Shown: positions 1 to 64,000 of the stretch, piece by piece | Layout of the letters: the number at the start of each line of letters is the position of its first letter | How positions within the stretch are numbered: the first letter of the stretch is position 1 | Source: Candidatus Bathyarchaeia archaeon | Lineage (GTDB): Archaea; Thermoproteota; Bathyarchaeia; Bathyarchaeales; DTEX01 | Length of the DNA: 64,000 nt | Reading direction: 5' to 3' | NCBI GenBank assembly: GCA_038868075.1 | Contig: JAWBXB010000002.1 | Span: 7,375 to 71,374, forward strand | Position numbers and translations under genes: made by a program | Notes under the pieces: model-generated | Told to the model about the DNA's origin: nothing | What the model saw: only the letters and a program-made list of their open reading frames with translations | Databases searched by the model: none

Positions 1-226
1 GTCAGTTCTAAGGTTGACTCTAAAGTAATTTTTTTAGCACTCTCAAATGTCTCTTCATCAACTTTATCTTTCTTAATTGTGCATTGGATTACATCAGTTC
101 CATCTCTAACTGTAAAGAAGTGTATTCCACCACTTGAGCGCTTATTATGAAGCCAACCTCTAACAGTCACTTCCTTATCAACATACTTCCCTAGGAGTAT
201 ATCTGTGACGTAAGCTATCTGTGCCA
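1..226 (-). CDS. class IIb aminoacyl-tRNA synthetase (AsnRS/AspRS type), N-terminal fragment running off the window
   Basis: Own minus-strand translation from the ATG at 226-224 gives MAQIAYVTDILLGKYVDKEVTVRGWLHNKRSSGGIHFFTVRDGTDVIQCTIKKDKVDEETFESAKKITLESTLELT. The VxVxGWxHxxRxxGxxxFxxxRDG pattern is the OB-fold start of Asn/Asp-tRNA synthetases. The ORF is absent from the track because it is truncated. Confidence 0.6.
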
Positions 227-291
227 TATCAATCATTCCTAGAATAGATAGATTTTGGGCATATTCAAAAATTTATTCCTACATGAAAACC

Positions 292-1740
292 TTAGCCTAA
301 GGGTATTGCTCCCTTCAATTCTCGAACTCTCTGCAATATTTTTTGCAGGATCTCCTCATCTGTTAAGATGCCCGGAGGCGGCTCAATAACTTTTTTGAGT
401 GGCAGTGGAACATGGTCCATTCGATACGTTGTCCCCTCAGCCTCGATTCCAACGAAGGCTGATGGAATCACAACATCAGCCATTAAGGCTGTTGGCGTTA
501 AGCAGGGATCAATAACTATAAGTGGATTTTTAATGAGGCTTTCAACAGCTTTTCTAGGGAAGCTTGAGACCGGATCTGATGCTATAACTAGTGCTGCATC
601 TGCATCACCCCTAGAAAGAATATCAATAGCGGATGTTTCTCCGGGATTGTACATTGGATAACCATGTGAAAAGTCAATAGCGTATGGATAACCAGTTTGC
701 CACGTGAAAACAACATTTGCTCCGGTTACATTAAAGTGCCCCCTCATTGGCATTATTAGAAACTTTGTGTACTTATTTAAATCTCTAGTGAGCTTTATTG
801 CAGCCTCCACATTCCTAGATTTTCCAATACTCATGGTTAAGCCTAAGCCAAAAAATATTATGCCAAATCTCGCATTGACCATCAGGTCAGCTAGTTCTTC
901 AAGCCTTTCAATAGGAACACCAGCAACTTCATCAACATCGAGTTCCTCATCACGAACTAAGGCTCGTAGAGCCTGAAGAACAGCATAATCTCCACTTGGC
1001 TTAATTCTGATAAAAATGTCAGCCAGATCAGCAGATCTAGTCTTCTGAACATCAATAACAACCATCTTTCTCTCTTCTGGATGAGACAAAACATGCGTCT
1101 CTTCATCTTCAGTAATCGATAACGTCTTAGCTCCGCCTTTAAAAACTAGACTGGCAACCCTATAGCGCTTCTTCCTAGCAGACTCAAGAATTAAGTGTGA
1201 TAAATAGCGCTTCCATATAGCTTTCTGAAACCTTCCCTCAGCTAATGCTGTGTATCGCTCTATATGTCGTGGATGAGCGCTCCAAGGATTACTTCCCCAA
1301 TATATGATTAAATCAGCCCTATGTCTTATTTGTCCAAGAGTGCATCCAGGTATTCCAACTTCTTGAATAGCTAAAATTGAGGGACCGTGACAAACGGTTG
1401 TAGTGTTATCTATAACCCCGCCAACTTCTTCGGCTAGCTCTAAACCAATCCTTATAGCTTCACAACTAGTATTACTCCAGCCGTAAAGGAGCGGATAATG
1501 AGCATTAACAAGAATTTCAGCACACCGCTCTATAGCCTCATCTAATGAGACTTCAACCAAATTGCCATTCTTTCTGATAAGCGGCTTAACGTTCCTATGC
1601 TTACTATAGCCTAGAAATTTTGAAGCGCCAAGGGCACATGCGTTTCTCACGTCAATTATCTGCTGATTTTCAACGATAACCTTTATATCATCACAGCAGC
1701 ATCCGCAAAATGGACAAATAATTCCTGAAAATATCGGCAT
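292..1740 (-). CDS. fwdB: formylmethanofuran dehydrogenase subunit B (molybdopterin oxidoreductase family)
   Basis: 482 aa. The N-terminal CPFCGCCCDD cysteine cluster and overall molybdopterin-oxidoreductase layout are typical of FwdB/FmdB. fwdD lies directly upstream in the operon and ftr is divergent. Confidence 0.85.
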   Translation of the reverse strand: MPIFSGIICPFCGCCCDDIKVIVENQQIIDVRNACALGASKFLGYSKHRNVKPLIRKNGNLVEVSLDEAIERCAEILVNAHYPLLYGWSNTSCEAIRIGLELAEEVGGVIDNTTTVCHGPSILAIQEVGIPGCTLGQIRHRADLIIYWGSNPWSAHPRHIERYTALAEGRFQKAIWKRYLSHLILESARKKRYRVASLVFKGGAKTLSITEDEETHVLSHPEERKMVVIDVQKTRSADLADIFIRIKPSGDYAVLQALRALVRDEELDVDEVAGVPIERLEELADLMVNARFGIIFFGLGLTMSIGKSRNVEAAIKLTRDLNKYTKFLIMPMRGHFNVTGANVVFTWQTGYPYAIDFSHGYPMYNPGETSAIDILSRGDADAALVIASDPVSSFPRKAVESLIKNPLIVIDPCLTPTALMADVVIPSAFVGIEAEGTTYRMDHVPLPLKKVIEPPPGILTDEEILQKILQRVRELKGAIPLG

Positions 1741-1758
1741 TTCTAAACCACCCCTAAC

Positions 1759-2145
1759 TCACTTATTTCCGTAAGTCTTAATTAAAAGATCTTTTAAGTT
1801 TGAGATTGGCTCATTTGTTGGCTCAATTTTAACCTTAAACCCCTTAAGTAATGGCATACCAGTTCCTTCAGTCTCTGAGGGTAAGATCGTATTTACCCAA
1901 GGTCCGAATGGAATAAACACGATGCCTGAGTCTCTAATTCTCCTAGACCTCTTAGCTTTAACAATAACTGAACCAATCTCGGTAGTAATTCTGACATTGT
2001 CCCCGTCCTTTATATTTAGTTTTTTCATGTCATCTTGATTCATTTCACAGACGGCAACGCTCATCTTATACTCTTCAGAGAGTTTAGCATACTCTTTAGT
2101 GCAACCCTGTTTAATTGTCCTACCAGTAATTAACGTGAACTCCAT
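1759..2145 (-). CDS. fwdD: formylmethanofuran dehydrogenase subunit D (molybdopterin dinucleotide-binding domain)
   Basis: 128 aa starting MEFTLITGRTIKQG. Size and beta-barrel molybdopterin-binding domain pattern fit FwdD. It sits 18 nt upstream of fwdB on the same strand. Confidence 0.8.
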   Translation of the reverse strand: MEFTLITGRTIKQGCTKEYAKLSEEYKMSVAVCEMNQDDMKKLNIKDGDNVRITTEIGSVIVKAKRSRRIRDSGIVFIPFGPWVNTILPSETEGTGMPLLKGFKVKIEPTNEPISNLKDLLIKTYGNK

Positions 2146-2270
2146 ACTGCTCTCTCTTCTCCTAGATATGTTTTTGCCATAGTGCGGTGCGTGAGCACTT
2201 TAATCCTTAAAAGCGTTATATCCTTAAATAAACCTTTCATAAAAATAATATCCTAAATCCTCCTTTAGAG

Positions 2271-3215
2271 GTGTCATTGAATTTGGTCCTCCTCAATTAT
2301 CATGGTGTTGATATTGAGGATACATTTGCAGAGATGTTTGAAATGTGGGTTAGCAGAATCCTAGTAACCGCTGAGAATGAGAAGTGGGCTCTAATTGCTG
2401 CTGAAGTTGCAACTGGCTTCGCATCTTCAATAATTGGTTCACCAGCGGAAGCCGGAATAGAAAGATTGGTTTCAGGAAGCGAGACGCCTGATGGGCGTGT
2501 TGGAGTCTTAATACAGATTTATCATCGAACAAGGAGTGAACTTAAGAGGCAGATGATAGCTCGAATAGGCCAATGTATAATGACGTGTCCAACAACAGCT
2601 GCATTTAATGCTTTGGAGGGAACCGCTAGGAAGCTTAAGGTTGGTAGGAGCTTAAGATTCTTTGGCGATGGGTTCCAGAAGTTTGATGAGATGTACGGGC
2701 GGAAAGTTTGGCGCATACCAGTTATGGAAGGCGAATTTATAGTTGAAAATAGCTTTGGTGTTAAAAAAGGCATTGCTGGCGGGAACTTCTTTATAATGGC
2801 TAAAGATCTGAAATCTGGGCTAGCAGCTTCGGAAGCTGCTGTTGAAGCAATGCGTAGAAATGTTAGGGATGTAATATTGCCATTCCCGGGCGGAGTATGT
2901 CGCTCAGGCTCCAAAGTTGGCTCACTAAAATATAAGCTCTCAGCATCAACAAACCACCTATACTGCCCAAGATTAAGAGGAATTATTCCAGACAGCCAGG
3001 TTCCAGAAGATGTGAATACAATTTATGAGATTGTAATAAATGGTCTAAGCTTAGAGAGCGTTAAGATGGCTATGGCTGAGGGTATAAAAGCCGCTGTTAA
3101 AATTCCCGGCGTAATTAGAATATCTGCTGGAAACTACGGTGGTAAAATCGGTCCAATAAAAATATATCTAAGAGATATCTTACATGGTTGCGAGGTCGTA
3201 AAATGGAAAAAATAA
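2271..3215 (+). CDS. ftr: formylmethanofuran--tetrahydromethanopterin N-formyltransferase
   Basis: 314 aa. The GVDIEDTFAEMFEMWVSRILVTA start and full-length similarity match the Ftr family as I remember it. The start is GTG in the track and the true start is uncertain by a few codons. Confidence 0.9.
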   Translation: MSLNLVLLNYHGVDIEDTFAEMFEMWVSRILVTAENEKWALIAAEVATGFASSIIGSPAEAGIERLVSGSETPDGRVGVLIQIYHRTRSELKRQMIARIGQCIMTCPTTAAFNALEGTARKLKVGRSLRFFGDGFQKFDEMYGRKVWRIPVMEGEFIVENSFGVKKGIAGGNFFIMAKDLKSGLAASEAAVEAMRRNVRDVILPFPGGVCRSGSKVGSLKYKLSASTNHLYCPRLRGIIPDSQVPEDVNTIYEIVINGLSLESVKMAMAEGIKAAVKIPGVIRISAGNYGGKIGPIKIYLRDILHGCEVVKWKK

Positions 3216-3820
3216 GCTTTGCAGCTAGAAATTTTGTGTCGGTGGATCCAAGCAAATGCATAGGTTGCAGCGTATGCGAGTTTATATGCGCTCTTGAGAA
3301 AGAAGGCGAGCCGAATCCAATAAAGTCTAGGATAAGAGTAATACACTTAAATCCAATATTCAATCTTGTTGTTGTATGCCGGTTTTGTGAGAAAGCACCA
3401 TGTGTAAGGGCTTGTCCACGTGATGCAATTAAGCAATCTGAGAAGGGTGGAATATTAATTATAGACGAAACGAAGTGTGATGGCTGTGTCCTATGTATAC
3501 AAGCGTGCCCCTTCGGTGGGATAATGTTAGATCCAGATAAGGGCGTTGTTATCGCATGTGATCTATGTAATGGAGCGCCAAAATGTATTGAATTTTGTCC
3601 AGAAGAAGCTTTAAAGCTCGTGTCAGATGACAAATATTTCAACGAAGCTCTCTCTTCAACGATAAAGAAATTGCCAAAAGAAATTGAGAAAATATCTAGT
3701 ATAACTAAAATTGGAAAATGGGGGGACATATTCACAGAGGCTGAAGAAAGAACCCGTAGGTTTGAAGAGAAGCTCAGAGCCTTAAAAGTCAAAAGAAAAC
3801 TTAGGCAAAATAGCGTATAA
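3203..3820 (+). CDS. 4Fe-4S multi-cluster ferredoxin-domain protein with a charged C-terminal tail
   Basis: Repeated CxxCxxCxxxC(P) motifs are present: CIGCSVCEFIC, CRFCEKAPCVRACP, CDGCVLCIQACP and CDLCNGAPKCIEFCP. I prefer the ATG at 3203 (MEKISF...) over the TTG at 3188. It overlaps the ftr stop, which suggests co-transcription. Confidence 0.7.
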   Translation: MEKISFAARNFVSVDPSKCIGCSVCEFICALEKEGEPNPIKSRIRVIHLNPIFNLVVVCRFCEKAPCVRACPRDAIKQSEKGGILIIDETKCDGCVLCIQACPFGGIMLDPDKGVVIACDLCNGAPKCIEFCPEEALKLVSDDKYFNEALSSTIKKLPKEIEKISSITKIGKWGDIFTEAEERTRRFEEKLRALKVKRKLRQNSV

Positions 3821-3830
3821 ACTTTATTCT

Positions 3831-4052
3831 CTAAAAGATGCTGAAAAACCTCTTTTCGCTCCACCTTCTTGATATCTTGGCAGAGCTCTCTGAGATCTGA
3901 AACTCAAAACCACAGCTTGGGCACTTAACATATTCGCAACTTAAGGACGAAAGCATTCTACTGCAACTTTGACATGAAACTGTTCTGGCATATAAAATGT
4001 TAAATTCGAAACTACATTTGGGACATACTATTGCCTGATGTCTACGAGACAA
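3831..4052 (-). CDS. small zinc-ribbon protein, function unknown
   Basis: 73 aa with paired CxxC motifs: CPKCSFEF...CQSC and CPSCGFEF. Confidence 0.4.
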   Translation of the reverse strand: MSRRHQAIVCPKCSFEFNILYARTVSCQSCSRMLSSLSCEYVKCPSCGFEFQISESSAKISRRWSEKRFFSIF

Positions 4053-4183
4053 TTATTTTCCCTCCGCTTGCTAAAGATTATTAGGTGAATCATAAATAAA
4101 AAATTATCATTTTTATTGCATAAGAATTTGAGCGCAATCTTTAACTACATATTTATCCTAGAAATTATTTTGGATGAAAGTTC

Positions 4184-4576
4184 ATGGAGAAATTTTTACC
4201 GATACTTAATGTCATACAAATTAGATTAAGAGAGATATTAAATAGGAATAGGGATGGAATCTCTTCTTGGGATTCAAAGAAACTTAAGGATGTAGGTGAC
4301 GATTTAATCAGACTCTCAGCCGATGTACATTCACAGCTAGCTTTAGTTGAGCATAGAATACTTTATCAATCTATAAGGGAGGCAGGGTTGGGAATAAGAA
4401 GAAGGGCTATGTTGATTAAAAATAGAGAAATCAGTGATGAAGATAAAGAGTATTTTGAAAGCGTTTATGAAGCTCTCTTAAATCTATGTCAAAAAATCGA
4501 AAGTGGAGAATATTACAGTGCTTTACTCGAAATGGCTAAGAAAAAAGAGAGAAAAGAAAACGATTATCCGTCTTAA
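4184..4576 (+). CDS. hypothetical all-helical protein
   Basis: 130-aa ORF with a lysine/glutamate-rich tail. I recognise no motif. Confidence 0.4.
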   Translation: MEKFLPILNVIQIRLREILNRNRDGISSWDSKKLKDVGDDLIRLSADVHSQLALVEHRILYQSIREAGLGIRRRAMLIKNREISDEDKEYFESVYEALLNLCQKIESGEYYSALLEMAKKKERKENDYPS

Positions 4577-4603
4577 AAATTTTGAAATAAATGTTTTCCA
4601 TCA

Positions 4604-7333
4604 TTATTCCCTAATGTTCAGAAATCTCTCTTTGACCCTCTTAAAGTCGAGCAAAGCGAGCGATGCGGCTTCAAGAAATGTTTGAACAGGAACTATTTTC
4701 ACACCTTTCTCCAAAAGTATCTTCTCGGTCTCAAAATTCTTTAAACGCTCATAATTGTATTTTGGCATAATAAGTATGCGAGCATACTGGTCGGATAATG
4801 CAGCCTCAATTTTACCCATTCCACGGTAGTCAAGTCCACCGACAGGCCAAACTTCGCCTAATGCTGTTATCGCTCCAGTCATGACAACAGTTGGATCAAC
4901 TTCAACTCCGGTGAAAGCCGATAACATAGCTATGGCTATTGCAAGTCCGGCTGATGGTCCTGAAACCGGAGATCTCATTATTCCTGGGCTAATTATCTGT
5001 TTTTCCATACCCTTCGCAGGGGTCACTATCTCGACGTATACATCATAATCTTTGAATTTCCAATCCGATATCGAGTTTATGTATATAAATGCATCATATG
5101 CACTTGCAAGTATACTTTCACCAGCTTCGCTCCCGATCACATTGACTTTCCCTGAACCCTTTGGGTTAACGATAACTTCGATCACCCCTACAAACCCGCC
5201 CATCTCACCCCGCTCCCCAATAGCTATAAGTCCATAGCTCTTGCCAACCTCAGGCTTTTGAATTCTTACGGTTTCCAGCATCATCTTCTGTGCCTCCTCA
5301 ATAGCTTCATCATGCGTTCTTTCAATAGCCTTTTCAAAATGATATAACCTAAGCGGATAATTTTCCGGCTCAATTTTCTCAATCTTTTTCAGTAGATCTG
5401 GGTCTTCATAGCTAAGTTTGAGCACCGTAAATAATCTCTCTAAGTCATTTCCGTATAATTTCTTTACTTCCTCAACTTTTTCAGGCCTGTATTTCATTGC
5501 ATGCATAAGCCTGTAGCACGCCTCAATCTCTTTTGTTCTAAGACGGTTAGCGTCATCAATTGCATCAGCAATCTTTCTTGGACTTAGAATCTTTTTCTCA
5601 AAGATCCTAAGAATGTCATTGGAAGTTAATCCTTTCTCTAGGTGATGCTTATACCTCCTAAGATGAATCTCTATAATCTCGAGCTTCTCTTCCTTATTCT
5701 TTGGATAGGTGAACTCGAAGTGTCTTGTGAATCGCTCAAGTAATGCTGGGTCTAGAATTTCGAAGCGATTTGTCGCCCCGATAACAACAACATTTGTGAG
5801 CGGGGTGAAACCGTCCATTTCAGTAAGTAACTGGGAGACAACTCTATCGATAACTGGATCATGAGTCCCTCTTCTTGGGGCGATAGCGTCAATTTCATCA
5901 AAAAATATTATTGCGGGTGCATTCTTACGTGCATCCTCAAAGATATCACGTATAGTTTTCTCCGGATCACCATAATGCCCTTGGAGTATAGATGGACCAT
6001 TAATATTATAGAACCAAACATTATTTTCTCCAGCTATTGCCTTAGCTAATAGGGTCTTACCAGTGCCAGGCGGACCATAGAATATAAAGCCTTTTGGAGG
6101 TAAGTAGCCGGATCTAATGGCTAAGTTTGCATCTAAGGCTAATGATATTTCTTTAATTATCTCATCTTTTATCCCATGAAGCCCGCCCACATCAGTATAC
6201 CTTTCTTTGGGAGCTATCCTAATAATAGCCCTCTTTGCAGCCTCTGTTTTCTCAGCGGATGTATAGCTCTTCAATTTGCGGGCTGCTATTCTAAAATCGC
6301 TTAAATTGACCTCCTTTTTGATGTTTTCGGTTTCTGAGTCACTTTTAGTCCTCAATAAAACTCTATTTATGAGTTTACGTTGAATCGGCTTATATTTCTC
6401 GCTCATGACTATATTAAATGCGTTATGTACGTCGGCTGGGGTTAATTTTGTTCCACCTACGCTTCTTAAAGCATCCTCAAGAGTATCTATTATATCATTA
6501 GGATTAAGCTCTAAGCCATATTTCTGGCACTCTCTTCTAGATATTTCAATAAGCATGTCCCTATTGATTCCGGCATCAAGATCTATTGTTCCTACAATAC
6601 CTCTACGTCTAAGGGTCTCAGTAATAGTTTCATATTCATTTGTGGATATTAACAAAATGCATCTATAATTCTTCTTTTGTAAATCGTCAATTTTCTCTAA
6701 GAAGACTGTTTGAACCCTTTTCTCCTCCATACCAACCTCAGTTGATGAAGCGAAACGGCTACCAAAAGCCTGAAATTCGTCAATTAATATTACACTAGGT
6801 TTTTGAAAAGCCGCTTCAAAGAAAGCACTAAGTTGTTGAGCGCTCCTACCATACCACATAGTATAAACTTCTTCTGGCTTAAGTGAAGCATAGTAAACTA
6901 CTAAACCATATTTTAGCCCAGCTTCAAAAATTTCCCTTTGACACGCTTCGGCAAAAAATGTTTTTCCACTACCTGAGCTTCCCTTTAATATGAAGACTTT
7001 TGGCGGTGGAACAGGGCTATTTTTACGGACTTCAGGATCACGGAATATATGATAATAGGCACTTAGGAAGACTCTTTCAAATTCTTCATCCCGTCCGATA
7101 ACATCGGCTCTTGTTACTTTCGGAAAATCCATTCTCTTCCTTATTGCCCTTGCCCATTTTTCAGCCTCAGCCTTCCTTTTCTCCGGAGGCTTCTGTAAAA
7201 ACCTCCATAATCTATATTGCCAAGAAGTTAAGTAAAGTAATGGGGAGAAAAGTCTTCTTAATCTCGGTCTATTATACCACCATTGGCTTGAAAATTCCTC
7301 CTCCTTTTCCTCATACATGCGTTTCACCACCAA
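4604..7333 (-). CDS. tandem AAA+ ATPase fused to a Lon-type serine protease domain
   Basis: 909 aa. AAA-1 has Walker A GSSGSGKT and Walker B VILIDEF. AAA-2 has GPPGTGKTLLAKA, IIFFDEIDAI and ATNRFEILDPALLERF, a classical Cdc48/FtsH/PAN-like module. The C-terminus has the Lon proteolytic motifs SGPSAGLAIAIA and VGGLDYRGMGKIEAA, so both Ser and Lys are present. Confidence 0.8.
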   Translation of the reverse strand: MVVKRMYEEKEEEFSSQWWYNRPRLRRLFSPLLYLTSWQYRLWRFLQKPPEKRKAEAEKWARAIRKRMDFPKVTRADVIGRDEEFERVFLSAYYHIFRDPEVRKNSPVPPPKVFILKGSSGSGKTFFAEACQREIFEAGLKYGLVVYYASLKPEEVYTMWYGRSAQQLSAFFEAAFQKPSVILIDEFQAFGSRFASSTEVGMEEKRVQTVFLEKIDDLQKKNYRCILLISTNEYETITETLRRRGIVGTIDLDAGINRDMLIEISRRECQKYGLELNPNDIIDTLEDALRSVGGTKLTPADVHNAFNIVMSEKYKPIQRKLINRVLLRTKSDSETENIKKEVNLSDFRIAARKLKSYTSAEKTEAAKRAIIRIAPKERYTDVGGLHGIKDEIIKEISLALDANLAIRSGYLPPKGFIFYGPPGTGKTLLAKAIAGENNVWFYNINGPSILQGHYGDPEKTIRDIFEDARKNAPAIIFFDEIDAIAPRRGTHDPVIDRVVSQLLTEMDGFTPLTNVVVIGATNRFEILDPALLERFTRHFEFTYPKNKEEKLEIIEIHLRRYKHHLEKGLTSNDILRIFEKKILSPRKIADAIDDANRLRTKEIEACYRLMHAMKYRPEKVEEVKKLYGNDLERLFTVLKLSYEDPDLLKKIEKIEPENYPLRLYHFEKAIERTHDEAIEEAQKMMLETVRIQKPEVGKSYGLIAIGERGEMGGFVGVIEVIVNPKGSGKVNVIGSEAGESILASAYDAFIYINSISDWKFKDYDVYVEIVTPAKGMEKQIISPGIMRSPVSGPSAGLAIAIAMLSAFTGVEVDPTVVMTGAITALGEVWPVGGLDYRGMGKIEAALSDQYARILIMPKYNYERLKNFETEKILLEKGVKIVPVQTFLEAASLALLDFKRVKERFLNIRE

Positions 7334-8093
7334 CCATCACGTTATACACTTGATAGAGGATGAATGCGCTTACAAAAATTAGTAGACTAACAATTATTAA
7401 ACGGATCTTTGAAACCCCCTCCGTTTTACTCTTGAAATATGAATCTAGGATGAAAAAAGCGTTAAAATAAGCAAGTATTCCGCTGAATAAGATAAATAAT
7501 GCCATGTTTACTGGCGTTGGAAATTTAAGGGAGAAAAAGGTTGATGAGGAACCGCCTTGAACATTTAGGGTGATAATAATTTTCCAATCTCCCTGCGGCA
7601 TCTTAATCGGTCCAGAAAGTGTTATGAAATAGCCCTGAGGCGTGGCGGAGACTGATCCAGCCCCACCATAGAATTCCCTGTCACTTGTGTAAACACCTAT
7701 AATACCACTCCACTCAACACTAGATCTAAAGTTCACCAAAAGATTATATATTCCCTCATTTCTGGGCTGTACGTATACTAAAGAAACATTTCCCCAAAGC
7801 CGTTCCTCCTTAAATGAGAATAAAACTCTAAGACCGCCTGATCTTGGCGGAATACAGTCAACCGACAGATTTTCCACAGGTGGCCATATTAGAATTGCCA
7901 AGGTATCATCCACTAGAATCCTAAACTCAAATTCGGATGATGCTTCGCCTGCTGAACTAAAACTGAGTGCAGTATATGCTGAAAATAATAGGGTTATGGT
8001 GAAAAATAGAGTTACATATTTACATTGAGAGATTTTTCTTAGCGTGTACTTTGAGGGAGAATTGGTATTATTAAAGATTTTTCTCATTATCAT
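7311..8093 (-). CDS. membrane protein: N-terminal signal anchor, beta-rich ectodomain, two C-terminal TM helices
   Basis: 260 aa. Hydrophobic segments are VTLFFTITLLFSAYTALSF, MALFILFSGILAYFNAFFIL and LIIVSLLIFVSAFILYQVY. Its 3' end overlaps the AAA-Lon start by 23 nt. Confidence 0.55.
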   Translation of the reverse strand: MIMRKIFNNTNSPSKYTLRKISQCKYVTLFFTITLLFSAYTALSFSSAGEASSEFEFRILVDDTLAILIWPPVENLSVDCIPPRSGGLRVLFSFKEERLWGNVSLVYVQPRNEGIYNLLVNFRSSVEWSGIIGVYTSDREFYGGAGSVSATPQGYFITLSGPIKMPQGDWKIIITLNVQGGSSSTFFSLKFPTPVNMALFILFSGILAYFNAFFILDSYFKSKTEGVSKIRLIIVSLLIFVSAFILYQVYNVMVGGETHV

Positions 8094-8210
8094 TTCTCTT
8101 GACTCTTATTCTCAACTAAAGAAATTATTTCTCTCGGCGATAAACATTTCTCTAAAAGAAGAATTATTGATAAGTGAGGAATCTAAAAATATATTATTTT
8201 AGCGGATTGG

Positions 8211-9503
8211 ATGTTTATGTCCAAGCGCAAATATTGGGGTGAAATTAAGGATCCCATTTACGGATACATCTACATAACCGAAGCTGAAAGAAAAATTATA
8301 GACTCTTTTGCTTTCCAGAGACTACGTAGAATAAGGCAGCTAGCTGGCGCAGAATATGTTTATCCTGGAGCTAATCATACAAGGTTTGAGCATTCCCTTG
8401 GTGTTATGCATCTTGCCGGATTATTAGCTGATAACCCACAGATATCTCAAATAATTTCTGAGGATGAGGCGCAGATGATAAGAATAGCTGCGTTGCTTCA
8501 TGACGTTGGTCATGGACCATTCTCACATATCTTTGAGCATATTCTCACAAAGTTTTTGGGCAAGACCCATGAAGATATGACTTTTTGGTTAATTACGAGG
8601 TCTGAATTAAGGGATATGATAAGCGATTTAGGTTATGATCCAAATGTTATTGGCGCTCTATCTATTGGGCGGCTAAATAAGCCTAAAATGGCTTTCATGG
8701 ATCAAATAATTAGGAGCGCTGTTGACGCTGATAAACTAGATTTTGTTGTTAGAGATACGTATCACACTGGCGCGGAATACGGATTTGTTGATGTCATCCG
8801 CTTAGTTCAAACATTTGATGTGATTGACGGAAATCTGTCGGTTGATATCGGAGCTCTCTCAGCTTTAGAATCATTTATATTGGCTAGAATAGAATCATTT
8901 AAAAGCATATATTTTCATAGGGTTGGAAGGGCTGTTCAAATAATGCTTGCTATGGCGATGGAGTATGCTAAAGATGATTTGGGACTTGTAGACTTTAAAG
9001 ATCCGGAGGATTATTTAGCCTTGAATGACTATATCCTTTGGACGAAGCTAAAGGAATGTGAAAAATCTAGATGGATAATTGAGAGACTTGAGAGGCGTAA
9101 ACTAATAAAGTGCGCATATGATCCGCCTCCGTTTTACATTAGAGATAGAATCGTTTCAACAATATTTAATGTTGAGGGAATAAGAGATCGTATAAGGGAC
9201 CAAATAGCTGAAGAGGCTGGAATTGATCCACAGAACGTTATAATTGATGTTCCAACACTTCCATCTGTTCCATACCATCATGCTTTTCCACTTGAGCCTA
9301 TGGAAATACCGGTCTTTCAAAAAACTAGGGATGGAAGAAAAATTCTAGCTAAGCTAAGTGAGGTTTCGGGCATATTTGATCTACTTAAAGGCTTCATGAA
9401 CATTTTGAGAGTTTACACCGAGGAAGAATATTTAAGCAAGGTTCAGGAGGTTTCCGAAAAACTATTTGGTGAGCTACCTTTTTCAATGAGAATCTCCTAT
9501 TAA
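8211..9503 (+). CDS. HD-domain phosphohydrolase (dGTPase/SAMHD1-like, COG1078 type)
   Basis: 430 aa containing NHTRFEHSLGVMHLA, LLHDVGHGPFSH and DADKLDF, the HD superfamily metal-binding motifs. Confidence 0.8.
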   Translation: MFMSKRKYWGEIKDPIYGYIYITEAERKIIDSFAFQRLRRIRQLAGAEYVYPGANHTRFEHSLGVMHLAGLLADNPQISQIISEDEAQMIRIAALLHDVGHGPFSHIFEHILTKFLGKTHEDMTFWLITRSELRDMISDLGYDPNVIGALSIGRLNKPKMAFMDQIIRSAVDADKLDFVVRDTYHTGAEYGFVDVIRLVQTFDVIDGNLSVDIGALSALESFILARIESFKSIYFHRVGRAVQIMLAMAMEYAKDDLGLVDFKDPEDYLALNDYILWTKLKECEKSRWIIERLERRKLIKCAYDPPPFYIRDRIVSTIFNVEGIRDRIRDQIAEEAGIDPQNVIIDVPTLPSVPYHHAFPLEPMEIPVFQKTRDGRKILAKLSEVSGIFDLLKGFMNILRVYTEEEYLSKVQEVSEKLFGELPFSMRISY

Positions 9504-9527
9504 CCATAAAATGGAATAGGTGATAAA

Positions 9528-9932
9528 TTGGAGTTTACATTTAAGGGTCGACCGATTGTTTCTGGCAGCGCTAAAGGAGAAGCATTAGTTTCAACAAAAC
9601 CACTGAGCTTTTTGGGGGGTGTTGATCCGAAAACGGGAGTTATAATTGAAAAGGGGCATGATTTGTATGGTAAAAGCATTAAGGATGCGATTTTATGCTT
9701 TCCACATGGACATGGTTCCACAGTAGGTAGCTTTGTACTTTATACGATCGCGAAAAATGGTTTAGCTCCTAAGGCAATAGTGAATACCAGAGCTGATCCG
9801 GTTGTAGTTGTCGGAGCAGTTATTGCTAGCATACCGATGGTTGACGGGATAGACGTTACAAAGATAAAGACTGGTGATATTATAGAAGTTGATGGTGAAA
9901 CTGGAATAGTTAAGATTTATAGGAGAAGTTAG
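9528..9932 (+). CDS. aconitase X swivel-domain protein (DUF126), putative phosphomevalonate dehydratase small subunit
   Basis: 134 aa. The sequence GRPIVSGSAKGEALVSTKPLSFLGGVDPKTGVI...GKSI is characteristic of the AcnX small subunit. It lies immediately upstream of the DUF521-type large subunit. Confidence 0.75.
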   Translation: MEFTFKGRPIVSGSAKGEALVSTKPLSFLGGVDPKTGVIIEKGHDLYGKSIKDAILCFPHGHGSTVGSFVLYTIAKNGLAPKAIVNTRADPVVVVGAVIASIPMVDGIDVTKIKTGDIIEVDGETGIVKIYRRS

Positions 9933-9936
9933 ATAG

Positions 9937-11115
9937 ATGTATCTGACTAGGGAAGAGGAAAAAATCTATAATGGTGAATTCGGCTGGGCCTATCAAATTT
10001 CAATAAAAATTCTTGTTAAGCTAGGTGAGCTCTATGGGGCCAAGCGTCTCATACCCATTGATTCAGCGCATATTTCCGGGGTATCCTATAGGACAATTGG
10101 TGATGCGTCAATAGAGTTTCTTAGAGCGTTATTATCCTCTGGTGGAAGGGTCAGGGTCAGAGCAACAACAAATCCTTCTGGGGTGGAATATGGAAATCCG
10201 ATATTCGCATTTATGCAGCGTGATCTTATTGAAAAGCAAAAAGAAATAATGAAACTGTATAGGGAGATGGGAGTGGACTTAACCCTAACATGTACACCAT
10301 ATTATTTGGAGTCTCCTAGAAGCGGATCGCACTTATCTTGGGCCGAATCTTCAGCTGTAATTTACGCCAATTCGATATTGAATGCCTGGACGAATCGTGA
10401 AGGTGGACCGAGTGCTCTTGCATCAGCATTAGTTGGTAAGACACCGGATTATGGGATGCATCAGCCTGAGAATCGTCGTGCATCCGTACTAGTTAAAATT
10501 GGGGCAAAAATTGAGAGTGAGGCTGATTATGGTGCTTTGGGTATATATTTAGGTAAAGTTTTGGGTGATAGAATTCCATTAATCCATGGCTTACCGAGCG
10601 ACGAAGAACATCTCCTTAAGCAGATGGGCGCTGGAATGGCTACAAGCGGGATGATTTCAATGTTTTACTTGAGTAATAGGGGGAAGGAGAACTCTGAGAT
10701 AAGCGAGACAATAACAGTAGACGACAAAGATATCCACAATATTTATGAAGAACTTTCATCCTCCTCCGAGAAACCGGATCTTATTTTTATTGGATGCCCA
10801 CATTGTTCACTTAATGAGATTAAGTCTATTGCAGGTCTTCTTAGAGGGAGAAAGATTAAGGACGATACTAAATTATGGGTTTGCACGTCGAGATTTGTCC
10901 GTGAAAAAGCGGGAGATTACGTGAAAATAATCGAGTTATCAGGTGGACATGTTATATGCGATACATGCGCTGTTGTTACATGGTTAAAGGATCTTGGTGT
11001 AGAAACGTTAATGACTAGCTCAGCGAAGACAGCATACTATGCACCATTAATGAGTAAAGTTAAAGTTTTATTCTCATCTTTAAAAGAATGCGTAAAAATG
11101 GCATGCTCAGAATAA
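9937..11115 (+). CDS. aconitase X catalytic-domain protein (DUF521), putative phosphomevalonate dehydratase large subunit
   Basis: 392 aa starting MYLTREEEKIYNGEFGWAYQ. It is paired with the DUF126 ORF 4 nt upstream. Confidence 0.75.
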   Translation: MYLTREEEKIYNGEFGWAYQISIKILVKLGELYGAKRLIPIDSAHISGVSYRTIGDASIEFLRALLSSGGRVRVRATTNPSGVEYGNPIFAFMQRDLIEKQKEIMKLYREMGVDLTLTCTPYYLESPRSGSHLSWAESSAVIYANSILNAWTNREGGPSALASALVGKTPDYGMHQPENRRASVLVKIGAKIESEADYGALGIYLGKVLGDRIPLIHGLPSDEEHLLKQMGAGMATSGMISMFYLSNRGKENSEISETITVDDKDIHNIYEELSSSSEKPDLIFIGCPHCSLNEIKSIAGLLRGRKIKDDTKLWVCTSRFVREKAGDYVKIIELSGGHVICDTCAVVTWLKDLGVETLMTSSAKTAYYAPLMSKVKVLFSSLKECVKMACSE

Positions 11116-11126
11116 ATTTTGAGGAG

Positions 11127-12479
11127 CTATTTAAATTCGAATTTAATCCTATCGATTATTTTAGCGGCTTTATCGGTCAGAGGTATGCTGGCTCTATCAA
11201 ATCTTTCTCTTGGCATCCTTAGTGGTCGTGTGGCATCTATTCCAACTTTAGCTGTTAATCCCGTCTCCATGTCCGCGGATGGATCGAGTGTTGACCCTCT
11301 CACATTCTTAATTATTAATAAGTCCTCACTTGCTTGGAATCGTGTTGCAATAGCCCACTCAACCTCCCTAAGGTTAAAAACATCTATATCCATGTCGACC
11401 ACGATTGCGTGTTTTAAGCTTGGATGTGCTGCAAAAGCCGCTAATAAAGCATTCTTTGCGTCACCATCGGTTTGTTTTTCAATGGAGATTACAGCATGAA
11501 GCCATCCGCATCCACCAAAGGAAAGATTAACTGCTTTAACTTTGGGCACAACTCTTGAAACAGCATCATAAATCGCAGCTTCTCTAGGTAAGCCCATTAA
11601 CAGCATATGCTCAGGTCCGCCTGGCAAAAGAGCTTGGTAAATATAATTCTCCCTATGCATTACATTAACAATTTCCACGATGGGCTGAAGACGTTGTGTA
11701 TCATACGCTCCAGTTATATCCACGAATGGTCCCTCCAGCGCTTCCTCGGATCTTGATATTCTTCCCTCAAGTATGATCTCAGATTCTGAGGGCGCGTAAG
11801 CCTCAACCCTTTCACATTTAACCAATTTAAGGTTGCCTTCAAGTAATCTATTAGCGACGCCATACTCGCTGACCCCAAATGGTGGTGATGAGGAGGCTGC
11901 AAGGAGTATGGCTGGATGTACACCTATAGCTATTGCAACATCAAGATCTCTACCAGCGTTCTTTGCTAGATTCCAAAGCTTAAATAAATGTCTTGGAACA
12001 AGTCTTATAACAAGTCGCTTATTATCTAATACAAGGAGTCGGTGGACTGAAACGTTCTCGATACTTCCATTAGGGCTTCTAGCTGATACGATAGCTGAGG
12101 TTATATAGGGTCCAGCGTCACGCTCAAAATGTTTTAAAACTGGAATTTTTAGGAGGTTTGGCTCCTCAACAACCTCTTTAACCGGAGAATCATCAATTAT
12201 TTTTGGGGGCATAGGATTGTTTATGGCTTCAATGATTTTTTTATACATTCCCTCTTCCGTCACTTTTAGAGCCTTATATAATCTCTTTCTCGTTGCACAT
12301 ACATTTCCAACAACTTTTACATCATATCCTTCGACATTATCGAAGAATATTATTGGTGCGTTTTGCGAAGACAAAAAATTCATTATGGCTGAAATTTCGA
12401 ATACTGGTGAAACTTTTTCCCTTATATGAATTACTTCGTTAAGATCTTCCATGCTTGTAAGAAAATCCCTAAGGCTCAT
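11127..12479 (-). CDS. UbiD-family prenyl-FMN-dependent decarboxylase, candidate anhydromevalonate-phosphate decarboxylase
   Basis: 450 aa with UbiD-family length and layout. It converges on the AcnX pair with an 11-nt gap. Confidence 0.75.
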   Translation of the reverse strand: MSLRDFLTSMEDLNEVIHIREKVSPVFEISAIMNFLSSQNAPIIFFDNVEGYDVKVVGNVCATRKRLYKALKVTEEGMYKKIIEAINNPMPPKIIDDSPVKEVVEEPNLLKIPVLKHFERDAGPYITSAIVSARSPNGSIENVSVHRLLVLDNKRLVIRLVPRHLFKLWNLAKNAGRDLDVAIAIGVHPAILLAASSSPPFGVSEYGVANRLLEGNLKLVKCERVEAYAPSESEIILEGRISRSEEALEGPFVDITGAYDTQRLQPIVEIVNVMHRENYIYQALLPGGPEHMLLMGLPREAAIYDAVSRVVPKVKAVNLSFGGCGWLHAVISIEKQTDGDAKNALLAAFAAHPSLKHAIVVDMDIDVFNLREVEWAIATRFQASEDLLIIKNVRGSTLDPSADMETGLTAKVGIDATRPLRMPRERFDRASIPLTDKAAKIIDRIKFEFK

Positions 12480-12834
12480 ATTGCCCCCCGCTCTTTTTTA
12501 GAATTTTCTCCAGGAGCCTTATGAATATTTGTCCAACTTTCATTTCATCAATGGTCTTCACAAACACCGAGACTAAAACAATCTTTTTTGTGACCGCTGC
12601 TAATCTTTCAGCTATTGATCTTGCAGAAACAATATGGCGCTCACCTAGAATCACTGAAGAAACCGGCAACCTAGAAATCTCTGGTCTCATTGGTATAGAA
12701 ATAGATAATGTTCCAAGATTCTCCTCTCCCTCACTTAAGAAAACTATATAGGAATTCCCCAGCTCTATCACTGTAGCTAGTAGTGTTTTTCCATCTTCTA
12801 CAACTTCCTCATGAAAAACTTTAGCCTTATACAA
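12469..12834 (-). CDS. small UbiD-associated protein, possibly an LpdD-like prenyl-flavin chaperone
   Basis: 121 aa overlapping the UbiD start by 11 nt. The pattern GKTLLATVIELGNSYIVFLSEGEENLGTLSISIP...VILGERHIVSARSIAERLA...VLVSV resembles what I recall of LpdD-type partners. This is unverified. Confidence 0.4.
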   Translation of the reverse strand: MYKAKVFHEEVVEDGKTLLATVIELGNSYIVFLSEGEENLGTLSISIPMRPEISRLPVSSVILGERHIVSARSIAERLAAVTKKIVLVSVFVKTIDEMKVGQIFIRLLEKILKKSGGQYEP

Positions 12835-12862
12835 TATCTCATCGACCTATATTCCCAAAAAT

Positions 12863-13648
12863 TTAGATGCTGGATAATAGTTTCCTTAACTCTTCACCGT
12901 TTCTTTTCCACCAGCTAAAAAGTATTCTTAAATCAACACCAATATTGAAGTTGCGAACGCCCATCTCAATATATCTTTTTGCCTCTTCAGGGCTGCTTAT
13001 TTCCGCTCTTGGGGCTATACCCATTTTAAGAGCGGTTTTAATAGTTTTTTCCTCTGCTTCTCTAACTTTAGGATGATTTATCTCTCCCGGTAAACCTATG
13101 CTTATTGAATAATCAGATGGACCAAATTGCACCATGTCTATACCTTCAACTAACAATATTTCTTCAAGTTTTTCAACAGCGGATTTCTTCTCAATCATTA
13201 GTGCGACTACAGCGTCTTCACATATCTTCACTAAATCTGCTGGCGAGGCTGAAACACCTACATAACCAACTCTCCTATCCATTCTATAGCCATTTATACC
13301 TTTTGGCTCCATCCTAACAGATCTAACGGCTTCTTCGGCATCCTCAATGGTTCTTATGTCCGCGAAGAGAATATTCTGAATCCCGGAGGCTAACGCCCTC
13401 TCAGCCAAATAAGTTCTTGGTTGCTGGTCAATTTTTATCATCGTCGATAGACCAACGAGCTCAGCGGCTCTAGCTAAGTTATCTAAATCATGCAGGTCAT
13501 ATGGTCCATATTCACTTAAAAATTCAACATAATCATACATGCCAGTATACCCAATTACCTCAACTAAACCCGGCCATGGACATATTATTCTTGTTCCGAG
13601 AGTCGGCTCGCCTTTTCTTAAGAGCTCCCTAAGTCTATTAACCCTCAA
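12863..13648 (-). CDS. HpcH/HpaI-family aldolase
   Basis: 261 aa starting RVNRLRELLRKGEPTLGT, a TIM-barrel aldolase/citrate-lyase-beta pattern. It is on the same strand and directly upstream of the LpdD-like/UbiD pair. Confidence 0.7.
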   Translation of the reverse strand: MRVNRLRELLRKGEPTLGTRIICPWPGLVEVIGYTGMYDYVEFLSEYGPYDLHDLDNLARAAELVGLSTMIKIDQQPRTYLAERALASGIQNILFADIRTIEDAEEAVRSVRMEPKGINGYRMDRRVGYVGVSASPADLVKICEDAVVALMIEKKSAVEKLEEILLVEGIDMVQFGPSDYSISIGLPGEINHPKVREAEEKTIKTALKMGIAPRAEISSPEEAKRYIEMGVRNFNIGVDLRILFSWWKRNGEELRKLLSSI

Positions 13649-13739
13649 ATAACTCCCTCCTTAAATTTCCATACACATTCTTGGTAAGACGCCTATAAAC
13701 TTAATGTGAAGTAACATTAATTTTTCTTAGGGAATAGGA

Positions 13740-14407
13740 ATGAATGAGAATGGATATTTAAGGGCGAAAAGAATTTTATGGATTTTAAAAGATCATTTTC
13801 CAATTCCTAGTTTATCAGATATTTGTAGGGATCCATTTAAAGTTTTAGTGAGAACAATAATAAGTCAGTCCACATCGGAGACAAATACGGAGAGAGCTTT
13901 CAACAATTTATTGAATAAGATTCATGTAACGCTGAAAAATCTAGCCAAAGCTGAAATCAAGGATATTGAAGATGCCTTAAGAATTGCTGGTTTACATAGA
14001 AACAAACAATTATTCTCAAGGAGCTCTCAAAAATTATAATTGAGAAGTTTAATGGAGAACTTAACTTTATATATTCTCTTCCATTGAGCGAAGCTAGAAA
14101 AGTGCTTTTGAGCCTACCTGGTATAGGTCCAAAGACAGCTGATATCCTTTTGCTGTTTTGCGCTGGAAAACCAGTTTTGCCAGTAGATACTCATGTTAAC
14201 AGGGTTTCAAAAAGACTCGGTTTAGTTTCATTAGATGATAAAGATTATGACTCTATTAGGATGAAGCTCGAAGGCTTATATGCACCAGAGGATTATTTCG
14301 CTGTTCATATGCTCTTTATTGCTTTAGGAAGAAAATATTGCAAAGCCTTGAAACCACTTTGCAATTTATGTCCACTTAACGGCTTATGTCCTTCAGCAAA
14401 GTTTTAG
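13740..14407 (+). pseudogene. nth: endonuclease III (Nth) interrupted by a 1-nt frameshift
   Basis: The first ORF (13740-14039) carries the HhH-GPD N-terminal part and ends ...IAGLHRNKQLFSRSSQKL*. The second frame reads (K)QTIILKELSKIIIEKFNGELNF...LPGIGPKTADILL...VDTHVNRV...CKALKPLCNLCPLNGLC, which covers the HhH motif, the catalytic region and the 4Fe-4S cluster loop. The frames join if one nucleotide is restored around 14007-14009. Confidence 0.75.
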
Positions 14408-15695
14408 AGTTCTTTGTAAAGACTTCAATCTCATTACCCCTCTCATCCAACTTTATCTGCCCGACGTGAATTCTTGATATCGCCTCATTAACATTAGTGT
14501 AAATTTTTAATACTCCTCTTTCAAAGTCAATATCACAGATAGTTCCAATCCCTAATACTCTGTCCTCATCATCCTCTAAAGCTACAATTAAACCTCTCTC
14601 TCTCCCTGCATACATAGTTTTTATCGGCTTATTAAATTCCGCGGTGAGTTTCGCTTTTTCTTCATCGGTAAGTGTAGCCCCCTCTTTTAGCACAACAATC
14701 ATACTGTCTTGCGAATTCTCGCAATAAATAATTTTGTTGCCAATAATTTCCTCGATTTTTCCCTTTAGAGCTTGATCCATTCTGCCCTTAATCTCTAAGT
14801 TTCCATCAATTTTTACCCAACTCAGTGGGATGGAACGAACCTTCACGTTTTTCAGATACTTCTTATACAAAGTTTCTCTAATGATTTTCCTTGTTTCCTT
14901 ATCCCTCTTCTTCACGTTCTTCGGAACATCAATTAATAACACTTCAGTTTCTGTATCAATGTTGGTTAATGAGTTTATTATGGGCTCTAACTCCCTATCA
15001 TTCTGTATTGCTACAATAAATTTTGGTTTTAGACTTTTAATTAGGTGGCATTTATAGTTTACCGCGGCACCCCCTTCAATCCAGCCATCAGTATTAATTA
15101 TTATGAAGTCTGAACCCATTTTTAGGGCTTCATCTCTTAATTTAACTAAACCGTTTATTACATGATCAACTACGTTATATGGGCTTGTAACACCTACAAA
15201 TATCATTCGGTCTGGATTAAGGGTAAATGGGTCGACGAATGGCTTCTTTATCATACTTAAGCCTAACGTTCCAGGCGGACCTATATCGGATTGCCCTAGA
15301 TCTCCATCTACAAGCGATACATTACGCCCATTATTCAGGGCTGTGTTGGCTAAGTATACGCAGAAGCTAGTTTTACCAGAGTCAACGTTTCCTAATATGA
15401 TGACTTCCACTTTATCATTAACTGAGATAATCCTATTTGATGCGCTCTTCCAGGAAGATGGTATTGGATCTTCTTCGGTTATATTGCATGAAGCATTATT
15501 TCCTAGTAATATTTCAATCTGAGAGTTCTCAATTACTTCAAAGGGTATTCGTCTGCCTATTCTAATGATGAAGTGATCCCCACTTTTTATTGGGGCTTCG
15601 AAAGCTTTCAAGGCACCTGAGTATAATGCAATGCATGCTGGCCCATCAATTAAAATGGTTTTACCCTTTTCAACATTTTGTCTCATCCGCAACAC
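14376..15695 (-). CDS. Clp1/Grc3-family polynucleotide 5'-hydroxyl kinase
   Basis: 439 aa. It has the P-loop ILGNVDSGKTSF followed by LVDGDLGQSDIGPPGT, which matches the archaeal Clp1 signature. Confidence 0.7.
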   Translation of the reverse strand: MLRMRQNVEKGKTILIDGPACIALYSGALKAFEAPIKSGDHFIIRIGRRIPFEVIENSQIEILLGNNASCNITEEDPIPSSWKSASNRIISVNDKVEVIILGNVDSGKTSFCVYLANTALNNGRNVSLVDGDLGQSDIGPPGTLGLSMIKKPFVDPFTLNPDRMIFVGVTSPYNVVDHVINGLVKLRDEALKMGSDFIIINTDGWIEGGAAVNYKCHLIKSLKPKFIVAIQNDRELEPIINSLTNIDTETEVLLIDVPKNVKKRDKETRKIIRETLYKKYLKNVKVRSIPLSWVKIDGNLEIKGRMDQALKGKIEEIIGNKIIYCENSQDSMIVVLKEGATLTDEEKAKLTAEFNKPIKTMYAGRERGLIVALEDDEDRVLGIGTICDIDFERGVLKIYTNVNEAISRIHVGQIKLDERGNEIEVFTKNSKTLLKDISR

Positions 15696-16317
15696 TCCTT
15701 AAGCGTACCTCACCCTTTTTTGAAGCTATTTTTATTGCAGAATCAGCATCACTTATTTTCCTCTTAAATCCAGCGTTTTTGAGGGTGCTTGTACCAGTCT
15801 CGTCAACCATTTCAATAACAACATTTTCTGGAAGAGACTTTTCTAATCTACGCGTAAATTCCTCCGCTAAATTTGACACGCCTTTTCCAATCCTAATTAT
15901 TTGAGTCTTGGAGGGGGTTCTCTTTAACTCAACGAACACGGTATCTATTGCTTCTTCTATATTTGAAAACTCTTCTCTCCTTAAAATTTTACCATCAGCA
16001 AGAACAGCTATGCCAAATGTTTTTCCCGGATCAACCCCAATAATCAATTCCTCATAAAAATTTTTACTCATAATTATTCTTAGCGCATTATTTACGATGT
16101 TTGATGGATCCGTTTCAGGATCATAAGTTATGATCTGTTGGTGATTTATTAAGGATTTTTCACTATCGGTTGTTAATACAACTTCAATTGATTGTGGAAT
16201 TGGCTCTCCTGGCACCAGACTTATAAAGGATATACCCTTACTCTTAAGTTCATTGACAAGTTTATAGTAAGCTTTACCCGAAACAGTTGCAACAGCTATT
16301 TTAGGTCGGCTCTTCAT
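15670..16317 (-). CDS. predicted RNase H-fold (RuvC/YqgF-like) nuclease-like protein
   Basis: 215 aa. The C-terminal half has IIGVDPGKTFGIAVLADGK ... VDETGTS, an acidic-residue pattern of RNase H-fold nucleases. It overlaps the Clp1 start by 26 nt. Confidence 0.45.
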   Translation of the reverse strand: MKSRPKIAVATVSGKAYYKLVNELKSKGISFISLVPGEPIPQSIEVVLTTDSEKSLINHQQIITYDPETDPSNIVNNALRIIMSKNFYEELIIGVDPGKTFGIAVLADGKILRREEFSNIEEAIDTVFVELKRTPSKTQIIRIGKGVSNLAEEFTRRLEKSLPENVVIEMVDETGTSTLKNAGFKRKISDADSAIKIASKKGEVRLRSVADETKC

Positions 16318-16390
16318 AAATTACGTCGAACCTTCCTCTTCTTAATTTACTACAGAAAAGACTAAATTTAAATTTAACCCATCTTAATTC

Positions 16391-17095
16391 GTGAGACGTT
16401 GGATACCTACTGGATGTCTTCAATTAGATAGAATATTAGAGGGTGGACTTAGGCCTGGGGAGCTAACACTTATTTATGGTGAGGCTGAAACTGGCAAAAC
16501 AAGCTTAGCCATTCAGTGTTCTGTGAATTCGGCGAGAATGGGTTATAAAGTGCTATTTGTTGATGCTGATGGAACTTTCTCTCCTCAAAGACTTATGCAA
16601 ATAGCCTTGCAGGACTTTAATGAGGCTTCACAGTTAATAGTTCTTCTTTCACCCTTAACATTTGAGGAGCAGTCTAGACTGGTAGACGATTTAGAAAAAT
16701 ATGTTAGTGGAAGACTGGGCTTAGTAGTTTTTGACACAATAACATCTTTATATCGTGCGGAGATTGGGAGTAAAGAAGAGACTTTTAAGGCTAATAGGGA
16801 GCTTAATCGTCAAATTGCGACACTTACACATATTGCAAAAAAATTTCAAGTGCCAATTTTAATTACAAGTCAAGTAAGAAATGTCCTAACCGATGTGGAT
16901 GCTCTTGTAGAACCCGTTGCAGCAAGAGTTCTTAGGTATTGGTCAACAACCGTTCTTGGCTTATTTAAGACGAGTAAACATGGTATAGTTAGGGCTGTTG
17001 TTGAGAAAACTGGTGGAATCGAAAAGAAGATAACCCTCTATCTATTTGTAGGAGAAAATGGAGTATATGAGTACAATAAACTAGATACTCGATAG
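16391..17095 (+). CDS. radB: RadB-type RecA-superfamily ATPase
   Basis: 234 aa. It has Walker A GEAETGKTS and Walker B LVVFDTI and lacks the N-terminal HhH domain of RadA. The start is GTG. Confidence 0.75.
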   Translation: MRRWIPTGCLQLDRILEGGLRPGELTLIYGEAETGKTSLAIQCSVNSARMGYKVLFVDADGTFSPQRLMQIALQDFNEASQLIVLLSPLTFEEQSRLVDDLEKYVSGRLGLVVFDTITSLYRAEIGSKEETFKANRELNRQIATLTHIAKKFQVPILITSQVRNVLTDVDALVEPVAARVLRYWSTTVLGLFKTSKHGIVRAVVEKTGGIEKKITLYLFVGENGVYEYNKLDTR

Positions 17096-17107
17096 GTTGG
17101 ACTAACA

Positions 17108-17626
17108 ATGTCCATTATTAATGAAATATTTAATGCCCTCTATTATATTTTTCCAGCATATTGCGCAAATGCTGCGCCAGTAATTTTTGGAGGAGGTAAA
17201 CCGATTGATTGCGGTAAAAAATTTCTTGATGGTAAGCCAATATTTGGCTCGCACAAAACTTACAGAGGCTTCATATCCGGGCTGTTAATTGGCACATTTA
17301 TTGGTTGGCTTCAGGAATTCATCGCGCCAAAAGCTGGTTTACCTAGCGGAAGCACATTTTTGGGATTCATTCTCTCTTTAGGCGCTCTTATAGGTGATTT
17401 AGTTGGCTCATTTATAAAGAGAAGATTAAATCTTAAGCCTGGAACACCGCTTCCAATAGTTGATCAATTAGATTTTGTAGTGTTCGCTCTCTCGTTCGCG
17501 TTAATCGTTAACCCCTATTTTATATCCTCACTAAGCGTAATTTTGATAATAATTTTGACTGGTCCAATACATGTACTAGCAAACATTATAGCCTATTTGT
17601 TACATCTAAAGGATAATCCTTGGTAG
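17108..17626 (+). CDS. carS: CDP-archaeol synthase
   Basis: 172-aa polytopic membrane protein with FPAYCANAAPVIFGGGKPID...GSHKTYRGF, typical of CarS (DUF46). Confidence 0.75.
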   Translation: MSIINEIFNALYYIFPAYCANAAPVIFGGGKPIDCGKKFLDGKPIFGSHKTYRGFISGLLIGTFIGWLQEFIAPKAGLPSGSTFLGFILSLGALIGDLVGSFIKRRLNLKPGTPLPIVDQLDFVVFALSFALIVNPYFISSLSVILIIILTGPIHVLANIIAYLLHLKDNPW

Positions 17627-17687
17627 CGGCAACTGCCATTATGGTGAGAGTTTTCTTTTATATCAGTTTCTCTTATATTAATAGCGT

Positions 17688-18584
17688 ATGGGTCTTTCAA
17701 TCTTTAAATCAGTTAAGGAATTATTCTGTACATGTCTTCCAAAATATAATGTAAACCCATATTTGGGCAGGTGTGGTCATAACTGTATATATTGTTACGC
17801 AATTAAATTTCCAAGCTTCATGGGACCAACTCTTCCACGGCTTAAACTTAAGGAGGAGTTTTCTAAGATGGTTAAAGGAGCAAGATTTCGTTTACCAGTT
17901 ATGCTCAGTGACTCTACCGATCCTTATCAACCACTCGAGAGAGAATATGAGATAACTAGAAAATGCTTAGAGATTTTAGCTGAACATAAATTTCCGATAT
18001 TGATAGTTACAAAGTCTGATCTTGTTGTTAGAGATATTGATGTTTTTAAGAGGACTTTAACTGTTATTTCAATGAGTATAACCACTAGTCGGGATGAGAT
18101 TGCTAGTCTTATAGAACCTAATGCTCCTAAACCTCATGCAAGATTCTTAGCTCTGAAAAAAATCGCTGAGGAAAATATACCCACAGTTGTTAGGATAGAT
18201 CCAATAATACCCTCAATTAACTCAGATATGAATGATCTTGAAAAAATAGTTTTAGAAGCCTCTAGAATAGGTGTGAAGCAAATAACGGCTTCAACTATGA
18301 AGATAGTTAAGGGATTACTGCCCTTCATAAAAAGCGTAAATCCATCCCTCTCAAGGAAGCTGGCGGAACTTTATGTTGATGGCGAATGGATTAGAGGCTA
18401 TAAATACTTGAATAGAAGCTTAAGACTGAGGATTTTGGCAGGTCTAAAGGCCATAGTTGAAGGGTACGGGTTAAAATTCGCAACATGCAGGGAAGGCTTT
18501 CCATCACTAAACACAACAATATGCGATGGAACCTCATATTGTCGGAAAACCTTAGGCGAATTCATAACCCAAAAAAGGGATTAG
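17688..18584 (+). CDS. radical SAM protein (SplB/COG1533-like)
   Basis: 298 aa with a CGHNCIYCYA CxxxCxxC cluster. Confidence 0.7.
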   Translation: MGLSIFKSVKELFCTCLPKYNVNPYLGRCGHNCIYCYAIKFPSFMGPTLPRLKLKEEFSKMVKGARFRLPVMLSDSTDPYQPLEREYEITRKCLEILAEHKFPILIVTKSDLVVRDIDVFKRTLTVISMSITTSRDEIASLIEPNAPKPHARFLALKKIAEENIPTVVRIDPIIPSINSDMNDLEKIVLEASRIGVKQITASTMKIVKGLLPFIKSVNPSLSRKLAELYVDGEWIRGYKYLNRSLRLRILAGLKAIVEGYGLKFATCREGFPSLNTTICDGTSYCRKTLGEFITQKRD

Positions 18585-20731
18585 TCGATGAAGATTTCTG
18601 CCTCAGGAACTTCAACCGGCAATCCTTTTCTAAGTCTTATAAAATATATTATCTTAAATAAGTGGTCTTCTGGGATCTCTTCCCAATGAGAAAATACACT
18701 TTGCCAAAATGCCCTTCCAGAAGACGCTGATCGAATCTCATCAGCTAATCCAAGAGATTCAGCAACCGGCATAAAACCATCAATTATTGAAATAAATCCT
18801 TTTTGGATAATTGATGAGATCTTCCCGCGTCTCTTAGTTACTAGGTTAATTATGTTTCCCATTTGCTCAGTTGGTGCGGAGATTTGGATACTATAAATTG
18901 GCTCAAGTAATATGGGGTTAGCTGTCAAAAAGGAGCCGAAGATTGCCCTCCTCACAGCTGGCATTATTTGAGCCTGTCCCTTTTGCTCCGGCTTATCGCT
19001 TAAGTGGACATCAATTAAATTTACTCTTACTCTCATTAAAGGTTCCCCACATAATGGTCCAGATCTGCAAGCCCATTTAAAACCATTTATAATAGACTCT
19101 AAATCTTCATAGATGAGTTCCTTTCCGGCGAGGTCAACAAGAATATTCTCATTTTCGTCCATATTCAGTATTCGCTCAGCGTTTTTAATTAACTCTTCAT
19201 TTCTTTTCTTCTCAATCATTTTTGACAAGCTTCTCTTTGCTGGCTCAACTTTCACTACTATCCGATTTAATCCGTTTGGACTTTTTGCTGTTACTGTAGC
19301 TCCACTCTTGGCTACGCTTTCCCTATATGAGACTATTGGCTTAGATACTATTATCTCTAAATTATCTTCGTATTCTTTTATAGTTTTTATTGCAATATCT
19401 AAGTGTAATTCACCTATTCCGCTAAGTAGATATTCGCCGGTTTCCCTGTTAATCATAACCATTAAGTTTGGATCCTCGATTGAAAGTAGGTTTAATACAT
19501 TAATTAGTCGTGTAAGATCTCTTGGGTCTTTGGGCTCAACTGATACTGTAATTACAGGCTTTGAGATATACGTGATCTCCTCAAAAGGCGTCATATACTC
19601 TTTATGCATTGTATTAATAATGGTTTCGCCAGCATTAATGGTTTCTAGCCCTGAGAGTGCTACAATGTTACCGGAATCTAGCTGTCTAACATGTTCTCTA
19701 AATGAACCCATATAAATTGAGACTTGGCGGATAACACTGTCCCTTTTAGCACCCATTAAATATACTTGATCACCATCCTTTATTCTGCCAGAAAATATCC
19801 TGCCAGTTGCAATTAAACCATCTCTGGATTCTCTCTTAACGTTAGTTACGCATATACTTGTTGGTCCATTAGGGTCGCATTCGAGCATAGCTCTACCAAT
19901 CTCTGAGTTTAAATTTCCCCTCCATATTTTTGGAATCCTATATTTCTGTGCCTCAATAGGATTTGGTAATTCTCTCACTATAATCTCTAAGAGTGTTTTA
20001 TGAAGTGGAATTACTTCTTGGAGATTCTGTAAATTTCCCCTTTTATACTCTTCAATTATGTCACTAAATCTAATACCCTTTCTTCTTGCGGTCTCAATAG
20101 TTAATCCCCACTTATGTAAAGCTGAACCTAGTATAATGTTCTCTTTAGATAGGCTGACCTTCCACTTATTTTTGAAGGGCAACTCGCAATATAACTCTAT
20201 GATATTATTGAAATCCCGAATTATACGTAATATTTTAGTTTGAATTTCCTCAACAGTTAACTTTAATTCATTAATTAATCTATCAATCTTGTTTATAAAG
20301 AGAACAGGTTTAACGAGTTCATTTAACGCCTGTCTGGTTACAACCTCCGTCTGCGCCATAATCTCTTCAACAGCATCTACTATAGCTATTGCGCCATCAA
20401 CGATTCTTAAGGCGCGTGTAACTCTGCCTGTAAAATCAACGTGACCAGGCGTATCAATGAGATTCACCACGTACTCTTTACCATTCACTTCATGTAACAA
20501 GGATATATTAGCGGCCTTTATTGTTATCCCTCGCCGCCGTTCCTCCTCAAGATAATCAAGAACACGTGCCTCACCAGCCAAGTTATATGGTATTAGGCCA
20601 GCCTCCGCTAAAAGTAAGTCCGTTAACGTTGTTTTACCATGATCTATATGTGCTATTACGCCTATATTGCGAATTTGCTCCCTATTTCTCATAACTCTTA
20701 ATATCCGCTCTACAATTGCAGGCTTCATCAT
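18581..20731 (-). CDS. elongation factor 2-like GTPase lacking the diphthamide-acceptor histidine
   Basis: 716 aa. The G motifs AHIDHGKT, DTPGHVDF and NKIDR are intact and full EF-2 domain architecture is present. The domain IV tip reads DVHLSDKPEQKGQAQIMPAVRRA where canonical EF-2 has ...H.D..HRG..Q..PA.RR. The Gln583 codon is at 18983-18985. Confidence 0.85.
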   Translation of the reverse strand: MMKPAIVERILRVMRNREQIRNIGVIAHIDHGKTTLTDLLLAEAGLIPYNLAGEARVLDYLEEERRRGITIKAANISLLHEVNGKEYVVNLIDTPGHVDFTGRVTRALRIVDGAIAIVDAVEEIMAQTEVVTRQALNELVKPVLFINKIDRLINELKLTVEEIQTKILRIIRDFNNIIELYCELPFKNKWKVSLSKENIILGSALHKWGLTIETARRKGIRFSDIIEEYKRGNLQNLQEVIPLHKTLLEIIVRELPNPIEAQKYRIPKIWRGNLNSEIGRAMLECDPNGPTSICVTNVKRESRDGLIATGRIFSGRIKDGDQVYLMGAKRDSVIRQVSIYMGSFREHVRQLDSGNIVALSGLETINAGETIINTMHKEYMTPFEEITYISKPVITVSVEPKDPRDLTRLINVLNLLSIEDPNLMVMINRETGEYLLSGIGELHLDIAIKTIKEYEDNLEIIVSKPIVSYRESVAKSGATVTAKSPNGLNRIVVKVEPAKRSLSKMIEKKRNEELIKNAERILNMDENENILVDLAGKELIYEDLESIINGFKWACRSGPLCGEPLMRVRVNLIDVHLSDKPEQKGQAQIMPAVRRAIFGSFLTANPILLEPIYSIQISAPTEQMGNIINLVTKRRGKISSIIQKGFISIIDGFMPVAESLGLADEIRSASSGRAFWQSVFSHWEEIPEDHLFKIIYFIRLRKGLPVEVPEAEIFID

Positions 20732-20846
20732 GATCTCTTCTCATTAAGTGATTTTTAGCCTTAACCTTCAACTTGTTTAAAATAGCGAAAAGAATAATTT
20801 AATTTTCCTTCAGAAGGTCTCGTCGTTTTCAAAAGACGTTTTCATT

Positions 20847-20924
20847 TCACTTATATCTTTCGCGTCTTTTCTTCCTTTTTCTTTTTTCACGACGCATTCT
20901 TTTCTTCTTCCATTTAGCTCGCAT
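20847..20924 (-). CDS. rpl41e: ribosomal protein eL41 (25-aa micro-ORF, not in the ORF track)
   Basis: Own translation gives ATG CGA GCT AAA TGG AAG AAG AAA AGA ATG CGT CGT ... TAT AAG TGA = MRAKWKKKRMRREKRKRKKRRERYK. This closely matches the eukaryotic/archaeal L41e consensus [21 protein letters not shown]. Confidence 0.7.
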   Translation of the reverse strand: MRAKWKKKRMRREKRKRKKRRERYK

Positions 20925-21138
20925 TCGTCATCATCTCATTGAATTCATATTTGTCAACACACTTTACTTATGTAAGACTAAGTAAACAAGGCTTTTAAAC
21001 GGTTCTTTATTTTATACCTTATTAAGTTTTCGGTATATTTCAAACTCACAGGTATACTCAGTTAATATGGTAACGCTATGCTTATAAAATTAGATCAATT
21101 TTTAGTAATGGAGTACTATTAGATGGAGTAAAAGATAG

Positions 21139-22044
21139 ATGAAGGGACATTTACTCTGCGTGCCATGTACGGTAAGGGCAGCTTACGATATAGCGGTTAA
21201 AGCTACGGATAATGAGGAGCTGAGAAAAGCTGTTCTTATCGAGACTTTAAAATGGTTAAGTAAAAATGATGTTGCCATAAAAATGACGCCAGCAATGCTC
21301 CATACATATGTTTTTAGATTTGTTCAGAAGATTACCGGAAACAAAGATCCATTTGCGCATTTAAAGAGGGAATCTAATAAAGTGGTCATGAATCTAATGC
21401 ATCTTCTGAGAAGTAATATTGAGAAACAGAGTTTTGAAGAGTCCTTTAAAATCGCAGCTCTAGGGGCTATATGCGGGAACTCCATAGACTTTGAGGTTGA
21501 AGGCTACCAAGTCTCATTAGAGGATCTTGGAAGGTCACTGTCGGAATGCTTAAAAGGAGATTTAATGCTCGATGATACACCAAAACTTATGGATGCTCTC
21601 TCAAAATCTAAAACAGTATTATATCTTCTAGATAACGCTGGTGAAATAGTTTTTGATAAAATTTTCATGCAGGTCATGATTGAAAAGTACTCGGTTAAAG
21701 TTTTAGCAGCCGTAAAATCCGGTCCGGTCTTAAATGATGCAACTATGGATGATGCATTACAGGTTGGGTTAAATGAGGTTGCAGATGTTATTACCACTGG
21801 TAGTGACTCAATAGGCTTAAATCTGTCAGAATGCTCTGAAGAATTCTTAAGATACCTAAATAACTCGGATATAATAATTGCTAAGGGACAAGGATATTAC
21901 GAGAGTATAACGGAGGTTGAGCATATAATTCAGAAACCTATAGCATACATGCTTAAGGCTAAATGCTCGGTTGTCGCCAAATCTCTTAATGTACGTCAAG
22001 GTTCAAATGTGATAAAACTTGTGAATTATCCTCCTAAAAAATAA
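21139..22044 (+). CDS. DUF89/ARMT1-like damage-control phosphatase family protein
   Basis: 301 aa. It has the LCVPC N-terminal motif, YLLDNAGEIVFDK and IIAKGQGYYE, all typical of DUF89. Confidence 0.65.
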   Translation: MKGHLLCVPCTVRAAYDIAVKATDNEELRKAVLIETLKWLSKNDVAIKMTPAMLHTYVFRFVQKITGNKDPFAHLKRESNKVVMNLMHLLRSNIEKQSFEESFKIAALGAICGNSIDFEVEGYQVSLEDLGRSLSECLKGDLMLDDTPKLMDALSKSKTVLYLLDNAGEIVFDKIFMQVMIEKYSVKVLAAVKSGPVLNDATMDDALQVGLNEVADVITTGSDSIGLNLSECSEEFLRYLNNSDIIIAKGQGYYESITEVEHIIQKPIAYMLKAKCSVVAKSLNVRQGSNVIKLVNYPPKK

Positions 22045-22063
22045 TTTGTATAGTTGATATATT

Positions 22064-22744
22064 ATGAGGCTTGGTGCTCTCTTTTCCGGCGGAAAAGACT
22101 CATGCTTAGCCATCCATAAAGCTCAAGCATTTCATAGGGTAGTTTGTCTGATAAGCCTAGTTCCAAAAAGCGAAGAAAGTCTGCTCTTTCACTTCCCGAA
22201 TGTTTGGGTAACCAAATTCCAGGCGGAAGCAATGAATCTGCCTATAATTCAGGTCGAAACCGAAATTGGTGAAGATAGGGAGTTAGCTAGTCTAATTAAA
22301 GCCCTAAAATTAGCCATTAAGAGATTTAAGATTGAGGGGGTTATTACTGGTGCAATAAGATCCACTTATCAGGCTAGCAGATTTCAGAAGATATGTGATA
22401 GACTTGGGCTTTGGTGCTTTAACCCCTTATGGCTTAAGAGCCAAGAGGAATTGTTACGTGAAGTTATAGATAGCGGTTTTGACACAATTATTTCAGGGGT
22501 ATTCGCATATCCGCTTGATAGAAGTTTTCTCGGCAGAAGACTAGATGCCAATCTCCTAAGAGAACTCCTAGATCTATGGAGGAAATATGGTATAAGTATT
22601 GCTGGGGAGGGCGGCGAGATAGAGACAACGGTTCTAGATGCGCCAATATTTAAGAAGAGAATAGAGGTAACAGACTATGAGATATATTATAAAGGCGATT
22701 CCGGAATATTCAAAATAAAATATCTGAGGCTTGTGGATAAATGA
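22064..22744 (+). CDS. dph6: diphthine--ammonia ligase-like ATP pyrophosphatase (MJ0570/Dph6 N-terminal domain family)
   Basis: 226 aa. It has the PP-loop start MRLGALFSGGKDSCLAI and a later EGGE(I/Y)ET motif. Confidence 0.7.
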   Translation: MRLGALFSGGKDSCLAIHKAQAFHRVVCLISLVPKSEESLLFHFPNVWVTKFQAEAMNLPIIQVETEIGEDRELASLIKALKLAIKRFKIEGVITGAIRSTYQASRFQKICDRLGLWCFNPLWLKSQEELLREVIDSGFDTIISGVFAYPLDRSFLGRRLDANLLRELLDLWRKYGISIAGEGGEIETTVLDAPIFKKRIEVTDYEIYYKGDSGIFKIKYLRLVDK

Positions 22745-23289
22745 AAGTCCTATTGATAAGTTTATGTCTAGATCCATTAAGTGAACTAGAGTTTATCGAG
22801 CCCATTAAACATATTCTTAGACATCATGGGATTGATACGATCATCAGGCATTACACAAAATTTTCCCCTGAAGATGAGAATTTGGCGGATAAAGTGATCA
22901 TATGTGGCTCAGCATTAAAAGATAATGCCTTCCTATCCGATGGATCATTTATGTGGCTTAAAAAGATAAATAAGCCAGTTCTAGGGGTGGGCTCAGGGTC
23001 TCAAGCTATCGCAAGGACCTTCAATTGCAATCTTGTCAATAGAATAAAGATTGGAATATTCAGGATTAGATTAGTAAGAGAGAACAAGCTAATAGATAAC
23101 AAAAAGAATTTTTACGCATTCTTCCTAACTAAGAGAGCTATTAAACTTAATGAACCCTTAATGGCTCTTGCCAAAACTGGGACAACAGAATGTATATTTA
23201 AGCATAAGTTTAGGGAGGTTTACGGCTGCCTTTTCCATCCGGAAGTAATGAATCCAGAAATAATTACAAATTTCATTTCAAGGACTTAA
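22741..23289 (+). CDS. class I glutamine amidotransferase-like protein lacking the nucleophile Cys
   Basis: 182 aa. At the position of the GATase1 G-x-C-x-G-x-Q elbow it reads PVLGVGSGSQAIA, with Gly in place of Cys. The His/Glu motif is retained (CLFHPE). Its ATG overlaps the dph6 stop (ATGA). Confidence 0.55.
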   Translation: MKVLLISLCLDPLSELEFIEPIKHILRHHGIDTIIRHYTKFSPEDENLADKVIICGSALKDNAFLSDGSFMWLKKINKPVLGVGSGSQAIARTFNCNLVNRIKIGIFRIRLVRENKLIDNKKNFYAFFLTKRAIKLNEPLMALAKTGTTECIFKHKFREVYGCLFHPEVMNPEIITNFISRT

Positions 23290-24095
23290 TTAAGCCTAAA
23301 GATTTTTCTGGCATTCTCAGTGGTTTTCTCGGCTACGAATTCCGTGCTCTCACCCTTTAGTTCCGCAACAGCCTTTAATGCTTTAATTATATGAGCTGGT
23401 TCAGAGGTCTCCCCGGCGTAAATGACCGGCGAGTCCGTCTCTAGAACTATATTTTCTAATGGTGTTTTCATAATAATTTTCCTATGTTCTTTGCTATATG
23501 CGGCAGCTGGTGTGGCAGAGATATAATAGCCATGATCAAGTATTTTCTTAAGCGCTTCTAAGGGTCCGCTAAACCAATGAAAAACAGCCTTCTTAACTCC
23601 AGTTTCTATGGTCATATTAACGCAGTCTATCCATGCGCCTCTGCTATGAACCAATACTGGTTTATCACTCTCTCTTGCCAAATTAAGTATTTTCAAGAAA
23701 GTTTCTCTCTGAATCCCTTTAACACCATCGCTTTTTCTAGCATCCTTGCACCAATAATCTAATCCAACCTCGCCTAAGGCAATAATATTATTAATGTTCT
23801 TTTCAATAAGACTGATGGTCTCATTAATCTTTGAAATATCTAAGCCCCAAGGGTGAAGACCGAGCGCTGGGTAGATTTTTAATCTGTTAGTTCCATATTT
23901 ATGGCTTTCATGCATGACCCAGAGATTAGAGTTATAGTCTGAACCTACAGCGATTATTGCGGTGACACCTACCCTATCGGCTCTTTTAATAGCCTCCTTT
24001 AAATCCTTAACCTCCTCCAAGTGGGCGTGCGTATCTATCAGCTCCATACTATTGCCCCGAGGTAAACTATTTTTGATTTTAACAATATTTTGCAA
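23286..24095 (-). CDS. tatD: TatD-family metal-dependent hydrolase
   Basis: 269 aa. It has IDTHAHLEE near the N-terminus and later HS and D motifs. The true start is probably the internal MELIDTHAHL at about 24047. Confidence 0.8.
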   Translation of the reverse strand: MQNIVKIKNSLPRGNSMELIDTHAHLEEVKDLKEAIKRADRVGVTAIIAVGSDYNSNLWVMHESHKYGTNRLKIYPALGLHPWGLDISKINETISLIEKNINNIIALGEVGLDYWCKDARKSDGVKGIQRETFLKILNLARESDKPVLVHSRGAWIDCVNMTIETGVKKAVFHWFSGPLEALKKILDHGYYISATPAAAYSKEHRKIIMKTPLENIVLETDSPVIYAGETSEPAHIIKALKAVAELKGESTEFVAEKTTENARKIFRLN

Positions 24096-24221
24096 TAATA
24101 AAGGTTTATAGCGCTTATTAAAATTTAGGTTTACAGTTTTGATGAATGCAAAAATTTAAATCTGACAATCTTGTAATACACTGGAAAATTCTTGGAGTGA
24201 ACAGAGAAGGTTAAAGAACGC

Positions 24222-26464
<2,243 letters not shown>

Positions 26465-26513
26465 TAAAACCCTGCTGTTTGTTTTCTTAGCCTTATCTTA
26501 TTGAAGACGAGTT

Positions 26514-27437
26514 TTATCTAGAAGCCTCAACCAGAGGCGGTATTATCTCCTCATAGCCAACTGACATTATATGGCATCCGGCAGCGGAAGTTGTTTTCCT
26601 CAGCTCCCTAATGAAATTAGTGAAATAATTGAGGTTTATTTCATCATACTTTAATCTTCTCAGGTTCTTATCGGATATTTCACTAGCTTTGGCTAGAGCT
26701 TCCATAAGCTCTTTTGGCACCTTAACGCCCGGCACATTCTTATCAAAGTAATCGGCTACGCCGTAGGATTTTAGTGGAAAAATGCCTATTATAACGGGAA
26801 CATTATACTTACTGACCTCCTTAAGGAAAGATTTCGCCTTCTCAATATCGAATACAACCTGCGTTTGAAAGAAGTCAGCTCCAGCATTAACCTTCTTTTC
26901 AAACTTTATCAGTTCTGGCTCGATGGGATTAGCGTTCGGATTTGCTCCGGCACCGATGAAGAATTTTGGCGGGGATTCAATTGGCTTACCATTCATATCA
27001 ATACCCTCGCTAACCATACGCCTTATCATTTTAATGAGCTGGACGGAATCTAGGTCAAAGACTGGCTTAGCTTGGGGCGTATCTCCTAAGGTTGTGTGGT
27101 CGCCGGTTAATGCGAGAACATTTTTTATCCCTAAAGCGCCTGCACCTAGAAGGTCTGAGAAAATAGCTATTCTATTCCTATCCCTACATGTTATTTGATA
27201 TATTGTTTCTAGCCCGGAGTCTCTTTGAATAATATATGAGGCAACTAGACTACTTATATATGCAAAGGATTGAGGATTATCTGTTACATTACAGGCTACA
27301 ACGTAGTCCTTGATCTTCTTAGCAGCCTCAACGTAACGTGCTAGATTAGTCGTTTTTTCCGGCTCAAGCTCGCCAGTAAAAGTAAATTTCCCAGACTTAA
27401 GGCTTCTCATCAACTCACTTATAAATGCTTCCGGCAT
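26514..27437 (-). CDS. metF: methylenetetrahydrofolate reductase (MetF family)
   Basis: 307 aa with a MetF-like TIM barrel (FTGELEPEKTT..., CNVTDNP, ALTGDH). It lies directly downstream of metV. Confidence 0.8.
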   Translation of the reverse strand: MPEAFISELMRSLKSGKFTFTGELEPEKTTNLARYVEAAKKIKDYVVACNVTDNPQSFAYISSLVASYIIQRDSGLETIYQITCRDRNRIAIFSDLLGAGALGIKNVLALTGDHTTLGDTPQAKPVFDLDSVQLIKMIRRMVSEGIDMNGKPIESPPKFFIGAGANPNANPIEPELIKFEKKVNAGADFFQTQVVFDIEKAKSFLKEVSKYNVPVIIGIFPLKSYGVADYFDKNVPGVKVPKELMEALAKASEISDKNLRRLKYDEINLNYFTNFIRELRKTTSAAGCHIMSVGYEEIIPPLVEASR

Positions 27438-27455
27438 AAGATGAACCCCGCGCTT

Positions 27456-28112
27456 TTAGGTTTTCACCCAGATAACTTCTCTTGGCTGTACATTTAGTTT
27501 TGAATTGTCTCTTGGAGGTCTATAAGCCCTATAAATATCAAGCATATTGAGCTCCTTAAGCCTATTATAGATTAGAATCCATGCGCAATCACGCTTATAT
27601 CCGTTAACTTCACACTTACCTTCGTACATGCCTCCGCAGGGACCATTCAACATTCCCTTTGGACAACGGACAATGGGGCATATTCCACCAGTTTCATAAA
27701 GAATACATTCGCCGCATGCTCTACATCTCTCATAAAACTCTCCTATATGCTCTATTATTCCAAGGAATTTCGTGTTTAAAGCCGGTATGGAAGGTTTTTT
27801 GAGGTGCTCAACAATATCTTGGACACCAGCGCCGCAAATCATACAAAGTATTGCATCTGAAGATTCAAGGGTGCTCTTTAAGTTGCGTGTGTCCCTCCTT
27901 AAGATTCTTGCATCACAGGGTGTCTCTACAATGGCTGTTCCAATAATCTCCTTACCAGCGTTCCTCAATTTCTCAGCCATCTGCTTAACTTGTTCCTCAC
28001 CACCAGTTTGAACTACGGTTGAACATGTTCCACAGCCAATAATGAATATCTTACTAAAAGGTTTAAGCATCTTTAAAATTTCATCAAAAGGCTTCTGCTC
28101 TGTTATTATCAA
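27456..28112 (-). CDS. metV: MetV-type Cys-rich partner of MetF
   Basis: 218 aa with IIGCGTC, CMICGAG, CRACGECILYETGGICP and RCPKGMLNGPCGG, typical of the acetogen-type MetV. Confidence 0.65.
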   Translation of the reverse strand: MIITEQKPFDEILKMLKPFSKIFIIGCGTCSTVVQTGGEEQVKQMAEKLRNAGKEIIGTAIVETPCDARILRRDTRNLKSTLESSDAILCMICGAGVQDIVEHLKKPSIPALNTKFLGIIEHIGEFYERCRACGECILYETGGICPIVRCPKGMLNGPCGGMYEGKCEVNGYKRDCAWILIYNRLKELNMLDIYRAYRPPRDNSKLNVQPREVIWVKT

Positions 28113-28307
28113 ATCAGTCAGCCTCCAATAATCCTATTATTTGAAACATGAACTGCGCATATATAAAACCGTTATGCACGTGAAAATAATGAGTTATAAA
28201 TGAATTTCAACCAAACGTATGCCAATTAGATATTAAAGAAAAAAGAAACGTCTAATGGAGACCTCAACCTATCTTCTTTCAAAAATACTTTTATAGAGTA
28301 ATATCTG

Positions 28308-29738
28308 TTGTCAATTAGACAGATGGGTGCATATAAAGGAGGCAGTAATATGATTGAAGAGCTAGATGTTAGGAGTGAGAAAGCGAGGTTATTTCAAAAG
28401 GATTTTCCTCCGGAAGAGTTTAAGGAGCGCCGGAGAAAAATATTTAATGCGATAGGTCCAGAGGCGTGTGCTCTTCTTCAGGGTAAACCTCAAGTTAGAG
28501 GCTTCTATCCCTTTAGGCAATCAAATGACTTTTATTACTGTTGTGGCGTGGAGATTCCGCATTCCTACTTATTGATGGATGGAAGAGATCAATCGATTAG
28601 GCTCTTTATACCGCGTTTCATTAGCAATCGTGGAGGGCGAGATGCTTTAACGTTTGAGGATGCGGATCTTATAAGGGAATTCACTGGAATAGATGACGTC
28701 CTCCCTCTTGAGAGTCTTACGGAATATCTTAAGGGCATTCGCGTCCTCTATGTTCCTCATGGACCAGCTGAAGATAAGGCGGAGTCCCGTTACACAATAC
28801 TTCACTCTAATAGACTTATTGCCATAGATCCATGGGATGGGAGCTTACCGCGAGAACAGCATTTTATCAGCCTATTACACGTTCGTTTTCCACATATTAC
28901 GATCAGAGACTTATCACCTATACTTGATTCCTTAAGATTAGTTAAGAGTAAGAGGGAGATAGATCTCCTTCGTAAGGCTGGTAACCTTGCAGCCTTAGCT
29001 GTTACCGAAGCTATGCGTGTAACGAGACCAGGTATGATGGAGCATTATTTGAGGGCTGTTGCCAGCTATATCTTTATAGCGCATGGGGCATCTGGGGAGG
29101 GTTATCACTCAATAGTTGCTTCAGGGAGGAATATTTGGGATCCGCATTATTACCGTGAGGACTGCATAATGAGAGATGGCGATTTAGTGCTAATGGACGC
29201 TGCGCCTGACTACCACTATTATACTAGTGATATTGGGAGAATGTGGCCTGTTAATGGAAGGTACTCCCCATGGCAGAGAGAGCTTTATGGATTTATTGTA
29301 GAATATCATAAGACGCTATTAAGCAATATTCATCCAGGACTAACAGCTGATCAGATACTTAACACCGCATCTGAGATAATGGCCAATTTTATTAAAGAGT
29401 ATAAGTTCTCAAAGGAGATTTATAGAAGATCTGCTGAGCGGACTCTTGAGTTTCGTGGGCATCTCTCACATACTGTAGGTATGTCTGTACATGATGTTGG
29501 CGATTATAGATCTATGCCGCTTAAGCCTGGAATAGTCTTTTCTGTTGACCCGCAGATGTGGGTGCCTGAGGAGAGACTTTATATTCGTGTTGAAGACACT
29601 ATAGCGGTGACCGAAAATGGAATTGAGGTTTTAACTGGTTCAGCACCCTTAGAGCTCGATGATGTTGAATTAACAATACGTGAGAAAAGCGTTTTCTTCT
29701 CGAATTTAGATAGAATTCTAAAGATTTTTGGGGAATAA
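28308..29738 (+). CDS. M24-family Xaa-Pro aminopeptidase
   Basis: 476 aa. The pita-bread fold motifs are LVLMDAAPDYHYYTSDIGR, HLSHTVGMSVHD and YIRVEDT. The true start is probably the ATG at about 28350. Confidence 0.75.
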   Translation: MSIRQMGAYKGGSNMIEELDVRSEKARLFQKDFPPEEFKERRRKIFNAIGPEACALLQGKPQVRGFYPFRQSNDFYYCCGVEIPHSYLLMDGRDQSIRLFIPRFISNRGGRDALTFEDADLIREFTGIDDVLPLESLTEYLKGIRVLYVPHGPAEDKAESRYTILHSNRLIAIDPWDGSLPREQHFISLLHVRFPHITIRDLSPILDSLRLVKSKREIDLLRKAGNLAALAVTEAMRVTRPGMMEHYLRAVASYIFIAHGASGEGYHSIVASGRNIWDPHYYREDCIMRDGDLVLMDAAPDYHYYTSDIGRMWPVNGRYSPWQRELYGFIVEYHKTLLSNIHPGLTADQILNTASEIMANFIKEYKFSKEIYRRSAERTLEFRGHLSHTVGMSVHDVGDYRSMPLKPGIVFSVDPQMWVPEERLYIRVEDTIAVTENGIEVLTGSAPLELDDVELTIREKSVFFSNLDRILKIFGE

Positions 29739-29741
29739 GGA

Positions 29742-30626
29742 ATGAACAAAATAGTTAAGATTGGTATATTAAAAGCTGGATGTATAGGATCGCTTCCACT
29801 AATAGAATTCCTTTTAGATGAGAGAGCTGATAGGGAAGATATTCAAGTTAAAGTTATTGGTTCAGGAGCTAAAGTTACTACTGAGCAGTGCGTAAATAGC
29901 GCTGAGCAAATTTTGAAGTATGATGTTGACCTAATAATCTTTATTGGTCCAGCGCAAACAACGCAAGGGCCTTCAGAGGCACGTAAGATTCTCAGAGCCT
30001 CCAATAAACCAGTAATAATAGTGTCGGATAGTCCCGCAAAAAGAATAATTAAAGAACTTGATGAGTCCGGCTTTGGATATATAATTGTTGAGGCTGATTC
30101 AATGATAGGCGCTAGAAGAGAGTTTCTCGACCCAACGGAGATGGCTTTATATAACTCAGATGTTATTAAAGTTTTAGCCGTAACTGGAGCATTAAATGTC
30201 ATATTTGAAGAGATAGATAAAGTAATTAATGCTATCAAATCCGGCGGGAAAATGATTTTACCCAAACTAATACTTGATAGTAAGAAGGCTGTTGAGGCAG
30301 CCAGATTCTCGAATCCCTATGCCAAAGCTAAGGCTATGGCTGCATATGAACTTGCTAAGCAAGTTTCTGCGATAACTTTTGAGGCATGCTTTAAGGTGCA
30401 AGAGCCAGATCTCTATATTCCACTTGTTGCAACAGCACATGAAATAATGAGGGCTGCCGCGAGGTTAGCTGATGAGGCTAGAGAAATTGAAAAAGGCGGC
30501 GATTCTGTTTTTAGAAGACCGCATTTTAAGGACGGTCTTCTAGGGGAGAAGAGACGTTTAATGGAGAAGCCGCAGAAGGTTGCTGATCAAAACAATATTC
30601 AGCTTACTGAAGATAAACAAATATAA
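29742..30626 (+). CDS. mtd: F420-dependent methylenetetrahydromethanopterin dehydrogenase
   Basis: 294 aa. The motifs LLDERADREDI, GARREFLDP.EMA.YN.D and NPYA..KAMAA are collinear with Mtd sequences I remember. Confidence 0.9.
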   Translation: MNKIVKIGILKAGCIGSLPLIEFLLDERADREDIQVKVIGSGAKVTTEQCVNSAEQILKYDVDLIIFIGPAQTTQGPSEARKILRASNKPVIIVSDSPAKRIIKELDESGFGYIIVEADSMIGARREFLDPTEMALYNSDVIKVLAVTGALNVIFEEIDKVINAIKSGGKMILPKLILDSKKAVEAARFSNPYAKAKAMAAYELAKQVSAITFEACFKVQEPDLYIPLVATAHEIMRAAARLADEAREIEKGGDSVFRRPHFKDGLLGEKRRLMEKPQKVADQNNIQLTEDKQI

Positions 30627-30665
30627 GTGGGTTGTTTTGAAGAAAAACAAGGGTGGTGATGTTTA

Positions 30666-30944
30666 ATGCCTGCAATAGAAATTGGGAGAATTTGCGTGAA
30701 GATTAGGGGTAGGGAGGCTGGTAAACGCTGCGTCATACTCGATATTATAGACAAAAACTTTGTGCTCGTAACTGGACCGAAAAATGTTACTGGAGTCAGG
30801 CGGAGACGTGTAAATATTAGCCATTTGAAGCCAACAGAAGATATCATTAAGATAAGAAGGGGCGCATCCGACGAAGAAGTCTATAGGGCTCTTGCTGAAT
30901 CAGGGAAACTCGAAGAATATATGCGCAAAGAGAAACTAGAGTAA
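30666..30944 (+). CDS. rpl14e: ribosomal protein eL14
   Basis: 92 aa with a KOW-type start MPAIEIGRICVKIRGREAGKRCVILDIID. It sits in the conserved position upstream of cbf5. Confidence 0.85.
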   Translation: MPAIEIGRICVKIRGREAGKRCVILDIIDKNFVLVTGPKNVTGVRRRRVNISHLKPTEDIIKIRRGASDEEVYRALAESGKLEEYMRKEKLE

Positions 30945-30970
30945 TTTAAGAAAATATTGAGGAGGGTCAA

Positions 30971-32000
30971 ATGCGGGAAATAAAAACTCCATGGAGCATA
31001 AAACGGGAGCTATTGACGAAATCCGAGGATGAAACAGACCCCAATTATGGATATAAGCCTGAAGAACGCCCATACCCAGATATTATAAAGTTTGGCATAA
31101 TAAACTTAGATAAACCTCCCGGTCCCTCAAGCCATGAAGTAACAGCTTGGGTGAAGCGGATATTAGGCATTGAGCACGCCGGTCACGGAGGGACCTTAGA
31201 ACCCGCCAGCCGCGATGAAAGCTGGTGGATGTGGAAATCCTAAAGTGACCGGCGTTTTACCAGTAGCTTTGGAAGAGGCAACAAAGGTTATTCAAGCACT
31301 GCTTAAAGCTGGTAAGGAATATGTTGGCGTAATGAAGCTTCATGGGGACATCTCTGAGGAGCGGATTAGGGAGGTCTTCAGCGAGTTTCAGGGGAAAATT
31401 TATCAGAGACCCCCTTTAAGGGCATCGGTTAAAAGATCTCTACGTGTGAGAACAATTTACTATTTAAATGTGCTGGAAATCGAAGGCAGAAATATTCTGT
31501 TTAAGGTTGGATGCGAGGCGGGCACATATATCAGAAAGTTAATTTATGATATAGGAAGAGTTTTTGGCTGTGGTGCTCACATGCATGAGCTCCGTAGAAC
31601 AAGGGCTGGTCCCTTCACTGAAAATAGGGATATGGTTACATTACATGACATTTTATACCTTTATGAGAGGTGGCGTGAGACTGGTGATATAAAAATGCTT
31701 AGAAAATTTATTCTTCCAATGGAGAGAGCCCTAGACCTAATGCCGAAGGTTTTCATTAGAGATTCCGCGGTAGACGCTATATGCCATGGAGCCCATTTAA
31801 CAGCTCCAGGCATAACCTATGTTGAATCTGGAATAAACCCTAAGGATCCGGTTGCTATACTCACTCTTAAGAGTGAAGCAGTGGCGCTTGGAACAGCCTT
31901 AGCGAGTACGGAGGAAATGCTTAAAGCAACCCATGGAATAATGGTCAGGACAGAAAGGGTTTTAATGCCTAGAGGAACATATCCAAAACTATGGAAGTAA
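30971..32000 (+). CDS. cbf5: tRNA/rRNA pseudouridine synthase Cbf5, two exons: join(30971..31199,31237..32000)
   Basis: Exon 1 ends ...ILGIEHAGHGGTL. Exon 2 continues (D)PKVTGVLPVALEEATKV and runs through the PUA domain. Removing 37 nt gives a continuous 330-aa Cbf5 with the canonical GHGGTLDPKVTG motif. Confidence 0.85.
31200..31236 (+). other. bulge-helix-bulge intron in the cbf5 pre-mRNA
   Basis: Hand fold. Outer helix: 31190-31193 pairs with 31238-31241 (4 bp). Central helix: 31194-31197 pairs with 31231-31234 (3 of 4 pairs). The 3-nt bulges are 31198-31200 and 31235-31237. Inner helix: 31203-31210 pairs with 31221-31228 (8 bp) plus 31201:31230. Cleavage after the second bulge nucleotide on each side rebuilds a GAT (Asp) codon. 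Confidence 0.7.
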
Positions 32001-32056
32001 TCAAACAATTTAAATAACCTGAAAATTATAGAGATTTAAGAGCCGGGGTCTCCTAG

Positions 32057-32079
32057 AGCCAACAAATACCGGCGGGAAA
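32057..32079 (+). other. tRNA-Ser intron 1 (D-loop), relaxed BHB
   Basis: Central helix: 32051-32054 (UCCU) pairs with 32074-32077 (GGGA, a copy of the D-stem 3' strand). Bulges are 32055-32057 and 32078-32080. Inner helix: 32058-32060 pairs with 32071-32073. No outer helix was found. Removal yields a normal 9-nt D-loop with G18 and G19. Confidence 0.55.
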
Positions 32080-32094
32080 TCCGGTAGGGAGCAG

Positions 32095-32120
32095 ATCATA
32101 AAAGGCAGACGTGAGCTCAA
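32095..32120 (+). other. tRNA-Ser intron 2 (anticodon stem, position 29/30), canonical hBHBh' motif
   Basis: Outer helix: 32085-32088 pairs with 32122-32125. Central helix: 32089-32092 (GAGC) pairs with 32115-32118 (GCUC). Bulges are 32093-32095 (AG|A) and 32119-32121 (AA|G). Inner helix: 32096-32099 pairs with 32111-32114. All helices are 4 bp. Confidence 0.8.
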
Positions 32121-32128
32121 GCCTGGAG

Positions 32129-32144
32129 CCTAAAAATGCTAAAC
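32129..32144 (+). other. tRNA-Ser intron 3 (canonical 37/38 position), 16 nt
   Basis: Removal joins CUGGAG to A-GCCUG, giving a 7-nt loop with U33 and anticodon GGA. The central helix has 3 of 4 pairs (32124-32126 with 32139-32141). The boundary could slide by one nucleotide. Confidence 0.6.
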
Positions 32145-32219
32145 AGCCTGTGGCCCGCTTGGGCCGCGTGGGTTCAAATCCCACCCCCGGCGCCATATCC
32201 TTTGCTCATTTTAGGCTTA

Positions 32220-32225
32220 TTTTTT
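32220..32225 (+). terminator. oligo-T tract downstream of tRNA-Ser
   Basis: A T6 run lies 25 nt after the tRNA 3' end and is followed by more T5-T6 runs up to about 32300. Archaeal terminators are oligo-T tracts. Confidence 0.35.
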
Positions 32226-32530
32226 GGCTGTTTTTGAGCAGGAGGCGAGCTTAATTCTTGCTCTGTTTTTGCATGGGTTTTTATTTTTCTTTTGGGCTAC
32301 GGTTTTTGGCTAAGCTTAAACACTAAAAATCTTTAGTGCATTATCCTATTATCGAGATGCTACATGAAATTGGGCTGCGAATTCGATGAATACGGGGTTT
32401 TCATCAACAAATCCGCGCATATATAAAGCGAGGGACATGGTTGGAGAAGATTGCTTGTGGAAGGCTATAATTCCCGGCACCTATTTTGGCTGACGGAGAT
32501 CTCTTTGGTATCAAAAGGGTTCCCTTCACG

Positions 32531-32659
32531 TTATTTTTCACATTCTTCCTTTTTCTGCTTTGCTAGCTTGAGAAGCTTCCTTATAATTTCATCGTAAGTT
32601 TCGCCATTTCTCATAACCTCAGCCGAGTTTAAGTGGCTTGGAGAGGGGATCGAATACAC
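32531..32659 (-). pseudogene. short VapB/antitoxin-like remnant
   Basis: Own translation from GTG gives (V)YSIPSPSHLNSAEVMRNGETYDEIIRKLLKLAKQKKEECEK. The G-E-(S/T)-(F/Y)-(S/D)-E-(V/I)-I-R-x-L-L segment resembles the small archaeal antitoxins paired with PIN toxins. The sequence downstream shows only broken frames. Confidence 0.3.
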
Positions 32660-33510
32660 CTACAAGATTGGCTCAGAAAACCCAGTTTGGAGCGAAAAAA
32701 GCGGGTTGCAGTGTGGGGATTTACATACATCTACGTAGGGAAGACATTCACTGCTTTAACTGGAAGTATTGGAATATGTCAACCGTAGATGGGAGGGAGG
32801 CATTAGTGGTCCTAGTGCCAGCTAATGCATGGCTCTCGCTCGGCATGAGTGGAAAAGAGAGTGTAAGGGGTTTGAAGCTGGGTGATAATATTTGGCTCCG
32901 CGCAAGCTTCCGCTTCCTGAACGGCTCAATGGTGCCCGTTCAGATATCGGGTCCGAATATAAAATGATAAAAATGACAGAAGCTGGGGGAATCAGTTTCC
33001 CCTCAATTTTCTTAATTACGCCGACCGATGGGTACTCAGGCGGGCTCCGGCAGCACGTCATGTGCGTCTGGAATGAAAGTGATCGGTGCACCGGTAAGAT
33101 ACGAGAACACTCTAGAGGGCTCTTATGAAATGATAAGGAAGCATTTTGGCCACCCCTCGATGAGATATTTATCAGACTCGTGGTTCCAGGATGGTTCGAG
33201 AGATTTAATAGAACGACGTTGATAGCCATAGGGGTGGATACAAAGGCATTTAAGCCGTCCGCGATCTTCACGTTTGAAATCTTCAATAACGCCAGCATCC
33301 CAATTGAATGTGTAAAGGTGAGGAGTGGCGGAGACGAGGTCTACGCTGCTCTAGAGAGCCCGATAATGGGGGTGGATCAAGGAGGCTGAAGGTCGCCGCC
33401 TCGGCAACTTTACTGTCGGCGGATCCTACCATATAACTGTGATAGCAATATATGAGAACGGGAGAACCGCGAGCGAAACCTTAAAAGTAAACCTCACAGC
33501 TCAAGAATGA
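32638..33510 (+). pseudogene. GC-rich tract of decayed coding fragments in shifting frames, including a GT4 glycosyltransferase-like piece
   Basis: Successive overlapping plus-strand ORF fragments lie at 32638-32967, 32892-33128, 33028-33222 and 33180-33389. An ATG-less open frame runs 33367-33510. The motif LIAIGVDTKAFKP resembles the GT4 (I/V)xNGVDxxxFxP motif. A 158-aa antisense ORF also stays open, as expected for GC-rich non-functional sequence. Confidence 0.4.
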
Positions 33511-33882
33511 TGCTTAACTACGTCATATTATGACTCAGTTGGAAATATTTCGCCGTTATAGAAATTTCCCCCTTTTAAGTTTAGCAATTCTTTTCCTCTC
33601 TATAAAAATGGTATGGGGAAGATACCGTGCCCCATAGTGGTTGAGTGTTATCAGCCTGGTCATGGAGTTATCTGGCGTTCTAAGGAAAGGCATTATTTAC
33701 GCGTTGCTATAAGTATTGACATAAAGAGGAAGAAGAGTAGGAGCAAAAGATTAATTACAATAATGCATTTTCATTGAAGAACCGCGAAAGTTTATGAGAA
33801 ATAAAATAGGCTAGTAACTTTGAAATTGAAAATGCTTATTTTTTAGTTACCACTAATAAATTGGGGAAGGAGATTGCAGTAA

Positions 33883-34605
33883 TTGAGCGAGTCCTCTGTG
33901 ATTCTTACTGGCAGAAATATTAACGCTGGGTATGGTAGGGTTCAAATATTATTTGATGTTGACTTTGAATTTAAAGAGAGAACAATATGGGCGATTATAG
34001 GTCCGAATGGAAGTGGAAAATCAACACTGTTAAAGACAATTTTTGGCTTAACGACAATTTATAGTGGTTCAATAAAATTTAATAACAGGGAGATTATTGG
34101 CAAATCCCCTCATGAAATAGCGAAACTTGGCATTGTTTATGTACCGCAAGTCGAAAACATTTTCTATAATTTGAGTGTTAAAGAAAATCTCATTATGGCA
34201 GCTTACATGTTGCTTAAGGAGGAAAGGGAAGAAAGATTGAAGGAGATTCTAGATATATTTCCAGTTGTTAAATCCAGCTTAGATAGGAGAGCAGGAACAT
34301 TAAGTGGCGGAGAGAGACAGATGCTGGCAATAGCGATGGCTCTCTTTAGAAAACCAAAATTGATGCTGTTTGATGAGCCAACAGCTCATTTAGCGCCGAA
34401 AATTGCAAATGAGATCTTAGAGAAGATAATAGAGTTAAAAGAGAGTTTGGGAATAACTATAGTTTTAGTTGAACAAAACGCCAAAAGAGCCCTTGAGATA
34501 AGCGATTATGCTCTTCTTATGGTGAGTGGAAGGGTAAAATTTAATGATAAAGCTAGTAAGCTATTAGAAGAGCCTGAAATAGGTAAACTTTATATTGGAT
34601 TATAA
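33883..34605 (+). CDS. livF: branched-chain amino acid ABC transporter ATP-binding protein (LivF type)
   Basis: 240 aa with Walker A GPNGSGKST, signature LSGGERQ and Walker B LMLFDEP. The start is TTG. Confidence 0.8.
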   Translation: MSESSVILTGRNINAGYGRVQILFDVDFEFKERTIWAIIGPNGSGKSTLLKTIFGLTTIYSGSIKFNNREIIGKSPHEIAKLGIVYVPQVENIFYNLSVKENLIMAAYMLLKEEREERLKEILDIFPVVKSSLDRRAGTLSGGERQMLAIAMALFRKPKLMLFDEPTAHLAPKIANEILEKIIELKESLGITIVLVEQNAKRALEISDYALLMVSGRVKFNDKASKLLEEPEIGKLYIGL

Positions 34606-34617
34606 TTTTGTACCATC

Positions 34618-35679
34618 CTATTTTTTAGAAAATTTATTTTCAGCCCTCTTTTCCCTTACTGATTTAAGTAAATCAGTAAGCCCTCTGCTATGGCTTGCTT
34701 TTATCCTTTCAGGCAGTATCCCTTGTGGCATGAAAATCATAATTATAAGTAAAGAGATAGCTAAAAGCATCGATTCTAGCCATATAACTTCAAAAGGTAG
34801 AAAGCTCCTAAATTCATGCTTATAAGTAATTAGTATTCTTCTTAATGTGACGATTAAAGCTGTACCAGTGATACAACCTAAATTATTGCCAAGGCCTCCA
34901 ACCATAACCATTAACCAAGGCCAGAAAGTCCAAACAATCCTGTCATAACTACTTGCCACAACTGCTCCCATATCTAAAGCATAAAGGAAACCAGCAACTG
35001 AGCATAAAACTGAACCTAGAATAATTACTTTCATCTTAACTGATTTAACATCTTTACCTAAACTCTCAGCAGCTTCTTCATTTTCTCTTATAGCCTTAAT
35101 AAGTCTTCCGAAGGGTGATCTTAAAATCATCTCTACAAGTATAGTTAGGGTTATGGTGATTAATAAAATCGGTATTATACGAAAACGCCCCCAGTTAATG
35201 AGAAGGTTCGGTACTAAGATGCCCAGCGGTCCTCCCGCCAACGGAGTATAATACGTTCCAATTGTTCTGAGGACTTCTCCCATGGCTATTAGCGTCATCA
35301 TTAGATAGACAGCTTTTAGCTTTACAGCTGGATAAACTGATATTAACCCAAGAAATATGCTTACCATTATTGCTACTATAAGAGTTATTAAAAAGATTAT
35401 AGTTGCCATTATAGGGTCATTTGCTAATTTTTGATTAATAAGTGAAATTATCCGAGCATTATCCTGAATATATTCCCAACCATCCTGCAAATAAATAGCC
35501 ATTAACAGTCTTCCAGGCAAATAAGCGACTGTAAAAGCGCCTCCCATAACTGAAAGATGTAAACCAAGATTCGGAATTCCGGTAAATCCATATTCAAGAT
35601 TGAGGGCTAGGGATACAAGCCAAAAGATTGCAATATAAACTACTATATTGATAATATGTTGTAATAATATTTCAATCAT
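34618..35679 (-). CDS. livM: branched-chain amino acid ABC transporter permease (LivM type)
   Basis: 353-aa polytopic membrane protein that overlaps livH by 4 nt. Confidence 0.75.
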   Translation of the reverse strand: MIEILLQHIINIVVYIAIFWLVSLALNLEYGFTGIPNLGLHLSVMGGAFTVAYLPGRLLMAIYLQDGWEYIQDNARIISLINQKLANDPIMATIIFLITLIVAIMVSIFLGLISVYPAVKLKAVYLMMTLIAMGEVLRTIGTYYTPLAGGPLGILVPNLLINWGRFRIIPILLITITLTILVEMILRSPFGRLIKAIRENEEAAESLGKDVKSVKMKVIILGSVLCSVAGFLYALDMGAVVASSYDRIVWTFWPWLMVMVGGLGNNLGCITGTALIVTLRRILITYKHEFRSFLPFEVIWLESMLLAISLLIIMIFMPQGILPERIKASHSRGLTDLLKSVREKRAENKFSKK

Positions 35680-36608
35680 TTCTCTCTTCTCCTAACTCTA
35701 CTTAATACGTTTCTTATTTCTTTAGAGAGAGCGCTAACACCTGTTGGGCAAACAAGAAGCATCACTATCATTATTGCGAGGGGGAAAAGCGGTCTATAAG
35801 AAGTAACCCAGCTCCCCAAAATTCTTGTGAAAATATATGTTAAGAATATTTCTGAAAAACCGACTAAATAGCCTCCTATTATTGCACCTTGAATGCTTGA
35901 AAATCCACCTAGGACGCTGGCAGCAAATATTGTTATTAATAATGTAATTCCTTGCGCAGTATTTACGTGAAACCATAGGGGTAAGAGAGATCCGGAGAAA
36001 CCACTTAAACATCCTGTTAGTAACCAAGAGATTGCTGAAATCATATCAACATCAACACCTAAAACTTCGGCTAAAAACGGGTTTTCAACTGCCGCTCTCA
36101 TCGCTATACCGAATTTACTTTTTGTTAGAATAAAGTTAAGGAATATAATTAATGATACACTACATATTGTGGAGATCAAGAGAACTCCTGGCAGATCAAA
36201 AATTGAAAAATCAAAAAATCTTAATGAAAAAGATTGTAAATATACCTTCATTGTCTTCTGCAAAACATCTATGATAATATTAATTAGAGAATAAAGCAGC
36301 ATCTCTATAGCTAACGTTGATATTGTTAACGAAATTTCCGTTGCTCCGCGCGCTTTTAACACACTTAAAACTACCTTATAAATCGCGAAACAAAATGCTC
36401 CGACAATTATGGAGGCCACTGGCATAAACCAATAAGGATTATATCCATTAATACATGCCATCAAGGATATGCATGCCCCAACCATAGCTAATGTTCCTTG
36501 GGCAAAATTAGGTATTCTGGAAGTCATATAAGTTAAGGTAAATCCGATGCTTAATAATGTTATGCAATTTGCATATATTATCGCCGAAATAATTGTTGGA
36601 TCAATCAT
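35676..36608 (-). CDS. livH: branched-chain amino acid ABC transporter permease (LivH type)
   Basis: 310-aa polytopic membrane protein with a LivH-like start (IPNFAQGTLAMVGA). Confidence 0.75.
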   Translation of the reverse strand: MIDPTIISAIIYANCITLLSIGFTLTYMTSRIPNFAQGTLAMVGACISLMACINGYNPYWFMPVASIIVGAFCFAIYKVVLSVLKARGATEISLTISTLAIEMLLYSLINIIIDVLQKTMKVYLQSFSLRFFDFSIFDLPGVLLISTICSVSLIIFLNFILTKSKFGIAMRAAVENPFLAEVLGVDVDMISAISWLLTGCLSGFSGSLLPLWFHVNTAQGITLLITIFAASVLGGFSSIQGAIIGGYLVGFSEIFLTYIFTRILGSWVTSYRPLFPLAIMIVMLLVCPTGVSALSKEIRNVLSRVRRREK

Positions 36609-36698
36609 TTTCCCACATCAAAATATTACTTAAATTTCTTAGCTTAAAGAAAAACTTAAGTATTACTTTCCTCTCCTTTACTTAGGGGAAATTATAAG

Positions 36699-37964
36699 AT
36701 GAAGACTTCTATTGCAGTTATAGGAATGATTCTGTTGCTGGTCGCTGGTTTTGCTGGAGGATTCTATATTGGCAGAATAACTTATCCAGTGCCAGAATAT
36801 AAGGGACTTACTGGAGAATTTTTAATTCCAATAATTGAAGCAACGGCAAGTCCACATATCCCCCCAGTAGTAGAAATACTTAATGAAGAAGTGAATGCTT
36901 ACCTTAAAAGTATAGGTGCTAATTTTACAATAAAATTCGTTTATGATCAATCTGAGGGTTCAGCAGATAGATTCGCCGCGCAGGTTCAGGAGTATCACAC
37001 CGCCGGAGCTAAGGTTATAATTGGCTCTCCTTGGAGTAGCCATTGCATGGCAGCTAAATCCTACGCTGATGAACATCATGTTCTCATATTTAGTATGGCT
37101 TCATCTTCCCCATTGCTTGCTATACCTGACGATTACATATTTAGGCTAAATACTGATGATAGATATCAAGCGAGACTACTAGCTGATTTGTACAAAGAAT
37201 TTGGTATCAAGGCTTTTGTCTCATTATATGTTGGTGATGCCTGGGGGAGGGGTCTCATAGAAGCTTTAAGAAACGAGATTGCGAATACCTCCATAGTTGA
37301 ATATTATAGTATTGAATATACCCCGGAGACTAACTTCATCACTGAAATGGCTCTTCTTAATGAAAAGGTCTCTGAAGCTGTTGAAATTTATGGTAAGGAT
37401 AAGGTGGCCGTTGAGTTTATTGGATTTGCAACAGTTCAAGATGTGCCAGCAATGCAGCAGGCAGCAAATTATCCCCTACTCTTAGAAGTTCCTTGGATTA
37501 CTGCTGATGCTATATGGTTCAGTATTGCATTAGATCAATACAAGGACTATGCTGTCAAAGTTGGATTTTTAGCCCCGCAATGGGCTTCAGCTCTTTCAGA
37601 CAACTATTATGCATTTGTAGAAAAATATAAAGCAAAAACGGGCTTCGAACCAGAAAACTACGCGGTTAACACATATGATTGTGGATGGATCATAACCTTC
37701 TGTATACTCAATGTACAAAAGTATGATGCTGATGCTATTAAAAAAATACTTCCATTCATATGTAGTAGATATTTCGGTGCCAGAGGTTGGACTAAATTAA
37801 ATGAAGCTGGAGATCTAGCATATTCAAACTATGTTATTGGGGCTGTTGTTGACGAAGAAAATCCACACTGGGAAAATGTTGGATTCTATGATTCAGTGTC
37901 ACGAACCTTCACTTGGTTTGTTGATCCCAAAGAATTTTGGCCACCGTTAAAAAGAAGGAGCTAA
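36699..37964 (+). CDS. type 1 periplasmic-binding-fold substrate-binding protein, membrane anchored
   Basis: 421 aa. It has an N-terminal TM anchor (IAVIGMILLLVAGFAGGFYIG) and a LivJ/K-like ligand-binding domain. It is divergent from livHM. Confidence 0.7.
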   Translation: MKTSIAVIGMILLLVAGFAGGFYIGRITYPVPEYKGLTGEFLIPIIEATASPHIPPVVEILNEEVNAYLKSIGANFTIKFVYDQSEGSADRFAAQVQEYHTAGAKVIIGSPWSSHCMAAKSYADEHHVLIFSMASSSPLLAIPDDYIFRLNTDDRYQARLLADLYKEFGIKAFVSLYVGDAWGRGLIEALRNEIANTSIVEYYSIEYTPETNFITEMALLNEKVSEAVEIYGKDKVAVEFIGFATVQDVPAMQQAANYPLLLEVPWITADAIWFSIALDQYKDYAVKVGFLAPQWASALSDNYYAFVEKYKAKTGFEPENYAVNTYDCGWIITFCILNVQKYDADAIKKILPFICSRYFGARGWTKLNEAGDLAYSNYVIGAVVDEENPHWENVGFYDSVSRTFTWFVDPKEFWPPLKRRS

Positions 37965-38033
37965 AAGTAGAGCGGTATAAACATTACCTAACTACTCCAT
38001 TTTTATTTTTTATTATGAGGGAAGGATGTAGAA

Positions 38034-38798
38034 ATGAATAATATGGGTTGCATCTTGGTTGTCAAAAATCTTACTAAGACATTTGGAGGAGTACGCGCCT
38101 TAAATAATGTTTCCATGAGCTTAAGTGGTGGCATAACATTAGTTATGGGACCTAATGGAAGTGGGAAAACAACTTTAATCAATTGCATCTCCGGAATATA
38201 TAAGCCTGATAGTGGAAAAATAGAGTATAATGGTATTGATATCACTGGAAAGCCCCCTCACGAAATCGTTAGGTATGGAATTGTACACACATTCCAGATT
38301 CCCTCACCATTCAAGAGGCTTTCTGTTCTTGAAAATTTAATGGTGAGTGCGCAAAACAATAGAGGGGAAAAACTGTTACGCTCTATTTTTAAGAGAGAAT
38401 GGATAAAAGAAGAAAGAGAAAACTTTGAAAAATCTATGGAAATCCTCGAATTACTTAACCTTGACCATTTATATGACCAACCAGCTTTTGTGTTAAGTGG
38501 AGGACAGTTAAAGCTTTTAGAAATAGGAAGAGCACTTATGACCAATGCTAAGCTAATTCTTATGGATGAGCCTGTTGGAGGAGTTAATCCAGTATTGGCC
38601 CATCAAATATTTTCGCATCTCCGGAAGATAATGAAGGAAATGAAAATAGCATTCTTGGTTGTTGAACATAGATTAGATGTAGCCATTAAATATGTGGACT
38701 ATGTTTATGCCATGGCAGAAGGTAAAATAATATCTCACGGCCCTCCAGAAAAGGTTGTGAGTGACGAAACAGTTACGAAAACATATTTGAGTGGCTGA
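38034..38798 (+). CDS. livG: branched-chain amino acid ABC transporter ATP-binding protein (LivG type)
   Basis: 254 aa with GPNGSGKTT, VHTFQIP, LSGGQLKLLEIGRAL and LILMDEP. Confidence 0.8.
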   Translation: MNNMGCILVVKNLTKTFGGVRALNNVSMSLSGGITLVMGPNGSGKTTLINCISGIYKPDSGKIEYNGIDITGKPPHEIVRYGIVHTFQIPSPFKRLSVLENLMVSAQNNRGEKLLRSIFKREWIKEERENFEKSMEILELLNLDHLYDQPAFVLSGGQLKLLEIGRALMTNAKLILMDEPVGGVNPVLAHQIFSHLRKIMKEMKIAFLVVEHRLDVAIKYVDYVYAMAEGKIISHGPPEKVVSDETVTKTYLSG

Positions 38799-38836
38799 AA
38801 AATCCGAAAAGTATTTTAAACTTTAGCTCTTTTCTT

Positions 38837-39748
38837 TTGAGAGAGGATGAGAAATTGAAGAGGTTTGAGGGAACATATGTTGTTGCTGTTACACCATTTA
38901 AATCAAATGAGGAGCTAGATTTAGATGCTCTTAAGGAGAATATTGACTATTATATTGAGAATGGTGTTCATGGTGTGATCGTTTGCGGGAGCACAAGTGA
39001 GTTTGCCTCATTATCTGTTGATGAGCGCAAAAAAATTATGGAGGTTGCTGTGGATCACGTAAATGGAAGGGTTCCAGTCATCGCTGGTACTGGTGCATGC
39101 TCAACAAAGCAAGTTATAGACTTAACCAGGTATGCTAAGAATGTTGGTATAGATGGAGCATTGATAGTTCCGCCATTTTACACTAAACCTAAAGAGAACG
39201 AGCTGTATGAGCATTATAAAAGAATAGCAGAATCAGTTGATCTACCCATAATGCTCTATAATAACCCCTTCACAAGTAAGGTTGATATGCAGCCATCATT
39301 TATTGCTAAACTCTCTGAGTTACCCAATATTGAATATGTTAAGGAAAGCAGCGGGGATGTTACAAGGGTATGGAGGATCATCAATTTAACTAATGGTAAA
39401 ATGACTGTTTTCTGCGGGTCCGATAATCTGGCATTAGAATCTTTTTTGATGGGTGCGCGGGGATGGGTTTGCGTTGCAGCAAATATATTCCCGAAGCATA
39501 CAAGTCGTCTCTTCGAGTTAGCATGTAAAGAAAACAACATCGAGAAAGCACGTGAGTTATATAATAAGCTTCTTCCGCTTCTAAACTTCCTTGAGGAAAC
39601 CGGTAAGTTTGCTCAGCTAGCGAAGGCTGGGCTTGGGATGATGGGTAAAAGAACAGGTCCACCTAGAGGTCCGCTGCTTCCCCCGAGCGAGGAAGAGAAG
39701 AAAGAGCTGAAGGAGATTATTGAGAAAATTAAGATGATTAAAGTTTGA
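38837..39748 (+). CDS. dihydrodipicolinate synthase/N-acetylneuraminate lyase-family (class I aldolase) enzyme
   Basis: 303 aa with the motifs VTPF, GV.G..VCGSTSEF, PPFY and Y(N)NP. The start is TTG. Confidence 0.75.
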   Translation: MREDEKLKRFEGTYVVAVTPFKSNEELDLDALKENIDYYIENGVHGVIVCGSTSEFASLSVDERKKIMEVAVDHVNGRVPVIAGTGACSTKQVIDLTRYAKNVGIDGALIVPPFYTKPKENELYEHYKRIAESVDLPIMLYNNPFTSKVDMQPSFIAKLSELPNIEYVKESSGDVTRVWRIINLTNGKMTVFCGSDNLALESFLMGARGWVCVAANIFPKHTSRLFELACKENNIEKARELYNKLLPLLNFLEETGKFAQLAKAGLGMMGKRTGPPRGPLLPPSEEEKKELKEIIEKIKMIKV

Positions 39749-39772
39749 TTCATTTATGAGGTGTTATAACGT

Positions 39773-40756
39773 ATGGTTTTGATCCTCTCAAGATCGGATC
39801 TCGAGAAAATATTGACGATGAAAGATGTGATCGAATCTGTCGAAAGAGCCTTCTTGGAGCTGCAGAAGGGCACAGCTATTCTACCCATGAGAGCCACTAT
39901 AACTCTTACTGAGAAGCGCGGATGGATGGGCGTTATGCCAGCATATCTTGGAGAAATGGGGTCGCTATCAACAAAGATAGTAACGGTATTTGAGAAGAAT
40001 TTGGAAAAGAATTTACCTACAATAATGGCGACAATTCTCTTAAACGATCCAGAGACTGGCGCCCCATTAGCGATAATGGAAGGAACGTTTATTACGGCTA
40101 TGAGAACCGGAGCGGTATGCGGGGTTGCTACCAAATACTTAGCTAGGAAAGATTCAAAAACGGTTGGAATCTTTGGCGCCGGCGTCCAGGCAAGAACACA
40201 GTTAATGGCTGCATGTGCTGTGAGAGACATAGAGAAAGCATTCGTGTATGATATCTTCAAAGATAGGGCGAAGACTTTTGCTGAGGAAATGTCTAAAAAG
40301 CTAGGAATCCTGGTTGAAGTTTCCGAACCAAAAGATTTAGTGTTACACTCAGACATAATAGTTACGGCAACAACGTCTAAAACTCCTGTTTTTGATGGAA
40401 ACTGGGTGAAACCAGGCACCCACTTAAATTTAATAGGCTCTTTTAAGCCTGAGGTTAGGGAAGTAGACGAGATAGTGATAAAAAGATCTAAGATAGTGGT
40501 TGATCAGAAATCAGCAGCATTGGAGGAGGCAGGGGACATAATAATTCCTTTAAAGGCAGGGATAATCACTGAGAAGGATATATACGCTGAACTAGGCGAG
40601 ATTGTAGCTGGATTAAAACCTGGTAGAACATCCGAACGTGAGATCACGCTATTTAAATCTGTAGGTCTAGGGATACAGGACTGCGCTACGGCGTGGTTAG
40701 CGTATACCAGGGCTAAGGAAAGCGGGATCTGTAAAGAAATCGATTTATTTAGCTGA
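39773..40756 (+). CDS. ornithine cyclodeaminase/mu-crystallin-family NAD(P) enzyme
   Basis: 327 aa with a Rossmann motif GIFGAGVQA and OCD-family layout. Confidence 0.75.
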   Translation: MVLILSRSDLEKILTMKDVIESVERAFLELQKGTAILPMRATITLTEKRGWMGVMPAYLGEMGSLSTKIVTVFEKNLEKNLPTIMATILLNDPETGAPLAIMEGTFITAMRTGAVCGVATKYLARKDSKTVGIFGAGVQARTQLMAACAVRDIEKAFVYDIFKDRAKTFAEEMSKKLGILVEVSEPKDLVLHSDIIVTATTSKTPVFDGNWVKPGTHLNLIGSFKPEVREVDEIVIKRSKIVVDQKSAALEEAGDIIIPLKAGIITEKDIYAELGEIVAGLKPGRTSEREITLFKSVGLGIQDCATAWLAYTRAKESGICKEIDLFS

Positions 40757-40790
40757 CATATTTATTTTCTCCAGTTCTTTTTTATTCCCA

Positions 40791-42431
40791 TCAATCAGTA
40801 GGTTTCGCAGATACCTCAATCTTATCGTATTCAGAGAGATCTTTAAGGGTTAATGCTACATCTCTATTAATTAGGATTTCAACATTAAAAAGCCAGGAAT
40901 AAAAGCCGCGATATAATGTTATTGTACCTCTTGGTGTAATCTCTCTTTCAGCGGCATAGGGTTCATTATTTAACGGTTGCCCAGTCCAACAGAGCTTCCC
41001 CTCAGGTATGCCAGCGATATGTATCTGACCTATCCATATACCTATTTCAGGAACACTTGTTATATCTTGATCCCAAGGCCACCTCCTTATCACTACATGC
41101 CAGTAGCCTATTGGAATAACTGGGTCATTACCAATTATCCTTATTGCAGCACCATATGTAGCATTTATACAGGCTGCAACCGTATGCTTAGCCCATAAAT
41201 CATTACCAGGCCAGTCTGGGAAATATGTGTTTACATCCTCCGTTAGAAAGAAAGTTCCATCTTTAACCGAGAGCAAAGGTATAGCGAGTCCACCGCAACC
41301 GAACCAATTATAATATTCATAGCCGCTTCCGGGAGCTGCTCCCGGTCCCTGATTCAAATCTCCAGTCATTTCTAGAGAAAACTTGTATAGGATCCTCGGA
41401 TTATTATATGGAATTGCAAAGAACTCGTATCCTACTCCTAAATTGCCTCTGAGGAACCACTTTCTAGCGTAAATGGCAAGTAATGGTCCTTCTGTCTCAA
41501 TATATGTTTCGCATTTAATGTCTTTGTTAAGCGCATTCATCGGTCCAAAGTAGTATAAGGAGGATTGTAAGAAGCCCTGAGACCATGCTTGCCCAGCACC
41601 CGCATTTGGATCCCAGTGACCAAAAATATATTTTCTGGCGAGATTTACGCTTTCACGCATATCGCTTACGAAATCTATTTCACCTCTATATTCCTCATTA
41701 AATCCTATTTTTATAATATTATTGCTGATAATAACGTAATTCTCATTTCTCCTGGTTATTTCAATCATGCCAGTCTCAGGAGGTATTTGACCCTGCTCAC
41801 CTAATTTAATTGTATAAGTCTTTTTGCCCGTAGGCGCCATTGTAGCCATAAACGTTATTGTCGCAGTTTTAATGTAGCCGCTTTCATAGCGAACTATTCC
41901 CCATATTTGGCAGGGTACTGAATTTTCTCCCTCATAAACCGCTATTTTTGGCTCGGAGAGCTCACCATCTGCGAAAAACATGTTAAAGTGAACCATGTCA
42001 TTCCATTCCTCATTCCTATTATTCTGTAAGTTGAGACGAATCTGCGTAAATTCTGGAGCCTGCTTATTAAACTCTACTGTTCCACCACTAGTTTCTACCG
42101 TTATCTTATATTCTCTTCCATTCCACGGGTAATAAACATTTAGTACTCCACTACTTTTGGGAATGATCAGCAGATTTCTGGGAGCCCACATATTCCATAC
42201 TTCATCATTAATCATAACCCTATTTACCGTAATGTTATTGTCGCCTAAATTTCTCAACTCAATTTTTATTACTCTGTTAAGGGAAAATAGATGCGCATCG
42301 ATAGAAAACTCTATGCTTGCCACTTCAATAGGGCTACCGCTCTGTTGAAACAGAAGGAAGTAAGCAAGTGAACCAGCAATAACTACGATAATAGATATGG
42401 GAATAATCAAGCGTTTAATTAGAGAGCTCAA
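40791..42431 (-). CDS. hypothetical membrane-anchored extracytoplasmic protein
   Basis: 546 aa. It has a single N-terminal TM (LIIPISIIVVIAGSLAYFLLF) and is aromatic and Gly rich. No catalytic motif was recognised. Confidence 0.5.
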   Translation of the reverse strand: MSSLIKRLIIPISIIVVIAGSLAYFLLFQQSGSPIEVASIEFSIDAHLFSLNRVIKIELRNLGDNNITVNRVMINDEVWNMWAPRNLLIIPKSSGVLNVYYPWNGREYKITVETSGGTVEFNKQAPEFTQIRLNLQNNRNEEWNDMVHFNMFFADGELSEPKIAVYEGENSVPCQIWGIVRYESGYIKTATITFMATMAPTGKKTYTIKLGEQGQIPPETGMIEITRRNENYVIISNNIIKIGFNEEYRGEIDFVSDMRESVNLARKYIFGHWDPNAGAGQAWSQGFLQSSLYYFGPMNALNKDIKCETYIETEGPLLAIYARKWFLRGNLGVGYEFFAIPYNNPRILYKFSLEMTGDLNQGPGAAPGSGYEYYNWFGCGGLAIPLLSVKDGTFFLTEDVNTYFPDWPGNDLWAKHTVAACINATYGAAIRIIGNDPVIPIGYWHVVIRRWPWDQDITSVPEIGIWIGQIHIAGIPEGKLCWTGQPLNNEPYAAEREITPRGTITLYRGFYSWLFNVEILINRDVALTLKDLSEYDKIEVSAKPTD

Positions 42432-42619
42432 GATTATCCCCCAGACAATTAGGCTTTCTCACTACAAAAATAATTAAAAATAGTGATTTAAATTTTCTCA
42501 ATATATTTTAATTAAAGGGATTTTTAGACCATCAAAGTTTAAAACTAAATCTTATGAAAGATTGGAACATTTAGTCTCTAATTACCAAAATACTAGGAGG
42601 GATTTAATTAAAAATTTAG

Positions 42620-42722
42620 TGGGCCGGGCCGGATTCGAACCGGCGATCTTCGCCGCTCTCAATCATTTGGGGATGATTTTGTTTGTGAGGGCGACGTCCT
42701 AACCGAGCTAGACTACCGGCCC
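42620..42722 (-). tRNA. tRNA-Val(CAC) with one canonical intron, no encoded CCA
   Basis: On the minus strand: GGGCCGG-TA-GTCT-AGCTCGGTTA-GGAC-G-TCGCC-CTCACA[28-nt intron]C-GGCGA-AGATC-GCCGG-TTCGAAT-CCGGC-CCGGCCC-A. Confidence 0.85.
42656..42683 (-). other. tRNA-Val intron at position 37/38
   Basis: The central 4-bp helix pairs CUCA (nt 32-35) with UGAG at the intron 3' end. The bulges are CA|A and AG|C. The intron hairpin pairs AUCAU with AUGAU. Confidence 0.7.
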
Positions 42723-42952
42723 ATTCAATCTTTAGAAGACTGTTTTCTCCTTATATTCTTTTAGATTAATTGCACGGAGGATGTTTTAAATGCTATGAAG
42801 ACTTTAACTTTCTTCCATTTTAGCTTCAACTTTAACCTTAATTATGTGCCTAAGATCCGATATTTTGGGGTGATTTTGTCCTCAAACACATTTCTGGCGC
42901 TCAATAGGTGAAATGAATGGACCCTTCGCTGTAAACCTATAATATACTGGTA

Positions 42953-44188
42953 TTAGCATTTATGCTTAAGTTCCTCTATGTTCTCCCTTATCTTCTCTAA
43001 TGCAGCCACTATATCCTCCATATCCTCTTTTGTTCCTAGAAGAACGTAGTGTGGAAGCCATAAACCCTCATAATAGCATGCTCTCTCGGTCACTGGCATT
43101 TTAATGCTGGAGTAATCGATTTGTTTAGCATAGTATGGACATGAGAGCGGACACATCTTAAAATATTCTAGGTAAGATTCTTTATAGAGCGGCTTAGAAT
43201 ATCCCACGCTTACAGGTATGCCCTCAGCTTGCAGGGCTTTGGCAATAACTGCCTTAGATACCCTGCCGAAAGCTTCCGGCTTAATTTTGAATATGTATAG
43301 GTGGTATGCATGTCTTGTTACTCTTTCATCATCTTTAAGCGGCTTTACACCGTCTATTTTCCGGAACTTACCATTTAAGTAGCGGGCATTTTCCATTCGC
43401 TTATTAATTTGCTCATCAATTCTCTCCATTTGAGCCAATAATATCGCGGCTTGAAACTCCGTCATGCGGTAATTTGCTCCAGGAAGGTAATGCTCATGTG
43501 GTGCCTCTTGTGGTAACCTGCCACAATTATGTAGAGCCCATGCCATAATATATAAACTCTCGTCGTTTGTGACTATTATTCCACCTTCGCCGCTAGTAAT
43601 GTTTTTGCTTGATTGAAAACTAAATGCTCCCATATTACCTATTGCGCCAACCCTTCTACCCTTCCATTCCGCGCCCCAGGCTTGACATGCATCTTCAATA
43701 ATATATAGGTTATTTTTTCTTGCTATAGACAATAATGCATCCATGTCTGCGGGTCTGCCACCAATATGAACTGGCATAATAGCTTTAGTTTTATCTGATA
43801 TTACCGATTCAACACTTTTAGGGTCAATAGTATATGTTTCCGGGTCTATATCGGCGAATACTGGAATAGCGTTTACATATAGGACCGTTAAGGGCGTAGC
43901 CATAAAGGTATATGAAGGAACTATAACTTCATCACCGCATCCTATTCCAAGAGACCTTAATGATATTTCTAAAGCTGCGGTTCCACTTGTAACTGCAACC
44001 CCATACTTGGCATGCTGATAAGCTGCAAATTTTTCTTCAAACTCACTTTTTCTTGAGCCGCCTATACCCCAAAAACCACTCTCTAAAACTTCTTTTAGAG
44101 CCTTCATCTCCCTCTCATCAAATATAGGCCACTTTGGGAAAGGTTTCTTTCTGACGGGTTCCCCTCCATTCAGAGCAAGCTTAGCCAA
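42953..44188 (-). CDS. DegT/DnrJ/EryC1/StrS-family PLP-dependent sugar aminotransferase
   Basis: 411 aa. It has the typical start LNGGEPVRKKPFPKWP and a FQSSKNITSGEGG PLP-lysine region. Confidence 0.8.
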   Translation of the reverse strand: MAKLALNGGEPVRKKPFPKWPIFDEREMKALKEVLESGFWGIGGSRKSEFEEKFAAYQHAKYGVAVTSGTAALEISLRSLGIGCGDEVIVPSYTFMATPLTVLYVNAIPVFADIDPETYTIDPKSVESVISDKTKAIMPVHIGGRPADMDALLSIARKNNLYIIEDACQAWGAEWKGRRVGAIGNMGAFSFQSSKNITSGEGGIIVTNDESLYIMAWALHNCGRLPQEAPHEHYLPGANYRMTEFQAAILLAQMERIDEQINKRMENARYLNGKFRKIDGVKPLKDDERVTRHAYHLYIFKIKPEAFGRVSKAVIAKALQAEGIPVSVGYSKPLYKESYLEYFKMCPLSCPYYAKQIDYSSIKMPVTERACYYEGLWLPHYVLLGTKEDMEDIVAALEKIRENIEELKHKC

Positions 44189-44296
44189 GTCTCATCCCTT
44201 CTACTTGAAAAATTCGCAGTCTCATATTTATTGTTAGAGATATCCCTTTATCACAAGAAATAAATTATTATAAATTACTGTAATTTTGGTGATTGA

Positions 44297-44941
44297 ATGA
44301 TCGAAAAAATAGTTGAAGCTCTTGAAGGTTGCGAGATGATTGATTTGTCCGAGGAAGTTCAACCGAATATCTTAAAGGTTAATGGACGATATTTGCGTGG
44401 AAATCAGACTAGAAAATTCTATCTACAGCAATTTATAAATGCTGATGATGGAACATATATGCACTTCATCGAATCTGAATCGCATATTGGCACGCATGTT
44501 GAAGGTCCATCACATTTGCGGGATGATCTTAAATCGCTTATAGAGATTCCTCTTGAAAAATTTATTGGTGAAGCAGTTGTCTTGAAATTTGAAGCGGAGA
44601 CTCTCATAAAGCCTGAGCATCTTAACAAAGTTAGGGAAAATGATATTGTACTTCTCTGGAGCGCTGGTGGAGCATACATAACTCCTAAGGCGGCAGAGTA
44701 TCTTGTAAATAAACGGATTAAGATGCTCGGTATTCAAGGGATCAAGCTAGAGGATCCTAAGGTGGGAAGAAAATTAATAACTCATAAACTTCTCTTGGAG
44801 AATGATATACCAATAATTGAAGGGCTAACTAATCTAGACAAGATTAGGCATGAACGTATATTCTTTATCGGGTTGCCATTAAGAATATCTTGTCTGGATT
44901 CCTCATGGATAAGAGCTATAGCGCTTGAGCCCAAAATTTAA
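44297..44941 (+). CDS. putative cyclase-family (kynurenine formamidase-like) metal hydrolase
   Basis: 214 aa with an SHIGTHVEGPSH motif. Confidence 0.6.
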   Translation: MIEKIVEALEGCEMIDLSEEVQPNILKVNGRYLRGNQTRKFYLQQFINADDGTYMHFIESESHIGTHVEGPSHLRDDLKSLIEIPLEKFIGEAVVLKFEAETLIKPEHLNKVRENDIVLLWSAGGAYITPKAAEYLVNKRIKMLGIQGIKLEDPKVGRKLITHKLLLENDIPIIEGLTNLDKIRHERIFFIGLPLRISCLDSSWIRAIALEPKI

Positions 44942-45023
44942 TCGGGATGAAGCCCAAGGATCATGTTAGAGCAAGAGCAACATTAAAACATTTCCACTCA
45001 ATATTTCTCCTAAGTAGTTTACT

Positions 45024-46112
45024 ATGAGTAAAGAGAATATTCATAGAATTGAAGCATATTGCATTAAAGTCCCGAAATATCTTGGTGAGAGAGCTATTAA
45101 TGTAGCGGCTAAACTTAACCTTCTTAACAGGGACCTAAAAATATCTAGGGTGGGAGACTACCTCTTTATACCTCTCAGAGAAAAACCGACAAGAGAAAAG
45201 GTTAATGAAATTAAGCAGGAAATTCCTCAATTCGAAGTATTAGTTCATGATTTTTTGAGTCAAGAGAAAATGCCTAAAAGTATAATTGATGTTTTAGAGG
45301 ATTCGTTACCTCCATACCTCTTGGCAAGTCTCCCCCGCTCAATAGACTTTATCGGCGACTTAGCTATTCTAGAGATTCCTGAAGAACTTGAAAATTATAA
45401 GAAAATAATTGGTGAAGCAGTGCTCAAAGTGTTTAAACATGTAAGATCAGTGCTTGCTAAGTCTAGCGCTGTTAAGGGTATTTATCGCACAAGAGAATAT
45501 GAGGTTATAGCTGGCTCTGAAAATACTGAAACAATACATAAAGAATATGGATGTAAATACTTTCTTGATCCAAGAAAAGTCTATTTTTCGCCCAGACTGT
45601 CTTATGAACGCTATAGGGTTGCGTCACAGGTTAATGAAGGTGAGACCATTATAGATATGTTTGCAGGGGTTGGTCCCTTCTCGATCCTGATAGCTAAAAC
45701 CCATAGAAATGTAAAAATTTATTCAATTGATATAAACCCTGATGCTATAGAATACTTAAAAAGGAACATTTACGTGAATGGGGTTTTTGGGAAGATTTAT
45801 CCGATATTTGGCGATTCAAGGGAGATTATTCTAAATAGATTATGTGGAGTGGCTGATAGGGTCATAATGAACCTCCCAGAAAGAGCTATAGAATATATTG
45901 ATGTTGCATGTGTTGCTCTTAGATCATCAGGCGGAATAATCCACTATTACGAATTTTCTAGCGGTCCATATGCTATTGAGGAAGCGAGGAAGCGACTGAT
46001 AGATACAATAAGTAATGCTGGAAGGATAGTGGAAGCTATTATTTCAGAGAGAATCGTTAAGGAGGTTGCGCCATATAAATGGCAGATATCAATAGATGTA
46101 AAGGTTGTTTAA
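45024..46112 (+). CDS. trm5: tRNA (guanine37-N1)-methyltransferase Trm5/Taw22 family
   Basis: 362 aa. It has the Met-10+ domain with the SAM motif IIDMFAGVGPFSI and an NLPE motif. Confidence 0.75.
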   Translation: MSKENIHRIEAYCIKVPKYLGERAINVAAKLNLLNRDLKISRVGDYLFIPLREKPTREKVNEIKQEIPQFEVLVHDFLSQEKMPKSIIDVLEDSLPPYLLASLPRSIDFIGDLAILEIPEELENYKKIIGEAVLKVFKHVRSVLAKSSAVKGIYRTREYEVIAGSENTETIHKEYGCKYFLDPRKVYFSPRLSYERYRVASQVNEGETIIDMFAGVGPFSILIAKTHRNVKIYSIDINPDAIEYLKRNIYVNGVFGKIYPIFGDSREIILNRLCGVADRVIMNLPERAIEYIDVACVALRSSGGIIHYYEFSSGPYAIEEARKRLIDTISNAGRIVEAIISERIVKEVAPYKWQISIDVKVV

Positions 46113-46321
46113 ATGATAGTTTTTGTCGCAATGCTAAAAATAATTCTTGGTTAAACTCATATTGCTAATAAAAATCTTGAACTAAGTAAAAAGGGCGAGT
46201 ATTAGCGACTAAAAGAGCTTGGAAAAGATACTGCTATGGGAGAGTTTATAATACTATTGATTGTTTATGGTAGTAAATAATACGAATCATAGGGTTCTCA
46301 GAAACCTAATCTATTATAAGG

Positions 46322-47179
46322 TCATTGTCTAAACAAGGTGTCAAGAATTGGTTTGTAAGAATATAAAATCTTGCTGATATTATTAAGGGTGTCATTTTCC
46401 AGTTTTGCAAATTTTTCTTCAACAATATTTAAGATCAGACTTGAGAGTTCCTTTGGTAAATGACTTACATAGTTTTTTAGATATTCTTTTATCTCGTTAC
46501 CAAAGTCTTCACTATTCAATAATGGTATTGCACAACCAATCGGTTTAAAAAGTCCCATTATATATAAGGCTTCAAGTAAGGGATTACCCTGTGAAAGGTT
46601 CCATGAGACTAAATCATCCTCTGATATTTTCAGTAGAAATTTTACGAATGCTGCTTGATCCTCTATATATCCATGTTGACATAATAAGCGAGTCACCTCA
46701 TAATCCTTAACTGCTACTGATGCCAAATAAAGAAGATCCGTAGCATATTTCTCTGAGAAATTAAATAATCTCATTAATTCAAGTAATGGTTTAGGGAAAG
46801 TAAGAAAATAATATTCTATGCTTCCATGAAGAATTGTATGTCCAACTTCATGGTGTACTCCGCCAACAATAACCAATTTGGGCAAATCCCTTAATCTATC
46901 GAGACATAAAATTATCCTAGGGATTCCTCTCCAGGCATCATGCATAGCAAAGAAAAACTCCTCAAACCCTGATGTTTTTACCCCAATCCTCTCGCGTTCC
47001 CTTGATAAAAAGGCTTCAGCAAGTGATGACTTCTCAAAAACATATAAATCAACTAAAGAAACATTGTGAGGTTTAAGTCTATTATAACATTCCTTCATAA
47101 GTTTTATAATCATGTCTAGATCGTTCTCAGAGACTTTGCCGTATTTTGAAATAACTATGCGGGTCAAATTATTGCCCAC
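46322..47179 (-). CDS. hypothetical protein with an HExxH zinc-metallopeptidase motif
   Basis: 285 aa containing GGVHHEVGHTILHG. I did not recognise the family. Confidence 0.45.
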   Translation of the reverse strand: MGNNLTRIVISKYGKVSENDLDMIIKLMKECYNRLKPHNVSLVDLYVFEKSSLAEAFLSRERERIGVKTSGFEEFFFAMHDAWRGIPRIILCLDRLRDLPKLVIVGGVHHEVGHTILHGSIEYYFLTFPKPLLELMRLFNFSEKYATDLLYLASVAVKDYEVTRLLCQHGYIEDQAAFVKFLLKISEDDLVSWNLSQGNPLLEALYIMGLFKPIGCAIPLLNSEDFGNEIKEYLKNYVSHLPKELSSLILNIVEEKFAKLENDTLNNISKILYSYKPILDTLFRQ

Positions 47180-47339
47180 AAGATAATCGACATTAATTCA
47201 TTATTAAATGTTGTTAGTGACATCTGTGCACACATCTACCAGAGCAAATTTTGGCTAGGAACTTTAGTGAACTTAAACCTAAAAAATAGATATAGTTAGG
47301 AGGGATACGTCAGCATTGATATATTGAGGGACGGTGGGA

Positions 47340-47555
47340 TCACTCTTGTTTATGTATCATTTCTAGATATTGCTTAAGCTTATCAAATATTTCATTAGCT
47401 TTTACTTCCTCAGCGCTCTCTGGAAACATAAATTGATATTTGCCCTGCCCTATATCCCTCAAAATAAAATACTTTTTACCAAATTCAAAGTAGATGTAGT
47501 CTCTTCCAAACTCAATATCCCATTTCTTCGCTTTCTCACTCATACTTGATCCCAT
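47340..47555 (-). CDS. hypothetical small protein
   Basis: 71-aa ORF with no recognisable motif. Confidence 0.3.
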   Translation of the reverse strand: MGSSMSEKAKKWDIEFGRDYIYFEFGKKYFILRDIGQGKYQFMFPESAEEVKANEIFDKLKQYLEMIHKQE

Positions 47556-47743
47556 CGATACGATGAATTAACTAATATTAAAGGCTTTTTAAATATGAGT
47601 AGCAAATCAACAATTAAGAAATTCTCTTATTGACGTATTAGTGAAGTTAATAATCAAAGTTTTCAAAAGAGAATCGAAGATAATTGATGAAAGACTTAAA
47701 CTATCCAGCCAAATTAATGGCTTAATAGGATGAATAGTTCTTT

Positions 47744-49018
47744 TTAAACCCTAACTTTAGGGATTAAACTAAAATCTCCTGTATAAGCAGCTTCTAAAGT
47801 TGGCTTAATTAGTCTATCAACATCTCCAGCTTCAGATCTTATGGGTATTGGCATATTTTCCAGCTTCATCTTTAATTGCGGATCTTTAGCAGCGTTTACC
47901 ATGCGTTCAATATGTTTTTCTGTTACTCCAGCCTCCTTTAATGTTATTGGAAACCCTATTGCTTTAGAGAATGTTATCATTCCTTCAGCAACGGCTTCGG
48001 CAAGCTCCCTCCCTTTTAATTTTGTCTTATCTGAATCAACGTAGCCGTTCTTCGCATATATCTTGACAATCTTTTTAAGCTGATCCTGAATTACGGGCGA
48101 GAATAAAATAGTATAATAAGGGTTTAAAATAGCACATGCCCTTCCATGTGTAAGTACATCAACAAGTGAGAAGCTGCCGAGGTGCGGACCGTTAGTTCCA
48201 CCTAGCATTATAGAGTATCCGCCTAAGTCTGTTCCAAGCCCAAGAGCATATCTTGCATCGAGATCTTCACCATTCCTGAGCGCTCTTGGAAGAGCCTCAA
48301 TTATGAGCTTTATTCCAGTATAGGCTACCTCACTTATTTTTTCGTAATTTGCTTTTCCAGCGGCTCCCATCCAAACCTCCCAACAATGGGATACTCCATC
48401 AAGCGCCCCATCTTTTGTCAGTTCCGGAGGCATACTTTTGGTGATATCATATTGAAATATAGATGCCCTAGGTACAATTGAATCATCAACTATTAGTTTT
48501 TTCTGGCAATTTATGATGTCCGTTACATTTGAGTATTTAGTTAAGTGTGATGCCGAGCTACTAGCTGTTTGTATTGCTATTAGCGGTATCTTTTCACCGC
48601 CAGATTTAGATGAAACTAATCCTGTTCCAAAATAATCATCTATTACGCCACCATAAAGTGCTAGAATTAGCGCTGCTTTAGCACCATCAATAACACTGCC
48701 TCCCCCTATAGTAATGACGCCATTACATCTTAACTTGGTGAGCTGATATGCAAGCCTATAAACATCTTCTTTCGGCGTATTCTGACGGGCTCCATCCAAG
48801 ACATCTAAAACTTCATATCCAGATCTTTCAAGAGAGTCTATAACAAAATCAACCACTCCGGTACTTCTACCAGTTTTACCGCTTATAACCGCCACCCTTC
48901 TCCCAATTCTGCTAATATATTTATTGAGTCTTTCCAATGCATTATAACCGAACGAATAATCCTCACCTTTAAACTCCCAAAGAAGTTTTTCAGTAGTTTT
49001 TCTAGCATTTTGACTCAA
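47744..49018 (-). CDS. iron-containing (group III) alcohol dehydrogenase-family protein
   Basis: 424 aa. It has a GGGSVIDGAKA motif and a downstream His-rich metal site (HCWEV, GPHLG). Confidence 0.7.
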   Translation of the reverse strand: MSQNARKTTEKLLWEFKGEDYSFGYNALERLNKYISRIGRRVAVISGKTGRSTGVVDFVIDSLERSGYEVLDVLDGARQNTPKEDVYRLAYQLTKLRCNGVITIGGGSVIDGAKAALILALYGGVIDDYFGTGLVSSKSGGEKIPLIAIQTASSSASHLTKYSNVTDIINCQKKLIVDDSIVPRASIFQYDITKSMPPELTKDGALDGVSHCWEVWMGAAGKANYEKISEVAYTGIKLIIEALPRALRNGEDLDARYALGLGTDLGGYSIMLGGTNGPHLGSFSLVDVLTHGRACAILNPYYTILFSPVIQDQLKKIVKIYAKNGYVDSDKTKLKGRELAEAVAEGMITFSKAIGFPITLKEAGVTEKHIERMVNAAKDPQLKMKLENMPIPIRSEAGDVDRLIKPTLEAAYTGDFSLIPKVRV

Positions 49019-49035
49019 TTCTGTTACCCCGCCAT

Positions 49036-50037
49036 TTATAGAGTTGGGAGCGGTTTAATCTTCATTACTTCTGGATTTACTAGGTTCGGCGGTATCTTTC
49101 CCTCAAAAAATGCTATCAAATTTTCAGCGACTACCTCAGCCATTTTTGAACGTGTTTCATAGCTAGCGCTTGCAATATGCGGTGTTAAAATCACATTATC
49201 GAGTGTTAGTAATGGATTATCCACTGATATAGGCTCCTTGTCGAAAACGTCTAATGCGGCTCCAGCAAGTCTTCCCTCTTTAAGCGCCTCATAAAGAGCT
49301 TTTTCATCGATTATTGCTCCTCTAGCAGTATTTATTAAGTAAGCTGTCTTCTTGATAAGTTTCAGTTTCTCGGCATCTATCAGATGATAGGTTTCTTTAG
49401 TTAGGGGAACATGGATGCTTATAAAATCTGATTCTCTTAATAAAGTGTCTAAATCAACGAATTTTGCGCCAGTTTCTTTTTCCATTTGTGGGTTTGGAGC
49501 AATATCGTAATAAAGTATCTTCATGTTAAAGCATTTGGCTCTCCTAGCAACAGCCGAGCCTATTCTTCCAGCCCCTATTATACCTAAAGTTGCTCCATAA
49601 ATATCCTTACCAAGTAGCATTTTCGGATGCCAACCAACCTTCCATTTTCCCTCTCGCACATATTTGTCTGCCTCAACAACTCGTCTGGCAATAGCCATTA
49701 GGAGAGCCCATGTGAAATCAGCGGTTGTTTCAGTTAGAACTCCGGGAGTATTAGTTACATATACGCCTCTTCTAGTGGCCTCCTCAATATCTATATTATC
49801 GTAGCCAACAGCCATTTGAGCAATTATCTTCAGTTTAGGTGCGGCATCAAAAACTTCTGAATCAATTTTATCGGACAAAAGTGTTACCAAGGCGTCAACA
49901 TCCTTAGCCTTCTCAATTATAACCTTTTTTGGTGGTGGACCGTAATCAGGCCAAACTTCAGCTTCAAAACGCTCCATAATCATCTTTAATCCGCTTTCAG
50001 GGATTTCACGGGTAATATAAACTTTAGGTTTATTCAT
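49036..50037 (-). CDS. gyaR: D-isomer-specific 2-hydroxyacid dehydrogenase (glyoxylate/hydroxypyruvate reductase type)
   Basis: 333 aa with GIIGAGRIG and ARG..ID..AL...L..G.L.GA.LDVF..EP. Confidence 0.75.
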
Positions 50038-50263
50038 AGATATCCCACATCTAGTAAGTCTCAGAAATATTAATTATTTTGTCGTTTTCCCTCATAAGAT
50101 TGATGAAAAATCCCATATAACCTTTCATAACCGTCTTTTAACAAGATCGCTGATTAATTCTCTTTCATGTTTTACTGAAAAGAGGTTTATCCCTAGAACT
50201 ATAAGGAGTCTAAATTCCTCTTTGAGAGAAATTATTTAAAAATGTAAGGCATTATTTCTTTAG

Positions 50264-50980
50264 GTGTCAGGATTGGTTTTACCGGCAAAGATATTTGAGA
50301 TTAAAGAGGATGTCAATCTATTCTTTGTTACGCAGAAGCTTAGGTATTTTCGAGAAGAAGAATCATACGTAACCATTAATGGTGAGACAATAAAACTTGT
50401 CTCTGAGGTTTCGGATCTGAAGTTTGAGGGCGACATTATTTCAGGGATATTTAGTAGAGATTTTGTTCGGAGCAGAGTTTATAGACGTAAAATTATTGAG
50501 ACACCGGTCACCGAAGAATCGCCTTTCTGGATTAAAAAGTTCAATAATAGATTCTTTTTAATAGTTTTAGCGCCATCAACGGCGCGGGGCTTAAAGAAAC
50601 TGCTCACAAACTATGTTGCAAACAAATTTAGTAAGATTCTCTTTATAAAACCCAATGTAATACTTGAAGTTGAAATTCCTCATGAAAGGCTTAAAAGCCT
50701 TCATGAATCGAATCCTCAAGCAACCAAATTAATATGGTTTGATAATGTTGATATACCCGGTATTGAAAAATTATGTTTGGCTGGATCCGATCTTGCTGAT
50801 ACAAGTCTTTACCAAGAGTATCTTAAACACGGAAAAATATGGTATGTTGTATTCGAAGTCCAGAAAAGAGGTATTGTTGTTGGCGTAACAAGAAACTGTG
50901 TTATAACGCTCTTTAGTAAAAGTTCGGTTGAAGACTTCATAAATTATATAATGGGTGACATATTGCCATTAATAAAATAA
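50264..50980 (+). CDS. hypothetical protein
   Basis: 238-aa ORF with a GTG start, no motif and no TM segment. Confidence 0.4.
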   Translation: MSGLVLPAKIFEIKEDVNLFFVTQKLRYFREEESYVTINGETIKLVSEVSDLKFEGDIISGIFSRDFVRSRVYRRKIIETPVTEESPFWIKKFNNRFFLIVLAPSTARGLKKLLTNYVANKFSKILFIKPNVILEVEIPHERLKSLHESNPQATKLIWFDNVDIPGIEKLCLAGSDLADTSLYQEYLKHGKIWYVVFEVQKRGIVVGVTRNCVITLFSKSSVEDFINYIMGDILPLIK

Positions 50981-51015
50981 AAATGTGTTGCTTAAGTGTT
51001 GATGGTCTGTTTCTT

Positions 51016-53574
51016 TTAATCTATCTTTAGCTTGATGCTTACACTAATCTTTTCTTTAAAGGCTGGCGCTTCTATTTTAACAACTTCTGAAGGATCGCTC
51101 ACCGTAATCGTTTTCTCAAATCCTTCATCAGTAGATACGCTATAGTTTCCTGCTTCTAAACCCTTTAGCATTATCGTGAAGCTATTTACGCTGTAGTGCG
51201 CTTTTGACACTGCCAAGTTAATCCATTTACTCCCCTTGTTCACTTCAAGCTTGTCTATGTGCGATTTGAGAACAAAAACTTTCAAGTTTAACGGAACAAT
51301 ATACACTCGCACGCGAATTCCGTCAGCTGGTTCTACAATATACGTGCCATCTTTTTCTTCAACCCTACAGCCGTAACCTATTAAACCAAAATCCTTATCC
51401 TTAACCACATAACTTTTCAGTATGGAGAGCGCCGGGTAAAGACCTATGCCGTACTCATTAGACCATGCTGGGTTAAAATAGGAGCCTGGTGATCCATCTG
51501 GTGACCAATTAGGACCAGTACATGCTTCTCCGCTTGAAAGTATTTGACTGAAATATGCTAGAATTCCAGCATAACCTACTTCTAATAATAGGGGTTTTTC
51601 AGGATTCTCATCATATGCATCTAATAGGCACATTGCGTTCTGGGCTGTTGTATAAACGCCTAATGATTTTATGTCGCATCCACGCCACCACCATATGGGT
51701 TGCTGGTGTAGAGTTGCTAAGAGAACCTTAATCGCATCTTCAACCAAATCCATTTTACCCTTATATTTGCGGATAAAATATGTAAACTCGTAGCCAGTTG
51801 TGTCAAATGCGAACTCCGACCTATAAGTATATCTTGTTCCTAGGAAAAAGGCCGCGCCTGAATCAACTTTCTCAAGGAGAGCATTATACTCGTTTACTAG
51901 CCCCTCATTTTTTAAATCGTCAAGAATATTGATAAGGTTCCATTGCCCTATATGCCCTATATTCCTCCACCAGCGAGGAACAATCTCATCTGAATAAAAC
52001 GCAATAGCCGTATTGTAGGCGAGAAGCAGATAATCTTTAGGCGTTTTTCTCGTTAAGCCATAAAGTTTAGCAATTTTATACATGCTATGGTATATGTTAA
52101 ACACATGTGGATAATTGAATGATCTATCAACGCCTGGCTTTGGATCATCCCATATCCAACGTTTAATCGCGTATGTCTCTGGATCCTGAAGTTTACCATA
52201 CAGAAAATTCCATATATAATCGTCTAGAGCTCTTATCTCATCATTATTCGGGTGGTAGACATTCTTTTCCGCCAAAAATAATGGTTCAGCAAAACCTATC
52301 TCGTCACTGCAACCATTCATCCAAGATTTTGGGGGACGAGGCCATCCTGGACCGAAATCCACGAGTGGGGGAGCTGTATCCAAAATTCTCTTATTCTCGC
52401 TATCCCACATTAGGAAGGCATACCGCCTTATATCATTTGGGTCAGTTATTCTCTGGAATGCCATTATGAAAGCCGCTCGCCTATCAATTAAGGTCTCTAG
52501 GTCTTCTATGGAGTAAAAGGGAATATTGAGCCACTCATCTCCATAAATAACTCTTAAGACGCGCTGTCCCCTCTTTTTAAATCTCAGTTTTAATATGCGT
52601 TCTCCATAACCACTTTTTATCTCGGTAATTTCAGTCCATTTATCAGATGTCACTTGACTTATGGGCTTCTTACACTTTAGGGCTACATATGTCTCAAGAT
52701 TTTGGGGGACGACCATGCTTGGAGCTATTTTAATAGCAACTTTCCCTATTTCATACATCTTCTCATTTATTTCCTCATATCCGTTAACCCAGTAAAACTT
52801 GATAGTGAAAGTTTTAGTCTCCCCAGGACCTAAAATAAATGAGTGCAATCCATTAAACCATTCATTCCACTTTCTCTCACCAGCCCTAGCCTTTGAGAAG
52901 AGGAAGAGTGTTGGTGGAGGCTGCCCCATCATTCCCAGATTCCATTGCCCAGTTATGGCTTCAAAAGATGTGTTTTCACCTGGAACCATTAATAGGAATG
53001 GCGGGTTGCCATTAGGTCGTGTAAAATAAATATAGGATGTATGACCAGCAGTGAAGGGATGTATTAAGACACGATCCTCATATGAGTGCGGGCTCCTGCA
53101 TTGGATATTGAATATTAGGGGGATTGAGACTTCTCCAACCTCAATACGGTAGGGAGAATGATTGATAAACGTTAGTTCCCAAACAAAACTTTTGTCTTCC
53201 GGATCTAAGCGAAACACTTCACTCAATTCATAAATATTGAATCCGCCAGCATCAGCCTCAGCGTCATAATATGAAACAGTTACTTGATTCCTATTACACT
53301 TGATTCTTATTCCCCTATCAGTAGAATGATGATAGCTTGTGTTTGCTTCCAGCCATTTCGCCTCTCTTAAATCATATTCCCTAAGGATCCTATACTTGGT
53401 ATTAACGCTGCCAAGCCATGGACCTTTAGGCGGCACAACAAAACTGTTATTTTGCTCATTGCCGGCAAAGTTTGTTCCATACTTATCCTTCGGATTAATT
53501 ATTTCCCTTATTACACCATAATCTTCATTCACTGTTATAATGAAGTGCTCACTCTCCATTTTCCGTAAAACCAT
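51016..53574 (-). CDS. large cytoplasmic hypothetical protein, possibly glycoside-hydrolase-like
   Basis: 852 aa with no signal peptide, Trp/Tyr rich. It has an N-terminal beta-rich part, a central helical-repeat-like part and a C-terminal beta-sandwich-like tail. The family was not recognised with confidence. Confidence 0.5.
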   Translation of the reverse strand: MVLRKMESEHFIITVNEDYGVIREIINPKDKYGTNFAGNEQNNSFVVPPKGPWLGSVNTKYRILREYDLREAKWLEANTSYHHSTDRGIRIKCNRNQVTVSYYDAEADAGGFNIYELSEVFRLDPEDKSFVWELTFINHSPYRIEVGEVSIPLIFNIQCRSPHSYEDRVLIHPFTAGHTSYIYFTRPNGNPPFLLMVPGENTSFEAITGQWNLGMMGQPPPTLFLFSKARAGERKWNEWFNGLHSFILGPGETKTFTIKFYWVNGYEEINEKMYEIGKVAIKIAPSMVVPQNLETYVALKCKKPISQVTSDKWTEITEIKSGYGERILKLRFKKRGQRVLRVIYGDEWLNIPFYSIEDLETLIDRRAAFIMAFQRITDPNDIRRYAFLMWDSENKRILDTAPPLVDFGPGWPRPPKSWMNGCSDEIGFAEPLFLAEKNVYHPNNDEIRALDDYIWNFLYGKLQDPETYAIKRWIWDDPKPGVDRSFNYPHVFNIYHSMYKIAKLYGLTRKTPKDYLLLAYNTAIAFYSDEIVPRWWRNIGHIGQWNLINILDDLKNEGLVNEYNALLEKVDSGAAFFLGTRYTYRSEFAFDTTGYEFTYFIRKYKGKMDLVEDAIKVLLATLHQQPIWWWRGCDIKSLGVYTTAQNAMCLLDAYDENPEKPLLLEVGYAGILAYFSQILSSGEACTGPNWSPDGSPGSYFNPAWSNEYGIGLYPALSILKSYVVKDKDFGLIGYGCRVEEKDGTYIVEPADGIRVRVYIVPLNLKVFVLKSHIDKLEVNKGSKWINLAVSKAHYSVNSFTIMLKGLEAGNYSVSTDEGFEKTITVSDPSEVVKIEAPAFKEKISVSIKLKID

Positions 53575-53711
53575 AATGGCACCTTTTTCTAAAAGTATCT
53601 AATTTGACTATTTAAAAATTAGTGAGTTATGCCAATTCTCTCAAAATTTGGATACGTGGGAATCAAAAATTATAAAATATCCTGCAATTTATTTGTTTTA
53701 GGTGATCCATC

Positions 53712-54194
53712 ATGGAGATTAAAGTGGTAAGCATAGATATGCCTAAAGATGTTAATGTTATTCTTGGAATGGCTCACTTTATAAAAACTGTTGAGGACTT
53801 GTATGAGGCGATGGTTAATTCTGTTCCAGGCATAAAATTTGGCTTAGCCTTCTGTGAGAGTAGTGGTGAATGCTTAGTTAGAGTTGATGGAACTGATGAG
53901 GAGCTTAAGAGGGCTGCTGCGGAAAATATGCTCAAGCTTGGTTGCGGGCACTCATTCATAATTTTTATGCGGGGAGCATACCCAATAAACGTGCTTAACG
54001 CCATAAAGAGAGTCCCGGAAGTTTGCACGATATATGCTGCGACAGCTAACCCGCTTCAAGTTATTGTTGCTGAAACTGAGCAAGGTAGGGGCATACTTGG
54101 TGTTATTGATGGATTAAAGCCTAAGGGCATTGAGGATGAAAGGGGAATTGAGTGGCGTAAAAGTCTTCTAAGAAGGTTAGGCTATAAGAGGTAG
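53712..54194 (+). CDS. adenosine-specific kinase-family (PF04008-like) protein
   Basis: 160 aa. The sequence GMAHFIKTVEDLYEAMVNSVPGIKFGLAFCESSG matches my memory of this small archaeal family. This is unverified. Confidence 0.5.
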   Translation: MEIKVVSIDMPKDVNVILGMAHFIKTVEDLYEAMVNSVPGIKFGLAFCESSGECLVRVDGTDEELKRAAAENMLKLGCGHSFIIFMRGAYPINVLNAIKRVPEVCTIYAATANPLQVIVAETEQGRGILGVIDGLKPKGIEDERGIEWRKSLLRRLGYKR

Positions 54195-54195
54195 A

Positions 54196-55011
54196 GTGAA
54201 ACTAATGATTCCAATCATCGAATTAATTGATGTTTGGAAGTCCTATAATGGGACCCAGGCACTTAGGGGATTAAACCTTGAAATTCAAAGAGGCGAAATT
54301 TTTGGACTAATAGGACCTAATGGTGCTGGGAAAACAACGACACTTAAGATAATAGTTGGACTTTTGAAGATGGATAGAGGTATAGTTAGAGTTAACGGTG
54401 TGGATATAAGCGAAGAACCGTTTGAATATAAAAAACTCATCGGATACGTGCCTGAATCACCTTCTTTACCCGATTACTTAACCGTTGAAGAGTTTCTCAT
54501 ATATTCTGGGAAAATTAGAAATATTCCGGGTGAACAAATTAGAGAGAAAATAAATTACTTTGTTAAATTGTTTGAGCTGGAAGAAAAGAGAAGAGTGTTG
54601 ATAGTCTCTCTTTCAAGGGGTATGCGGCAGAAGGTAACAATTGCATCGGCACTTATACACGACCCTGACATACTAATTTTGGATGAGCCATTCATTGGCA
54701 TAGACCCGGTGGGACAACATGTTTTAAAGGATTTGTTCATTGAGAGAATTAAAGAGGGTAAGACTATTTTTATATCGACGCATATGCTTGATACAGCCGA
54801 AAGATTATGCAATAGGGTTGCAGTGATATATGGAGGTCAGAATGTTGCTTCAGGAGATTTAAAGAACCTTCAGCAATTATCAAAAACTAGGGAAAACGCA
54901 ACCTTGGAGGAGGTCTTCCTTAAACTTATGGAGGAAGCGAAAGAGCAAATTGTTGAGGAACCTATTGAGAAAAGGAGGAGAGGAATATTCGGTCCTTTGG
55001 GGAGAAGATAG
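54196..55011 (+). CDS. ABC transporter ATP-binding protein (ABC-2 exporter type)
   Basis: 271 aa with GPNGAGKTT, LSRGMRQK and ILILDEP. The start is GTG. Confidence 0.8.
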   Translation: MKLMIPIIELIDVWKSYNGTQALRGLNLEIQRGEIFGLIGPNGAGKTTTLKIIVGLLKMDRGIVRVNGVDISEEPFEYKKLIGYVPESPSLPDYLTVEEFLIYSGKIRNIPGEQIREKINYFVKLFELEEKRRVLIVSLSRGMRQKVTIASALIHDPDILILDEPFIGIDPVGQHVLKDLFIERIKEGKTIFISTHMLDTAERLCNRVAVIYGGQNVASGDLKNLQQLSKTRENATLEEVFLKLMEEAKEQIVEEPIEKRRRGIFGPLGRR

Positions 55012-56571
55012 TTGAGAGTAGGTGTGGTCTTAAACATATATAAATTCAAGGTTAAAGCATTTTTCGGAGCCTTTAGGGCATCTAAAGCCAGCATAGTGCT
55101 ATTGCTTGCTTACGTGATAGGTTTTCTTCCAAGTGTGTTTGGTTTTTCAGTGATGATTACTAATGCTGTTAGGCAAGGTGTGTACTCAGAAATTTACACC
55201 GAGATCATAGCAGCTGCGGCGAGTGGACTTATGGCTTTGGCAATTCTATTAGCTTTGAGGGGTTATACCGTGTTTGAGTACGAACAAAACTTTATCTTCA
55301 CATCACCCATAAAACCTAGGGAATTTCTGATTGCAAGTATATTCACAGATTTAACTTCCTCTCTAGTTTTCGCTAACCCAATATTTATTATTTGTACAAT
55401 TGTAGTTTTATGGCTTAACTTATCGTTCGTATCGGCTTTACTTATATTCTCAGCAATCGTTCTCTTTACATTTTTAATCTTCTTTCTTAAAATATCCCTC
55501 TCAATAATAAAAGCTCTGTATAGAAGATTGTGGGTAAATGCGCTTATTTACATACTTATAGTCATCCTACTGCTTCCAGAAATCAGCTTCTTTACTGATT
55601 TACCGCTAAAATATATCTTAATGCCGTATCCCTCAACATTTCTGGCAAGAATTCTCATCGATGGATTATACAATCGTGTAACTCATCCAATAAATTTCTT
55701 TAGCTTAATTTTATACTTCCTCCTGTTAACTATGCTTTTTGTACTATCTTCAAAAAGAAACTTCTTTCCAGTAACAAAACATGTTCCCTTTGTTTCTCCA
55801 TTTGACACCACGATGAGAGTGCAGACAATAAAAATGGAGAGGAGTATTAAAACATTTTCTAGGATAGGGATCTTCTTTACATTAAATCCTGAATCAAAAT
55901 CCCTACTTAATTTTCTAATGAAAAAGGAAATCATTAGAATGATAAGGGACGGAACTCTCTTCACCGTCATACTAATATACTTAATAACTTCTTTTGTAAC
56001 GGCTGCTGTTAGTGCCCGCCCATCAGAGGGACTTTCGACAGTTCTCTTTCTCACGTTTTTCTTAGGCATATACTCATTAATTGTTCCTCTAACACTCATA
56101 AGTAACTGGAGGTTTTCAGATTTTGAGAATCTTTGGATACCCTTAAGTTCAAGTGCGGATATGCGCATAATAATGAAAGCCATTTTATATGATTTCGTAG
56201 TGACATCTTCAATTGTGCCATCCATATTAATACTGATTTTATCTATAATCTCCAGCATTAACCCATTGTTGCCTCTAACACTTGTAATCTCAACATCACT
56301 TATAGGTTGCTCAGCGACCCTATACGTGATAATTAAATTTCTCGGAAGGAAGAGACGCGGGACGCCATCACTACTTATAGGGTGGGCTTCAATGCTATTT
56401 TCAGCTTTACTTCTAACACCAACATATATATTAGTTGCATTAAGCGGATTTATAGAATTAAACAATATCGTAAACATCCTTTCTTCAGCGCTAATATTAA
56501 TTTACTCAGCCTTAATAATGAGGTACTTCGAGGGGAAAATTGAGAAGAACATAGCCAACATAGAAATCTAG
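55012..56571 (+). CDS. polytopic membrane protein, putative permease partner of the preceding ABC ATPase
   Basis: 519 aa with more than 10 hydrophobic segments. It starts directly after the ATPase stop codon. Confidence 0.6.
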   Translation: MRVGVVLNIYKFKVKAFFGAFRASKASIVLLLAYVIGFLPSVFGFSVMITNAVRQGVYSEIYTEIIAAAASGLMALAILLALRGYTVFEYEQNFIFTSPIKPREFLIASIFTDLTSSLVFANPIFIICTIVVLWLNLSFVSALLIFSAIVLFTFLIFFLKISLSIIKALYRRLWVNALIYILIVILLLPEISFFTDLPLKYILMPYPSTFLARILIDGLYNRVTHPINFFSLILYFLLLTMLFVLSSKRNFFPVTKHVPFVSPFDTTMRVQTIKMERSIKTFSRIGIFFTLNPESKSLLNFLMKKEIIRMIRDGTLFTVILIYLITSFVTAAVSARPSEGLSTVLFLTFFLGIYSLIVPLTLISNWRFSDFENLWIPLSSSADMRIIMKAILYDFVVTSSIVPSILILILSIISSINPLLPLTLVISTSLIGCSATLYVIIKFLGRKRRGTPSLLIGWASMLFSALLLTPTYILVALSGFIELNNIVNILSSALILIYSALIMRYFEGKIEKNIANIEI

Positions 56572-56606
56572 ATAGGCCGATTTTGAAGAATGAATCCTGC
56601 TTTTAA

Positions 56607-59951
<3,345 letters not shown>

Positions 59952-59994
59952 AAGGTTATATATAACGGAGTTATAAAAAATCTTAGAGATTAAA

Positions 59995-60483
59995 ATGGAT
60001 AAATCCTACTTTGCTGAGAGTCTAGAAAGATGCAAGGGATACGGGGAAATATTTGATTTAGTGAAGAAAGCAGTGAAGAAAACAATAGGGCTGCATAGAG
60101 TTGGTTTACTCCTATATCTTGAGAGTTTACCGCCAAATATAGGCGCATATCACCCAGTAGGTTCAAACAGCATAGTCATAAATAGATCACTGGTGAATAT
60201 AATGAGAAGATTTCTCATTTCCAGAAGAGAATTTAACTCCTTAATATTCTCTCTGTTACTTCATGAATATTTACATTCACTAGGCTTTCTTGATGAGAAG
60301 AAAGTTAGGCGGCTTGTTTATGAGATAAGCGTAAAGACCTTTGGAAAGGATCACCCAACAGTTAAAATGGCTTTAGAGCCGCCTTCAATAAATATTATAA
60401 TACCGTATGACTGGAATTATCCAAAGCATGATTTAGAGCTCATAAAAGACTTTGAAAAAATAGATTATCCATACATTACTTGA
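59995..60483 (+). CDS. small hypothetical protein with an HExxH motif
   Basis: 162 aa containing LLLHEYLHSLG. Confidence 0.4.
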   Translation: MDKSYFAESLERCKGYGEIFDLVKKAVKKTIGLHRVGLLLYLESLPPNIGAYHPVGSNSIVINRSLVNIMRRFLISRREFNSLIFSLLLHEYLHSLGFLDEKKVRRLVYEISVKTFGKDHPTVKMALEPPSINIIIPYDWNYPKHDLELIKDFEKIDYPYIT

Positions 60484-60531
60484 TAACGATAAACTTAAGT
60501 TATTCAATGTTTGCAATTATAGTTCTTTTAA

Positions 60532-60813
60532 GTGATAAGTATGAAGATATTCGGCAGAAAGAAGGAAGCAAAAACCGAAGAGACGGTCTACGAAATCTTC
60601 GGTGGTTTCACAATAACAAAAGTACCTGGTGGATATGAGATAGCATGGAGAAGCCCAAATATAACAACGATAAATGTAAGTAGAATGCCTGTAATATCCG
60701 AGGAAGTCCAAGTCGAACAAGAAGGAGATGTAATACGTATCTTAACAACAGAGTGCAAATTAAAACTAATAATGAAGGATGGAGAGATAGAAGCCTACAT
60801 ATCAAAAATTTAG
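60532..60813 (+). CDS. hypothetical small protein
   Basis: 93-aa ORF with no motif. Confidence 0.3.
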   Translation: MISMKIFGRKKEAKTEETVYEIFGGFTITKVPGGYEIAWRSPNITTINVSRMPVISEEVQVEQEGDVIRILTTECKLKLIMKDGEIEAYISKI

Positions 60814-60873
60814 TCTAGATTATTTGGCGTCTTCGCTTAGAACATTGCTCTCCTCCCCTTTTTATAATATTTG

Positions 60874-61608
60874 TCAATCCCATTTTACTATAACGCCATC
60901 CCTATACAATGGCACTACATCATATACATCTATTTGAGAAGAGAATTTTATGTCCTCATTAAAACCTAGATCTATCAATTTTCTTGAATGTTCACTCTTC
61001 GCTAAATTAGCATATAGATTGTTCTTAATATATTCAAATGTTAAAAGTGCTGCTTGGGCTGAATCAGAGATTTTGATTAATTCCTTCGGCAGTCTGCTGA
61101 CTATTGCGCCAGCACATATAAAGTCTTCTAGGGAGAATTTCCCATTAGTGCCTGACTGAACAATAGATATTCCCATGTTTTCAGCGTAAGCTACATTTAT
61201 AGCTTTATTGGCGACAGCTCTTGAGTTTAAAAAGGAACCCACAATAACCCATTTGGCGCTTCTCGAATTCACTAGAGCTTTAGTTCCACTCGTAGTCGTA
61301 AGCACTATTGTCTTACCAAAAATCTTTTCGCGGACATATTCTGGGGGGGAATTTCCTAAGTCAAAACCATTAGGCTTTAAACCACCCCTTTCACCAGCCA
61401 AAAGATAATCTGGGTTTTTAGCACGTATTTTTCTAGCTTCATCCAAGGTTTTCACAGGTATTATTGCTTTAGCACCATTCGCTATAGCCGTCACAATTGT
61501 TGAGGAACATCTTAAGACATCCACAACAATTATTAAATCGCCTCTTTTAACGGCTCTAATAGCGTCTTTAGCTAAAAATTCAATGTTCACATTGATCATC
61601 ATGTTCAA
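60874..61608 (-). CDS. comB: 2-phosphosulfolactate phosphatase-family protein
   Basis: 244 aa with the VVDVLRCSSTIVTA motif and ComB-like length. Confidence 0.7.
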   Translation of the reverse strand: MNMMINVNIEFLAKDAIRAVKRGDLIIVVDVLRCSSTIVTAIANGAKAIIPVKTLDEARKIRAKNPDYLLAGERGGLKPNGFDLGNSPPEYVREKIFGKTIVLTTTSGTKALVNSRSAKWVIVGSFLNSRAVANKAINVAYAENMGISIVQSGTNGKFSLEDFICAGAIVSRLPKELIKISDSAQAALLTFEYIKNNLYANLAKSEHSRKLIDLGFNEDIKFSSQIDVYDVVPLYRDGVIVKWD

Positions 61609-61700
61609 TCAGCCCCGGTCAACTTGTAATGGGAATGATTTTATAAGATGCTTATAATTTGATATTTTTAGGTTTACCGATTAATTAAGTGGTATCATAG

Positions 61701-63164
61701 ATGACTAATGTTAATAATGATGTTAAGATAGGTCTTGAAGTTCATGTTCAATTGACTGGTTTGAAGAGCAAACTCTTTTGTAGCTGTCCATCAGATTATA
61801 GAGGTAAGGAACCTAACACCGTTGTTTGTCCAGTCTGCCTCGGGCTTCCAGGCGCTCTTCCAGTACTAAATAGGAAGGCTGTGGAATACGCTATTATGGC
61901 TGCACTTGCGCTAAACTGTAAAATCTCAGAGAGAATGATATTTTTCCGAAAAAACTACTATTACCCCGATTTGCCTAAGAACTTTCAGATAACTCAATAT
62001 GATAGGGCTGGCGGGGTTCCATTGGCAGTTAATGGCTACTTATATATTGAGGATTACTACGGGGGAGAAAAGAAAATAAATATAAGCAGGGTTCACCTCG
62101 AAGAGGATCCGGGACGCCTAGTACATATTGGACCAATCGATCAATCGCCCTACGCTCTTGTTGATTATAATCGCTCTGGTATAGCTCTCCTTGAAATAGT
62201 AACTGAACCAGACATGAGGTCGCCTAGAGAATCTAGATTATTTCTCCAGAAGCTCAGGAATATTCTTGAACATTTAGGGATATTCAATGGAAGTCTTGAA
62301 GGCTCTATGCGCTGCGACGCGAATATTTCATTAGCTGGTGGAACCAGAGTTGAAATTAAAAATATAACATCGTTTAAGGAGGTTGAGAGAGCACTTAATT
62401 TCGAGATTGTTAGACAGAAGAGTTTGATTGAGAAGGGCATCATGATTAAGCGTGAAACTAGACATTGGGATGAAGTTCGTAGAATAACAGTTTCATTGAG
62501 AACTAAAGAGGAGGAGCAGGATTACCGCTATTTTCCAGAACCGGACTTAGTGCCTGTTGTCATAGATAAGGATCTTATTGAGAAGATTAGGGCTGAGATG
62601 CCTGAGCTCCCCGATGAACGAGCTAAACGCTTCATGATAATGTATGGGCTACCGAAACATGATGCTAAGGTGCTAGTTAGCTCGAAACATATAGCTGACT
62701 TCTTTGAGGAGTGCGTCAAATTATATAATAAGCCTAAAGAGATCAGTAATTGGATAATGAGCGATATGCTAAGATATTTATACGAAAATAATCTTGAGCT
62801 CTATGAGTCTAAGATAACACCCCATATGCTTGTTGAGATGATACGTCTGATATATGAAGGCGTTATAAGTGGGAAGATAGCTAAGAGAATTCTTCCAATA
62901 ATGATAGTTTCTGGAAAAGATCCGCGCAGAATAATTGAAGAGGAGGAACTAACGAAAATATCTGATAGAAATATTTTGGATAAGATTGCTGAGAGAGTTT
63001 TTGAGGAGAACCCGAAAGCTGTTCAGGATGCACTTATAGATGAGAAAGCCGTACACTATCTTATAGGTCAATTAATGAAATTAACTAGAGGTAAAGCTGA
63101 TCCAATACTTGCAAATAAAATAATTAGGGAAAAATTAGAGAAGATTAGGTTAATAGGCGGATGA
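61701..63164 (+). CDS. gatB: Asp-tRNA(Asn)/Glu-tRNA(Gln) amidotransferase subunit B
   Basis: 487 aa with GLEVHVQL, KLFC.C, VCPVCLG.PG.LPV.N and a C-terminal YqeY-like tail. Confidence 0.85.
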   Translation: MTNVNNDVKIGLEVHVQLTGLKSKLFCSCPSDYRGKEPNTVVCPVCLGLPGALPVLNRKAVEYAIMAALALNCKISERMIFFRKNYYYPDLPKNFQITQYDRAGGVPLAVNGYLYIEDYYGGEKKINISRVHLEEDPGRLVHIGPIDQSPYALVDYNRSGIALLEIVTEPDMRSPRESRLFLQKLRNILEHLGIFNGSLEGSMRCDANISLAGGTRVEIKNITSFKEVERALNFEIVRQKSLIEKGIMIKRETRHWDEVRRITVSLRTKEEEQDYRYFPEPDLVPVVIDKDLIEKIRAEMPELPDERAKRFMIMYGLPKHDAKVLVSSKHIADFFEECVKLYNKPKEISNWIMSDMLRYLYENNLELYESKITPHMLVEMIRLIYEGVISGKIAKRILPIMIVSGKDPRRIIEEEELTKISDRNILDKIAERVFEENPKAVQDALIDEKAVHYLIGQLMKLTRGKADPILANKIIREKLEKIRLIGG

Positions 63165-63184
63165 TTATTTCCGGCAATATAATT

Positions 63185-63862
63185 TCAAATTGTTTTTTCG
63201 ATTCCTAATCTGAGCATTCTCCTCAAAAATCTACATATGTTAAAAGCAGCTTCCTGATCAGCAACTATATCTGAAACCGGGGTTAAAAGGCATATTCCCT
63301 TAATTCCACGGATCTTTGCAAGCCCTAAAAGTAGCCCTGACATACCAATAATTCTTCCGCCAGCATAAATTTTTGCACCAAATGAAGCGTATTCTGAGAC
63401 AATATTTTTTGAGGTTCCAGCTATATATATCGTTCTTTGGGGGAGTGTTGCTGGAAAACCATCGATAACAATGATAAGCTCGCAACCCATTTCATCTATG
63501 AAATCCAGTACGTCGCCGCAGACCTCATAGTATGCTGGAATATCATCTACTAATGGTTGAGCATCACCTTTGAGTAACACAAAGTCAACTCCCACTTTTG
63601 ATACAAAGAAACTGTATTTTAATAGGTTGCATATTCCATCTGGATCAACAGTTGTATAATCTGGAAGAGCTGGTGAATAGAGTTCTGCGAATAACTTGGC
63701 ATCTAAAGATTCTACTAAAAGTTTAGTGGATATTACACCGACGTTCCCTGCACCCGGGAAACCAGCTATTACAATTGGGTTTTTGAGTTCTGGCTTGAAA
63801 AGCATTTTTATGTACGGTTTATCCAAGATTCTCATCCTAATAAAATCCTTTAAAAACGCCAT
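63185..63862 (-). CDS. PAC2-family protein (archaeal proteasome-assembly-chaperone-like)
   Basis: 225 aa. The motif PIVIAGFPGAGNVGVIS and overall length are typical of COG1938/PAC2. Confidence 0.65.
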   Translation of the reverse strand: MAFLKDFIRMRILDKPYIKMLFKPELKNPIVIAGFPGAGNVGVISTKLLVESLDAKLFAELYSPALPDYTTVDPDGICNLLKYSFFVSKVGVDFVLLKGDAQPLVDDIPAYYEVCGDVLDFIDEMGCELIIVIDGFPATLPQRTIYIAGTSKNIVSEYASFGAKIYAGGRIIGMSGLLLGLAKIRGIKGICLLTPVSDIVADQEAAFNICRFLRRMLRLGIEKTI

Positions 63863-63895
63863 ATATTTAGTTGTCGCCCTAAAAGAACATTATAA

Positions 63896-64000
63896 TTATT
63901 TCTTTTTTAAAAGGATGAATGAGATTAAGAAGATCGCAACAACTATAAGCATTGTTGAAATATAAAAGGCTGGTAAGTATGATCCCTGAAGCTCACGGAA
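63896..64000 (-). CDS. C-terminal fragment of a membrane-anchored protein entering from beyond the window
   Basis: Own translation gives ...FRELQGSYLPAFYISTMLIVVAIFLISFILLKKK*, a terminal TM helix followed by a lysine stop-transfer. Confidence 0.35.
   Translation of the reverse strand, partial: FRELQGSYLPAFYISTMLIVVAIFLISFILLKKK

Follow-up and report, generated by a model that had tools for sequence, protein, structure and literature searches.

A pair of adjacent genes on the reverse strand of the window – the whole stretch of DNA that was analysed, 64,000 nucleotides of a Candidatus Bathyarchaeia archaeon contig – encodes a protein in which two AAA ATPase modules (D1 and D2) are followed by a Lon protease domain, together with a membrane protein that is its constant gene neighbor. 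We propose that the two genes are probably an operon whose products make up an ATP-dependent protease on the cytoplasmic side of the membrane, where a hexameric two-ring unfoldase with its Lon domain would be held by the partner. The initial annotation had considered such a membrane-tethered, two-gene unfoldase-protease plausible, and the profile, neighbor, and catalytic-dyad checks support this reading, with none of them counting against it. The architecture had not been recognized as that of a described family, and neither the searchable literature nor NCBIfam nor the solved structures yielded a description of a double-AAA-Lon build.

The ORF list gives the protease gene as 4604..7333(-), a 909-residue frame beginning with TTG. 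That frame is present as initially annotated, but its start is likely to be the ATG at 7318 (Table 1), because P0001, a database copy of 904 aa that is 100% identical to the protein encoded in the window, begins there, as do homologues, and because an internal GGTGGTGA lies 5 nt upstream. With the start moved to this ATG, the two genes overlap by 8 nt (ATGTATGA) and not by the 23 nt given previously. The upstream gene product is 100% identical to the database entry P0121.

Table 1. Coordinates of the two genes and of features of their products (positions in the window).
Feature	Position	Strand	Details	Basis
AAA-AAA-Lon protease gene	4604..7318	(-)	904 aa, ATG at 7318; stop codon 4604-4606	
Lon (S16) domain	4652..5260	(-)		Pfam Lon_C (PF05362), 58.8 bits vs cut-off 21.1
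Lys motif GGLDYRGMGKIEAA	4799-4840	(-)	Lys841 and 4-residue insertion	
Ser motif SGPSAG	4946-4963	(-)	Ser794	
Helical linker, D2 to protease	5261..5533	(-)	residues 601-691	
D2, classical AAA	5534..6211	(-)	Walker A GPPGTGKT 6053-6076; Walker B IIFFDEID 5888-5911	
D2, further motifs	5969-5980; 5807-5815	(-)	pore loop GHYG; DGF	
D2, second region of homology ATNRFEILDPALLERFTR	5723-5776	(-)	2-residue deletion	
D1, classical AAA	6299..7018	(-)	Walker A GSSGSGKT 6959-6982; Walker B VILIDEF 6773-6793	
D1, further motifs	6848-6859; 6602-6610	(-)	pore loop MWYG; Arg cluster RRR	
N-terminal region	7019..7318	(-)	residues 6-105 (909-aa numbering)	AlphaFold helices, pLDDT 82-88
Candidate membrane-interface helix LFSPLLYLTSWQYRLWRFL	7196..7252	(-)	residues 28-46	
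Membrane partner gene	7311..8093	(-)	260 aa (258 aa from second ATG)	ORF list
Partner C-terminal TM hairpin	7326..7514	(-)	residues 194-256	hydropathy; AlphaFold helices 192-223, 227-253
Short basic loop DSYFKSKTEGVSKIR of hairpin	7401-7445	(-)		
Partner ectodomain	7557..7943	(-)	all-beta sandwich, residues ~51-179	
Partner N-terminal TM helix	7959..8015	(-)	residues 27-45	hydropathy; AlphaFold helix 21-44

From its N-terminus the protease consists of a helical region, D1, D2, a helical linker of ~90 residues, and the Lon (S16) domain. Pfam recognizes AAA in two stretches (E-value 3.6e-62, 209 bits) and Lon_C at residues 692-894 (E-value 7e-16), and these E-values put the matches far beyond chance. 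The sequence motifs on which the first description was built are all present: in 909-residue numbering, GSSGSGKT is at 118-125, VILIDEF at 181-187, GPPGTGKT at 420-427, IIFFDEID at 475-482, ATNRFEILDPALLERF at 520-535, SGPSAG at 791-796, and GMGKIEAA at 838-845. A hydropathy scan agrees that the protein is without a transmembrane (TM) segment, the sole 19-residue window above threshold being the buried active-site helix at 794. The AlphaFold model (pLDDT 78.7) aligns over 600-650 columns with p97, Cdc48, NVL, Rix7, and VAT in Foldseek, and no chain with the full AAA-AAA-Lon domain order was found among the solved structures in the PDB. The protein reaches the cut-off of no curated NCBIfam family, and public records label proteins of this family only "AAA family ATPase", so that the protease function does not show in annotation.

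Both modules carry the features of the classical AAA family (PF00004), namely the Walker A and Walker B motifs, a first pore loop, and the second region of homology, and their best relatives are Cdc48, PAN, and FtsH. The best PDB matches of D1 are to VAT D1 (E-value 4e-22) and then p97 D1, and its pore loop MWYG aligns with KYYG of VAT. The NCBIfam CDC48 model matches as a single collinear stretch over residues 63-561, with D1 on positions 198-336 of the model and D2 on 448-638; D1 is also a classical module of the Cdc48 type. The assignment of D2 to the Cdc48/FtsH/PAN type is confirmed by the model scores (192 bits for CDC48, 177 for PAN, and 165 for FtsH), and the Pfam AAA match on this module spans residues 417-542. 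D1 is without the second canonical Arg finger (RRRGI versus RRPGR of Cdc48), and at the first finger D2 has Glu and a two-residue deletion (ALLE--RF). Since this leaves one canonical Arg finger per ring, one of the two rings may hydrolyze ATP poorly.

The N-terminal region is rich in aromatic and basic residues, as had been remarked initially, and has the conserved motif EFxxxWWYxRPxLRxxFxPLLYLTSWQYRLWRFLxKPPE (alignments A1 and A4). No part of the protein has a more favorable Wimley-White interfacial energy than helix LFSPLLYLTSWQYRLWRFL (-7.6 kcal/mol per 18-mer), and the ten best interfacial windows are all N-terminal; we infer that this helix may serve at the membrane interface. No family match was found in Pfam or NCBIfam for the N-terminal region (residues 1-105) or for the linker, whose helices lie at 580-683 in 904-residue numbering (AlphaFold). 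The linker is specific to the AAA-AAA-Lon family and falls within the C-terminal profile coverage of all distant relatives.

In the Lon domain, Ser794 aligns with the Ser of LonA and LonB, and Lys841 with the LonB Lys; both are conserved in the family, and the Ser/Lys dyad proposed from the motifs therefore stands. So do the four extra residues seen before the Lys, where GGLDYRGMGK aligns with GGVTQ----K of Archaeoglobus fulgidus and T. onnurineus LonB; this insertion characterizes the core family together with its closest clades. The Ser motif is of the LonA type, with Pro before the Ser, and the Lys motif GKIEAA resembles that of LonB. LonB differs in having Asp before the catalytic Ser of its B-type active centre, and the Ser-Lys spacing, reported to be constant at 42 residues in LonA and LonB, is 46 residues in the present protein (PMC9569914 for LonA and LonB). 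The insertion loop adjoining Lys841 has a pLDDT below 50, and the active-site geometry at this residue is therefore not modeled. An ungapped alignment with LonA puts Arg837 at the Lys position, but Arg837 was ruled out as the catalytic base because distant relatives have other residues there, in contrast to the near-invariance of Lys841.

Cdc48, p97, and VAT are classical AAA unfoldases of type II; in archaea, such unfoldases supply the 20S proteasome. The AAA-Lon protein is like them in its tandem classical AAA modules, collinear with D1-D2, in the double-aromatic pore loop that D1 shares with VAT, and in the expected behavior of a hexameric threading unfoldase coupled to proteolysis. It differs in the absence of the N domain (double-psi barrel/beta-clam), which is replaced by a family-specific all-helical region in the AlphaFold model, in the single canonical Arg finger of each ring, and in having its protease in cis, whereas Cdc48 uses a separate 20S particle; we read its C-terminus, FLNIRE, as no HbYX proteasome-docking tail. 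Membership of the Cdc48/VAT family (TIGR01243) was rejected at 259.5 bits against a cut-off of 802.65, with the tandem D1-D2 order present.

Archaeal LonB likewise has a C-terminal S16 Ser-Lys protease, a GKIEAA-like Lys motif, and ATPase and protease in one chain, and membrane work by way of a two-helix hairpin would be expected for both. LonB, however, carries its TM hairpin as an insertion within a single HCLR-clade AAA+ module (PMC9569914, PMC7973254), whereas the present protein has two classical modules and the hairpin belongs to the partner. The LonB model (TIGR00764) scores 64.2 bits against a cut-off of 516.6, in a match restricted to residues 675-902 of a protein with no TM hairpin. 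FtsH, Yme1, and AFG3L2 share the order of a classical-clade AAA module upstream of a protease in one polypeptide, and a membrane-proximal entrance with a distal protease chamber would be a geometry common to FtsH and the present pair; the DGF motif of D2 also occurs in FtsH, PAN, and Rpt subunits. FtsH is built from one AAA ring and an M41 zinc metalloprotease and has TM helices of its own with a periplasmic domain, in contrast to the two rings, Ser-Lys protease, and anchor in trans of the pair described here, and its model (TIGR01241, 193 bits versus 600) matches the AAA core alone, with no Peptidase_M41 match and no TM segment. With LonA and LonBA the protein shares the A-type active-site motif (GPSAG), but it is without a LON N domain or HI(CC) domain, differs in ATPase clade and module number, and has the four-residue insertion before the Lys; the LonA scores are 70.8 bits versus 608 (TIGR00763) and 40.4 versus 891 (PRK10787), and no LON domain is found in Pfam. 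The profile searches called for at the outset thus place the protein outside ordinary LonB, LonC, and LonA, both by NCBIfam scores far under the cut-offs and by the region matched, which is the protease domain only.

The topology described initially for the upstream product – a signal anchor, a beta-rich ectodomain, and two C-terminal TM helices – agrees with its hydrophobic segments at 27-45, 195-218, and 225-256 and with the beta sandwich that AlphaFold places between, which has ten strands (pLDDT 83-92). The first TM helix may be either a signal anchor or a signal peptide; if it is cleaved, only ~15 residues would be cytoplasmic, a small docking surface. The hairpin loop DSYFKSKTEGVSKIR is predicted to be cytoplasmic. 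Apart from a small number of motifs in the ectodomain, conservation of the partner is highest in its TM hairpin and the hairpin loop (in comparisons of 11 and 60 sequences); the ectodomain varies in sequence and also in length, which ranges from 150 to about 350 residues. Evolution is much faster in the partner than in the protease (mean identity of 29% versus 66%). It has no match in Pfam, NCBIfam, or PADLOC, and a known fold for the ectodomain was not accepted, Foldseek against the PDB giving just weak Ig-like or chagasin-like matches (best E-value 7e-4, query TM-score ~0.25) that are not diagnostic.

The core family is present in 64 GTDB species of Thermoproteota at 55-99% identity, with hosts among Bathyarchaeia, Brockarchaeota, Marsarchaeota-like, and Nitrososphaera-labeled genomes, and ~20 further clusters have the same layout at 31-41% identity. 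Both Walker A motifs, both Walker B motifs, both pore loops, and the Ser and Lys are invariant in 60 members (56-100% identity); among 22 sequences down to 31% identity (alignment A5), the Ser is invariant and the Lys nearly so. Some homologues contain an intein, and the distant clade P0137-P0140 has a different N-terminus. A search with a profile of distant C-termini returned mainly short fragments and LonA pieces, along with the P0134 clade, which is labeled Nitrososphaerales.

All 59 loci that include upstream DNA have a partner homologue next to the protease gene; the two genes run in the same direction in 44 of these loci and are divergent in the other 15. Each other neighbor is common to at most 17 loci, and the partner is the only one kept outside close Bathyarchaeia. 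The membrane gene is therefore conserved beside its homologues, as the two-gene reading had supposed, across lineages and through changes of orientation. A partner of the same topology also lies beside four of the five distant relatives examined (31-40% identity; 33-40% for those four). The HMM of the window's partner family has no match among these partners, sequence similarity being undetectable, and in BLASTP three of them (L065, L070, and L071) are related to one another and unrelated to that of the window. No same-topology partner was found near P0138, the sole member of the P0137-P0140 clade for which the locus was read. The protease and partner distance matrices are correlated (Mantel r 0.86, a value reached by 0 of 999 permutations), which is expected for any vertically co-inherited neighbors and so is no proof of contact.

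We infer that the 904-residue protein would form a hexamer of three stacked tiers, with the Cdc48/VAT-like D1 ring on top, the D2 ring below it, and a Lon Ser-Lys chamber at the bottom, bound physically to its partner and located at the membrane. The gene pairing and the N-terminal interfacial helix give indirect support to this membrane association. The aromatic pore loops MWYG and GHYG of D1 and D2 would grip substrates, which would be unfolded by ATP hydrolysis in one ring or both, threaded through the region of the helical linker into the Lon chamber, and cleaved there by Ser794/Lys841. The partner, by its TM hairpin and conserved basic loop, and the protease, by the aromatic/basic helices of its N-terminus, would jointly keep the D1 entrance at the membrane, a geometry like that of FtsH and archaeal LonB with the anchor in trans. 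The clients would probably be membrane or membrane-proximal proteins, and the beta-sandwich ectodomain, variable as it is, may contribute to sensing or to selectivity. It is also conceivable, if unlikely, that the pair works by itself as a combined dislocase and protease of membrane proteins, in which six partner hairpins around the D1 pore make or open a lateral path in the bilayer and the double ring pulls proteins into its own Lon chamber; it would then be an archaeal, ubiquitin-independent counterpart of Cdc48-driven (ERAD-like) extraction and a stand-in for LonB and FtsH in Thermoproteota.

Several other explanations can be offered for the pairing. The membrane protein might be a sensor or a regulated substrate, its ectodomain detecting an envelope or surface signal and AAA-Lon then extracting and destroying the partner or a client that it presents, much as membrane anti-sigma factors undergo regulated proteolysis or as HflKC controls FtsH. 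A variable ectodomain beside a constrained hairpin and loop would fit such a role, as would the faster evolution of the partner, since fast-evolving surface modules are typical of sensing and recognition. Yet no ligand-binding or signaling domain is recognizable, the Foldseek matches being weakly Ig-like, and no transcription factor is conserved near the locus; we regard this role as possible but rather doubtful, and it is compatible with anchoring and not exclusive of it. Less probable is a soluble, general cytosolic protease whose membrane gene is co-regulated or co-inherited without physical coupling. The protease is free of TM segments, its Cdc48/VAT relatives are soluble, and the distant relative P0138 is without a partner, but the adjacency in 59 of 59 loci has outlasted every other neighbor and survived inversion, same-topology partners stand beside four relatives of only 33-40% identity, and the N-terminus of the protease is its most interface-prone part.

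MtaLonC combines an active protease with a dead ATPase, and the inverse could be envisaged here, with a degenerate, non-catalytic Lon domain in a protein that acts as a segregase or chaperone alone. The four-residue insertion beside the catalytic Lys, the spacing of 46 versus 42, and the low model confidence at the insertion could be taken in its favor, but the conservation of the dyad in the 22 divergent sequences and of the GPSAG and GK motifs makes it very improbable. An anti-virus defense or mobile-element module, such as the AAA-plus-protease systems IetAS or BrxL, comes to mind from the match of PADLOC IetA models to D2 (E-value 8e-42). These matches, however, cover the generic classical AAA core alone and PADLOC has none for the partner, on which grounds assignment to a defense system was rejected; moreover, the gene is surrounded by housekeeping genes (Ftr, AcnX, UbiD-like, and EF-2) and is highly conserved in 64 species genomes, with a divergence that tracks its neighbor's, and we give this explanation hardly any credence.

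Known ATP-dependent proteases follow a small number of set designs: Lon has one HCLR-clade ring and an S16 protease, FtsH one classical ring and an M41 protease, and there are also Clp and HslUV, and PAN or Cdc48 with the 20S proteasome. The present family has a Cdc48-type double ring and Lon in one chain, with its proposed membrane anchor encoded by a separate, strictly linked gene, which shows that unfoldase and protease modules have been recombined across AAA+ clades. As a compact and often thermophilic system, it may be useful for learning how substrates pass from two stacked rings to the protease fused to them and how an AAA machine is positioned by a membrane adaptor acting in trans. A survey in 2008 found no Lon in five cultured Crenarchaeota genomes (PMC2605481). 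The pair is a candidate membrane-quality-control protease for Thermoproteota lineages, and may be a route for protein clearance at the membrane in these archaea.

The AAA-AAA-Lon protease of the window, in which tandem classical AAA modules (D1 and D2) are followed by a helical linker and a Lon domain, belongs with the AAA+ proteases and has no name in the curated families. It scores 259 bits against the CDC48 model (curated cut-off 803), 193 against FtsH (600), 71 against LonA (608) and 64 against archaeal LonB (517); the last match covers the protease domain only, and the protein is not an ordinary LonB. In a PDB sequence search the full domain order was absent among the chains listed, all matches being Cdc48-type or Lon-type only. 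A survey of serine proteases in prokaryotes, published in 2008, gives Lon_C architectures, none with two AAA modules, and records Lon as absent from all five crenarchaeal genomes covered (PMC2605481). No description of the AAA-AAA-Lon architecture was found in full-text literature, with subscription journals mostly outside the coverage. The proposal of the initial annotation that the architecture is undescribed therefore holds for the curated families, none of which is matched above cut-off, and for the searchable literature.

Pfam recognizes AAA (PF00004) in two stretches (E 3.6e-62), and all of the motifs originally quoted are present in the protein. As judged from sequence, both modules are classical AAA. 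The ATPase part is a Cdc48-like type II tandem because of the matches of D1 and D2, their collinear alignment with CDC48, and structural alignments. Searched alone, D1 matches VAT D1 best (E 4e-22) and also p97 D1, with MWYG aligned to the VAT pore loop KYYG. NCBIfam places D1 at CDC48 model positions 198-336 and D2 at positions 448-638 (192 bits, versus 177 for PAN and 165 for FtsH), and residues 63-561 align with model positions 163-638 in a single collinear stretch. An AlphaFold2 model of the protease (60 family sequences as input, mean pLDDT 78.7) was matched by Foldseek over 600-650 columns to chains of p97, Cdc48, NVL, Rix7 and VAT (E about 1e-27). Lon, in contrast, is defined by a single HCLR-clade module (PMC7973254).

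In D1, RRRGI replaces the RRPGR of Cdc48, and the second Arg finger is thus absent. In D2 the first Arg finger is lost through a two-residue deletion, with E present (ALLE--RFTR, window 5723-5776); the P0134 and P0137-P0140 clades retain ALLRxGRFDR in A5, an alignment of the family and distant relatives (22 sequences, down to 31% identity). One canonical Arg finger is retained per AAA ring; ATP may be hydrolysed in one ring or in both. Two 1261-aa homologues, P0120 and P0166, carry an intein (Pfam Intein_splicing and LAGLIDADG_3; A5 columns 727-1092) that interrupts D2 a short distance past DGF.

Pfam Lon_C matches residues 692-894 (E 7e-16). Aligned to structures of LonA and LonB, Ser794 coincides with their catalytic Ser, and Lys841 coincides with the LonB Lys across a four-residue gap in LonB, which bears out the four extra residues noted before the Lys and the match of both positions to the Lon dyad. 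The Ser is preceded by Pro as in LonA, and the Lys motif, GKIEAA, is like that of LonB; the Ser-Lys separation is 46 residues, whereas exactly 42 are reported for LonA and LonB (PMC9569914). An ungapped LonA alignment would place Arg837 at the Lys position, and this candidate was dismissed. Ser794 and Lys841 are assigned as the putative catalytic dyad because in A5 Ser794 is invariant and Lys841 nearly so, whereas position 837 varies in distant relatives.

The family is widespread in Thermoproteota. Among the matches listed, more than 100 clusters (90% identity) are 56-100% identical to the window protease, with complete homologues of about 900 aa. Scanning a single genome for each GTDB species gave 64 loci, about 35 of them labelled Bathyarchaeia and others Brockarchaeota, Marsarchaeota, Thermoproteota, Thermoprotei and Thaumarchaeota; one Nitrososphaera sp. 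and the complete genome CP117708.1 are also among them. Conservation is very strong: pairwise identity among the family proteases is 55-99%, and Walker A and B of both modules, both pore loops, the RRR cluster, DGF, Ser and Lys are invariant in 60 sequences. When a profile of the linker and Lon domain was searched against 1.84 billion cluster representatives, about 20 more 50%-identity clusters (860-1120 aa) covered the entire profile and, when aligned, had the whole layout in common with the window protease at 31-41% identity. Gene calls in five distant relatives bear out the order AAA, AAA, Lon_C, and one distant clade is labelled Nitrososphaerales.

A public Candidatus Bathyarchaeia MAG protein (P0001), recorded only as "AAA family ATPase", is a 100% identical copy of the protease that starts at an ATG five codons downstream of the TTG, giving 904 aa; residues are numbered here in the 909-aa form unless the 904-aa form is named. 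The ATG, at 7318, is preceded by GGTGGTGA and overlaps the stop of the upstream membrane-protein gene, the partner, by 8 nt (ATGTATGA); the overlap first described is real, its length being 8 nt from this ATG and not 23. Spacing is equally tight at homologous loci, mostly -8 to +22 nt. Coordinates are collected in the following table.

Features of the protease operon and its surroundings, in window positions unless residues are stated
Feature	Position	Strand	Remarks
AAA-AAA-Lon ORF	4604..7333	(-)	909 aa counted from TTG
WWY/LYLTSWQYRLWRF helices	within N-terminal 105 residues of protease
D1 Arg cluster (RRR of RRRGI)	6602-6610
Partner gene	7311..8093	(-)	260 aa
Partner hydrophobic segments	residues 27-45, 195-218, 225-256 of 260 aa		hydropathy
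Two Fwd/Fmd-like molybdopterin subunit genes; Ftr (formylmethanofuran:H4MPT formyltransferase); poly-ferredoxin	292-3820	(-); (+); (+)	interpreted as genes of the C1 (H4MPT) pathway in this Bathyarchaeia genome
73-aa ORF with several CxxC pairs	3831-4052	(-)	adjoins 130-aa gene; kept in 12 loci
130-aa helical protein	4184-4576	(+)	convergent to protease gene; kept in 17 Bathyarchaeia loci
Aconitase X small and large subunits; adjoining UbiD-family gene	9528-12479	(+); (-)	read as archaeal modified mevalonate pathway

The window is ordinary chromosome (G+C ~39%) with Fwd-like molybdopterin subunits, Ftr, ferredoxin, AcnX, a UbiD-like gene, EF-2, a Clp1-like kinase and GatB/E. The AcnX/UbiD set is kept beside the operon in 13 loci, in close Bathyarchaeia only. 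No family match was found for the 130-aa helical protein, and no Pfam match for two further ORFs, one of 546 aa (40791-42431) and the other of 519 aa (55012-56571). An 852-aa DUF5695 protein (51016-53574, minus strand) and a 1092-aa GH2 beta-galactosidase-like protein (56673-59951, plus strand) suggest carbohydrate use.

The pairing of protease and partner is strictly conserved across the family loci. The window partner was searched against every six-frame ORF in the 64 loci: 59 have a homologue of it (E 1e-8 to 1e-70) as the gene immediately upstream of the protease, and the remaining five end before the upstream DNA; the membrane gene is thus kept in 59/59 loci where upstream DNA is available. 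Forty-four pairs are co-directional and nearly abutting, and 15, the Brockarchaeota-like group, are divergent. Any other window neighbour is found in at most 17 loci, almost none outside the Bathyarchaeia group. The distance matrices of protease and partner are correlated (Mantel r 0.86, reached by 0/999 permutations), which agrees with co-inheritance and falls short of proof of contact. The partner occurs as two tandem copies (2474-3265 and 3324-4145) in one Bathyarchaeota genome (L003); in another it is split into two ORFs (L022:748-1503), probably through a frameshift or assembly error.

The AlphaFold model of the partner (pLDDT 73) begins with a helix, continues as a beta sandwich of ten strands (pLDDT 83-92) and ends in a helical hairpin; Foldseek returned weak, Ig-like matches only. 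The hairpin with its short basic loop DSYFKSKTEGVSKIR, of pattern DSYFKSKxEGxSKxR, and a few ectodomain motifs such as PPVENL are among its best-conserved parts, and from the charge distribution we infer that the loop faces the cytoplasm. Neither the first 105 residues of the protease nor the helical linker of 90 residues that joins D2 to the Lon domain has a Pfam or NCBIfam match. On the Wimley-White scale no part of the protease is more interface-prone than the N-terminus (-7.6 kcal/mol for LFSPLLYLTSWQYRLWRF), and the ten best windows all fall within residues 13-45 (904-aa form).

In four of five distant relatives examined, a gene of 247-457 aa lies upstream and its product has partner-like topology: one TM helix at the N-terminus, then an ectodomain, and at the C-terminus a pair of TM helices with a basic loop between. 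In sequence these four products do not detectably resemble the window partner, although three of them form a related set. In one case the gene runs into the protease gene, in another it directly adjoins it, and in a third an HNH-like ORF lies between the two. This 197-aa ORF (L070, with P0144; 4411-5004, between the partner at 3341-4429 and the AAA-Lon gene) was judged HNH-endonuclease-like by visual inspection of its CxxC...HH motifs, and it has the look of a mobile element inserted in the operon. At the fifth, P0138 (L067:1-3911), no partner-type three-TM neighbour was found, small one-TM ORFs lie upstream, and the N-terminus is different and extended. The clade of P0137-P0140 and P0143 has a long N-terminal extension and lacks the WWY/LYLTSWQYR motif (partner checked in the P0138 locus only); loss of the N-terminal motif may be linked with loss of the partner.

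Several other readings are possible, given here in falling order of probability. The partner may be a sensor or a regulated substrate; its sequence changes far more quickly than that of the protease (mean identity 29% versus 66%). The linkage of the two may also be regulatory only. The Lon domain may be inactive: the inserted loop near Lys841 has pLDDT below 50. The conservation of Ser and Lys argues against this. The unit may, finally, be a defence module; PADLOC gave generic AAA matches only for the protease, and for the partner neither PADLOC, Pfam nor NCBIfam gave any.

We favour a membrane-recruited unfoldase-protease, an interpretation that passed every refutation test proposed in the initial annotation, whose observation is confirmed with small corrections. 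In FtsH and LonB the entrance faces the bilayer and the protease chamber is distal. Membrane recruitment of the AAA-AAA-Lon protease would rest on its own helices at the N-terminus and on the partner hairpin; with the N-terminus docked at the membrane, the order N-terminus, D1, D2, Lon would put the D1 entrance toward the bilayer and the protease chamber distal, and the targets would be membrane or membrane-proximal proteins. Most likely, then, the protease is a hexameric two-ring unfoldase joined to a Lon protease that is recruited to the membrane and acts on such proteins, and its putative role there is well motivated.
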